This document shows positions 1 to 64,000 of a DNA stretch of 64,000 nt, piece by piece. Source of the stretch: Owenia fusiformis. Its lineage: Eukaryota. Under the pieces are notes generated by a model. It was not told the DNA's origin and did not search any database. It saw only the letters and a program-made list of their open reading frames with translations. The translations under genes and the position numbers were made by a program. Where the stretch lies: assembly GCA_903813345.2 (NCBI GenBank), contig CAIIXF020000001.1, positions 21,700,001 through 21,764,000 on the forward strand, in the 5' to 3' direction. Within the stretch, counting starts at the first letter, position 1. The number at the start of each line of letters is the position of its first letter.

Positions 1-957
1 TGTTTCTAGTTTTTGTATAATTAATGTTTACAATGACATGGAAGAGACACATGAGATAAATGTTGAGTGTAAAGGTTTCATGTTATGAAACATGAAATAT
101 CATAGTACTGCACTATATAAAGTTTGAACAGTCAAAATAAGAAAAACACGGCAACACATTCTTCTTTCTTAGACATCTGTTTAATAACTAGGTGAGTGGT
201 GAAACTTATTTCGGACCATTTCTGTTTTTATCTTTAACCAATAGAAATAAAAATGGTTAAACCCCCCGCATATTTCTTTTAGTAAACTAATGAAAAATCC
301 TAAATATATAGGTTTGTCTCCTTAATGATTATCAGTTTAAAAGGCAAGAATCAAAACCTTAAATGTTCAAAAAAGATGGCTGAAATTTGATTTTTACCTG
401 ATTATCTCTTTAGAGCTTGTAAAAAAATTGGTTTAATAATGTGCTTCATCTTTCTTATATACAAATTTTAGGGACTGTGACTTAAAATTTTTTTTTTCAA
501 AAACATAAAAAATGTTGCAGCAATGTTCTGTGTTGGTCATATAGTCCACTGCCAGTTCCATCCATAGTATCAATCCAGTGATAAACACAGATTAGTTCTA
601 GCTTGCATTCTGATACTCATAGCATCTTTCTTTATCACATGCTCTGTAAAATTCCAGTAATCTGATTGGTTGATTACCGTGTGAGTTTTCCCGTCTCACA
701 CGGCCGTCTCACACGTTACTAGAGGCAACCAGTGATGATCAATAGCAACGATGTGACGTCACTGATTATATCACTTCTAGCTAAGGAAAACAATATGACG
801 TCATACTATTTCACAAACAAGTACGAATACAACGGTATGACGTCATATTGTTTCAAAGCGAAATCAAAAATTATAGTAGTTACCAGAAGTACTGAACACA
901 ATCATAACTGACCAAATCAAAATGCTTCAAAATTCCTAGACATGTGATAAAATCGTC

Positions 958-1097
958 ATCACACGTTTCAGCTTATGTGATACAGGAAATATTCCACTCG
1001 GGTAACAATGTATCACCACTCAAGCTTCGCTTTCGTGGATGATACAGTATTACCTTTCGTGGAATATTTCCTGTATCACATGCTTAAACGTGTGATA
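958..1097. repeat. Foldback palindrome with a GCTTCGC loop; probably part of a larger non-autonomous element (about 630-1100)
   Basis: Arm atcacacgttt..tgtgatacaggaaatattccac is inverted to gtggaatatttcctgtatcaca..aaacgtgtgat. Centre gcttcgc at 1024-1030. Confidence 0.75.
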
Positions 1098-2906
1098 ACT
1101 GATAGTTTCACCTGAAGCAGTGCTGAGAAGAAATGAGATGACATTGTTTATCATGATGTCTAGCTTGTGGCAAAATTAAAAGATGTGATGAGTATCAGAA
1201 TGATGTTGGTCAGATATTTAACATATAACACACCAGCCAATGTTGTTTCTCTAAACAAACCTGCTTTATAAAGGACTTGCTAATTGTGCCCCTAAGAAAG
1301 TGTTATTGTTTCTGTAGAAGCAACAAATAATCTTACTGAAACACTACCTTGTTTATCTTTTATAACAACTGTTTCTGTTACACTTCTCTCCTGCTGTTAT
1401 ATACTTGACGGCTGTCAATATAAAAGAAAGAATTGTTTTTTGCAATTTCATTGGTAACTGGAGCAGGCCAGTGCATTCAAAGAAAACCAATAAAAAGGTA
1501 GTCTCTCATTAAGATCCTGTATTAACCCTCTACCTTCTCTAGATCTATCAAAGGCAATGGGGATACGGGGCCTCAGTGCCTTTGACCTAATACGAAATTC
1601 ATGTTCCTCTATCTGCTTTATTCTGTAAAGAACTCGCTCTTCAAAATGATGGCCTCAAAAAAAGTGATAAAATATGAAAACATAGTGAACTTGGAAGATC
1701 ATTTTAAGGTTTTCAGCACTTGCAGATTTTCTGAAAATGGCTGCATTTAATATCAGTTCAATGTAGGAGGTTCATATCTGCTTCAAGACAGTTAGCACTG
1801 AGTAGATTTCTCTCAAGTGACAATTAACCAGTGTGAGAACCTTTAAAAATAACATTCTAAGATAAAGAGTGTCAGAAAATCTGAAAATTCTCCAATGAAT
1901 AACATGGAGATATTTGATGAATTTGAAATGTTTTGGGATGAGAGTGGTTCTGTTCATTTTAGTGTTTTCATTCCTTTCAACGTATCAGGTGATTGGCATT
2001 CTTTTTTCTTTCTTACTTATTCTACATGAAGGTTTTTTACCATTTGTGTCATACGTAGTAATGTTCTTATTTTGAATATGTGGAAATGGTTACAAATTTT
2101 AGGGATTTCCTTACCATTCCTTCAAGTATACTCATAGTAATATAGATTATGTCTATAAAAATGATATCCACTATATTGTAGCCTTGCATTAAAAGTTCCT
2201 CTCCCCCCTCATCTCTTTTACTCTGTAACAGGGGTAGGAAAGAACTAGGGGGTTGATAAGAGCATTAGTTGTTATCGCGAGCAGTTTCATTTTAAAGTCG
2301 AGATTTTTCTTTATAATAACATGACGATTTTTATACACAATGTGGCAGAATGAATTAATGCCCATGGGGTGAATATGCTGTGATTGTATTTAAACTTTAG
2401 GAATGAAACATATTCAAAATAAAAGACACTGTATTAAAAAAGGTTTCAATTCAATAAGTCACACCTTTTCTTGTGTTCTTTTTAGTGTATAGCTATTTGG
2501 TAAGCACCAATTACTAAAAATATGTTGTGGTTATATCTGCAAAAGTGTATCATAAGATTAGGTTCAGAATTAATGGAAGTTTAGTTTACTGATTTGTTGA
2601 CTTATGGCTGCTTATCTCCCAGACCTATCATTCACATTTGAAGATAACAAGATATAACATAAATGTTTTCTCAGACTTACATCAACTTGAGATTTATAAC
2701 TCTAAGTGCCCTTTAGCTGAGCAGTTTCTGCTAAAGGCAAGAATATATAGAACATTTGCTTGAATAGTTCTTTACGATTGGTTAATTTTATTCATTCATT
2801 CTGGTGGTAAACACTTGACTTTCTAGTGTGTTTATTTTTTTTGATTATTGATGTTATGTTATTCTTAATGTTTCATAAAAAACTTCAATATTTTGTTTTT
2901 CAGGAG

Positions 2907-3072
2907 ATGTGTACATTATATAGAGACTGTTCTATGATGAAAAGCCATAGAAGTGCTTCATACCATCATAGCAACGGAGACTCATAGAATGTTCCAGAAT
3001 CACAGGGCCATACCGCCATGGCTTTTTCCGATGAATACCACTCCCGTAAGATCAGCTTCCAGCGGTGGTTAA
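2907..3072 (+). promoter_or_regulatory. Two upstream ORFs in the EXTL3 leader (2907-2987, 26 aa; 2989-3072, 27 aa, overlapping the main ATG out of frame)
   Basis: Translated directly from the sequence between the acceptor at 2903 and the main ATG at 3018. Regulatory function is inferred. Confidence 0.55.
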
Positions 3073-6000
3073 CACATGTGAAACTCTCCAGACTGATTGG
3101 AATTCTCCTAGTGATTCTGATCATAGTTCCATTAATCGCACATTATTATATCTCAAACATTGGCTCAGATGGACTCGAAGGTGAAGGTCACAGGACGAGG
3201 TCGAAACTTGACCATATTGAAGATTCTCCGAGCCTCAAATCATCCGACTTGAAGTTTCGAATTGAGGAACTGAGACGGATAAAAGCAAGCGTGAATAATG
3301 AACTTCGCGATTTGGAAAACACGAGGCAGAAACTCAATGCTGAAATCAGTGGTTATAACTCACATATTGAGAAACTTAAGCATGAATATGAGAGTACAAA
3401 CAAAGACTTGGACCAGTTGAAATTGACAATGCAGAACACACGGTTAGAACAGGAGGATGTTCTAAAGCGTAATATGCTAGAAATGCAGCTGCCACACAGG
3501 ATCCTCCCATCCCTTGAGGACTCCATACACATTGATCCACCAAAGGCTCACACAGCGTGCGCCATGCATACCTGCTTTGATTACTCCAGGTGCTCAATTT
3601 CATCAGGATTTCCCGTTTATTTTTACAGTCCCCTTGACTACACCCTCACCAAGACACCTCTACATCCCTTCATCAAGTCCTCAGTAATGAATGCATTTAA
3701 TTCAAATCCCCACTCCACATTTGACCCCCATATTGCCTGTATATATGTCATCCTGATTGGAGATCTCGAAAAAGACAATGAAGATTACTCTCTATTAGAG
3801 GAGAAATTAAAAAATCTGCCATATTGGCATGGCGATGGACGCAATCATTTATTATTAAATTTAGCTCATGGTCACACTTCGAGAGATATATTCGAACATG
3901 TAAACACTGGGCGAGCAATGATCGTCCAATCAACATTTATCAGTAGTCGTTTCAGAGCTGGTTTCGATGTAATTATACCGCCATCTTTAGGAATATCTCA
4001 TGGTGATTCATGGGAAGGATTACCCATGCTTGTTCCTGCTAGAAGACAATATCTCCTCACATTTCTCGGGGAGTATAACCAACTGAAATCTTTCACCAAT
4101 AAAGCTGAAGAATTCCAATCTCAGGGTGCTGCTGGGAAAACATCACCACGGCAACAAAGTGTGCAAAATGACTTGATCTTTAGGTTGAAAAATAATGCGG
4201 GGAATAACGACCAAAATCAACCAATTATTAACAGTAATAGAAAACTATTAAGTACAAATGAACGGACGTTAAACAATGACTTTCGGGAACTTATTAACTT
4301 AGAGAATGGAATTGTTGAAGCTTTAAAAAACATGCAATCAAAACACAGTCAAGATGGATTTTATTTTGATTTTAAATGCAATGGTGATGTAAGTGTTGGA
4401 CTGAATGCTGAATGGGCACTGTGCCTCCCTGAACCTAAGCGTCATGAACTTCTGGAGAAATCCACTTTTAGTCTCATAATTGCCCCCACTAATTACAGTA
4501 TTATATCTAGTGTGCTGACACAAATTAGGATATTTGAAGCAATAAAATATGGTGCAATACCTATTATACTTGGGGACTACATACAGCTCCCATTCAATGA
4601 CTACCTCTTGTGGAAGGATGCAGTGGTTCAACTCCCTAAATCTCGTATAACAGAACTGCATTTTATCATACGTTCATTCATCGACAATGATATTTTAGCA
4701 CTTCGTAGGCAGGGTCGAATATTTTACGACTCATTTTTCTCCTCAACAAAAAACATTATTGATACACTATTGGCTGTGTTTCGTACAAGACTACAGATAC
4801 CTGCACCTCCTATCAGAGATGAACCGTCCCCCAATGTGTTCAATGCCAGTTTCGTTCCACTACGTGATGAAAATGTAGATATACAGACAGAAGCTGATGA
4901 TATTCTGGGCCCTATTGAATCTCCACTGCCTTCTCTGACATATAGGCAGAACTTTACATTTAGTTACAGAGTGTTTAACCAGCCAGGGGACTATCGTCAC
5001 TCCTTCCCCTTCACTCCCTTCATTCCAGTCTTACCTGCTGAGGCAAAGTTCAAAGGTTAGTGCTTCATTACAAAAGTGCTAGTGGGACTTAATCCATTGA
5101 GGCCTACAGTGCCGTTTTTTAAATAATATGTTTTTTTAAATTATTTTTTTAAGATTTATGATTTTTTTTTTACGTCATCTACATGTTTATTATTTTGATG
5201 AGGAAATTGTCATCATAATGTATTTTCATTACTAGCATATATTAATAGCTGTATTCTGATGTAAGCCAGCTGTTTTCAGTGATTCTACGTAACAACTAAA
5301 TGTGGAAATGGTTGGGATAATTTCATCAAAAGATGATGAAGGAAAAGCATTCAGATAATTAAATCAGTAAGCCAGTGAAAAGGAGGAATTTGCCAAAATT
5401 GCCGAACTTGGTGATGTAAATAATGTTGCATTATCCATTGGTAGAATACTTAAACCAATTGTGACTACCTTTTAGTGACTTTTAACTCATTTTATATCTC
5501 ATAAATTATAGGGTCTAGTCGAGGGTTCCGACCCATAGGCAAGGGAGCAGGTGGTGCAGGGAAGGAGTTTAATGAGGCCCTTGGAGGAAACTTTCCAAGG
5601 GAACAATTCACAAGTAAGTTTTGAATTCATCACTGTCAACCAATATATGAAGTGTGCATCACAAGGATGTCCATATATTGAGATATATTAGATCTGCATG
5701 ATGTTGATTTATCTTAAGTTTCATTTCAATTTTATTTCTATAGTTACCAATAATTAATAGAATATTTCCCATATTTTACATAACATATTCACGCGGTCCT
5801 AACTTCGACCGTTAATTTGAATTTTTGACCTACCAGATGTTCGAAAATCAAGGATTCATGTCTCATACTGCACCGTTTTTCTTCAAACTTATACTATTAA
5901 AAGCAAAACAAAATTGCCTTTCTGTCGGTGCATTACTTTATTGTAAAGAGTCCCTCGTTCTAGCAGCGTTTTGGTCCCCAGCTGTTAGAAGACCTTCTTA

Positions 6001-9000
6001 CAGCTGGGGACCAAAATGCCGCTGGAAGTAGGGACTCTGTTTAAGAGAATAATGTACCAACAGAAAGGGATTTTTGTTATGCTTTGAATGGAACAAGTTT
6101 GAAGAAAAACGGTGCAGTACGAGACTCGTAATCCTTGATTTTCAAACATCCGGTAGGTCAAAAATTCAAATTAACAGTCGAATTAGTACCGCGTGATATT
6201 GCACAATACAATCATATATCAAATATTTCGATTGACATTTTCCAAATGTTTTGTATCCACATTTCTTTGAAAGTGGTGAACTACCTTAAAGTAGTTTCTA
6301 ACGCTGTATATACAGGAACTGATCCATTGTTTCAGTTGTGATGCTGACATATGAAAGAGAGGCTGTCTTGATGAATGCTATAGCAAGGCTGAAAGGTCTG
6401 CCTCATCTGAACAGAGTGGTGGTTGTGTGGAATAGTCCCAAGCCACCTGCTGAGGATCTCAGGTGGCCTATCATAGGAGTAGATGTACATGTAAGAATAT
6501 ATAACTTCAGATATTAAACAGCATTGCAGGTCAAACTTCTACGAACTTCTACAGATTTTCTACAAATGTTGCAAAAGACCAAGTCAGGAAAATGTTATGT
6601 AACAAACAAAACTAGGATAGTAAGTAGCATTGTTCTAACCTTCAACTGAAATGAACTTGGTTTGCCATACATTTCCATTCTTATGCTTAAATTAGCCTTC
6701 TTTGTTTGTCCAGGTGATTAGAACAGAGAAGAACAGTTTGAACAACCGTTTTCTACCATATGATGTCATAGAAACAGAGGCTATCTTGTCAATAGATGAT
6801 GATGCCCATCTCAGGCACGATGAAATCATGTTTGGATTCAGGTAATGAATCTTTCCAGTCAAAATAAAAGTTGTATTGTTAACAGTAGAGAGATATCACA
6901 CTTAAGAGAAATATTTATGAAACCATCAAATGAGCTCTTAAATATGCTAAATGGAGAGATACAGCATATGTTCACTGGTTAACAGCCACTTGACTCAAAG
7001 TAAAGCTGAAAGTAACATTGGTGGATCAGCCATTTGGAAAATTTGAGATTATAAGAGATGCTAACTTCTTTATACAACTGTACTAGTTTTTTCTGACCTA
7101 GCTTTTTTCATGAATGAAGCTTTGCATCAAAGTCTATTGTTGATGTGAATTGCAGGCAAATTCAAAATTCTGTTTTTCTAGATTTCTTGTTTCTAAATGT
7201 GGTTCAGATTTATAGATGTCGCATTGGTATTACAGTATATTACAAAACATTGATCCCATTTTACCATGTAATGTGTGCATGCACATTTATTTGGCCTCAG
7301 AGGCAACAGCACAACAACATGTATTTACCATACAGTATTATTTAGTTTTTATGTCACCACAAACATATGCATAATAAGTGTCATCAGTCTTATTGAAGCA
7401 AGCTGATTGTTAACAAGCTTCATTTGGCAATTTTTTCAGGGTGTGGCGTGAGAATCGTGAAAGAATCGTAGGATTCCCAGGACGCTTCCATGCTTGGGAT
7501 CTTGATCATGATAGCTGGTTGTACAATTCTAACTACTCATGTGAACTCTCTATGGTACTCACTGGTGCTGCATTCTTCCACAAGGTATTAATAAAATCAC
7601 CTTCCACTCTCTTAGTCAAAATGAACCCCACTGTTATTAACATGAACTATTTTTTAATGAATTTTTATTAAAGGTTTATCTTAAGAGTATAAAATGATGC
7701 CATCGTACTGTACTCTTATGATTGCCATCGTACTGTACTCTTATGATGCATATAAATTTAGTTGTAAGAACTTGAATATTTTATTTGGAGTTTCTATTTT
7801 AATGTTTTGCAGTATTATGCCTACCTATACAGCTATGTGATGCCTCAGGCAATAAGAGACAAGGTGGATGAATATGTTAACTGCGAGGACTTGGCTCTTA
7901 ACTTTCTAGTCTCCCATATCACTAGACAACCTCCAATTAAGGTAACTATTTCACTCATTGATAAACACCTTCTATTAAGGTAACTATTTCACTCATTGAC
8001 ATACACAGTCCTATTATGGTAACTATTTCACTCATTGACATACACAGTCCTATTAAGGTAACAATTTCACTCATTGACATACAACCCTCTATCAAGGTTG
8101 CAACTTCTCTCATTGCCAGACAACTCCCTATTAGGGTAACTGTTTCAAATGGCAAATATTCATGTTGTCCACTCTATAGTAAGGGATATACAGTGTACTC
8201 TTATGGTCATTAATAACAAAACGTGTTCATCTGGCAAACACTTCTTTCTAGTGAATGACAGAACCTATTGATAGTGAACAAATTTCAGAGGAGAGTCAAT
8301 TTATTTCTGTGTAAAAACCATCTGTGAGCTGAGCACTTTTTATGGTTCCATATTAGTCATTATACACAGGTTTTACTGTATAAAGAGTCAATAGAAGATG
8401 ATATATACCGCATATCATTTCACTTTCTTCATGTTTGTTTCTTTTGAAGTTTTATATTATATATATTGCTCTGAACACCCAATATAGGTTCGATAAACCA
8501 GTGAGTAAACATTCTAACTCGTGTAAAACCACATTTCTCGTAGACTCTCATGGCACTTTGTTGATGCACACTTGTCCTTAGCATCAACTCATCATAGTTG
8601 TACTTTTTGCAATAGTCTATTACAAAATTAACCATCAAATCAGCTAGTCCATTGCCCCTGTAATCAGTTGCTACAACCACACGCGTAAGTTCACCTCGCT
8701 TGCCAACATCCAGTTCATTTACACCAATAGAGCCAATAAGTTTCCCCCTGTGGAAGAGCAGCCATAATTTATGGTCATGTTCTGTCCAATATTCTACAAA
8801 ATTGTGATAATCGCTCAGTTTGGACAGCTCCCAAAGTAGAACACCCCATACTAACAAGAAATACAATATGGAGTATAACCCCAACAGGAATATGAGTCCG
8901 TTCATCAATGAGTGTCTCATTTGGTATAAGGTTCCAGCTGCTAGTAATGCTAATACACTGCTAACCTTTGGATGGAATAATTTGCCTTTCATCATTATTG

Positions 9001-12000
9001 GAACTGGTTCAGTGTATGAGGTTAAGGCCATTTTCTTCACTTCTTCCCAGTTGTCTATATTTGGGTCAAACAGGCGTATCTCAAGTTCATCTCGTTTGAC
9101 TCTTATTGGTGGTTTGTTGCTCATGTTGAATAGACCTAACATTGTGCCTGTAAATATAATCATTATGTGATTCATTTTCCCTCATTTATTTTTTTAACTT
9201 TAATTTGTGGTTTGTTGCTCATGTTGAATAGACCTAACATTGTGCCTGTAAATATAATCATTATGTGATTCGTTTTCCCTCATTTATTTTTTTACTTTTA
9301 TTGGTGGTTTGGTCTTGATGTTGAATAGGTCTAACATTGTGCCTGTATTAATATAATCAAGCAGATTCCCTTATTTTTGAAAATTACAGTTTTGAATATT
9401 CAATAATTATTTCTTATTCAATATTCCGATAAAGCATTAGGAATTGTTTGGAACATACAATCGCTTTGAAATCTAAATCCCAAATGTTCAGGATAACTTT
9501 CAGAAATCAGTGATCATGGTGTCATAGTGCAGTAGTTTAGTCATCATGTTATACTTACATCGAATCACTTAACCAGGTCTGCCTCCCTTCAGCATTTACT
9601 TTTTCTTTATAAATATCTGTTACTAAAAATCTTATTCATAGTCACATAGTTCACCTAGTCAAGTAGCATTCTCAACATTACAGTACATGAGAGTATACCA
9701 AGGACATGTTGACCTATCAATAGTGATTAGATGAGCATTGTACAATTGTGTCACATATGCACATAATATAACAACAGTACATAATGTCAAATGAATGATG
9801 AGCTCACAAAGTAAAACACCCCATACTAACAAGAAATACAATATGGAGTATAACCCCAACAGGAATATGAATGCTTTCATCAATGAGTGTCTCATTTGGT
9901 GTAAGATTCCAGCTGCTAGTAATGCTAATACAATGCTAACCTTTGGATGGAATAATTTGCCTTTCATCATTATTGGAACTGGTTCTGTGTATGAGGTTAA
10001 GGCCATTTTCTTTACTTCTTCCCAGTTGTCTATATTTGGGTCAAACAGGCGTACTCAAGTTCATCTCGTTTGACTTTTATTATGTCACCACCAAAAGTGG
10101 TGACATATTGTTATGGTCTCCGTTTTTATGTCACCACCAAAAGTGGTGACATATTGTTATGGTCTCCGTTTTTTTGCGACGGCGGTTGGCGTCCGGCGGT
10201 TGGCGTCCGGCGTAAGGCGGTTGGCGTCCGGCGTCTGTAACAATTTCTTACAACTTCCTATAACTTAACAAATACTGTTTAGACTGACTTCAATTTTTTT
10301 CTAAATCATCTACATGTTCTCAGAAGTTCAAATCTGACTTTAGATTTGACATTTGACCTTCAATGACCTTCTCAAGGTCAAAAAGGTCTTTTTTCAACTT
10401 GCTTAACATTGACTAAATTTTTTTCAAAATCATCTACATGTTCTCAGAAATTCAAATCTGACTTTAGATTTGACATTTGACCTTCAAATCTGACTTTAGA
10501 TTTGACATTTGACCTTCAATGACCTTCTCAAGGTCAAAAAAGGTCAAAAAGGTCTGTTTTCAACTTGCTTCAAATTGACTAAATTTTTTTTTCAAAATCA
10601 TCTACATGTTCTCAGAAATTCAAATCTGACTTAAGATTTGACTTAAGATTTGACCTTCAATGACCTTCTCAAGGTCAAAAAGGGTCAAAAAGGTCTGTTT
10701 TCAACTTGCTTCAAATTGACTAAAAAAAATTTTCAAAATCATCTACGTGTTCTCAGAAATTCAAATATGACTTTAGATTTGACTTAAGATTTGACATTTG
10801 ACCTTCAATGACCTTCTCAAAGTCAAAAAAGGTCAAAAAGGTCTTTTTTCAACTTGCTTCAAATTGACTAAATTTTTTTTTCAAAATCATCTACATGTTC
10901 TCAGAAATTCAAATCTGACTTTAGATTTCACATTTGACCTTCAATGACCTTCTCAAGGTCAAAAAAGGTCAAAAAGGTCTTTTTTCAACTTGCTTCAAAT
11001 TGACTAATTTTTTTTTTCAAAATCATCTACATGTTCTCAGAAATTCAAATCTGACTTTAGATTTGACATTTGACCTTTAATGACCTTCTCAAGGTCAAAA
11101 AAGGTCAAAAAGGTATGTTTTTAACTTGCTTCAAATTGACTAAAAAAATTTTTCAAAATCATCTACGTGTTCTCAGAAATTCAAATCTGACTTTACATTT
11201 GACTTAAGATTTGACATTTGACCTTCAATGACCTTCTCAAAGTCAAAAAAGGTCAAAAAGGTCTTTTTTCAACTTGCTTCAAATTGACTAAATTTTTTTT
11301 TCAAAATCATCTACATGTTCTCAGAAATTCAAATCTGACTTTAGATTTGACATTTGACCTTCAATGACCTTCTCAATGTCAAAAAAGGGGTATTTTTTCA
11401 TCTTGCTTCAAATTGACTAAATTTTTTTTCAAAAGCATCTACATGTTCTCAGAAATTCAAATATGACTATAGATTTGACTTAAGATTTGACATTTGACCT
11501 TTAATGACCTTCTCAAGGTCAAAAAAGGTCAAAAAGGTCTGTTTTCAACTTGCTTCAAATTGACCAAATTTTTTTTTCAAAATCATCTACATCTTTTCAG
11601 AAGTTCAAATTTGACTTTACAAGTTCTCAGAAATTCAAATCTGACTTAAGTTTGAACTCATAATATTGTGAGCAACTAGGTGGTGACATTTTGTCATGTT
11701 AATGCCTTGTTTGTGGTTTGTTGCTCACGTTGAATAGACCTAACATTGTGCCTGTAAATATAATCATTATTTGATTCGTTTTCCCTCATTTATTTTTTAA
11801 CTTTTATTGGTGGTTTGTTGCTCATGTTGAATAGACCTAACATTGTGCCTGTAAATATAATCATATGTGATTCGTTTTCCCTCATTTTTTTGAATATGAT
11901 ATTTTATCAAATATACACTTTGGTTTCTCATGAAATATGAGGAAAAAATTAAGCAGTTTGAAACTAAATAGACTGATTCCATAAAGACAATTTTTTTTTA

Positions 12001-15000
12001 TTTTGTTGCTCAAGCTAGGATATTGTGATAGAATTATGTTTCATTGATTGCAGAATATTTGTTTCTCCTACTGATATATATTAATGTTGCTCTTTCCCAA
12101 AAAATGAGTGCAGATAGACAATGTCTGGTTGGAGTGCTACACAAGGTTCTTGTCACATGCTCACTTTGTCACGAAACATGGCATATGTGCTCTTTTTCAC
12201 AGAACAAAATTTTTCAGAACGCAGTCAATTTATTTCTGTATTTATTTATTTATTGTATGTTTTACTGTATCTAAAGAGTCAATAAAAGATATATGTATTC
12301 ACACCCGGTAATCGTAAGAAATGAACGGAGGGGGGAGTATCTGATTTTTGCTAGAAAATTCAACAAATCTGAAAGATTTATTTTTTCAAGAGAAAGTTTA
12401 CGATTGAATTGCTAAATGAATAGGTGCAGAACTCTGGGAAGTATGTTAGGTCTTGTCGGATTTCTTTTGAACTGATGGGCTTCTAAGATATAAGACCTAT
12501 TAAAAAAGGCACAGCGTCGCCAATGTGCAAATGGCAAGGTTTCTGCTATAAATCCAGCAATAAGGGTCTACACAACCTGTGATAATACTTGTTAGTGACC
12601 TTATTATCACAAAGCTATTGTCATTGTTGTTTTTTTTAAATACGTTACCATACGTTATATAAAAAATAAACAAAAATAATAGATTTTGAATGGAGGGGGG
12701 ACTGAACGGAGGGGGGGGGGGGTAATGTATGTATAAGGCATGTGATAAGAGATGTAACTTGATTTTATTTTGAATAATTCCAAATGTCCCTTTTTTCACT
12801 CTTCAGAGTTGTAATATCCAGTTGTTACTGAGTCACTGCAGTTCATTTTTCAAATACACAAATTCGTGGAAATTTCTTCCACCTTAAAGTCATATTACTC
12901 CCCCCTCCCTTCACTCCCCCTCCATTCGATTTTAATTATTTTCGATTATTTTTTTATCTAACGTATGGAAATATTTTGCGATAAAAAAAAGATCTTATAT
13001 CTTAGAAGCATATTGGTTCAAAAAAAATCTGAGAAGACCTAACATATTTCACCGTGTACTGCACCTACCGTATTCTCTGTAATTAGCGCCCAGGGCGTTT
13101 AGAAAATTGAAAATACATTATTTAGACCATTCTAATAAGCGCCCATGTATGAAAGAAATCAGAAATCCCGAGGAATTTCATGTATGGCAATTTTTCTTGA
13201 CAAGAATGCATTTTCTTCAACATATTTTTATAATAATATGACAAGTGCTGTTATTGGAGAGAATACGGTAAAGATCGCTTAGACAATATTGACAGTGGTT
13301 GAAGACCCGTCTATGTCTAATTTATTTCCGGCACGCCCACTTTGTCATTATCGCCGATTACCTTCAATATGTCCACTAGAGACTGCTGGATATCGATCTA
13401 AAGTTATACATTATTTCTAATTTGATGAGAGATCATCATTATTCGTGCAAAAGTCGTGTAAAAGTCGAGAAACATTAAAAAGAAACCAGAAAGTTCACGA
13501 CCTTGACATGCGCAGAACATCTGCGCAGTAGCTTTTGAAATTTCTGAATGCCGATAAAGAACAATTCCTTCATTCATTATGGATTATTATGATTCCTCGA
13601 TGTTTCTTGAACTTTGTGAAGCGGGGTGGGCACTTATTAGAGAGTGGGCGGTAATTACAGAGAATACGGTATTCATTTAGCCATTCAATTGTTAACTTTC
13701 TTTTGAAAAATAAATCTTCCAGATTTGATGAATTTTCTAGCAAAAATCATCTGCTCCCCCTCCGTTCATTTCTTCCGATCACCGGGGGTGGTATATATCA
13801 TTTGATTTTCTTCATGCTTGTTTCCTTGGAAATTTTAAAGTATATGTGTTGCTCTCAACACCGAGTATAGGTTTGATAAAGTAGTGAGTAAACATTCTTA
13901 CTCGTGTAAAACCGCACTTCTCGTAGATTTTCATTGCACTTTGTTGATATATAGTCGTAAATAGTACCAACTCATTATATTTATTCTTTTCATGATAGTC
14001 TATTACAAAATTAACCATCAATTCAGCTAGTCCATTGCGCCTGTAATCAGTTGCTACAACCACACGCGTAAGTTCACCTCGCTTGCCAACATCCAGTTCA
14101 TGTACACCAATAGAGCCAATAAGTTTCCCCCTGTGGAAGAGCAGCCATAATTTATGGTCATGTTCAGTCCAATATTCTACAAAATTGTGATAATCGCTCA
14201 GTTTGGACAGCTCCCAAAGTAGAACACCCCATACTAACAAGAAATACAATATGGAGTATAACCCCAACAGGAATATGAGTGCGTTCATCAATGAGTGTCT
14301 CATTTGGTATAAGGTTCCAGCTGCTAGTAATGCTAATACACTGCTAACCATTGGATGGAATAATTTGCCTTTCATCATTATTGGAACTGGTTCTGTGTAT
14401 GAGGTTAAGGCCATTTTCTTCACTTCTTCCCAGTTGTTTATATTTGGGTCAAACAGGCATATCTCAAGTTCATCTCGTTTTACTTTTATTGGTGGTTTGT
14501 TGCTCATGTTGAATAGACCTAACATTGTGCCTGTAAATGTAATCATATGTGATTTGTTTTCCCTCATTTTTTTTGAATATGATATTTTATCAAATATACA
14601 CTTTGGTTTCTCATGAAATATGACGAGAAAATTAAGCAGTTTGAAACTAAAATGTAAACTAAATAGACCGATTCCATAAAGACAAGTTATTTTTATTTTG
14701 TTGCTCAAGCTAGGAAATTGTGATAGAATTATGTTTCATTGATTGCAGAATATTTGTTTCTCGTACTGTTATATATTAATGTTGCCCTCTCCCCAAAATT
14801 GAGTGCAAATATACTATGTCTGTCTGATTGGAGTGGTACACAATGGCTTTGAAGTCTATATCTCAAAAGTTTAGGATAAAAGCTGTGATCACAGTATTGT
14901 TGCACAGTAACTTAATAGAAATGTTATACTTACATTTAATCACTAAACCAGGTCAGTGTCCCTTCAGGATTTACTTTTTTATAATAATCTGTTACCAAAA

Positions 15001-18000
15001 AGTCTTTACTTGGCGCTCATACAATGTAGAGATCTTGTAAAAATGACAATGTTTATTAAAGTGTGCTTTTGACCTATATTTTGCTGATAAACCTTGCTCA
15101 GGTTCTTGTCACATGCTCACTTTGTCATGAAACATGACATATGTGCTCCTTATCATAGAACAAAATTTTTCAGAACACAGTCAATTTATTTCTGTATAAA
15201 AACCCTTTGTGTAAATGAACACTTTTCGTGGTCCCATATTATTCATTATACACAGGTTTTAATGTATCTAAAGAGTCAATAAAAGATATATGTATATTTC
15301 TTCCGATCACCGGGCGTGGTATATATCATTTGATTTTCTCTATGCTTGTTTCCTTGGAAATTTTAAAGTATATGTGTTGCTCTCAACACCCAATATAGGT
15401 TTGATAAAGTAGTGAGTAAACATTCTAACTCGTGTAAAACCGCACTTCTCGTAGATTTTCATTGCACTTTGTTGATATATAGTCGTATATAGTACCAACT
15501 CATTATATATTTTTTTTTCATGATAGTCTATTACAAAATTAACCATCAATTCAGCTAGTCCATTTCGCCTGTAATCAGTTGCTACAACCACACGCGTAAG
15601 TTCACCTCGCTTGCCAACATCCAGTTCATTTACACCAATAGAGCCAATAAGTTTCCCCCTATGGAAGAGCAGCCATAATTTATGGTCAGGTCCTATCCAG
15701 TATTCTACGAAATTGTGATATTCACTCAGTTTGTACATCTCCCAAAGTGGAATTCCCCATATTAGTAAGAAATACAGTATGGAGTATAACCCCAACAGGA
15801 ATATGAGTCCATTCATCAATGAGTGTCTCATTTGGTGTAAGATTCCAGCTGCTAGTAATGCTAATACACTGCTAACCTTTGGATTGAATAGTTGGCCTTT
15901 CATGATTATTGGAATTACCTCTGTGTAGGGGACTAAGGTCATTTTCTTTACTTCTTCCCAGTTGTCTTTGTTTGGATCAAACAGGCGTATCTCAAGTTCA
16001 TCTCGTTTGACTTTTATTTGTAGTTTGTTACTCACGTTGAATAGACCTAACATTGTGCCTGTAAATAATCATTATGTGATTCGTTTTCCCTCATTTATTT
16101 TTTACTTTTATTGGTGGTTTGTTGTTGATGTTGAATAGGTCTAACATTGTGCATGTAAATATAATGAAGCAGATTTTGTAAACCTTGACTATAAGACGTG
16201 TCTGAGTATGATAAAGTATCGTGAAAAAATTATTATTAAAGTATTATCAAAAAAGCAGTGATCATGTTGTCATAGTGCAGTATTTTAGTCATCATGTTAT
16301 ACTTACATCAAATCACTAAATCAGGTCAGTCTCCCTTCAGCATTTACTTTTTTATTTTTTATAAATACCTGTTACTAAAAATCTTATCGTCTCTCATAAA
16401 ATAAAGACTGTGTATAAATGACCTTGAATATCAGACATGTCTCAGTATTGGGACAGCTTGGCCTATATTTTGCAGATGTCTTATTTAAAATATATTTACC
16501 TCTAAGTCCCAAATGTTCAGGATGACTTTCAAAAAGCAGTGATCATGGTGTCATAGTGTCATTGTCTCTCATAAAAATAGAGATTTTGTTAAAATGACCT
16601 TGAGTATCAGACATGTCTAAGTATGATAAAGTATTGTGTCAGCTTGGTCTATTTTTTCGTAGTCACATAATTCGCCTAGTCAAGTAGCATGAGAGTATAC
16701 CAAGGACATGTTGTCCTATCAATGGTGATACAATTGTGCCACATAAACAGTACATAATGTAAAATGAATTGACAAAATTCGAAACTTGACATTCTAATGA
16801 AAATGACCTTTTTGATTTTATTGATCAAATACTTAAAATGGTTTAAGAACCTGGCTGAAAATCATCTTGCCCATCAAACAAAATCTGTACAGTTATGTTG
16901 TATTCTTTGTAAAATCAATAAATTATACCTTAATCGCCTACTCCCCCCTCCATCCTTTTTGTACGATCACCGGGCGTGACAGTTGTACATGTTTATCAAA
17001 AGATGCCACACAAATTATTTGAAACTTCATATGGCTTAAGTATCATTGCTCAACATCTTGGTGATCACACAGGTAAAAAAGTATATCTGGGTCATAAAAA
17101 ATGAATTGATTTTAGATCTTGAATAAAAAAAGTATTTAAAAACACCAATCGTATCATAATCAACATTGAATGAATCATTTACATTGGAATTTCTCCTTGA
17201 CAACAAGTGTGACCTCATTTCATATTGTGATTCATCCCACTTCTTGATATAATGATGGAGTCATTGTGTGAAAGCTTGCCTTGATGACCTTTTCCAGTGA
17301 AATGAAATGTTTTGTTATTTTGAAATGCTTTGACCAGAATTAATGTTGTTATCAAACTGACAGATCTTTACTGAAAAATATTCAATATCAATTTTATGGT
17401 AACAGATAGTGATTTTTTAATTAAATTACTTGTAGATATTTGCTGATATATGAATGTATCTGGAATATTAGCTATATCCAGTATTTCAGTTTGAATTAAG
17501 TAGTTGTATTTTAACAGTCATCTTCCATGTGGTAAGGTTAAGGCAAAGAGAAAAACTAGAGAATGTAAAATGTAAGATTGTAATATATGATGTATATCTT
17601 ATCGAGGGGGGGAGATTTCCAAAATATGACGCTTTGGTATTTGCACGTTCAATAACCAATTTTATAAACACCTCATTTGCCATTGAAATGAATCTCACAA
17701 TCTTCCCTTTTTTATGAGTATTCCCTACAACTTCGAGTAACTTCAAAACTATTACTGCAGTTTTGAAATAAACACCCTATCCACAATTTCACATTTTACT
17801 TTGTGCATCCACAGCACTGAGAGAGCACATGCACATGATTGTTCATATGATCACATCCTGCAATTTGATTGGACATCATATACTGTGGGATCCCTGAATA
17901 CGATAAGATATGAAAGAATTGTGGGAGCTACTCACTCCTTCTGTATCATATCAGAACTTTTTGATTTTATGCTTGCCCCGAGTCATGCATTCAAGTGCAT

Positions 18001-18352
18001 TGAATAAAGAGGTAAATCAGAGAATGCATATAGACAATGAGTGTACATGTATATGAATTTTACATTTGTCCTTAAAATGTCAAAATGACACAAGAATTTT
18101 ATGATATAAACCTAATACTATTTTTGTGTTCATCTGTTCCAGGTCACATCAAGGTGGACTTTTAGATGCCCAGGGTGTCCTAAAGCTTTATCCGTGGAAG
18201 ACTCCCACTTTCACGAACGGCACAAATGTATGAACTTTTTTGTGAAGATATATGGATACATGCCTTTGCTGTATACTCAATTCAGAGTTGACTCGGTGCT
18301 CTTTAAAACAAGAATTCCCCACGACAAACAGAAATGCTTTAAGTTTATATAA
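3018..18352 (+). CDS. EXTL3: Exostosin-like 3 (EXTL3/botv), alpha-1,4-GlcNAc transferase of heparan sulfate synthesis; 7 coding exons, 968 aa
   Basis: Exons 3018-5055, 5512-5613, 6336-6490, 6714-6841, 7440-7584, 7813-7941 and 18143-18352 are all GT-AG and phase-consistent (2907 nt). Strong Kozak context (ccgccATGG). N-terminal TM, coiled coil and GT47 domain, then a GT64 domain closely matching recalled EXTL3 sequence ([56 protein letters not shown], ...KCFKFI*). The first coding exon begins at an acceptor at 2903, so a non-coding exon lies upstream. Confidence 0.97.
5785..6200. mobile_element. About 415-bp near-perfect palindromic (foldback) MITE in EXTL3 intron 2
   Basis: cacgcggtcctaacttcgaccgttaatttgaatttttgacctacc is mirrored by ggtaggtcaaaaattcaaattaacagtcgaattagtaccgcgtg. 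Arms pair all the way to the centre ggtccccagctgt..acagctggggacc. Confidence 0.85.
7915..8145 (+). repeat. 39-bp minisatellite (about 6 units) spanning the EXTL3 exon 6 splice donor
   Basis: GT donor-like sites recur at 7942 (real), 7980, 8019, 8058, 8097 and 8136; the first period is 38 bp, the rest 39 bp. Confidence 0.9.
8429..9142 (-). CDS. Camello/NAT8-like GNAT N-acetyltransferase, copy 1 (237 aa), nested antisense in EXTL3 intron 6
   Basis: Single coding exon after the acceptor tttacag|gcacaATG. An internal hydrophobic segment is followed by a GNAT domain: GELTRVVV, acetyl-CoA motif DYRGNGLA, and [13 protein letters not shown]. Confidence 0.88.
   Translation of the reverse strand: MLGLFNMSNKPPIRVKRDELEIRLFDPNIDNWEEVKKMALTSYTEPVPIMMKGKLFHPKVSSVLALLAAGTLYQMRHSLMNGLIFLLGLYSILYFLLVWGVLLWELSKLSDYHNFVEYWTEHDHKLWLLFHRGKLIGSIGVNELDVGKRGELTRVVVATDYRGNGLADLMVNFVIDYCKKYNYDELMLRTSVHQQSAMRVYEKCGFTRVRMFTHWFIEPILGVQSNIYNIKLQKKQT
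9100..9360 (-). repeat. Triplicated 97-98-bp module containing the NAT acceptor and start codon
   Basis: acag|gcacaATGttag occurs with AG at 9148, 9246 and 9343. Similar doublets lie upstream of copies 2 and 4. Confidence 0.85.
9800..11746 (-). pseudogene. NAT8-like copy 2 pseudogene
   Basis: ATG at 11746. The ORF is split after about 12 codons by the 10081-11710 insertion. There is a 1-bp deletion near 10054 (ggcgtactcaag vs ggcgtatctcaag). Homology stops near 9800, so the whole GNAT domain is missing. Confidence 0.9.
10081..11710 (+). mobile_element. Non-autonomous Helentron-like element (HINE/DINE-type) with internal satellite, copy A
   Basis: Two terminal hairpin modules (atgtcaccac-caaaa-gtggtgacat), a ggcggttggcgtcc microsatellite, about 10 monomers of about 129-148 bp, the subterminal inverted repeat ggtggtgacat, and a ...gccttgt end. 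Paralog comparison shows insertion in a T-run with no evident TSD. Confidence 0.85.
12300..13790. mobile_element. Non-autonomous TIR element with CAC...GTG termini and long TIRs, downstream of NAT copy 3
   Basis: cacacccggtaatcgtaagaaatgaacggagggg pairs with cccctccgttcatttcttccgatcaccgggggtg, and the arms continue for more than 150 bp. Flanks gtatt/gtata suggest a 5-bp TSD. Terminal remnants of the same family occur at about 15296-15318 and 16930-16978. Confidence 0.75.
13068..13669. mobile_element. Tc1/mariner-type MITE nested in the right TIR of the preceding element
   Basis: TIRs ccgtattctctgtaattagcgccc and gggcggtaattacagagaatacgg, flanked by TA on both sides. Removing it restores gcaccta|ttcatttag, the inverse of the left arm. 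Confidence 0.85.
13812..14525 (-). CDS. Camello/NAT8-like GNAT N-acetyltransferase, copy 3 (237 aa)
   Basis: Same acceptor-ATG context and 714-nt length as copies 1 and 4; DYRRNGLA motif. Confidence 0.88.
   Translation of the reverse strand: MLGLFNMSNKPPIKVKRDELEICLFDPNINNWEEVKKMALTSYTEPVPIMMKGKLFHPMVSSVLALLAAGTLYQMRHSLMNALIFLLGLYSILYFLLVWGVLLWELSKLSDYHNFVEYWTEHDHKLWLLFHRGKLIGSIGVHELDVGKRGELTRVVVATDYRRNGLAELMVNFVIDYHEKNKYNELVLFTTIYQQSAMKIYEKCGFTRVRMFTHYFIKPILGVESNTYTLKFPRKQA
15340..16053 (-). CDS. Camello/NAT8-like GNAT N-acetyltransferase, copy 4 (237 aa)
   Basis: Intact 714-nt ORF paralogous to copies 1 and 3. Confidence 0.88.
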   Translation of the reverse strand: MLGLFNVSNKLQIKVKRDELEIRLFDPNKDNWEEVKKMTLVPYTEVIPIIMKGQLFNPKVSSVLALLAAGILHQMRHSLMNGLIFLLGLYSILYFLLIWGIPLWEMYKLSEYHNFVEYWIGPDHKLWLLFHRGKLIGSIGVNELDVGKRGELTRVVVATDYRRNGLAELMVNFVIDYHEKKIYNELVLYTTIYQQSAMKIYEKCGFTRVRMFTHYFIKPILGVESNTYTLKFPRKQA

Positions 18353-19698
18353 CATATGATCTATGGTCTGATGTGATGCTTTTGTGGCATGTTCAATAAA
18401 TTAATGTATCTTTTGCAAATGATGTTGATGCAATTGATGTGTGTCTCAAACATTTTATAATGGCTAAAGAAACTGCATTTGAGGCATTTAAGTATGGGCT
18501 TTCAAAAGTATGGGCATTTGGTCTTTCAAGAGAAAAATCCATGCTTTTGAATGTCATTGGTTTATGATTAGCTTTAGTATGATGATAAGTTTATATATGT
18601 GTGTGACAAACTTATGTGTAAACTGTTAAATATTAATTTGTACAATTTAGTTTGAAAAGCCTTAAGTTAAAGGTGCTTCATCATCGGACATATTGGTTGA
18701 CTCCCTCATGGCTCTATATGGCAGTAATTTCTGTTATGAGAAGTAAAAGTGAAAAAATATGTAAAAACTATTATTTTGTGATGAAAATGATTTCCCATCA
18801 TTCTGTCTGTTTCCTTTGTATCATGACAATGTGTTGTCTGTCTTATGTAAAACATGTGAAATTTGTAAAAATGCTACAGAATTATTACTGTAAACTGTAA
18901 TGTTTTACTAAGATTTTTTTTATTTACCCATAATATAATATAAGCCCCATATAATATGGGGTTATTTTCATATGTATATACAAATATGTAAAATAAAGCG
19001 TTTGTAATGTACACTGTTATACAAAACTGTGGTATGTTGGACATGTTTCATGAAATGTGGATCTTTGCTACTGCAATATAGTTCAGTGTTACACTCCCCT
19101 CCAAAAGTTTGGCAACTGAAAGTTACCTTTAAATATCAGATAAAAACAGATTTTAAAACTCTATTCAATAGGAAGCAACTGATAAGCTCTCTATGAAATA
19201 TGAATTTGTGTTACTTTAAATATGGATATTTTTTCACTTACATATGCCAAACATGCCATGATGTACACTCTGATTTGAGAGAAAAAATGAAATCTAAGAG
19301 AAGGTAAATATTTTAAATATTTTAGTGAAAAATAGAGAAATAGAGTATAAATAGATTCATATTAGATAGTCATCTAAATAATACTTTATTACTACTGGTG
19401 TACATAGGCAAAATGGTTTAATGATACCTCCGTGTGTTTTGTGCAATATGACTATACATGTATAGTACTGTGTTACATACCTAGTGAAGCATTTGTATGG
19501 AAGTCAATGGAAAAGTGAGTGGGCTATACCACTGATATTGCCCAATTACCCCGATATAGCCTGCTTACCTCATTTTAATATTAGATTTCGTTAATAACCA
19601 TGACAATGTCATGATGTCATTTTTCATTTCGATCAGATTCTACTCGCACATGTCATTCATACAAAGAAGCCATGGGAATAAAGGTATCTCAAACATCA

Positions 19699-19810
19699 GT
19701 TATGTCACTATAACGTGAAATATGCCTTCGTTCTTTCCCAAATATAGAGCCTTCCAAAGTAGGCCTATATTGGGAGAACTCAGGCATATTTCATGTAATA
19801 GTGACATAAC
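19699..19810. repeat. Imperfect palindrome of about 110 bp
   Basis: gttatgtcactataacgtgaaatatgcct is inverted to aggcatatttcatgtaatagtgacataac. Confidence 0.7.
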
Positions 19811-21696
19811 CTTTCAATATATATAGGTCATTTCAATGTAGTCAATCTCAAATGAAATAATCTGGAGGTCATTAACAGAAACTTCATAAATATGTGAATT
19901 CATAAATCAATTGTTGTTACCATGGACATAGTGACGTCACAGTAAGAGAACAATGGACTTTACGAATTCTTAACTTTACGAAGTTTATGTTAATGGCCCC
20001 CTGGCTATTACACAATGTACATTTGTTGTGTTGGATGAACTAAGAAAATAATTGTTAATATATAGTTAAACCCATTAATTCAAACACCACTGGGACTGGC
20101 CAAAAGTGTCTTTTAATGTGGAAGATGGGACCAAAAAATTTCTCACATTAAGAGATGTTCAGAATAAAGTGGTGTTCAGTGTACAGGTTTTACTCTCAAG
20201 AAGTTAACTTAAAATGGTATCATGACACTGACAATTGATGGGATTTATATGGGAATTACAATTATATGTACAATTATGTAAATTAATATGTGTACTAAAT
20301 GGAATATGGATTGTGTTACATGAAACATAGATATACAATAACTTACACCATGGACAATGGCACAAAGAATATAAATCCATTAGATCTGTGTTTTATGAAA
20401 TATGGATTGGTGGATGTATGTTACAATAAAAGATGAATGTGTGTGAGACAGTAAATCTGGAATTTAATATAAAATGTAATTATGGATGTTAACTCTGGTC
20501 AGATGGCGTTGTTATTGTTTGCTAAATTCCTGACTATTTGGTGGTACATTCACGCATTCTGACATAACATTGCCCCACCTGTTGGACTAGGACTTTTCCT
20601 ATATAACCATATTAACAATGGTCATAGGCCTATCTTATTCTCATACTTATATGTGTGTGATCACCAGTAGATTGTCATTAGACAGTTAGATTAACAATTC
20701 TATCTCTGTGTACAGATTGCAATCATGACTCTGGATCCAGAGCATGTTATAGTGGCAATAAACAACAAACATTTTCATAAATTGTCTTCGTTATGTATGT
20801 TGTGTATGTTAATAGGAGAATAGTTGTAAGTTAGGGTGAAAATATGTTGAGAATATTTTTGTAATTTTCGTTGATTATAGTTACCATTATGGTGGGTAAT
20901 GTTTAAATAGGTGATATTTAAAAAAAAATTTATCTTGATATTAACACATCATTATAGAATGTATAGTTCAAAATGTTTCCTTAGAATTATGCTGAAATTA
21001 TATTTTCTTACGCAAACTTTTTTAAGACAAGAAACTAATCCACAACCATATAAAAACTTGCCATGCTTCAGAATGACCAAGACTTCAAATAAGAAAAGTT
21101 CATAAACAATGAAAATGTACAAAATATAAAGCATGTTTTCATGAGTACGGTAAAACTTGTAAACTGAAACACCCATTTTGAAGTGGAACACAACACCTAC
21201 TTTAAGTGGAACACTTTCCCATGCCTCATTATCTATTTAACGGAAACTGAAGCTTTTTGGAATAAATCTCCCTTTAGATATACAGTATGCCATAGGTTTC
21301 CCAGACAATCAGTGATGTCCCATTATAATTGGTTATGTAATATCCTACATACCTTAGATATTTCACAATAAATCCCCAATTCATTTCTTTACATTTACTT
21401 TGCCATTGAGCACTCATTCCCTTTTCACTTAATTCTATTAAACATTTTTCATTTCTATTCAAGAGTATTCCTTTTATACAACTTTAAACATTGTCAGAAT
21501 GTGCTTTTGTGCTTTTGTATTTAAATGATGTAAAAATGTTTTATTTATAACTTGTAGTCTTGAACCATCATCTTTTATAAAAATTAAAAGACATGTAATG
21601 ATATGTACATCCATCGGGTATTATGCATTATGGAGTTTTAAACTTTCATTTGTTAGTGCACCAAAAAACTTTAATCCATTAATGATTTTAAACAAT

Positions 21697-22050
21697 TAAA
21701 GGTACATTACGCCTTAGGTTTCTCCCCGGACAATCAGTGATATCCCATTATAATCCCAGAACAACCAACTGTCAGAATTGAACAATTGAGTTTGATTGCA
21801 GCAATCAAGGGAAACCCCTGTCATTTGACACAAGCGTCACCAAACTGGGCACATGCCTTGGGCCAGGCAGCCAATCAGATTCAAAGCCGGTTTTTATTTC
21901 AATGAAAAATAATTCGAGAGGTCAGCACAATCGCAAAGCATATAAAGAGGCGGATGGGGCTTCTTCATTGGTAAGCAAATAGGTGAATATGTGGTATGGC
22001 TCAACGTGCAATGAAGTCCAGGGGACCTTCATTGTGCTTTCCTATTGCAA
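21697..22050 (+). repeat. Degenerate copy of the dispersed element at 59135-59619; a further 5' fragment lies at about 21273-21370
   Basis: Shares taggtttctcccc..gacaatca.tgat, cagaacaaccaa, ccaggcagccaa, cagcacaatcgcaaa and ggtgaatatgtggt with the 59-kb copy. Confidence 0.7.
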
Positions 22051-22866
22051 CATTCTCATTAGGTCAATATTTTTTGGTGTCAAATATGTTTCACTTCAGT
22101 AGTTTTACTGTACATTCATGCATTTTCTTTAGCATTGCTGTAATATTGACCGCTTTGAAACTATAGTAAATGCCATGGTATAACTTTACCTCGAATGCCA
22201 TTTTTTCATTAAATTTTCATGGTCACGAAGAAATAAAATCTCTTCTGACCTTATTAATATCAATGATTAGTCATTTCACTGTACATAGAGAAGATAACCT
22301 ATATTTCATATATATTTCAATACAGTGTATGGTTGGAATAATGTGGTTAGCCATGCAGAAGGACAGCGTCCAAAACTAAAGCATATCTGGGGGCGACATA
22401 TGTAACTGACATAAACTAATATGTGGCTTTAACTGAAAATAATTTGATTTATTGGAACAAAGTTGTTCAATGATCCATTTAACGATCAAAAATTGATATT
22501 TATGTCAAATGGTTCATTTTTCAATAAAGGATGTAACAAAATTGAGTGCGGAATTTATTTTAACATTTAAGAGTGGAGTGTTCAACACATATGGTATATA
22601 ACTGTGAGATAAGCATCTATATGTGCATTCATATATTGATGGCAAACTGACACAAGGAGAATTAACAATACTAGCAAGGCTACTCCACAGTGTATGCAAG
22701 TACAGAACACCAAGTACAAATTGTTTAAATTTAAAGTATGATTTCATCTTTTGTAATTAAAATAACAGACACAATCGAAATCAGGATGTAGAACAGTAAC
22801 AATGGGGTATCATTTGGTATAAATCTCAATATCACTAAAATAGAGGATTGTTGTAGAAAGAATTAT

Positions 22867-24636
22867 ATGACATCGAATACTGCAGACTCATCTTCAGTTA
22901 TGAAGCCTGACGCATCAAGAAAAAGGCATTCATCATTCAGTGGACACATTATTCATGGTAAGCTTATAGAATAATCAAAGCAAGCCACATAAGTTCAAGT
23001 TAAACATTATTCATGCATTGTTTTAATATATGTATGTTATTAAATGCTATCTGGCATCTTTCATCAGTTGAACAAAGCATCAATGATTTTACATTGAATG
23101 GTACCAATGATGTAAATGTATATATAATAAACATGCTGGAATTTAGATGTACTTCAGCTCTATTTTGTCATTCTACTTAATTTGAAATGTCCATCTTTTA
23201 CTTGAAAAAAAAACAAATCAAAAAATCAATCCATGATCAATAAAATCAGGAAATCCAACAACCATTACTATCATGCACTTTTAAATGTTTGATACAATGT
23301 ATTTTTCTAAATGAAATTTAATGTTTCTAAACAATTAGAATATCAAAATCTTAATTAATAAAATACTATACAATAGAATTATTGGGTTATATTTATCTCA
23401 CCAGATTATTTAGTATATGTACTTTCATCATTTGGACAAATGAGTTAACACTTTTAAATATACAGGGTGGCTCAAAAATCATATTTCACTTTGACATGTA
23501 CTTGTATATTGAAAAACTTTGAACCACCCTGTCTGTAACTCCACTATTTGTCCACTGTGCATTATAGTAATTCATGATCATGCATTTCAGGTCATCACCA
23601 TCACCGTAGCAACCTAAAGGTTGTTGGAGGCTGGTTGCTAACCATTTGTATTATCCTAAGCGTTGCTATGATCTACTTTGAACAGCTCCATCAGACAAAT
23701 CTCAATGTCTATGCCAATTTAAATAATTGTGAAGAATGCAATGTAACATTGTCTTCCTCAAACTGTACATATGCTGCTCAATCCCGTCACTTTGTTGTGC
23801 TAGCAGCTCCGAGGACTGGCTCAACTCTATTGGTTCAGTTGATAAACCAGCACCCAGATCTGAAAAGTTACCAAGAGCTGCTTCATATGGATATGCATTT
23901 AAGCCCCCGAGGGTTGGATAACAGTCCAAAATACAAAGTGTTCCATTATGTAAGAGATGTCATACACAAGTGGGGTTGCTATAAATTAACTGGTTTTAAA
24001 CTGTATACTCAACACTTAGAAGATGCAAAAATTGATCTAAGGACAGTGTTGGAGCTTTTAGAGTGGCCAAAAGTAATTGTCTTACATCGGGAAAATATGT
24101 TCGAGGCCTATGCTTCCTTGAGGAAAGCTTTTCAGACTCATATTTGGAACACTGAGATCCCAGAAGTGGCCAAAAGGCTCCAGGCTGTCCGGGTAAACGT
24201 GACATGGACAGAATATAAAGAGTATTTTCAAAGGCAGCGTAGATTATGGTATGCAAGTCTCAAAGATTTAGAGGGATATCCTTTCTTAATAAACTTCACA
24301 TACAACGATGTTGCACATTTCCATAAGGAAGTCATGAAAAAGATTGAGAAATTTTTAGGAGTTCCTCCTTCACCCGTTCCCTATGAGCCATTACTTATCA
24401 AAATCGGCACTGGTACATTGCATCAAAAGGTGCAAAACTTTCAGGAAATAGAAGAATGGTATTTGGAGGAATTTGAAGATGATGTAAAAATTAACTTAAA
24501 TGATATGAAAGAAAAGTTGCAGAATCCTGAGGAAAGAGACAAAATAGCAGCATTTTTCTTTAGATTAGCAAGACCACAAGGTGCCCTAGAAGCCCCTGCA
24601 CACGAGGTTGAACAAATATATCCAGAGCTGGAGTAG
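22867..24636 (+). CDS. Type II membrane sulfotransferase, Stf0/NodH-like; 2 coding exons, 378 aa
   Basis: Exons 22867-22957 (cat g|gtaagc) and 23591-24636 (ttcag|gt) join in phase. His-rich cytosolic tail, one TM, Cys/N-glycan-site stem, 5'-PSB motif APRTGSTLL, GFKL, and 3'-PB motif RENMFEAYAS. Confidence 0.85.
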
Positions 24637-25796
24637 TTTGTCATAATTATGAACCTAATATATATATCTATGACACAATGGCTTTGATGTTAATAATAAT
24701 AATGTACATATACACTCAATCGTCAACATCAAATCTAATTTTTTATGCATCTAATTTTTTCCCTTTTTTTCCTGCATTCATAGTCAGTCTCTTTTGGTCA
24801 ATATTATAATCTGCTCCTAAAGCTTGGGTATGTTCCGCATGCTTCATATTATGAAGAAAATAATGGTTCAATTAGTGAAAAAATATAAACAGTGTTAAGG
24901 AAAAATCTTAGTTACTAACTATTATAATAATAATGATTCTTGGGAGCCAAAGAAGATTGTCAAAGGCAAGACTTATTGGATGACCTATACAACCCAATGA
25001 GCTATAAATATAAAAATTGAATGATTTGTAATCAGTGATAAGAGAGATTTAGTGCCCACTAGAACAATTCGCATGATCTACTGTAAATTTGTTTAAGTTG
25101 TTGGTATTTTATTCAGCAAATGTGCCATAAACTGAACATTTTCTTTAACATATTTTTTTAAATTGTATCAGCATACCATGATTTGACATACTATGTTAAA
25201 CTGGTTTTCAGCAAATTTGAATTGATGATTTTATACAAAATTGGCTATTTACCAAATCAAAGTTGGTGCCAAATTAAAGCTGTTTACTGTATTGCCAGTT
25301 CCAAGGTAAACCAATACATGTGGCCCAATCAATTATCTGAACAATAACAGTTCTAGGCCATTCAGAACATGAATTCTCAATAACTATATTGTATGATAAT
25401 TTTCTAATAAACAAGCTAATAATTAAAAACTGGAATTGATTTTTTGTTTAAAGAATAGTCCTTGAGAGATGTTATTGATGAGTTTGCAGATATTGCATTC
25501 AAAAGTAAAATGAAAATCATATATCTTTTATACCACAAAAAAATCGTACATCATCTTAAATTTTGTTGTTAGAAAAAATCATCTTTTATCTCATAATTCC
25601 AAAAGTTTTTTAGCTTTAAAATTTTCTTTTCAAATCAACAGATTATTCATTGCAACAAACAATAAAGAACAATGGAAAGAAACGTTTTCAAAGATTTTTT
25701 TCAGTTTCTATACTTATTTCAACAAAACAATTTCAAATAAAATGGACTGGGCTTGTCCCATTTTTAACCATTATGTAGTTGTTGTTTTTTATGTTA

Positions 25797-25928
25797 AAAT
25801 AACAAATTGATTTAGTTTTGCAGTATTTCGATTTACTCTTGAGTTTACAATGAGTTGCTTGAAAGATTAAAAGAATAAAGATTTAAAGAATAAATCGAAA
25901 TATTGCAAAACTAAATCAATTTGTTATT
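25797..25928. repeat. Inverted repeat with arms of about 45 bp
   Basis: aataacaaattgatttagttttgcagtatttcgattta pairs with taaatcgaaatattgcaaaactaaatcaatttgttatt. Confidence 0.75.
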
Positions 25929-28900
25929 CAATCATAATGCTGATTGAAATAGAATTATGGGAAACATGTCATGTAACGAAGATCAAATATTAGATGAAAA
26001 AGTTCATTCACTCTTAGATTGACGAACAGATATAATCGACGAATACCAATGACTTGACAACTGTAATGTAACGACAACATATGTTGTAACAATGGCGTTA
26101 ATGTCTAGTACTGGCACTGAATAAAAATCGGACAGATCAGACAATAATTCCCTTCCCTGCCAGCCCTAGTCAATGGAAAGCCAGTGAATGTGATACTACA
26201 GTGATGCCAGGTACTGATAACAAAATCATTGTTTCAGCCTCCAAGCTGCTGTATAGACAAAATAGATATCTACATGTATGTCAATTCAATGTTATCTTTT
26301 GCAATGCAATTCAGAATTACCCTTGAAACAACTCAACCTTATTGCACTCTACATCAAAACATGTTTCTTTGATCTTGCCCATATATATCCAGACACTAAA
26401 ATAAAAATGGGTGATAAATATAAATGTCCAGGTTTAACGAACAGGGTGACCCCAAAAATGAACACTCCCAAAACAAACGCCAAACTCTGAACACCATCCA
26501 AGGTGGAGATGAAGACTATAACAATATGACACCAAAGATATTTCAGACTAAATGAGCAATGCAGAAAGAAATTTCCAAACAACCCATTTATAGAAGCGTA
26601 TAATTCAAAGTATTCTGTTTTACAAAAGTAGGTTCACTTTTGGATTGTCCATTGCAAGATGAAGTAGGTTCACTTTTGGATTGTCCATTGCAAGATGAAT
26701 AATAATGATCATAATGGAAAACCTTTCAAAAACCTTTCAAATTATATTGTCATTCATAGAGTATAGTTTTTCTACCTTGAAAATAAAGTTGATTGCATAG
26801 ATATTCAACGAATGCTATAGATAATCAAGAATTTAAGCCCTGGACTCCTTGCATTGTGTACTGAATGATGCTTCTTAAGGTGCTGTTTTCAAATCTTTGC
26901 ATGATTATGCAGCGGAAATTCAAAGTTTAGGAAACAATGCCTGAGTGGAATGAATCAGCCACAATGCATCGAATCTTGGGCTTAAATCCTTTTTCACACA
27001 ATGTAAAATATTTTATACTATATCACTTAAAAGATATGAAATGATATATTTTCAAGGAAACTTTTTGCAAGGGCCAAGTTGTCATTTCTATATGTGAGTC
27101 ATCATCATTGATTGTCTCCTTGACAACCATACACTTACCATTTTACCTGCAGAAGTGCATAGCTTGTTATTCCCTATGATGCTATTTATATATTTTTACT
27201 CTACTATGAAATTGATCAGTTCATCGGTTTCATTAGTTTCACTAGAATCTAAAAAAAGATAATTCACACATAGCTAGGCAAGGTGTCTCCGATTCCAGCC
27301 AATTCAAACACAGTATTTCATATAACTGCAGTGCAGTATATCACCAATCACCGCATCCAAGGTCACTCCTTATGTGGTTGTCAAGGTGCCAACTTGACCC
27401 TTGAAAACAATTCTAGGCATTGTTTCTAAAAACAAAACTCGGTGCTGCATATGTTGTGTAAATTTGGGAAAGCAACACCTTCAAGGAATGGTCATTCCTT
27501 ATTGCAAGTCAGAGCTTAAATCCTTAAGTGACCTTGGATGGATTGTTGGTTATATAATGCAATTATGCAGTTATATAAAATACTGTGTTCTGGTTGGCTA
27601 GAATTGGACACACCTTACCAAGCTATGTGTAAATAAACCTTTAATTGGTTCTGTTTTTTGGGTCACCCTACAATGAACTTTTTCCCAAAGCTATTAACAC
27701 CACTGACCTCAAAATGATTCAAATACAAAACTTCGAATAAAGCATGAAATATGTATCTTGGTATAAATTACATTTTGTTTTAAATGCTTTTAAAAGGTTG
27801 CAGTCATAAAATCTATTGTGCTTTTTAACTAAAAGGTCAAATCAAACATTATTGATTTGTGTCTGATCCTCATTAAATCTTCCACAAAAACTCAAACCTG
27901 AACATAAAATGATATCTACTATTTAGTATTTTCTTGTATTTTCAGTTTATTGCTTCTGCACACTTTAGACCCATAACACAGGTGAGGCTTAAGATGGGTC
28001 CATGTGCATGGCCAGACTTGTGGAAGGCGAGGCAATTACCCCGGAAACCTTTTTACAGAAAAATATTAATGCAGATGTTTTTTTTGATTTAAACCAGGAA
28101 AATGAAATCTAATGATTGTGTTGAAGTTGAATTCCCCTTGATTATTTAAAGCCATGTTTTTTAAATCCTGGCTACACCCCTGTGGATCAGACTGTTATTG
28201 TCCAAAACAATAACCACTACATTTGTGTGTAAGATATAGGAAAAAGAATGAGGTCTACTTCTGCCCAGCTTATGATCTACTTTCTGAACTAAACGCAAAG
28301 TTCATCCATGATTCACTCTGACATTTGATATTTACGGCATATTGTTTGTTTACTTTTTGTTAATTATCTAATGAAACCATGTGATGCAAAAAGGGCTTGA
28401 TATAAACAAGGAGATAGACATCGTTGATATAAACATGCCCACATAAAACTTTTTATGAGTATTCTTTGAAAAAATAAGTCAGATGTTTGAGCAGTTATCT
28501 TTTTTTAGAAACATTTGTCATATGTACAAAATAATATATTAAAGGTCAACCGATCAGTTTTTGATAACAATGGTCTAGCTTAATTTATGATTTGCCCTGA
28601 GCTGATATTCCAAATCTCATACCCTGAGTTCAATGAATTGTGGGTGATTTAATGCATGGATGCTGTCTTTTATACAGACTTTGAATGAGTGTAATACCCC
28701 AAATTCAAAGGCAATGATACAACACACATTGAATCAACCACAATTCATCGAGTCATGTGCTAAATTTATTTTATTTTCACACATCGCAAAAGATATTGTC
28801 CAGTTTTACTAAAAAGAATGAGATTCAACTACATAGGTAATCAAGTATTCAAGCAATGAAGCTATGAGGGAGATAGAGAATGTCTCACTCTGTCATTCCA

Positions 28901-30444
28901 TCAGGCCAATAACTCAAATTCTGATGGGCTGATTTGTTTATATTTACTATGCATATATGCCTTATGGGATAAACAGCATATTAGCCAATGTTCATTTATT
29001 GAATAAGTTCTGTACAAAAGTCCAAAGTTTCAAAAGGGCCACAATTGTCCTATCAATTTTGTCCCATAATGTTGTTGATACTCGCACACACCTTTAAAAA
29101 ACATTGAAATAATTTATTTTAGGCTGTTAAGTACAGCGACATCTAATAATGTAAAGAAACATTTTTTACCAATACCATATTTCCTACTACTGTTAATTTT
29201 ACCAGTTTAAGAAAATACAGGTATATAAAGTCATAATAATAATTAACAAGGCATTAACATGACAAAATGTCACCACCTAGTTGCTCACAATATTATGAGT
29301 TCAAACTTAAGTCAGATTTGAATTTCTGAGAACTTGTAAAGTCAAATTTGAACTTCTGAAAAGATGTAGATGATTTTGAAAAAAGAATTTGGTCAATTTG
29401 AAGCAAGTTGAAAACAGACCTTTTTGACCTTTTTTTACCTTGAGAAGGTCATTAAAGGTCAAAAGTCAAATCTAAAGTCAGATTTGAATTTCTGGGAACA
29501 TGTAGATGATTTTGAAAAAAAAAATTAGTCAATTTGAAGCAAGTTGAAAAAAGACCTTTTTTGACCTTGAGAAGGTCATTGAAGGTCAAATGTCAAATCT
29601 AAAGTCATATTTGAATTTCTGAGAACATGTAGATGATTTTGAAAAAAAATTTAGTCAATTTGAAGCAAGATGAAAAAATACCTTTTTGACCTTTTTTGAC
29701 ATTGAGAAGGTCATTGAAGGTCAAAAGTCAAATCTAAAGTCATATTTGAATTTCTGAGAACATGTAGATGATTTTGAAAAAAAAATTTAGTCAATTTGAA
29801 GCAAGTTGAAAAAAGACCTTTTTGACCTTTTTTGACCTTGAGAAGGTCATTGAAGGTCAAATGTCAAATCTTAAGTCAGATTTGAATTTCTGAGAACACG
29901 TAGATGATTTTGAAATTTTTTTTTAGCCAATTTGAAGCAAGTTGAAAACAGACCTTTTTGACCTTTTTTGACCTTGAGAAGGTCATTGAAGGTCAAATGT
30001 CAAATCTAAAGTCAGATTTGAAGGTCAAATGTCAAATCTAAAGTCAGATTTGAATTTCTGAGAACATGTAGATGATTTTGAAAAAAAATTTAGTCAATGT
30101 GAAGCAAGTTGAAAAAAGACCTTTTTGACCTTGAGAAGGTCATTGAAGGTCAAATGTCAAATCTAAAGTCAGATTTGAATTTCTGAGAACATGTAGATGA
30201 TTTAGAAAAAAATTAAAGTCAGTCTAAACAGTATTTGTTAAGTTATAGGAAGTTGTAAGAAATTGTTACAGACGCCGGACGCCAACCGCCGGACGCCAAC
30301 CACCAACCGCCGGACGCCGTCGCAAAAAACGGAGACCATAACAATATGTCACCACTTTTGGTGGTGACATAAAAAAACGGAGACCATAACAATATGTCAC
30401 CACTTTTGGTGGTGACATAAAAACGGAGACCATAACAATATGTC

Positions 30445-32301
30445 GGCAGGGCTGCCCCGTTTCTGCAATTTCATTCATATTATGCTGTGAAGTTATGTCT
30501 TTGAAAATAGTTCAAAATAAAAAAATAAAGGGTATAGAAATTGATAACATAGAATATAAAATTTCACAATCAGCAGATGACACATCATTATTTATCAAAG
30601 ATAAAGCATCCATAAGTGAAGCATTAAAAACTATAAAACAATTCTCGAAATATTCGGGACTTCAACTAAATTTAAGTAAAACAGAAGGAATATGGCTTGG
30701 AACCAATCGTACTTTTGAAAAAAAATTTGAAAATATTAATTTTACAGATGAACCTGTAAGATATTTAGGCATATATATAGGTCACAATGAAGATAAATGT
30801 TATGATTTAAATTGGAATGAGAAAATAAATGACCTTGAAAAAATTCTTGATTCTTGGAAAAAAAGACACCTTACCTTATTTGGAAAAATCACTGTTATAA
30901 AATCTTTAGCTATATCAAAACTTATCTACTCAGCATCAATTTTATCTTATAAAGAAGAAATTATAAAGCGAATAAACAACTTGATATTCAACTTTTTATG
31001 GAATGGCAAGAAAGACAAGATTAGGCGAACTATTATGATAAACAATATAGACAATGGGGGTCTAAATATGCTGGATTTAGAATCACAGCTAAATGCTCTT
31101 AAAGCTGTATGGATTACCCGTATATACGACAAAAACAATATGTTTAACAAAATTCCATACTTTTATTTTGACAAACTTGCTCCAAGTTTGGATATTTTGT
31201 TAAAAATGAATGTATTTTCTAAAGACAAGCTTGAGGGATTACCTATTTTCTACAAACAAGTTTTGAAAGCATTCAATAGCTGTAAAGATCTTGATGAAAT
31301 AAAAAATCTGAAACACCATGAAATAGTCCAGCAAACCATATGGAATAACAGATTATTTCAATTAAAAGGCAAACCACTTTTCTTTAAATCTTGGATAGAT
31401 AGTGGTATTATTTATGTCAAAGATCTTATCATTCGAAATGATTTTTTAAATGTAAACTATATTCTAGAAAAATTGAGGAATAAAATAAATTGGATTTCAG
31501 AATATTTTCAAGTCTCAATTGCAATGAAATCAATAAAAAAAATCATTAACATAGAACAAGCAAACTTCACAAATATATCAAGAAAACTCAATTTCAAAGT
31601 AAAAAATGTTCAATTAGATTTTAGAGGCCAAAAATCCAATTTCTTTTATAACATATTGAAGAATAAAAAATCTGAAAAATGGTTTGTCTCAAAAAAATGG
31701 GAAAAAGATTTCTGTATAACAAATCAATGTAAAATAGATGAAATAAATTGGCAGAATTTTTTTGTTAGCAAGATCATCAAGATTAAAGACAAAAAAGTTG
31801 CCAATTTTAATTTCAAACTAATTAATAACATACTTCCTGGGTTAACTGACTTATTTATCTATGGTATAACAAATTATTATCATTGTAGTATTTGCAATCA
31901 CTTATGTGATTTGAAACATATTCTTTTTGAATGTTGTTTGTCAAAGAATATATGGAAATTTATATACAACACATGTGGTCTCAATATTTCGTATAGAAAA
32001 ATAATAATTGGTTATAATGGCCAAGACTCTCAAACTAATTTTCTGAATTATTTTACAAGTATAGTTGCTTACAGCATTTACAAATCCTACATTTTAGAAC
32101 TGAATAGTAAAGAACAAAGAACATTTGAAAAGATACTTTTTATGTTAAAATATGAAATTAATTGTAGAAAAAATTTGTATTATTGTTCCAAATGGAATTT
32201 ATTATCCAAACTACTGCAATGAGATTATGTAAACCTGTTTTTATAAATCATGTACTGTCTATATATTTAGTAAATGAATGAAATAAAGACTATTTTAAAA
32301 G

Positions 32302-32330
<29 letters not shown>
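30445..32330 (+). mobile_element. 5'-truncated non-LTR retrotransposon of the L1/Tx1 group
   Basis: Begins within RT motif QGCPVS. AATAAA at 32282 is followed by about 29 A. Flanked by a perfect 15-bp TSD ccataacaatatgtc (30430-30444 and 32331-32345). Confidence 0.93.
30447..32222 (+). pseudogene. Truncated LINE ORF2: C-terminal reverse transcriptase, thumb and CCHC zinc knuckle
   Basis: Uninterrupted frame: QGCPVS, SQSADDT, SGLQLNLSKT, RYLGI, LTLFGKITVIKSL, FLW, GGL, and CSICNHLCDLKHILFEC. Endonuclease and N-terminal RT are absent. Confidence 0.9.
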
Positions 32331-32332
<2 letters not shown>

Positions 32333-32573
32333 ATAACAATATGTCACCACTTTTGGTGGTGACATAAAAAACGGAGACCATAACAATATGTCACCACTTT
32401 TGGTGGTGACATAAAAATGATATAATCTTTCTTTTTTTTTATTTGACATTTAAAATTAATTACAAATTATTACAGGTAACACCAGTCCATGCATGTGAAA
32501 CCTCATAAGAATGTAAATGATATGATCAATATCATATCCTCCACATATTGGATTTCTGGAGTATATTGTAGTA

Positions 32574-33003
32574 TTATCCTTCACTTAGTGTACTAAATGT
32601 GTAATAACATTAAAAAAAAAATATCGTAACGATATACTCCGGGTGGAGGATATCGTGACGATATACTCCGCTTGTTGATTTCCTGCCAAATTGACTCTAT
32701 TTGGCATGGAATTCATTTTGCAATGATATTATTATACATTTAGTACACTCCTTGTAAGTGTAGGATAATAAGAACATCCTATGATTTTTTTCAGAATATC
32801 ATTTTAATCTACTCGGTGATATTGATATATGCACTCGTTCGCTTCGCTCTCTCGTGCAGATATCAATATCACCTCGTAGATAAAAATGATATTCCTCAAA
32901 ATCATAGGATATCCTATAAATATCCTCCAGTAATTCATTTTTCCAATAGATATCAAATTTATTTTTAATGTTATCATATGTTTAGTACACTAAGTGTAGG
33001 ATA
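32574..33003. repeat. Nested inverted repeats including a foldback (32776-32911) with a GCTTCGC loop
   Basis: Outer arms cacttagtgtactaaa / tttagtacactaagtg. Inner arms atcctatgatttt..ggtgatattgatat / atatcaatatcacc..aaaatcataggat. Loop gcttcgc at 32841-32847. Confidence 0.75.
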
Positions 33004-34863
33004 ATGGTACATGTCTAGTAAACATAATTACACAATGCATGCATAATATGCTTATCATATATTTGTAAACTTGATCACATGACAGCTCTTGATCAATCAA
33101 CTGAGTAATATTGCATTGAAACAAACTACAAATAATAATATATAACTGGTATATAATGTATATACATGCCCACCATAATTAAATACATTGTAAAGTGTTA
33201 CATTTTTGGTTTGCTATATACTTTGAGCTCATCAGTGCTGGCCTAATACTACCATTTTCTCCAATTGTGAGAATAAAAACTGAAACAAGGTCTTCATGCG
33301 GGAAACATTGACCACATTTACCAATACAAATTAGTATGAAATATGATAATTACTTTGTACATTTCTATAATATCATGTTATACCCAGAATATTTTTTAAA
33401 CTGGATGCAAAATTCTCATTTTCTGTTAACTGTATTCTGATCAAATTCTGCTCAAATTCTCATCATCATAGGAAAATATAAGGACTATGTACAGGGGTGT
33501 AACCAGGCCTCAGGATCTCAAATTGGTGAGGCAAATTTAATTAGGTGAGGCAAAAATTGATTTAAAGCCAATACAATAGTGTCCTGACACTGCATGTACA
33601 TTGTGTTAATTGGAAAATACATTCATTATATTTTTTCGAAAAATTTTGCCTTGCCTGACTCATCCCTGGTTTACTATACCTAGTGGTACTACCTATTGTA
33701 ACAGACACAAATTACATAAAGTACATGGTAAATTTGGCACATCATTTGAACAATTGTAGTTTAATATCATTACTTTGGTTCAACAGATCTTCAGTTCTAT
33801 TTTGATTATACTCAATGTATAATGTCAAGAAATAATACTGTTGGTATAATTGTAAAAATAATAATAAAAAGCATACCTGCACATCTTTCACAAAAAATAT
33901 TGCTCCTGATGTCTGGAGTAACACAGGTTTTCCCCAAATATTTTTTACATTCACTGTTATTTTTCTCATTCTGCAGAATCATATAATGTACAACATGCCA
34001 TCATATGATTTGGTCAGGTACACAATAATCAAGGGCCTCATTGCTGAGGAGACTTGAATATTTTAAAAACATGGAGAGTATGACATATTCATTCTTACTA
34101 ATTACCAGAAAACATCAGCGGGAATTATCACACAAGGTTTTATATCATGTGACATGTGTTAACCAATCACAGGATGAGAAACACAAAAGTGGGAAATAAA
34201 ATGTTATATTTCACACAGTGTAAAATAGTTACACTATATTTCTTCAAGAGAATTTATGAATTAAATGCTGAATATCATGATACTAATCCATACAATACAT
34301 CCCAAGTTTTCAGGTAATACCATATTGACCTTAGAATAAACCCCATATTTAATCCCTGATCACACATAAAAGAACACAGGAACACAGGTTCCTGGGTCTG
34401 CCTTCCATGTTTACATTCATTGGTGATAAACAAGATACAATACAATACATATTGGGTTGATTGTTCATCTATAGGTTGGTTCAGAAACATACATACCCTG
34501 GAAAAAAACTTTCAAATGTGTGATCCAGCCTCTCTATATTGGCTTGATTGTTCATTGATAGGGTGATCTAGAAGCATGCAGCCCCTAAAACTCATTATCT
34601 ATATGTCCTAGATGTTGGTCTCATTTTCTGAATCGATTTTCTTCAATGATCGAAGTAAATCTTGATAATATATTCAATAAATAATCAAATTCAAATTGAT
34701 TGATTCTTCTGATCCAGGATCAAACCATGCAAAAGATCTGATCTTACATAATGTTATTTATGCTCTGTATAACTCATCAATGATTGATTCCTTTGTTTGT
34801 ACATGAGCTAGGGTTTAACTTTGCATTGTAAACAAGACCCTTTAATGTCTCAATCTGTCATGG

Positions 34864-37800
34864 TCACACAGGCATTTGTGGACTCCTGTCATTATCCAAA
34901 TCCCGCACCTGGAAAATAGTGAAGAAATAAATATCAAATGAAAATCATGCAAACACTTTTGAAGAGAAAAGTGGATTTAAACGATCTTGATCTTCACCCT
35001 GGAATAGCCTGACAACGGTAAAGTCAGATACCGTTGTCACAAATGGCAGACATAACCATCGCTTCAATTAGATTTTCATAAACTGTATGTTTAATAGAGC
35101 ACCTAGACTAAATTCCTTTGGAACAACAATCAATCAAAGTGTTTAAAAACTCATTTTTCAGTTAATAATGTACCATCGAAATAAAGTCTTTAATTTAACC
35201 GATCAAAATGAGATACGGGACAGCGGACACTGTAATTACCATATGCCGTTGTCTTTCTAAATTACTCAAATTCAGACTCTGTGTCATTGACAATATCAAA
35301 GACGCTATATTGTGGCGATTCACGACTCAATTTGATCGAAAATGGGATATGAAACATTATCACAAGAGCTTAATGCAGGCACAGAATTAGCGACGATAAA
35401 ATCCCATGAAATGAGTACCAAGTGATTAAACAGTTGAAGCGACTGTTATGTCTGCCATTTGTGACAACAGTATCTGACTTTACTGTAGTCAGGCTATTCC
35501 GGTGTGATCTTGAGCTGACTGTAAAATAACTCACATCAAGTATCCAGATTGCCCGCTTGTGCCTCCAGTCTACATAACTTTTATATAATAATACTTGATT
35601 ATTCTTACATATTGCATGTCCTTATCTTATACAAAGTCCCTTAAAATGTTGATATTTTAACAGTTCTTGTACTAGTTTTATTTACTTATTAACTTATAAC
35701 CAGCAATATCTCTTACCTTAGGACATACACATGGTAGACAACAGCTGAGGAACTTCCGTAATAGTTGGAGTTCCCCGAAGAAAACGGTCTCGTAATATTC
35801 CATGAATGCGAGGAATATGATAAAGAGGCCAAATGAGATGAGGACAGTGAGCGTGACATGGACTGGAAACATTGCACTTCCCGGCTGAAAGTAAACAGAA
35901 TATCAAAATTGAACACCAACCACCACCACAAAAAAATTGGAGACCATAACAATGTGTCGCCACTTCTGGTGGTGACATAAACATCATAACATTTGACCAT
36001 TAGTAATTTAAAAAAAAATGTATTTTTTGAGGAATGACTTTTGGTGCGCAGTAATGCTGAGACTGCACTAAACTAAATAGCTGTACATTTATATGTTACA
36101 TACACATACATTGAATGTGTGATTGGTACTGGGTATGACCCTGCCCCCTAGCCCCCACCCTCCCATATTCACCAGTACATACATTGTACAAAGCATACAT
36201 TGAATATGCGTGGTACTTACTGGGTATGACTCTGCCCCCCTTCCCTCCCCCATATCCACCAGTACATACACTGTACAAAGCATACATTGAATATGTGTGG
36301 TACTTACTGGGTATGACCCTGCCCCCTACCCCCCATATCCACCAGTTCACACACTGTACAAAACATACATTGAATATGTGTGGTACTTACTGGGTATGAC
36401 CCTGCCCCCTACCCCCCATATCCACCAGTTCACACACTGTACAAAACATACATTGAATATGTGTGGTACTTACTGGGTATGACCCTGCCCCCTACCCCCC
36501 ATATCCACCAGTTCACACACTGTACACAACATACATTGAATATGTGTGGTACTTACTGGGTATGACCCTGCCCCCTACCCCCCATATCCACCAGTTCACA
36601 CACTGTACAAAACATACATTGAATATGTGTGGTACTTACTGGGTATGACCCTGCCCCCTACCCCCCATATCCACCAGTTCACACACTGTACAAAACATAC
36701 ATTGAATATGTGTGGTACTTACTGGGTATGACCCTGCCCCCTACCCCCCATATCCACCAGTTCACACACTGTACAAAACATACATTGAATATGTGTGGTA
36801 CTTACTGGGTATGACCCTGCCCCCTACCCCCCATATCCACCAGTTCACACACTGTACAAAGCATACATTGAATATGTGTGTACATACTGGGTATGACCCT
36901 GCCCCCTACCCCCCATATCCACCAGTTCACACACTGTACAAAACATACATTGAATATGTGTGGTACTTACTGGGTATGACCCTGCCCCCTACCCCCCATA
37001 TCCACCAGTTCACACACTGTACAAAGCATACATTGAATATGTGTGTACATACTGGGTATGACCCTGCCCCCTACCCCCCATATCCACCAGTTCACACACT
37101 GTACAAACCATACATTTAATATGTGTGTACATACTGGGTATGACCCTTCCCCCTACCCCCCATATCCACCAGTTCACACACTGTACAAAGCATACATATA
37201 TATGTGTGGTACTTACTGGGTATGCCCCCCCTGCCCTCCCCCATAAGCACCAGTACATACACCGTACAAAACATACATTGAATATGTATGGTACTTACTG
37301 GGTATGACTCTGGTAGGTTCCACTTCATGGCGTAGCCTTTGATAAAAAGAATAACTGCAGCTATGAACACAATCATGCTCAGTATCGTGAGTAGGAAAAA
37401 TCTGTATACCTGAAGACAAATGATTATTTTAGATTTAATACAATCAGTTTTACTAAAACAGTTCATATGTGTGTCTTAAGGTATTTATCATAGAATTATG
37501 CACCTCATTGAAATCCTGTATTCTGAAAGCTTAAATGCATGTTACTGTACAATGACTTTTAAATTTTCAGATATTTGAGGAATTTTTTGTCTTCTATTCT
37601 AAGCATACCCCTAGGTGTCAGAGAAAAGGATGTCTAAAATCTAGAAAAGCACCTGATAAAATATCATATGTGATGCATATGGCAGAATACTTGAAATATC
37701 ATGTGCGATTACCAAACACAAAAACATCATGAACGTGAGATGCAGTGCATGATGAAGAAGTGGGTTCATTTACTGTCCCATAAGTACTGTCATTTTCTAT

Positions 37801-39351
37801 ATATCTACTGTACATAATGTGCCACTGCATTAAGAAGACCAACAGAAGTGCCACCAGATCTTAATGATCTCATTTCAAACATGATTTATGTAGCATCCAC
37901 CTGACCACTCATCCACTTACACAAACCATCGGTACAACACAATGACAAAATACACTTTTCAAAGTGTGATAAAAAATGGGTCTAGAAAAAGGTAGAGAAG
38001 AACTTACTGTAGACTGTCTTTTACTGATGGAAGACCTCACTGCTGTGCTTCCTGTGATGATTAACTTGAATAAACAAACACCAGAGTAAAATACATGTAT
38101 AAAAATTGGAGCAAAATTGGAACATTTTACAGTATTTTGAATAAACTTTTTTTATCAAGAAACATGTACAAGGATTATGGGAATGTAAAGTCATAGATTG
38201 GATGTGGAAGGGACACATTAATAATTATGAATAACACTGTACATGTAGCCACTTAAACATTGCATTTGACTTGATTCATTTAACACTTTAAACCAAATAA
38301 TGTTCATCCTCCTTGCATACATTATGAAACATGGCACTGGTATATGGAAACTTTTAATGCAATCTATTATACACTCACGATTGCACCTGTCCATAGACCA
38401 ACTCCAAACAAATTAGCATGCCCTAAGTTCCAGGTATATAGACTTCCACTTGTATCATCAAATAGTGGAATGACAAACACCTCGGCAACACCTGGAATAT
38501 AGAAAAAATTATGGCAATCAACTCCCTCTCTCCCTTCTGCAAATTCCCCCTTGAATATAGGATAAATCTCCCCCTTGAATATTGGATAAATCTTACTGAA
38601 TTCCCTAGGAAGAGTAAGACAAATCAAATGTCAATAGGAATAGAATAAACATTTCTTACTGTAAGAGGCTGAGAATTTAGATTATCTATCCTGAAATCTG
38701 TTTTATGAAATCTTGAATCGGTTCAATGACATGGTACACTGAAACCCAGAGGATAGTTTAACTCTCCCTTACCCTTTTCAGATAAAACCTTCCCTCATAG
38801 ATACATAGTCAAACTTTTGCAAAGGGATGTCAAAGGAAAGTTCATAGATACATAGTCAAACTTTTGCAAAGGGATGTCAAAGGAAAGTTCATAGATACAT
38901 AGTCAAACTTTTGCAAAGGGATGTCAAAGGAAAGTTCATAGATACATAGTCAAACTTTTGCAAAGGGATGTCAAAGGAAAGTTTGATGCATTTAGTCATC
39001 TTACTGGTGATTATTTTGTTTCTTGGATTGTCAGACTTGTGGTTGGACCTCATTGTTACATATAATATGTGACCCTACAATTAATCATCATTTCTAAATA
39101 GAAAACTGTTAATCAAACTAACCTGCTAAAACAAGTAAGAATCCAGTTACAATTTGAACTATTCCTATATTGAGTGGCCATTTCTCCAGATCAGAAGCCC
39201 TTGGCCTGATGTACTGTGGTGGATTATGGAATGATGCCCCAGCATTGGGGAATGTGGTTAGTGTCCCTCTGACATTAGACGGGGTATCATCAATGCTAAT
39301 TTCAACTTCATCGACCTCCTCCAGGATAGGGTTGGTGTCGACAGTTGCCAT
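34864..39351 (-). CDS. Four-transmembrane CD20/MS4A-like protein; 6 coding exons, 240 aa
   Basis: Exons 39351-39123, 38491-38379, 38064-38008, 37409-37299, 35884-35717 and 34908-34864 are GT-AG and phase-consistent (723 nt). Motifs IGIVQIVTG and GLWTGAILIITGS resemble MS4A TM1/TM2; a Cys cluster follows TM4. An acceptor at 39367 implies an upstream UTR exon. Confidence 0.82.
34995..35506. mobile_element. MITE with about 75-bp TIRs, CAC...GTG ends and a 5-bp TSD (Transib-like signature)
   Basis: caccctggaatagcctgac..gttgtcacaaatggcagacataac pairs with gttatgtctgccatttgtgacaac..gtcaggctattccggtgtg. ATCTT is duplicated at 34990-34994 and 35507-35511. Confidence 0.82.
35938..35980 (-). repeat. 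Solo, diverged HINE terminal hairpin module
   Basis: ggagaccataacaatgtgtcgccacttctggtggtgacata matches the hairpin module with 3 substitutions; no satellite is attached. Confidence 0.8.
36105..37310 (-). repeat. 83-bp GC-skewed minisatellite (about 14 units) spanning the exon 4 donor of the MS4A-like gene
   Basis: Unit on the minus strand: gtcataccca|gtaagtaccacacatattcaatgtatgttttgtacagtgtgtgaactggtggatatggggggtagggggcagg. Central units are nearly identical. Confidence 0.95.
38796..38983. repeat. 47-bp perfect tandem repeat, 4 copies
   Basis: catagatacatagtcaaacttttgcaaagggatgtcaaaggaaagtt at 38796, 38843, 38890 and 38937. Confidence 0.95.
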
Positions 39352-39434
39352 CTTGAATCAGTACACCTGGATCAATTTAGAAAAACATTCATCAATATCA
39401 TCATGTAATATGGTCTGAATAAGGTTATACTTAA

Positions 39435-41212
39435 AGTTGTACTAAAACCAATTGAAGAAATTCTTATTATGTTGTTTTGAGCACAAATAGCATCCCTTTT
39501 GTTATTTTGGTGACAAAGCTTGAATATTTCCCCACACAACATGATTTATCAAGATAAGACTGTCAACCTCTGAAATGTTGTTATTTTTGCGCACTTTTTG
39601 AGGTTACCTGACCATGTCGTAGCGTGTGCCAAGTTATTCTGGCGCTAAATCGAAAAGTTGTTGTTGCAAACTACTATGAAGGCTGAACCTAAGTAGAAAT
39701 ATACATTAGTTCCACATTCACATGCATTCCAATAAAATATTTTAAATTGATTGAACTTCACAAAAAGAAATTCTTGAGGAAAGAGGACTGCAATATTATT
39801 CATTACATACACAAAGAATTGATTGAAATGATTTTCCGAAACCGTGTACCGATAACTGAAAATGTTAATCCAATAATTTTATTTTGGCCTCACAGCATTA
39901 CATTCAGGTTCAAAAGTTTTAATCCCCAAACACTGGCAATGTTGCTGTTATACAGGGTGTCAAATAAGTCCTGTCCCCCCTGCTACAGCTAAGACCGTAA
40001 TATTTGGTACCTAGTGTGATATACCATTGGAAAGATCGTCCAAAGTTATGTTAACTCACCAACTCTCAAGTATTTTGGATAAAATTCACCTATATTTTGA
40101 TGATGTTCTTTATAGATAGTGTAGCCTGCTTAAACAGCTTTTATTACGTCAAAATGAGAAGGATATGACCTCAGAAATATGTCAAAAAGTTAACCTTTTT
40201 CGCATTCCACTTTCACCCTTGGTATACGCAGCTAACGAAAATTGACCGGTACGGGTCAAAAGCTGGACCGGTACGGGTTAACGGTTTTATTTGAATTTAA
40301 AACAGCCATAACTTGCTCAATATTGACTTCCTCGTGTCTAATTTGAAATATATGATGCCTTCCGATGCCTCTAAGTACCCCAATTTTTTACAGATTTTTA
40401 AACGGACCAAAACTCTCTAAATGCGCATTTATGCTCTTGTCTCATTTTCACGATAACTTTTATTTAGTACTTCTAACATATAAGATCTATTTTTCCCCAT
40501 CAAGGTATGATGTAAATGACATGCTATTTACATCTTCTCGCAGCAAGCAGGATGAAATTCTTTGTCACAAAGTTTGGCATTTTTTATAAAATCAAACCCG
40601 CATCATTGAAACTCACAAGATGTACCTCAATTGATACAATGTAAAAATTTGTGAGATTGATTGACATGTGTCAGATATATGCCAATCAACGTAACTTTGG
40701 AAGAGCTTTCCAATGATATATCACACTTGGTACCACATATCTTGGGTTGGGCTGTTGAGGGGGGAGGGGACTTATTTGACACCCTGTATAACGTACATTC
40801 TTTCAATAGCGTTTCAGCTCGATTGATTCCGCACTCAATTGCAAGTGATATTATACCCTTTGCAAAATTGATGAGTTTAGCCTCTATCATGCAATAATTG
40901 GCTCAACATAAGAGCAAATAACTCGTTTTCGAAAGCCAGGGTTTCATTTTTATCTACAAAATCATATTTCGCAGCAAATTGTTTCAACCATACACGTCAT
41001 GTCATATGACATAAAATTTCTGCTCTGAAAATGAAATCAGTTTTGCTGTGAAAACAGACACGAGCTGACTTTTTATCCCCGCTATCATGCTATAAAGAAC
41101 TTTTGAAATTGTTGATGGTTCACCATCGTAAAGTATGGCAACAATACGGTAAGATAGCATGAATATATCTCAAGTAAAATGATAAATCGAGTAAAACGGT
41201 TTGAGTACAACT
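39435..41212. mobile_element. Putative Kolobok-like non-autonomous element with TTAA TSD
   Basis: ttaa|agttgtactaaaacc ... ggtttgagtacaact|ttaa: short TIR with one mismatch, purine-purine start, TTAA on both sides. Confidence 0.6.
39953..40786. mobile_element. Tc1/mariner-type MITE nested in the preceding element
   Basis: TA|cagggtgtcaaataagtcc ... ggacttatttgacaccctg|TA, with imperfect arms of about 110 bp. Confidence 0.85.
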
Positions 41213-42054
41213 TTAAGAATGAGAATGGAGACTGTCTACCACTGTTCTAACTCTGTCTATGATAATTACTGTAAAACACTTTAAATTATCGGGAGCAATT
41301 TTCGCAGATTTATAGATTTGATTCTTTTCGCGTATTCATGTTTTCGCGATTTGCCACCATGATACGCGAATAATAAAGCCATTCTGTGTTGTAAAATGAA
41401 TGTTAACGAAGGTTATTGTTAAATTACATTGAATTGTGATAAGAAATAAAACCTGCTTCGGAAAATATTGAGTGCAAGATATGATTGTTTGGGATTATTA
41501 TTCTAGTTGGTCGTATCTCAGGGTATTATCCTGTTAATTAACTTGTCACGATTGCCACCTGTTGTTTTTCGATTGAAATAAGTTCATTTTTGAATTATCT
41601 ATGTCAATTTACACGCAGGCATAGGCTTTCAACTCGAGTCTCTAGCCAATTCCATCTGGAACACCGTGAACACTCAGTGGCCATAGAATATGGTAAACGC
41701 AGGTGATCAATGTCCCATGAAATAGGAATACTATTTGTGGTGAACAGTGATTGGAACCTACCTTTCAACCAGCCATCTATATTTCTTTGAAAATGCAATC
41801 CAAACACAAATTAGGCCAGACAGGACTTATTTAGCTACCAAAATTTTCAAGAGGGGAGGGGGAATAGGAAGAATTCAAAATTTTCTCAAGGGATTTGGAT
41901 TCTACAAAATAAGACGTATATGTGGCCCTTCAATGAACATATTTACCTGTATACAGAATTCAACTTCAATGTGTAAGTTCGTTCTCAACGGTGCATTGCG
42001 TTAACTTTCATAATATCTGCAATTTTTAAAAAATTGACATTTTTTTCTGGTTTT

Positions 42055-42145
42055 TCACCCGTCCACCATTTTGAGGGATGCCCCAGTGACGTCATTTTTG
42101 TATGTTTCGGAATTCCCCGCTTTGGTCAGCGTGCGAATCGTTGAA
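42055..42145. promoter_or_regulatory. Candidate promoter core between the divergent MS4A-like and CCDC60-like genes
   Basis: Local CpG-rich patch with a YY1-like ccaccattttg and a perfect CRE TGACGTCA (42087-42094). A strong donor cag|gtaaga at 42694 suggests a + strand UTR exon. Confidence 0.35.
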
Positions 42146-43392
42146 TTTGATTTTTCGGGAATTTACAATGAAAGTTAGTCCCGATACAACTTTAAAAGTA
42201 ACGCATTAGTGTTAGTTTTGTGTATTAAAGATTGGGAAACTTTTGAAATTGCCGCCAAGAAAGGTATTGTATATTTGTCACCATGCAACTCATTGACTTT
42301 ATTTACCTGGCTGTTTATTTTAGAATTGTTACTCCCTATCATTACATTTTTAATTAAATTTGATTGATAAATATTTAAATATTGTCTTTGCAAATTTAAG
42401 GCATATCAATTTCTATCATTCAAAGATAAAAGGGCATATTATAAATTATACGTCGACAAAGTTTTGTTTATTGTGCATTACAATTTGAATTCAGTAAGGA
42501 GGGCCACGTTTGAGTAATGGAAGAGCAAATCTGAACTTCCTCCAAATGAAAAATTGTTAAAAATGTGATGTTTTAGATCTCTAATTTCTAACATGATTTG
42601 TGACGTTCATGTACGATGAAATTACTAGAGATTATGGCAGGGGAGATGTGATATATTTAGGATCTCAAAGTAATAATTGTCGTGTTTGAGCAGGTAAGAA
42701 TTCTTCAACTGAAGTTCTATTCACTTTACAAAAATTTTTACTGTACATTTCCAATTTTCTAGCTGTCTCTTCTGGATGTATTAAAGTGATAAGTTATGGT
42801 CTCAGGCAAGGATCAAAATGTCATGATAATAATTAAGAAATTATTGGAAAAATAATACACATTAATATCATGATTTATAATCAATACCTCGATCTTGCTA
42901 TTCTGGCTAGATGACATTGCAAAAAGAGCCAAAAGAGCATTGCGTGCAAATTTCCTAGAATCGGATGCGTTACGTAGTATTTTTGCTAATGGACTAATCA
43001 AATTGCGAGGCACATGCATAATAGCCAAAGAAGAAATGGAAATGAATTTTACCTTCAGAACCCACTGTTAATCAGCAGCATACAAAGATGATTATAAATG
43101 TTTATTGAATTTCATCCTTGCAGACTGGTCAGTGATTTACAATAGTTTGGGAAAAAGTTATTTGCGATTTGCGAGCTAGAAGATCAGTATAAGTTAACCT
43201 GACGAGCTTCAAAAAAGCTCTTCAGTAGCTGAAATGTTAACACCAAGTGAATACTTTAAGTTGGTTAGATCCAAAACAAACACAACTCATCGAGATACAT
43301 TTCAATTCACATGCATATGGCAATATTGCGTTTGTCAGATTCATTATTGAAGTATTATTGAGTATGTTTGTGTATCTCCAGGTTGCAGAAAG

Positions 43393-46300
43393 ATGCCTGG
43401 TCACCAAGCTGATAATCCTCGAGGTTACATTCGCTCCCAGACTCTTCCAATACCATCTGACAAAGGAATAAAAATCCAAGCAAGGACTTCTCATTTTTAC
43501 AACCCAACTCTTCCAAAGAGGGAGGAGATACGTAAGAAAAATTATGACAGGCGTTATGCCCAAAGGACAGAGCAAGGGTTCAATTCTGCAAACTACAAGC
43601 CCTACCAGGGTATAGGGGATCCGTTCTTTCTTAGTGAACGCAAGCTCATCTTAAGTGCCTTAGGACAATGGTCTGATGAGGTAAGTTATTAATCATATGA
43701 CCCATTCTGATTGTCTCCTGAAGGAGATACTTCCAATGCTTGTAAAACTACCCTTTTAAAATGGTTATTTAGAAGTTCTATGGATTCTGAATGAATCTTG
43801 TTTGGGAGGGGTTTAAAAGGCCATTTTAGAACTTTGAGTGCAATTAGTGAAACTGTTCAGTGAATTTACCTGGATTTTCAAGACTCAAGGCTAAATAAAT
43901 GTAATGATGACTAGCAACAAGTTTAGAATAGGAATACATACATGTATGTTCACATCTTGTACAAGTTGATTATAATATGGTTTATGTAATCATGGACACT
44001 GAGGCCTAAAATATACACTGTACTTTCATATCTTGTTTTGTGTTTTATTAATGTTGACCTTCGTGCTTTCCCATTGTATTTTATTTTGTGAGACTTTTTA
44101 ATTAGTGGCGGAAATTACAATTCTACTTGTTGGTTGCCAAGTAGCTATTTGTCTGAATGTCATATTTTATGTCTCTCGCTTGAAAACTGAAGTTCACATT
44201 TGTTTGATGTAAAAGCTCTGTATTGATTTGCTGTTAATGCCAGATTTATCCATTTCTAACACGCCAACAAATATTGAAAACCATATGTGGAGTAAACAGG
44301 GTAATTTAGTAAGATTAAATGCACTTCGGTCTATTAATCAATATATTTTTCTTTGAAAGGTTTAAATAGTGCAAGATATTTTTAGATATTTTGATTTAAT
44401 AAACGTGAAGAATGGCACGTAACTTACTTCTATTGTTGAAAAAGAACTATATTTTTTTTATGATTTTTTGTTCATATCAAAAGAAAATATCTTTATATAA
44501 ATATCCTCTTGGCTTATTTATAGAGAATTTTTAAGAGCCTTTGTTGATCTCAAAGGAACATATTTTTATTTTTATTTATTGCCTGTATCCCTGATGTCAT
44601 TTTGTATTTGATTATCCCCCACGTTGGCTAACAATTCGATATACAAAAAGAAAATTTTCTTATGTTCTTATATGAAGGTTAAGGTTTGTCTTTTTTCTGA
44701 AAAAACACCCTGATAGCTCTTGGTGTTTAATGATTATCTCATTTTATTAGATCTTAAATCTTAAAGGTCAATGAGAGTTTTTAGTTCTGAAGTAAGCTAT
44801 TGATCAATTCATTGTATGTTAAGTATGCTACCAGCTTAAAGGGAGTAAAAGGGATAAAGATGAGTTGAGAGTTTCAATTATCACATTTTATCACAATAAT
44901 GTTTGCTTCATCGATCCAGGTCAAGTCTATTTTATAAAAAATCTAACAATTCTGACTTTTACTTTGAATAATCCTTTAATTGTCAATTAGAATTATGAGG
45001 GAAACATCGGGATGAATTTTTTTTTTAAATATCGCTTTCAACATTTTAGACTCCGTCTCTATCTCTTATAATTCCTTTAACAAGTACAATTGCTGCATGG
45101 CAGTATTAAGCTTGTTATCATTAACTGCTCTGAATGGCTCTTAGAGAAAATAATTATAAATTATTAATGAAAGGACTATAAATCAAATACTGAATTATTG
45201 ATATTATATGTGTATATGGGTATAATCCAGCCAACCAGCGGTGATGGATATATACAATCTAAGAATTTATGTGAACTCGATTATTTATGTAGATGGATTC
45301 TTGGTGAATTTGTAAAATTTTTGGATTGCAAGTTACATTGTAAATCAAACAATTTATCTATCTCTTTTCTTGTTGGGTTTCCTTAAAGTTTTTAGTCACC
45401 CTTCCCTTTTGGCATTTGTGCTTATATATTCTTGAAAGGGACTCGTTATTGAATAAAATGTATCCTAGGATTGTATACTACTACTAGTATATTCATCATT
45501 AAAGAAACCATTCGCTTCAAGTGTCCTCATAGTTTCAGATGTAAGTTTGTTACTACCTTGAAACTCCTCCATGCTTTTTTTTACTATTATTTTTATATTT
45601 TTCTCTGTTATACTTTTTCTTAATTAATATAGAGAGCATTAGCTAAAAATAGTACATGTTTAGTGCTTGGCTGCAGTAGCTGAAGTGATTAGATGATCTA
45701 GACATAATTAAAAGTTCATGACCTTTGCATGAACTGCAGAACCAGATGGCAACCTCTATAATTTAAATCTATTTCAAATGAAATTAAATATAAAGATTAA
45801 TCCCACAATGCACCATTAATGAATCCTTTTGGGATATTTATCTGTGCTCATTTTTGTTTTGGATCATAGAGATTCATAGCCACAGGTAATTCTTTGTATA
45901 TTATATAGATTGGATCACTGTCATTTCCTCTAAAATTCTCATAAAAGATAGTAAAAGCTAAAACACAAGTACTCGATATATTCTCAATAAGGCAAGCCAA
46001 ACATTTCATCAAGTGAAACAGATATACATTATACATTTGTTTATAACAGATTAAATATATGTTTATAGGAAGATGAGGAGTATAGTACTAGTTCAGAAGA
46101 TGACAATACAAATGAGGAAGACCCACTTGCCAGTGACAATAATCCAAATCTGGTAAGTAAGATACAGTAAAACTTATATTTCAGAACACCTCTCTAATAG
46201 AAACATCTCTCAATATGAACACATTTTCTTGATCCCAAGTTTGTTATCTCCAATTTACTCAACATTTAAAAAACCTTAAAATGTGAACACCTGCTAATCC

Positions 46301-49300
46301 AAACTCTTTTGGGCAGTCCCAGTTGCGTTCTGGTAGGTTTATAAACCTACTCAGTGCTAAGAGAAAAGAAACAGGACCCAGTTGGTACCTCTTTAACTGG
46401 ACAATGATGATGTGTTGCAGATTTTATCTCTAGAAACCTCGTTTTCATCTGACTGTATTTCCAAATTGCAACCCAGTGTTGGAGATGCAACAATATATTT
46501 TTAAATGATTGTCAAGATCAAGAAAAGTCAGAGAAAACCGTAATCGGGAAATTTCAGAATTTCCTCAAAATGGTTAAAATAGTCGGGAAATTTTAGAAAT
46601 TCCAAAAACTACTATAAGGTTATTACAATATTATTGACCTTCATTGCCAATACTTTAATAGAAATACAGCTCTTTAATATGAATACAACCATGAAACACA
46701 ATAGCTCTGATCTACTGGTCAAATATCAATATTTTCTATTTGCAGACCTGGAGAACACATTGGATGTGAATTCATTATTATTCATCTGCATTTACCTCTT
46801 AATCTATAACGAGTTCTTTAGTTTGAAAAGACGGAACAAGTTTGTCAATAAGAAACCTCTGTTGCTAGCTTTTAGCTCATAATGGTGCCTTAGTTTCTAA
46901 TGAATGATATAAATATATCTATTAATAATGTTGAAATGTCTATAATTGATTTTGGTTCGTAGCACTCATATTTTACTTGAAAATATTAACGAAATTAGAG
47001 ACTTGTGAAATGATGATGTTTTCCTTAAATAAGAGATATTAATGTATAAATTTTTGTGAAGATCAAGCAATGTCCATATTCCATCAACATTTAGTATGTG
47101 AAACCTGTTAAGTGAAACACTTCTAGAAGCGGAACACCTCTGTTACTAGAACAACACTGAACCTGTATAAATGGAACATTTTTTAGAAGTACCAAATATG
47201 TTCCACTTAGACAGGTTTTACTGTATATACTGTCTTTGAAAAGTTAATGTTCTATTCCAAAATGACATAAGCATCATGAGCGTCATTTAGGCCTGATGGG
47301 CCCAGTTTAGATCCAGATCCTTCTTAATACTGGTAAAGGTTGAGGATTCTGCAGAAAAGTAAATTATCTGTACATGTATCTGGTTTTGTGCAGACATTTT
47401 GCGGTTTCTTACTTATGTGGTCATATAGCCAGTTGTACACATTGGTATTTTGGATTCTAGCAAATCCCCTAATGGTATCATCTTGAAATCCAATTTTTCA
47501 AACAATTCATGTTTAAACCAGTGGTTCATGAACCCAAATAAATAGTTTACTCAAATCTTATTTAGGACTGCGGGTGGGCTTAGGTAAGACTGGGACAAGT
47601 ATAGGAACTCTTTGTACTGCCCACCAGTGTGTAAGACTGTGTTTAAAATTATTTGAACCAGACCTACCTTTAAACATGGAATTAGACTTTATTGATTAGA
47701 TAAAATGTTCCGATCTCACAAGCAGTTCAATAGAACCATATGGGGTATTCATTGAGTGATTTCAATAGAGTTTTACCCTTATATTGTGAGACTGCTCAGC
47801 TATGATATGCTCTGATATAAAGTCTTGAATTATTTTATTTTAGGCTTGTTCAAGATTGAATCATTGTGTTTAATAAACCAATCTATTTCAAAAATAGCCA
47901 TTGGGTTGTTCAAAAAGTTTTGAATGAAAGCCTCTCAAAAGATATTTTTAGTTGTTTTCTTTTTCAAAAGTGATATTGATCACTGTGTCATCCTCTTTGT
48001 CACCATATCAACCATTAAGTGTTAATTAAGAAAAGAGTATACATGTACATGAAACCAATAGCAGTAGAAGTGAATTAGGTGGGGGCAACTACCCGACAAC
48101 AAGAACAAGATTGGTTCATTATTTTAATAGCTAGAAATATTTCTGTCAAACATTTTGAATGACCCTGATATTAAATGTCCTTTGGGAAAAATAAGAAAGC
48201 AAATGCAAAAGCATTTGAAATATTATATGGATGGACGTTTTGAGTAAAACAAAGATAATCTGAAAATTGAAAAAACGACATATTTGATGTTCACAAAAAC
48301 AAATGTATAGATGTATATAGCCATTATACATATAATATATATACAGTAAAACCTGTCTTTGTGAACACCTATGTCTAGTGAATACACAATAATTGAAAGT
48401 GAAAGAAGGAAAAGAAGAATAAGAAAAATAGAGAAAAAATATTTTATACTTCATTGTTTTCAGTACATCTACCTCTGCATTAAATACATGACAAAAACAT
48501 TTAGAAACATATCTCCACACCATTGATTTATTTTAATGAACTCAATACCTCTAACATGTTACCTCATAGACTTTTATTCAGCTGTCATCAGATTATTTCT
48601 TATCAGATTATCTACTGAACATTTTCTTTAAAATATAATGTTCTAAATAAATATTGTTTGTAAGGAATGAAAACAAAATTCAAATTAATGAAAATCTAAG
48701 AGTAGGTCAACAAGATGGTGTTTGAAGGTTACACAATATCCTATTAATTTAATATTTTAATTCAATATTTTGCTTCAAATTAGGTACAACTTTAAATGGG
48801 TCTTATTGAAATGTCAAGAATTGTTAATATAAACCAGGGTTGAAATTGTTGTATGGATCAAGTTTGAGTATTGCTTTAAGGATTTATGCTTATGTTATGC
48901 TAAAGCTAAGATATCAATCAATTGATAGAATTGTTATAAATTGAACTTCAAGTTATTATGTTTTAAACATATTTGGTTTCATGTGATTCCCAAAATATTT
49001 ATAACATGAAATCTGTCATATTTCTCCAAAATCCAGTTCTTATAAAAAATATATTTTTATTATCTCACGGTGCAGGTAGATGACACAAATTATATACCTC
49101 CAATTGACAGTCATATTGTAGTATTTTAAATGAGGCGCTACAAAAAAATTATTTATAATTGTAATAAATTATTATGTCACCACCAAAAGTGGTGACATAT
49201 TGTTATGGTCTCCGTTTTTTTTATGTCACCACCAAAAGTGGTGACATATTGTTATGGTCTCCGTTTTTTTTTATGTCACCACCAAAAGTGGTGACATATT

Positions 49301-52300
49301 GTTATGGTCTCCGTTTTTTTGCGACGGCGGTTGGTGGTTGGTGGTTGGAGGTTGGCGTCCGGCGTCTGTAACAATTTCTTACAACTTCCTATAACTTAAC
49401 AAATACTGTTTAGACTGACTTCAATTTTTTTCTAAATCATCTACATGTTCTCAGAAGTTCAAATCTGACTTTAGATTTGACATTTGACCTTCAATGACCT
49501 TCTCAAGGTCAAAAAGGTCTTTTTTCAACTTGCTTCACATTGACTAAATTTTTTTTCAAAATCATCTACATGTTCTCAGAAATTCAAATCTGACTTTAGA
49601 TTTGACTTTAGATTTGACATTTGACCTTCAAATCTGACTTTAGATTTGACATTTGACCTTCAATGACCTTCTCAAGGTCAAAAAAGGTCTGTTTTCAACT
49701 TGCTTCAAATTGACTAAATTTTTTTTTTAAAATCATCTACGTGTTCTCAGAAATTCAAATCTGACTTAAGATTTGACATTTGACCTCCAATGACCTTCTC
49801 AAGGTCAAAAAGGTATTTTTTCAACTTGCTTCACATTGACTAAATTTTTTTTCAAAATCATCTACATGTTCTCAGAAATTCAAATTTGACTTTAGATTTG
49901 ACTTTAGATTTGACATTTGACCTTCAAATCTGACTTTAGATTTGACATTTGACCTTCAATGACCTTCTCAAGGTCAAAAAAGGTCAAAAAGGTCTGTTTT
50001 CAACTTGCTTCAAATTGACTAAATTTTTTTTTCAAAATCATCTACGTGTTCTCAGAAATTCAAATCTGACTTAAGATTTGACATTTGACCTTCAATGACC
50101 TTCTCAAGGTCAAAAAAAAGGTCTGTTTTCAACTTGCTTCAGATTGACTACATTTTTTTTCAAAATCATCTATGTGTTCTCAGAAATTCAAATCTGACTT
50201 TAGATTTGACTTAAGATTTGACATTTGACCTTCAATGACCTTCTCAAAGTCAAAAAAGGTCAAAAAGGTCTTTTTTCAACTTGCTTCAAATTGACTAAAT
50301 TTTTTTCAAAATCATCTACATGTTCTCAGAAATTCAAATCTGACTTTAGATTTGACATTTGACCTTCAATGACCTTCTCAATGTCAAAAAAGGTCAAAAA
50401 GGTATTTTTTCATCTTGCTTCAAATTGACTCAATTTTTTTTTCAAAATCATCTACATGTTCTCAGAAATTCAAATATGACTTTAGATTTGACATTTGACC
50501 TTCAATGACCTTCTCAAGGTCAAAAGGTCAAAAAGGTCTTTTTTCAACTTGCTTCAAATTGACTAATTTTTTTTTTCAAAATCATCTACATGTTCTCAGA
50601 AATTCAAATCTGACTTTAGATTTGACATTTGACCTTTAATGACCTTCTCAAGGTCAAAAAAGGTCAAAAAGGTCTGTTTTCAACTTGCTTCAAATTGACC
50701 AAATTTTTTTTTCAAAATCATCTACATCTTTTCAGAAGTTCAAATTTGACTTTACAAGTTCTCAGAAGTTCAAATTTGACTTTACAAGTTCTCAGAAGTT
50801 CAAATCTGACTTAAGATTTTTTTAACTTGCTTCAGATTGAACAATTTCTTTTTTCAAAATCATCTACAAGATCCCAGAAGCTCAAATCTTCAAAAACCTT
50901 CTTAAGGTCAAAAGGTATTTCCCAACTTGCTTTAAATTGACCAAATTGTTTTAGGTGGTGACATTTTGTCATGTTAATGCCTTGTTATTAATTTGTAGGC
51001 TACAGCTAAGTTTCTTCTGCGTCGCACCAAGAAGAAGCTCAATACACTTCCAAAGGAAATGGCTCATGGCAGGTAATACATGCATATTTCGTAAAAATAG
51101 GTCTGAAATTGAAAGAGACCATTCTTTGTAAAAGTCACAGTAATAGATCCATATAGCTTCAGAAAGTCTTGCAATTCAAATGATCCCAGCTTTATTTTAA
51201 TTTCTATTTTTGTTCTACATTTTGTCCCTAATTGCATTTGTCTTGTATGTACTAATTACATTTGTATTAATTATTCATGAAATATAAATCGATTTGAAAA
51301 AAAATGTTTTGTTATAGCTGGAGCAAGGAATACAGAAAAGATATTGTTATTGATATATTAAAACTGATTTTTTTGCAGGAGCATGATGAAAAATGTGCGA
51401 CTGGGACATGGTCTGTTCTACATGATCAACAAAGAGAGACATGACAAGGTAGAATATCATTATTTAGGAGCCCTTTGTTATTTTTTATGACCCATTGGGT
51501 AGCATTATTTATAAGCTTTATTTTACTAAAAAAGATTATCTATTTGTGATCACTGATTAGTATCATTATTTGTGAGTCCTTTGGTAGCATTCGTGACCCA
51601 GGGGTTCAGATCTTAATAAAAAGAACTCTGAATATAAGAGATAAGGCTCAGTATATTAATTATATTAATTATTATTTTTCTACAAGATATAATGAAGATC
51701 ATTGAGAGTGAATTACATTTATACCAATGCAGCTAAAACTTGTTGAATGAAATGGAGTCATAATTGAAGATTCTTCTTGGCATTACTTCAAACTTACCTT
51801 GTCACATTCTTTTGATGATTAAACTCTAACTTTCATAAACATGAATTTAAAGATATATAATAGTCATATTCAAAAAAACTCTACATTCAAATTATTTGAA
51901 CTCTATGGCATATCAGGTTAAATTAATGCCAAATATGGAGGTCAATGTTCTCTTGGTCTTTAAGGTCATAGCTGACTTATATGATAATGAAAATGTGAGT
52001 TTTTGTTTTGAAAATGTGAGTTTTTGTTTTGTTTTATTACTAAAATTTATAATCAATAGATTAGGCACTAAGTTCAGAACATACCATGAAAACAGGAGAG
52101 GGGGACTTTGAGTTTTCAATCTCAAAACAATTGAACAGATTATTTTGTCTTACAATATTCAAAACATGTGCTAATTTAATCCTATAAGCACAGAGTGTTG
52201 TCTATACACAAATGTACATATATTGTGTGTATTCTAGGAGCAGGTAAACATTACAGATTAGAATCCTCCTTATCTGAATGCAACCTTTTATCAAATTATT

Positions 52301-55300
52301 GGCTTGAGTTGGCCATTCAGACCTTAGAACTTAACTGACACTGAATTGCATCCTAAAATTTCAAAATTGCAATGTTTTGCAGACAGAGATTAACTAATAT
52401 TAAGAATCTTTTCACAGGAATTTCTTTATTAAATGGAGTTTGAGTGTCATGGTTTCCCTTGCAATCTTGATTATATTTGTTAAAAAACAATTTTGATATC
52501 TGATCAAGTATTGATAAATGAAGGTCAACAGAATGTCAAATCTAACATTGAGGTCAGATATGAAATCCCTGCTTCCTTCTGTTGATTGTTTTTAAAACAT
52601 TTGCTCAGTATGAAGCAAGTTGAAAACTGATTTTTCAATTTCTTATATGTCAAAATCTGGACATCTTAGAACAGAATTAACTTTAATTGCTATAGGCCTA
52701 CAACTAAAACAGCATAGGGAATTGTAAGTGACCTATACATTATGCTGGAAATATTTCAAATGTTCTCAGTGATAATTAGGAACTTTCTCTAGTTTTATCG
52801 TAATACTTTTATAGATTATTGCAATAGAGAAAGAACGTAGGCGCTTAGATGATATCGCCAGAGCATCGTGGCAGGCTCCACGTTACGACTCATCTAGTGA
52901 TGAAACAGATGAAGACTTGGCTGAGAGTGTGGATTTACGCAGGTAGATATAAAATGCTATGTGATACAAATGTTCATCGAATTAACTTATTGTTATTTTA
53001 TACAAGATGAAGATATAGTAAAATTGTAAGTTTATTTTGAATTATTTTCACATATTTTGTTTGAGATTTTATTCAAATCAAAAAAAAGATATATCTGATT
53101 GAAAATGTTAGTAACAGCTTGATGTAGTCTGATAAAAAAATTATAACGAATAACTGAAATAAAATTGAATTGAAATGAAAAACATTTATTTGTTTTGCAA
53201 TCATCATTGGCTGATTGATGTTGTTAGACCAATGTCTTTACAATGAATAGAAATAACAGTTGTATATTGTATATTATTGTGTGAATTGTAAGAACGACAA
53301 GAGATTTTTTCTGTTGAGGTAAACATTTTTCATTTCATTTTTAGTTTCTTCAAAACAGAAGTCAGGTGCAGAAAAGATATTCCTACATGTCTTCATAATT
53401 ATGTTCTTTTACTGTTTAGATGATTCTTATAGATAGAAACCCCATATATAAGAGTTTAGACATTGTATGAACCAAATTCAAATTTTGAACTCTATTGACA
53501 AAATGTATTTATTAAATTATGAGATTTAATCAAATATTCACAAATATCACATATAAGGTATTTCACAATTTATGTACCATTTGTGATGCTTGTGAAAATA
53601 CATAACATGTTTTAGAGTGATAACAAAGGCCCCTCATTATCTACTGTGTAAATCAACCAATAGAATGCTATGTTATACTATCTATTCAATCTCTAGTATA
53701 TAGGTCAACTTCCCACTTGATTTGATTTTACAGGAATTTTTTTCATATATGAATTTACTTTAGTCTTATTTGTTTATGGTTTCCCTAATTCTGCAGCAGA
53801 TTCTCTCCTTCATAAAATAGTTGAGTAGGCTAGCTATTATTTAACATTGCTATTTATGACTTAGTTTATAAAAGGTTTCTCAAATGATTTGATGCCATGT
53901 AGTTTTGCCCTTTCACTTCATTTCCTCATCTCATTTTACATTAGATTGATTTCTCTAAAAATAAAAATTCTTGGGCAAAGCTGAATGTTGCATGATAACA
54001 CCATCTTGATTTATAGGGTCATGGTCGATTTTGATTTTGGGCTTTAAAAAATGAGATCAGGATTCTTTGTCACTTCCATGACCCTATAAATGGCAGTCTT
54101 GCATAAAATCCCAGATACATCCCCTGAGTAATCTCCCCACAATAATATGTTGGAGAATTAAGACTACAAAGGGAAAAACCTGAGACTTGATGCAAGACTA
54201 CCATTTGTACTTATAATCATGATTTGTCTTAATCTGCATGGTGAATGGTGTCTTCCTGATCTATTTCTAGTTATATGGTGACTCCGTTCGATGATCGAAC
54301 ACTAGACTCTCCCTCTCCTCCCCCTTATAGTAACCACAGCCCTGATAAACACAGTAGGGTTAATTTCTCTGGGTACGTAAGATCTAAGGCTTTATAGATG
54401 TGAATCTGGTATTTAATTATTAAAGAGCCACCTACTGATCCCTGAATTAGATCCAATATTGAAGGTTAATTAAAATCAGCATGTGGCTCTTTTATAGTAG
54501 TTACACTTATACTGAACAGTAAAACTTGTTGCACAAATGAACAAGCACACAAGTATCATCACATTCTTGTGATGACAATATATGTGTCCACTGAGACAGG
54601 TTTTACTGTACATGTATTTGTATATATAGTGCAAGTCTGTCTTATTCGTGTAGTCTAGATGATTTAGTGTTAAATTGATCTTTAAGTTGATGAGGGACTA
54701 GAAGAAGTCCATAATGAGACTCAATTGTACCGATGATGTCATAATCCAGCATCTCATCAAACACAGTATATGTGCATAAATTACCTATTTGGGATTAGTT
54801 CTAAACACAGACTTGCACAACATTATATTATATGCATGCCAAACATTTCATAAGAAAAATAAATGTCATAAAATGTCATGTATCTAATTTGTAACAAAAC
54901 AATTATTTTAACTATGTCAGAATTAAAACTATTGTAACTCACTATAATACTAGATTAGCAGTGAAAGTAATACCTTAACCTTAACAAAATTTTTTATTTG
55001 GAATGTGGGGTTTAATACAATGCCTTATAAGAAATTTAGTGTTTAACACTATGCCTTATTAGGAAAATGTGGGGGCTAAAACAATTCCTTATTAGGAATG
55101 TTAGGTTAACACAATACCTTTGTGCACTAAAAATTATAAAAATCAATATATAATCTTTTTCCTCAATGCATCATTTAGACTTGATGGTCCGTCGCGTGGT
55201 GTGAGTGCTGCAGTTAGTGGAAGATCAGGACATAGTAGTAAGAAGAAGAAGCAATTGAACCCATCAAGGCCATATACCCCACAACACAACCTTATAGGCA

Positions 55301-58300
55301 CTGAAACTGAGGAATCACCTGCTAAGTGAGTAATGAGAATTTATTGCAAATATGCTATGTTTTCTGCTTGAGTTGAAAAAATGTATATAATCAATTGAAA
55401 AATCTTTAAATCATTATTGTATGGATTTCTAGTTTGAGCCAGAGTTTGTGATGTCATGCCATTTGCACGCACTTCAGCATGTAAATATACAATGAAAACA
55501 CAAGCCACATGGTTGAATATACTGTCTTGTATTGTACATTACATAAATCAGTCTTAAGTTAATTAATGAACGATAAAAACTAATTGTAAATTAAACTTTT
55601 CTTTGTTTATCAAGACATTTTACAATATTATTAATACATTTTACCTAGTGTGCCAAAATACAGTATGGGCCAAAAGCATTGTACATTATATTGTTCAAGT
55701 AATAATCTGTGTGCCATTTGTATGCTTTAGGGAACCTCTGTTCAGACAGTTGTGTATACTGAATTGGCTACTGGAGGCTATGCAGACAGAGCCACCTATT
55801 GCCATGGGGCCAATCTCCAGGAGCTGGAATCTAAAGTAAAGCATATATTCCTTTAATCAAATGAAAAAGCTTCATAGCATTAATTCTTATATTCATACAC
55901 TCAAAAGCGTACTGTAGATGAATATACAGAAGACTGAATCTACATACTAACTAAATTTCCCGATCATAGACAGTTTTACCAAAAACAAAACAAAATAATT
56001 TTATTTTTCAAACAAGTCAGAGACCACTTTGAAATTATGCACTTTTATTGTTTTAATGACATAATTTTATTCAACAACAATAATTGATTCTAGGGAGATT
56101 GGTGGCACTAAAACTACAGTAAAAAGGCTTCAAAAAGAAAAGTCCAATGAAACCAAATGGGAGGCATGGGTCAATAATCAAAGCATTGGAAAGGTATGTC
56201 TTTGTATTTTTTTCTCATTGTTTAGAAAACTGTAATGCAAAGGACAGTAATGGTTTAGATAATAGTAGTTATTTAGGTTAAGTTTTACAGATTGGTAGGC
56301 CTATACTAAACAGCTAATGCATTTTGCACTTATTTATGCACTTTTTTATGCATTGCATTTGTTTTGTTCACAATGCTTGTGACACTAGGATGTATGTTTG
56401 CTTTTTGTTGCATTTTTGAAAGAAAGGTGTCGTTTTTTGAGTGCAAATATTTTGGAAATGTTTTTATTTTAGGATGAAGCACCAGCACGTTTGTCCAAAG
56501 CAAAGAAAAAGGTTTTCTGCATGTTTTTTGTTATAGCATGTTTTTACATTTGTTTCATAAACCATTTTTATTTCATCTAACATGTTTAAAATAAGTATAT
56601 GTGTTCCCATAATATACCAATTTATGTAAAATAACAGCCGTCTTACCCATATTTCATTTTTTCGTCCATCATATACATGTATGTTTTCCCTTTTCTGTTA
56701 CACTCATTGATTTCAAAGTAAAGTAGAAATAAGTCAATTTTGGATTTTAATGTGGCGTTTTAGATTTTCGACTTTGCTAATGATACAACTACATTTTAGT
56801 GTGAAAAGATCGTCATCCTCATTGCTTCTATTAGAAATGTAAAGTTTAATATTTTATCCAGAGCATGCAAAACCTCCCAATTAAATTGTGTCAGCTATTG
56901 CAATTCCATACAAACACACATTAAGGCTGATGATATGCATATCAATATCATTGAATCCATTAATTCCTTAAGATATAAAAGAATTAAAATTACTATTTGA
57001 ATACTGGATAGGATATTTGATATAAACATAACGTGAAATGTTAATATGTGACTGTATTTTTGCAAAAGTTGACACTTTTTGAAGCTTTTTCCCCCAAATA
57101 GGTGTTATTTCTTTTTGGATGATAATTTCTATGTTACTTGAATTGTGTATTTCCTGTATCAACCCCCACTTTTGCATGAGTGTGCACAAGTAAGCTTGTT
57201 TCATTGTGTTAACATATTTACTTATACAACCACGAGTACATGTACTCACTGTTTTAATATACCAGCGCACATATTAATGTTTGATTTTGATTAAGTCACA
57301 TCTTAAAACCATAAATAACAGAAAATCAAAGAAATAAGTCATTTTTAAGATAGCTTTCTATATATACTGCTCCTTTGACCACTTGATGCTCTTCATAACA
57401 CTGTCTAGATACAATATACAGGCTACTCCATTCTGAGGTAGATCAATATGTCTATATATGTAAAACAGTGTTCAGTTTTTATTCAATTGTAGTGAGGATA
57501 TTGCCCGTAGTTAATACATATTATATATTTTCAATTCAATTCAATTTATTTATTTCATAATATTTATTTCATAATATTTCTATACAAAAACCCAATCAGA
57601 AGTTTCAATTTTGAGTGACAGTGAATACTAATTCTCAAACCTCAGAACATATTTTCATAATATATAAGTTAATGACTAAATACCTTGCTTGTTGTATGGT
57701 AGAAAGCAGAGGCTGCCAGGATGATGTTAAATAGTCTCGTGGCAGGGGTGAGGTCTTCCACTACTGCAGCTCTTGTAAGTCATCCACTTGGGGTTCATCA
57801 CTGCAGTGTGCCAATCCTGCACCAGTGTCACCATGTAACGGTTGTCTTGGGTTGAATATGCCTCTCACATGTTTTGAATGTGTTTATATGTCACATATAC
57901 CTATAACACTGGTGTCGCAATTGTTTGGTTTTGAATATGTCTGGCACAGTTGTATTGAGTGGGTGTATACATCACACATACCTTAATCACAGGTGTCACA
58001 TTTTGATGTGTTACAGTTGTCATGAATTTGTCTATCTGTCTCTCTACATCCTCCTAAGCAGGTGTCCAGAAGCCGTACCTCCTTCTTCCCCCTGCTATAA
58101 CCAATTTGGAACCGCCCGATTTAACTGAATCACGTGATCTAATTATGCGCAATGACTTACACATGATTTCTGTCGCAGTGTTGCGACAGCCAATCAGATT
58201 ACGAGTTCTTAATCGGGGAAATGGTAACTGCTTATCGCAGGGGGTAAAAAGAAAGACTATATTCTGGATTTAGAAGCCCTGTGATCGGAGGATGGTCTCT

Positions 58301-61300
58301 CTAATTCCACAGTTGTTTTGAATGTGCTTCAATAGGACATTTATGTGATGATGCAATATTTCACGTTTTAACTTTTGCACTACTTATTGCATTGACCAGT
58401 CAGAATTGGCTGGCTCAATTTCTGTTGCAGTTTCTTGTCTCGTTTCGTGTGTATATGTATATGTCACATATACCTATGACATTAGTGTTGCTGATTTTAA
58501 AATGTCTGGCTCGTTTTGAATGTGTCTTTCTGTGTTTGTCACAATTGTTTTGAATGTTTATTTAACTCACATATCTTCTGGTTTCACAGTTGTCAAAATA
58601 AGTATCTTATACTGGTTCCACAATTATCTTAATGTTTGAATTGTCTTTGAAGTGTATGTCAATTGTGCCACACTTGTTTTGTTATACTGGTTCCACAATT
58701 ATCTTAATGTTTGAATTGTCTTTGATTTGTATGTCAATTGTGTCACACTTGTTTTGTTATACTGGTTCCACAATTATCTTAATGTTTGAATTGTCTTTGA
58801 AGTGTATGTCAATTGTGCCACACTTGTTTTGTTATACTGGTTCCACAATTATCTTAATGTTTGAATTGTCTTTGATGTGTATGTCAATTGTGTCACACTT
58901 GTTTTGTTATACTGGTTCCACAATTATCTTAATGTTTGAATTGTCTTTGATGTGTATGTCAATTGTGTCACACTTGTTTTGTTGACTGTACTGATACACA
59001 AATGTTCTAGAATATTTGATGACTGATACCAGAGATGATGAAGTATACGTTTCCATAATCTAAATATCATCTGGTAACATAATTGTCAATATGTGGGTGA
59101 ATTGAATACCAAAATACACACTTTTTTTCTTTAAAGATGCATTATACCATAGGTTTCTCCCCAAGACAATCAATGATGTCCTATTGTTATTGGTCATATA
59201 ATATCTCACATACCATGGATATATCTTGAGAATAACTTTTGGGTATATTATTGTCAAAATATTGAAATAATCAACAGAACAACCAAACTCCAGAATTAAA
59301 CAAAATCGATTCCTCGGCTAGTGAGTCACACAAGCACCCACAAGCGCCTTGAACCAGGCAGCCAAGCAGGTTCATGATAAACAAATTCAACGACTAATCA
59401 GATAACAGGAGGACTTTCCCGGTATATTCAAACTTCAGATTGAATTAATTTCTTAGAAAATAATTAGTTCGGCCAGCACAATCGCAAAATTAACACTGAA
59501 AGAGGGGGATTTAGAACTGCATCTTTGGTAAGTAGATGGGTGAATATGTGGTGAAACTCAATATGCAAAAAAGTCCAGAGCGGTCTTGATTGTGCTATCC
59601 TATATGGCATAGGGCCTCTTTAAGTATCACTTGAAAATGTGTGTGATATGACTCCTAAATATGTGTTTAAGCTGGAAAATTGGTTATGGAGTATAAGTAA
59701 AATGTTTAACACAAATGAATCTACTCTCTTGTGCATAATTGTAAATTATTCCATCTGGCTGATTTTTCATTTATCATATACAACCTTTATGCATGCATGT
59801 TTTATATTATCTTATTGTTATATTATATATTGAATTTTTGCACGCTTTCTGTAGCGCACTGTTCGTCGCACATTGCTTGGCTTGAGGGTAGGGGACCTTG
59901 ACTGTTAATGTTTGTTTTTGTTTGACTAGGCCTTGTTTGGACAAAGGCCTGGTCAAGACCTGTTAGTCAAGACCTGTTTTGACAAGGCATGTTGTCTGAT
60001 GGTATTCCTGATATCACTTTACTATGCATGTTATTTAGATTTAACCAACAAATTCTTGTTATACTTGTATGTATCATCTTCGTTCACTCGGCTCCCGTCG
60101 GTTGGATGAACGCAGTGAAGACCGAGCGTGCGAAGATGTGTAGATATGACTATATTTATGTATGCATGTTTACGATCTGTCAGTAATTGTGCATTGTTTT
60201 CTTGTGTTTTTTATCACCATCTGTTGTCTAGCAATTTGTCGCACAATGTGTACAACAAAAGGTTGTATCAGTTTGCGCAGTCTAAAAACTGCACAATCTT
60301 GCGTCCCAATCAAATTTTTGCACCACAAGATAGAACAAACTGTCAATACAAGTACAAACATATGAAGTTTGAAGTTTTGGTTTTAGGGGCCCAAAATTTT
60401 TTTTCACGCAAACACTGAGATTTTTTTCCTGACTCGAAATCTGAGCCCCGCCCTTGTTAGCTTCTGGATCCACCAGTGAGTTTTAGTGTAAAACTTTAAA
60501 TTAAAACTTGTGGTGCATTCATTGATTGTGTTCATCTTTCACTGTGGTTCTTTAAATGGAGCTCTGAGCTCTTGTTGTATTTATATTTACTCTCTTACTA
60601 TTATAGCCTCTTGTATCAGAAGGCATTCTATGGAATTATATTATATGAACTTTTATTTAGTCTTTGTTATAGATTAATATATTCTACTAAAACAAACATA
60701 AGCAATATGCCTCCAGTGAAGTCTGGTCTAAATTCACTTTGAAGTTCAAAAACAATTTTAGGCCTCAATATGTTGATTTATTTGATGTTTACATCCTTTT
60801 GATATTTCAGATTAGTAAGAGATTTTCTAAGACGTCACCACACAAATTAAAAAAGGCGCCATCTAATCTCCACGCACGTCAGGGCTCAGTAACGACCTCT
60901 ACCTCTAACAGTCCTCATGGCAGTATGAGTCAACTCAGTATGAGTAGGGCTGCATCAAACCAGGTTGGAATTCAGAAATATTTTAATCTTTTTTATTTAA
61001 CAAGAAGAGGCAGGGGGTGCTATTATGCAGTAGTAGGAGAAATGCTACTGGATCTTTATATGCCTTTAGCTATACATGCTTTCACGATTCACATGAAGTG
61101 ACTTAAAATTAGATTATTATTCATTGTTAGTACATCCATTCTATAACAGTTTGGCCACCTTGTATTAACCTCTTGAATACCAGCCTCTAAAAAGGATTTG
61201 AAACCAGACCATTTTTAATTTTTCGCCAGTTTTCGGGATATTTACATCTAAACACAATATTTTGTGTTTGATTTCATAAGAATAGTAAACATAGACCCAT

Positions 61301-63783
61301 GACATACATTTTAAAACACAATTTGTGAAGATTGGATAAAAATTGCCAAAGTTTTAGTGAAAGCAGTTTTAGCGAAAAATTCTGTGACAGTCGCTCTGGG
61401 TTCCCAATGGATTTTATTTGTGACAGATATATCCGTCATTCTGAGTATCCAAGAGGTTTAAATAAACAGTTCAAGCTCTATTATTGTCTATATTTTCAGA
61501 GTCTGATGCAAGCCCCTTCATCACCTGGTATTAATAATAAACAACATGAGATTACAGACATTCCTGAACATGGTGAGGTGTCCAGAGATGTTACTATTGA
61601 GAAACAGCCAGTAGAGGAGGAGGAAGTTGGAGGGGGTGGCTATGCTAAAGGTAAGAGTTAATTCTAGTTAATGAACAAAATTGATATATGGTTATCTGGT
61701 TAAAATGACATTATTTTGAAGCTATTAAGCTAGGTGTCCTACGATTCATCAAAATCATGTTCTACATTTCCAAAAAATCATCTTATCAACTTAACTACAT
61801 ATACATGTACTTGTAAATTTGAATGTCTTAACTCAGAATTAAATAGGGACTTACACTAGTAGTTAAGTGCAGCTATGAAATCTCTTCTATTTTCAACTAT
61901 CTCAATTTTTCAGGATTTTGTCTTGATCAAGAAACAAAGAATTTAGTGAATTTTTTGCACACCCAATGTATTATTTGGATTTGAAAATTTTGAAATAATT
62001 CTTTGCCTTTTTAATTTCTTTTAGGTTTATTTAAATTTCTGGATGACTACTATGCAACAATGAGATTAGAAGAGTCTAAAGCTAAAGGTGGCGCCGATAT
62101 AACCGAGGACAGCCAATCACTGACAATACATGACAATACAACAATTTCTCACGATGGTGCCAATTCTCCAAAGAAAAAGAAACATAGGATACGAGCCAAA
62201 TCAGAAAATAAAAAGACTGCAGACAATACATTCCATGTGAGTCTCATTATGTTAATTGGACTTTCTTTTGATTAATACAAAAATTGAAACAAAGCAATCA
62301 AATGATTTTAGTACAGAAATTTTACATTTATATCAATATTTATGGTACGTTGAATTAGGGGAAAGTGAGATATTGTTTTTGTATCTATTTTTCTTTTGAT
62401 AAGAGTTATCAACTTCATGAATAATTGCATGTGATATTGTGGCTTGCTTTATTCACCAATCCTGTTCCATCTTTAGCTTGAAGATGCTGCAGAAGAAAGG
62501 ATGCGGAGGATAATGGAACGGTCCATCAAAGAGGACACAATGTCAGTGAACAATCTAAGAGCTTCCAGGTTTATAAGACCGAAGAGGTGTGTAAATACTA
62601 AATATTATGGTTTGTTTTGGGATATTTTAGCAATCTTTTGTATATTTTTTTGATGTTTTTGCATGGTGTTGGTTTTGATTTTTGTTTTTTTTATAAGATT
62701 TATAGTGATTTGGGTGTGATTGAGTTATTTAAAGATTCTGTTAGATGCAACTTATGCCAATGGGCATCCAGCGGCATGATTTCATAGTGTATGTTATGCA
62801 AGAAATTATGAAATAAATTGAATTGAAAAAATGCCTTGGCATATCTTACTCTTGTCTTTAAAAAGAATTACAATATTTGCTCCACATAGATATAGTTCTG
62901 AATCTGGAAATATTAATATCAAGAATATCAAACAACCAGACAAGATAAGCAGAGTGAAATACAATTCAGCTAATGATAAACACTGTTTTAATTTCAGTTC
63001 TCCAGCTTTAGTTGAGTTCCAGAATAATGCCCTTAGTAACAAGTATGGTTCAATGGCTCTGAACATGAGACAACAGTTCTCTGAGGTTCATGAAGAGAAA
63101 GCCGTTGTGCTGCATGATGAATTGGAACACAGGGAGAGGTAGGTTTGATGTACTGATGGCTGTCTGTATTCTTGCTAATGACAGAGTGTTCCTAGAACTA
63201 GGCCCATTTCATAATGATATACATACAATGGAAAAGATTTTACCATACAAATCAGACTCCAAATTTTTGAGAGTAATTCCAGGTTTTATTCTTTGACACA
63301 AAAGAAGGAGTAAAATACTAGTTGTCCCACATCAGCATTCAATCAGGTCCAACATGTTAATAATGTTAATAGAATCAGGTCCAATATGTTAATGATGTTA
63401 ACAGAATCAGGGCCAACATGTTATTGATGTTAACAGAATCAGGTCCAACGTGTACATGATGTTAATAGAATCAGGTCCAACATGTTAATGATGTTAACAT
63501 AATTCAGGTCCAACATGTTAAAATGCTGGTAACATGTTAACAATAGTTATCACGTCAATTTCTTGAATGGAAAACAACCCTTTATTCATTTTTGTGTGAG
63601 TAATATACATGTGCATGTGAATTTCAGACAAAGACTGAAGGTGTGTCAGAACAAATATGTGTCACTGAGCAGTAAAGGTTTAGGTCTCCACCGTATGTTG
63701 GAAGATATGAGGGCCAGGAGTGCAACACTCATGGAAAGACCTGATGAGAAGAAAAATAAGAAACGCAGCGATCACCAAGCCTG
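43393..63783 (+). CDS. CCDC60: CCDC60-like coiled-coil protein; multi-exon, 3' end beyond the window
   Basis: Phase-consistent GT-AG exons: 43393-43680, 46069-46152, 50999-51072, 51379-51448, 52815-52942, 54271-54372, 55179-55325, 55731-55835, 56094-56193, 60811-60963, 61500-61650, 62025-62236, 62477-62586, 62998-63138, 63628-63783. The block RPYTP..EPLFRQLCILNWLLEAM..MGPISRSWNLKEIGGTK resembles the conserved CCDC60 block as recalled. The exon chain is more certain than the name. Confidence 0.75.
49173..50985 (+). mobile_element. HINE/DINE-type element, copy C
   Basis: Three hairpin modules, microsatellite, satellite array, and ggtggtgacattttgtcatgttaatgccttgt end; inserted at T|T. Confidence 0.87.
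54518..54608. repeat. Short CAGTAAAAC...GTTTTACTG MITE-like remnant; related ends at about 8370, 46164, 47215 and 48343
   Basis: cagtaaaacttgtt ... gacaggttttactg|ta inverted termini. Confidence 0.5.
58607..58983. repeat. 75-bp tandem repeat, 5 copies
   Basis: ttatactggttccacaattatcttaatgtttgaattgtctttga..cacacttgttttg repeated with period 75. Confidence 0.95.
59135..59619. mobile_element. TTAA-flanked dispersed element (Kolobok-like MITE)
   Basis: ttaa|agatgcattatacc ... ggcatagggcctct|ttaa with an imperfect TIR; homologous copies near 21.3 and 21.7 kb. Confidence 0.55.
63341..63540. repeat. 32-bp minisatellite, about 6 copies
   Basis: aatcaggtccaacatgttaatgatgttaacag recurs at 63341, 63373, 63405 and onward. 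Confidence 0.88.
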
Positions 63784-64000
63784 GTATGTATATGTTATAC
63801 ACTGCATACCCCATACGTTTCACAATGAATTCTACACATCGTCCATTCTTTTAAACACTCAGCAATTTTGTGAAAGATAATTTTGTACTTATATCACTTT
63901 TTATCGGCAAAATATGATCTGATTATCAATTGTTGCTATATGTTCATAATAATCCAAATTACTCACATGTACTGTCCATAATAATCCAAATTACTTACAG

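Follow-up and report, generated by a model that had tools for sequence, protein, structure and literature searches.

The nested arrangement found in the 64,000-nt stretch of DNA analysed here (the window) is best explained as an ordinary insertion, in which target-primed reverse transcription placed a copy of an L1-group LINE in a non-autonomous Helentron-type element (HINE); a probability of about 0.75 is given to this reading. The LINE interrupts one of the tandem hairpin modules of its host, and this site is most likely a chance event in a HINE-dense region, picked post hoc for its striking look. It is probably no sign that the family has a specific target.

The LINE Fragment and the Hallmarks of Its Insertion

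The LINE fragment (30445–32330, plus strand) is 1886 nt long, 5′-truncated and the only copy of this LINE in the window. It carries an open reading frame of 591 codons plus stop (30447–32222, plus strand), in which the reverse transcriptase (RT) motif QGCP is followed by xADD and by a C-terminal CX2CX7HX4C motif. Measured from stop to stop, the open frame spans 30390–32222 and comprises 610 codons, of which 591 are encoded by the LINE, with the stop codon at 32220–32222. The fragment ends in a pure A-run of 29 nt (32302–32330, plus strand) and is flanked by a perfect target site duplication (TSD) of 15 nt, ccataacaatatgtc, the left copy of which lies at 30430–30444 and the right copy at 32331–32345. 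The open frame, the pure poly(A) and the perfect TSD had been reported in a preliminary description of this DNA, and they have been borne out with small corrections of coordinates and labels only. The same is true of the junctions, which read atgtc|accac (within the stem arm of the hairpin) and ggaga|ccata, with an A-run a few bases upstream. The LINE is antisense to its host, and in-silico excision of the LINE together with one TSD copy yields a module identical to its neighbours.

Some latitude exists in the reading of the junctions. The final A of the 29-nt A-run could be of target origin, and the TSD can be counted as 16 nt when the preceding a is included or as 14 nt if its last c represents junction microhomology.

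The insertion would have proceeded in four steps. The endonuclease of the element would nick the minus strand at 5′-TTATGG(T)^(T)CTCC-3′, a site within the module's 21-nt spacer, and reverse transcription would then begin at the poly(A) tail, with no more than one T paired. A second cut, 15–16 nt off on the plus strand, would fall within the stem of the hairpin (atgtc^accac) and give rise to the 15-nt duplication. Finally, synthesis would stop early, inside the RT domain, so that the new copy would be devoid of the endonuclease and of half of the RT and thus dead on arrival.

Three other histories of the locus were considered and rejected. Insertion of the HINE into the LINE is contradicted by the TSD and the A-run, which bound the LINE, and by the restoration of the module upon excision. 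A TSD of 62 nt, duplicating a whole module in a host with three original ones, would need an extra indel because the A-runs of the spacers differ (5 vs. 6). As for an endonuclease-independent insertion at a pre-existing nick, the clean 15-nt TSD favours staggered cuts instead.

Classification of the LINE

The RVT_1 profile of Pfam is matched by the fragment with an E-value of 2e-10 and a score of 41.1 bits, above the cut-off of 29.6, over profile positions 121–204 of 205 only, that is, over its C-terminal part. The closest full-length relative, P0001 (1248 aa), is 60% identical to the fragment along P0001 residues 663–1246, and P0001 in turn matches human L1 ORF2p across residues 3–885 with an E-value of 2.8e-83, as compared with 7e-14 for R2. 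Both an APE and an RT are present in P0001, and the APE-type endonuclease domain PF03372 is carried by this protein and by most of 96 longer relatives. The truncation point corresponds to P0001 residue 663; the fragment thus lacks the endonuclease as well as the N-terminal half of the RT. The CX2CX7HX4C motif occupies residues 480–496, and its C480, C483, H491 and C496 are invariant in all 25 aligned sequences; the zf-RVT profile of Pfam scores under its cut-off on the fragment (E 0.27). Judged by sequence comparison, the LINE is an element of the L1 group (L1/Tx1), and the identity to P0001 and the match of P0001 to human L1 ORF2p uphold the assignment made in the preliminary description. The closest entries of the protein database reach 60% identity where longer proteins are considered and 58% where the length is similar, from which it follows that the LINE family itself is absent from that database. 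Protein-pattern scans with the 591-aa fragment likewise retrieved no copy of the family from metagenome, viral or genome contigs.

Anatomy of the Host HINE

The window contains three HINE copies and one relic module. The host (copy A) extends on the minus strand from 29245 to about 32417 and has the LINE nested inside; its end is placed at 32417 because the loose ends of reads behind 32418 are diverse in sequence. Its right (3′) flank (29245–29305, minus strand) begins exactly where the sequence shared by the three copies begins, and contains the 3′ subterminal inverted repeat (subTIR) atgtcaccacc (29267–29277 on the plus strand), the palindrome tgaca-ttt-tgtca and the terminus ...gccttgtt. 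A central array of ~136-bp tandem repeats follows at 29337–30212 (Tandem Repeats Finder), and the same array is found in copies B (10483–11619) and C (49425–50754). Next comes a GC-rich, microsatellite-like segment of gacgcc/aaccgcc units (30271–30323), which separates the central repeats from the hairpin modules; it is also present in copies B and C and is variable in length.

The hairpin modules are four tandem units of 46–48 bp, each consisting of a 5′ subTIR, an inverted repeat (IR) and a 21-nt spacer. Modules m1 (30324–30370) and m2 (30371–30418) and the left part of m3 (30419–30444) make up the minus-strand segment 30324–30444; beyond the LINE, the right part of m3 (32346–32365), the outermost module m4 (32366–32412) and an A/T-run terminus form the 5′ end of the HINE (32346–32417, minus strand). 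The interrupted module is thus the second of four when numbered from the 5′ terminus, and m4 shows 100% identity to both m1 and m2. An intact module and terminus outside the LINE had been proposed before, and m4 indeed provides them, both HINE termini being intact despite the LINE. On the other hand, the earlier count of four tandem modules holds for the host, where the LINE splits m3, but not as a fixed number, since the three copies of the window have two, three and four modules.

Each hairpin has a stem of 10–11 bp (atgtcaccac/gtggtgacat) and a ttttg loop. Folded as DNA, it reaches −10.4 kcal/mol (z −4.2), a value that none of 200 shuffles attains. Ten matches to the hairpin pattern lie in the window, where shuffles predict 0, and the pattern of the 21-nt spacer, for which 0 chance matches are expected, has no mismatch in nine of its 10 matches there. 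A 37-nt pattern of the module had no match in genome or viral contigs.

The two subTIRs, atgtcaccacc at 29267–29277 and ggtggtgacat at 32402–32412 (and likewise in every module), are complementary at 11 of 11 positions; for HINEs, a length of 11 bp or more is a criterion for these subterminal repeats (PMC4067079). The order of parts (5′ subTIR and IR, microsatellite, central tandem repeats) is that of DINE-1 and Cg_HINE, copy A being on the minus strand. Together, these features bear out the view that the host is a non-autonomous element of Helentron type, as far as its sequence tells. The modules are not a 3′ hairpin of such an element: they lie 2–5 nt from the terminus and are followed by the microsatellite and, farther in, by the central repeats, an arrangement that agrees with the 5′ end of the published HINE/DINE-1 layout (5′ subTIR plus IR), and the reading of the hairpin as a Helentron 3′ stem-loop was rejected. 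At the 3′ end, where a HINE would have a short stem-loop between subTIR and terminus, there is only the 5-bp palindrome tgaca-ttt-tgtca, which overlaps the subTIR, and the fold of the 61-nt 3′ end is unexceptional (z −1.08; 28 of 200 shuffles fold as well). HINEs are further characterised by insertion between T and T with no TSD; T-rich termini are found in all three copies, with T2–5 followed by atgtc... at the 5′ end and ...ccttgtt at the 3′ end.

Abundance and Age in the Reads

HINEs occupy 7.6% of the window and hairpin modules 0.76%, whereas genome-wide, as judged from the reads of sample S16, modules make up about 2.2e-4 (~0.02%) of the letters, a value that is a lower bound. Reads were mapped to the window on both sides of 32290–32343, the segment of the A-run tail and the 3′ junction. 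Of the six contig pieces listed over the LINE in run X5, three (150, 144 and 150 nt) match the window at every position, two (275 and 317 nt) deviate from it once and one is a variant with 15 differences. The depth of these listed pieces (600–1438), set against that of two single-copy-like contigs at 33206–33489 (42), suggests a family of very roughly 14–34 copies. The LINE family appears, on these sequences, to be young and recently active.

The HINE copies seen in the reads end after any module and often lie head-to-tail; for example, behind 30374 about 500 loose ends per run read into the opposite HINE end. No loose end was found at 30445 among the rows listed (24 of 2379). Sample S16 (runs X16–18) has a depth of about 0 at 33055–33506, and its reads nearly all differ from the window at the 40 LINE positions listed. 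It probably contains neither the insertion locus nor the LINE subfamily, and is therefore uninformative on the frequency of the LINE insertion.

Chance Insertion or Target Choice

Several observations agree with a chance event. The remaining nine intact modules of the window carry no LINE. The 80 metagenome loci with relatives (27–47% amino acid identity) include four groups, each made up of members of one family, and unrelated flanks are found in four of four; the tails are A-rich or AAT-repeat in three groups, and the fourth shows a tailless divergence. None of the 80 metagenome loci has any likeness to a HINE, and no RNA gene (Rfam) was found in the 40 of them that were scanned.

A target-specific family would account for the site differently. 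Its endonuclease would recognise the conserved spacer or the hairpin of the HINE 5′ module, insertion in this safe harbour would be recurrent, and a large share of independent copies would have (a)ccataacaatatgtcacc behind the A-run or would lie elsewhere in HINE modules. The nick, TATGG(T)^(T)CTCC, differs from the L1-type TTTT/AA and adjoins a T-run of the primed strand, 6–7 nt away, that was left unused, which is a point against the ordinary reading as well as one for specificity. The perfect conservation of the target, with the nine mismatch-free spacers of the window, also fits a specific family. In addition, with modules at ~0.02% of the reads, a chance insertion by one small family is improbable at face value: about 0.006 chance module insertions are expected from a family of ~25 copies, although this figure ignores the post-hoc selection among all retroposon insertions. 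Transposon-targeting Tx1 families do exist (PMC4494074), and L1-like LINEs of bivalves have been filed as Tx1 (PMC10294476), a precedent that counts only for a bivalve host. Against all this, only a single copy is at hand, and its long pure poly(A), 15-nt TSD and 5′ truncation are what L1 insertions generally show. Moreover, the flanks of the relatives examined, distant as these are, are unrelated, and the find was chosen post hoc from a HINE-dense window. A target-specific family is accordingly held to be unlikely, and it would be surprising if a young Tx1-like LINE family used the thousands of redundant HINE 5′ subTIR/IR modules as a safe harbour.

Insertion might also be biased by structure or region without being sequence-specific, either through a preference for hairpin-prone, AT-rich repeats or through retention in gene-poor, HINE-rich regions. 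The second-strand cut falls within a stable hairpin stem (−10.4 kcal/mol), the module density of the window is ~35-fold above the read-based genome average (0.76% vs. 0.022%), and the segment 32490–33054, which adjoins the HINE terminus, is itself a high-copy repeat according to the reads. However, it is the unpaired spacer and not the hairpin that received the first-strand nick, and a bias of this kind is considered improbable. Finally, a mobile HINE+LINE composite, in which m4 would serve as the 5′ end and rolling-circle transposition would carry the LINE along and inflate its copy number, is very improbable: the termini and outer module preserved outside the LINE, the HINE copies ending after any module and often head-to-tail, and the multicopy X5 contigs identical to the LINE of the window would suit it, but the summed X5 depth approximately doubles in the direction of the 3′ end of the LINE, as expected from independent 5′-truncated retrotranspositions and not from a fixed composite, and no record spanning the junction was present among those listed.

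Significance

As an ordinary nested insertion of textbook type, the locus is chiefly of use as a dated marker, in that a young LINE is nested in a HINE, and it also shows clearly the anatomy of a HINE whose 5′ hairpin unit has been multiplied in tandem. If targeting of the hairpin were true, the transposon-targeting habit of the Tx1 clade would extend to rolling-circle elements. This LINE would then be the first known case of a retrotransposon that targets rolling-circle transposons, with possible hitch-hiking when the composite is mobilised, and its family would be a natural source of an endonuclease whose recognition site is both new and defined. Helitron or Helentron targets are not mentioned in section 15 of PMC4494074, and a literature search found no paper on a LINE targeting them among the matches listed, partly judged by title and abstract.

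Comparison with Known Systems

The host agrees with Cg_HINE of Crassostrea gigas and DINE-1 of Drosophila in the order of the parts described for them (PMC7492417, PMC4067079): a T-rich 5′ end, an 11-nt 5′ subTIR 2–5 nt from the terminus, a complementary IR 5 nt off, then a GC-rich microsatellite and a central tandem-repeat array, and a right flank of ~60 bp with the 3′ subTIR, a short palindrome and a TT end. It differs from them in the tandem repetition of its 5′ subTIR/IR unit (2–4 copies), which is absent from the layout described there. A search of one supplementary file of PMC7492417 for the subTIR motifs found none, so that it gives the host no link to a named Cg_HINE family. With human L1, the LINE shares the poly(A) tail, a TSD of ~15 nt, 5′ truncation, target-primed reverse transcription and the C-terminal Cys/His motif; in contrast, its first-strand nick lies outside TTTT/AA, and its kinship to L1 is read via P0001.

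Many families of the Tx1 clade are target-specific, some of them for DNA transposons, as reviewed in PMC4494074. For example, Tx1 (Tx1L) of Xenopus inserts in Tx1D, a non-autonomous piggyBac transposon, and the crocodilian Tx1-Mar and Tx1-9_AMi target Mariner-N4_AMi and Harbinger transposons (PMC4494074). As in the pair Tx1/Tx1D, an L1-group LINE is found here within a multicopy non-autonomous DNA transposon. The target site in Tx1D is an internal tandem repeat unit. The specificity of Tx1, however, is known from many copies and from endonuclease biochemistry, whereas here there is one copy, classified at the level of the L1/Tx1 group only, and the present host is a rolling-circle element of Helentron type rather than a piggyBac transposon. 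The preference of Tx1-Mar and Tx1-9_AMi has likewise been shown over many copies (PMC4494074), in contrast to the one copy of the window. These elements make transposon targeting by Tx1-clade LINEs an established kind, to which a HINE would add a new target class.

The nested insertion

Sequence reading of positions 29400-33200, together with a repeat scan, has confirmed the hairpin array split by a retrotransposon that the preliminary description reported. Four tandem hairpin units (modules) of 46-48 bp apiece, each consisting of a 21-nt spacer (cggagaccataacaat...) and the hairpin atgtcaccac/ttttg/gtggtgacat, are present, and one of them is interrupted by 1886 nt of foreign DNA (the LINE, 30445-32330, plus strand). 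This insert ends in a pure A-run of 29 nt; a direct repeat of 15 nt without mismatches, ccataacaatatgtc, bounds it at 30430-30444 and 32331-32345. Removal of the insert and one repeat copy leaves a unit that matches its neighbours exactly; therefore, the LINE entered the repeat and not vice versa. The direct repeat would measure 16 nt with the preceding a, or 14 nt if its last c were junction microhomology; the LINE frame requires a c at this position for the conserved R of RQGCP. A 62-nt duplication of the entire unit is less parsimonious because the A-runs of the spacers are unequal (5 versus 6). The DNA fold of the hairpin (-10.4 kcal/mol, z -4.2) was equalled by none of 200 shuffles.

The open frame extends from 30390 to a stop at 32220-32222 and holds 591 LINE-encoded codons. 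Its match to the Pfam domain RVT_1 covers the C-terminal portion only (profile positions 121-204 of 205, E 2e-10). The top full-length relative among 5.8 billion proteins searched, P0001, has 1248 aa with an APE endonuclease and a reverse transcriptase (RT), and is 60% identical to the fragment across its residues 663-1246. Since the alignment is confined to these residues, neither the endonuclease nor the N-terminal half of the RT is present in the window copy, which was never autonomous. P0001 matches human L1 ORF2p (E 2.8e-83, residues 3-885) far better than R2 (7e-14), and the CX2CX7HX4C residues at the C-terminus are invariant in all 25 aligned relatives. Judged by these matches, the LINE is assigned to the L1 group, and it is at this level that the earlier L1/Tx1 assignment holds; in one account, L1-like LINEs of bivalves are classed under Tx1 (PMC10294476), a lead that would apply here only if the host were a bivalve.

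The host element

The same non-coding Helentron-type element (HINE) is found in the window as copies A (29245-~32417, plus strand), B (11711-~10080, minus strand) and C (50993-~49172, minus strand), and as one relic module (35938-35978). aacaaggcattaacatgacaaaatgtcaccacc forms one end of all three copies, which also have in common a central ~136-bp tandem-repeat array, a GC-rich microsatellite and hairpin units, the latter repeated 4 (30324-30444 and 32346-32412), 2 (10080-10173) and 3 (49172-49320) times, respectively. The relic (35900-35985) consists of a microsatellite remnant followed by one diverged unit, which departs from the two search patterns by 3 and 2 mismatches; the rest of the HINE is absent.

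In two published descriptions of DINE-1/HINE elements, the 5' subTIR and a complementary IR close to it are followed by a microsatellite, central repeats and a right flank of ~60 bp that contains the 3' subTIR and a short palindrome, and the termini are T-rich (PMC4067079; PMC7492417). This order, also that of the oyster Cg_HINE, agrees with copy A read on the minus strand. In that reading, 2-5 nt separate the 11-nt subTIR from the terminus at the hairpin end, against 22 nt at the opposite end. Therefore, what was described as the terminal hairpin is a tandemly multiplied 5' subTIR/IR unit. The same two observations rule out a Helentron 3' stem-loop, which in this HINE is at best a 5-bp palindrome (fold z -1.08). 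Thus, the Helentron-type host and the terminal position proposed previously are upheld, and the hairpin itself is reassigned to the 5' end.

Relative to the HINE, the LINE runs antisense; it occupies the second unit counted from the HINE 5' terminus. As already described, a spare module lies outside it: the outermost unit (32366-32412) and both HINE termini are undamaged, and because of this the structural premise for the composite moving as a unit holds. Among the read loose ends listed, HINE elements terminate after any module. In each raw run, about 500 reads (loose ends at 30374) run off the end of a unit and, a few bases on, enter the opposite end of the HINE (..aacaaggca..), so head-to-tail HINE tandems seem to be common in the genome.

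The window contains other repeats. Next to the HINE terminus, 32490-33054 is a high-copy repeat whose depth reaches ~800 in a raw run; its internal inverted repeats (32567-32620 versus 32958-33011; 32776-32910 self-complementary) give it a MITE- or foldback-like appearance. Copy A thus either abuts this repeat or is nested in it. Copy B is flanked by 97-98-bp tandem arrays of one consensus (9105-9359 and 11713-11891), so a satellite-like array may be interrupted here by the copy and a further ~720 bp of different sequence. Short arrays at 36146-37312 (83 bp x 14), 38795-38983 (47 bp x 4, perfect) and 58607-58983 (75 bp x 5) could belong to other HINE families as their central arrays.

Copy number and subfamily

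The LINE is represented in 15 runs from 5 studies of one organism. Of six contig pieces listed over the LINE in run X5, three are identical to the window, two have a one-base difference and one, a variant, differs at 15 positions. Depths of 600-1438 for these pieces, where two single-copy-like contigs (33206-33489) have 42, point to a family that is young and numbers, very roughly, 14-34 copies, or half that if 42 represents one haplotype, with the caveat that read and contig depths are not copy numbers. Summed X5 depth increases about two-fold toward the LINE 3' end, as expected for 5'-truncated copies.

In the raw-read sample S16 (runs X16-18, ~14,600 reads per run placed on the window), mean LINE depth is ~53 and the depths of the three hairpin loops that could be counted add up to ~7,800-7,900, that is, ~150 modules per LINE copy; modules make up ~2.2e-4 of all letters read. 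At 40 listed LINE positions (30445-31725), S16 reads are nearly all unlike the window, whereas X5 contigs are identical to it at high depth, and over 33055-33506 all three raw runs have zero depth. S16 thus seems to be without the window locus and its LINE subfamily, which appears restricted by lineage or population. Within 33055-33506, X5 has two contig variants of ~280 nt at depth 42 each, with 0 and 23 differences, respectively; together with the zero depth in S16, this suggests presence/absence or very high allelic divergence at the locus.

Chance or targeting

The nesting is best read as a plain chance insertion (probability about 0.75). The proposal that the family targets the HINE hairpin as a safe harbour is improbable, although several observations favour it. 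The minus-strand first nick, at TTATGG(T)^(T)CTCC, departs from the L1-type TTTT/AA site despite a T-run 6-7 nt off, as had been noted. The spacer is perfectly conserved (0 mismatches in 9 of 10 window matches), and Tx1-clade families targeting DNA transposons are established, the targets reported including piggyBac Tx1D, Mariner-N4_AMi and Harbinger (PMC4494074). A ~25-copy family would be expected to give only ~0.006 chance hits in modules, a figure that ignores the post hoc choice of this case from among every retroposon insertion encountered in a very large scan. This choice itself argues against targeting, as do the module content of the window, ~35-fold above the genome average (0.76% versus 0.022%), and the generic L1 signature of the insertion. 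Metagenome relatives, all distant (80 loci, 27-47% identity), weigh weakly in the same direction: flanks are unrelated in each of the four groups with at least two same-family copies, HINE-like sequence was found at 0 of the 80 loci, and RNA genes in none of the 40 scanned. A structural or regional insertion bias is just as doubtful.

Comparison with known elements

In the literature searched, no report of a LINE targeting Helitrons or Helentrons was found among the papers listed, as judged by title or abstract; the supplements of PMC4494074 may name more targets. LINE-in-transposon nesting is ordinary, and Tx1 families that target transposons have already been published. The tandem multiplication of the 5' unit is the one feature absent from the HINE/DINE-1 descriptions compared (PMC4067079; PMC7492417): these describe a single subTIR/IR, whereas the unit is multiplied in the window copies.
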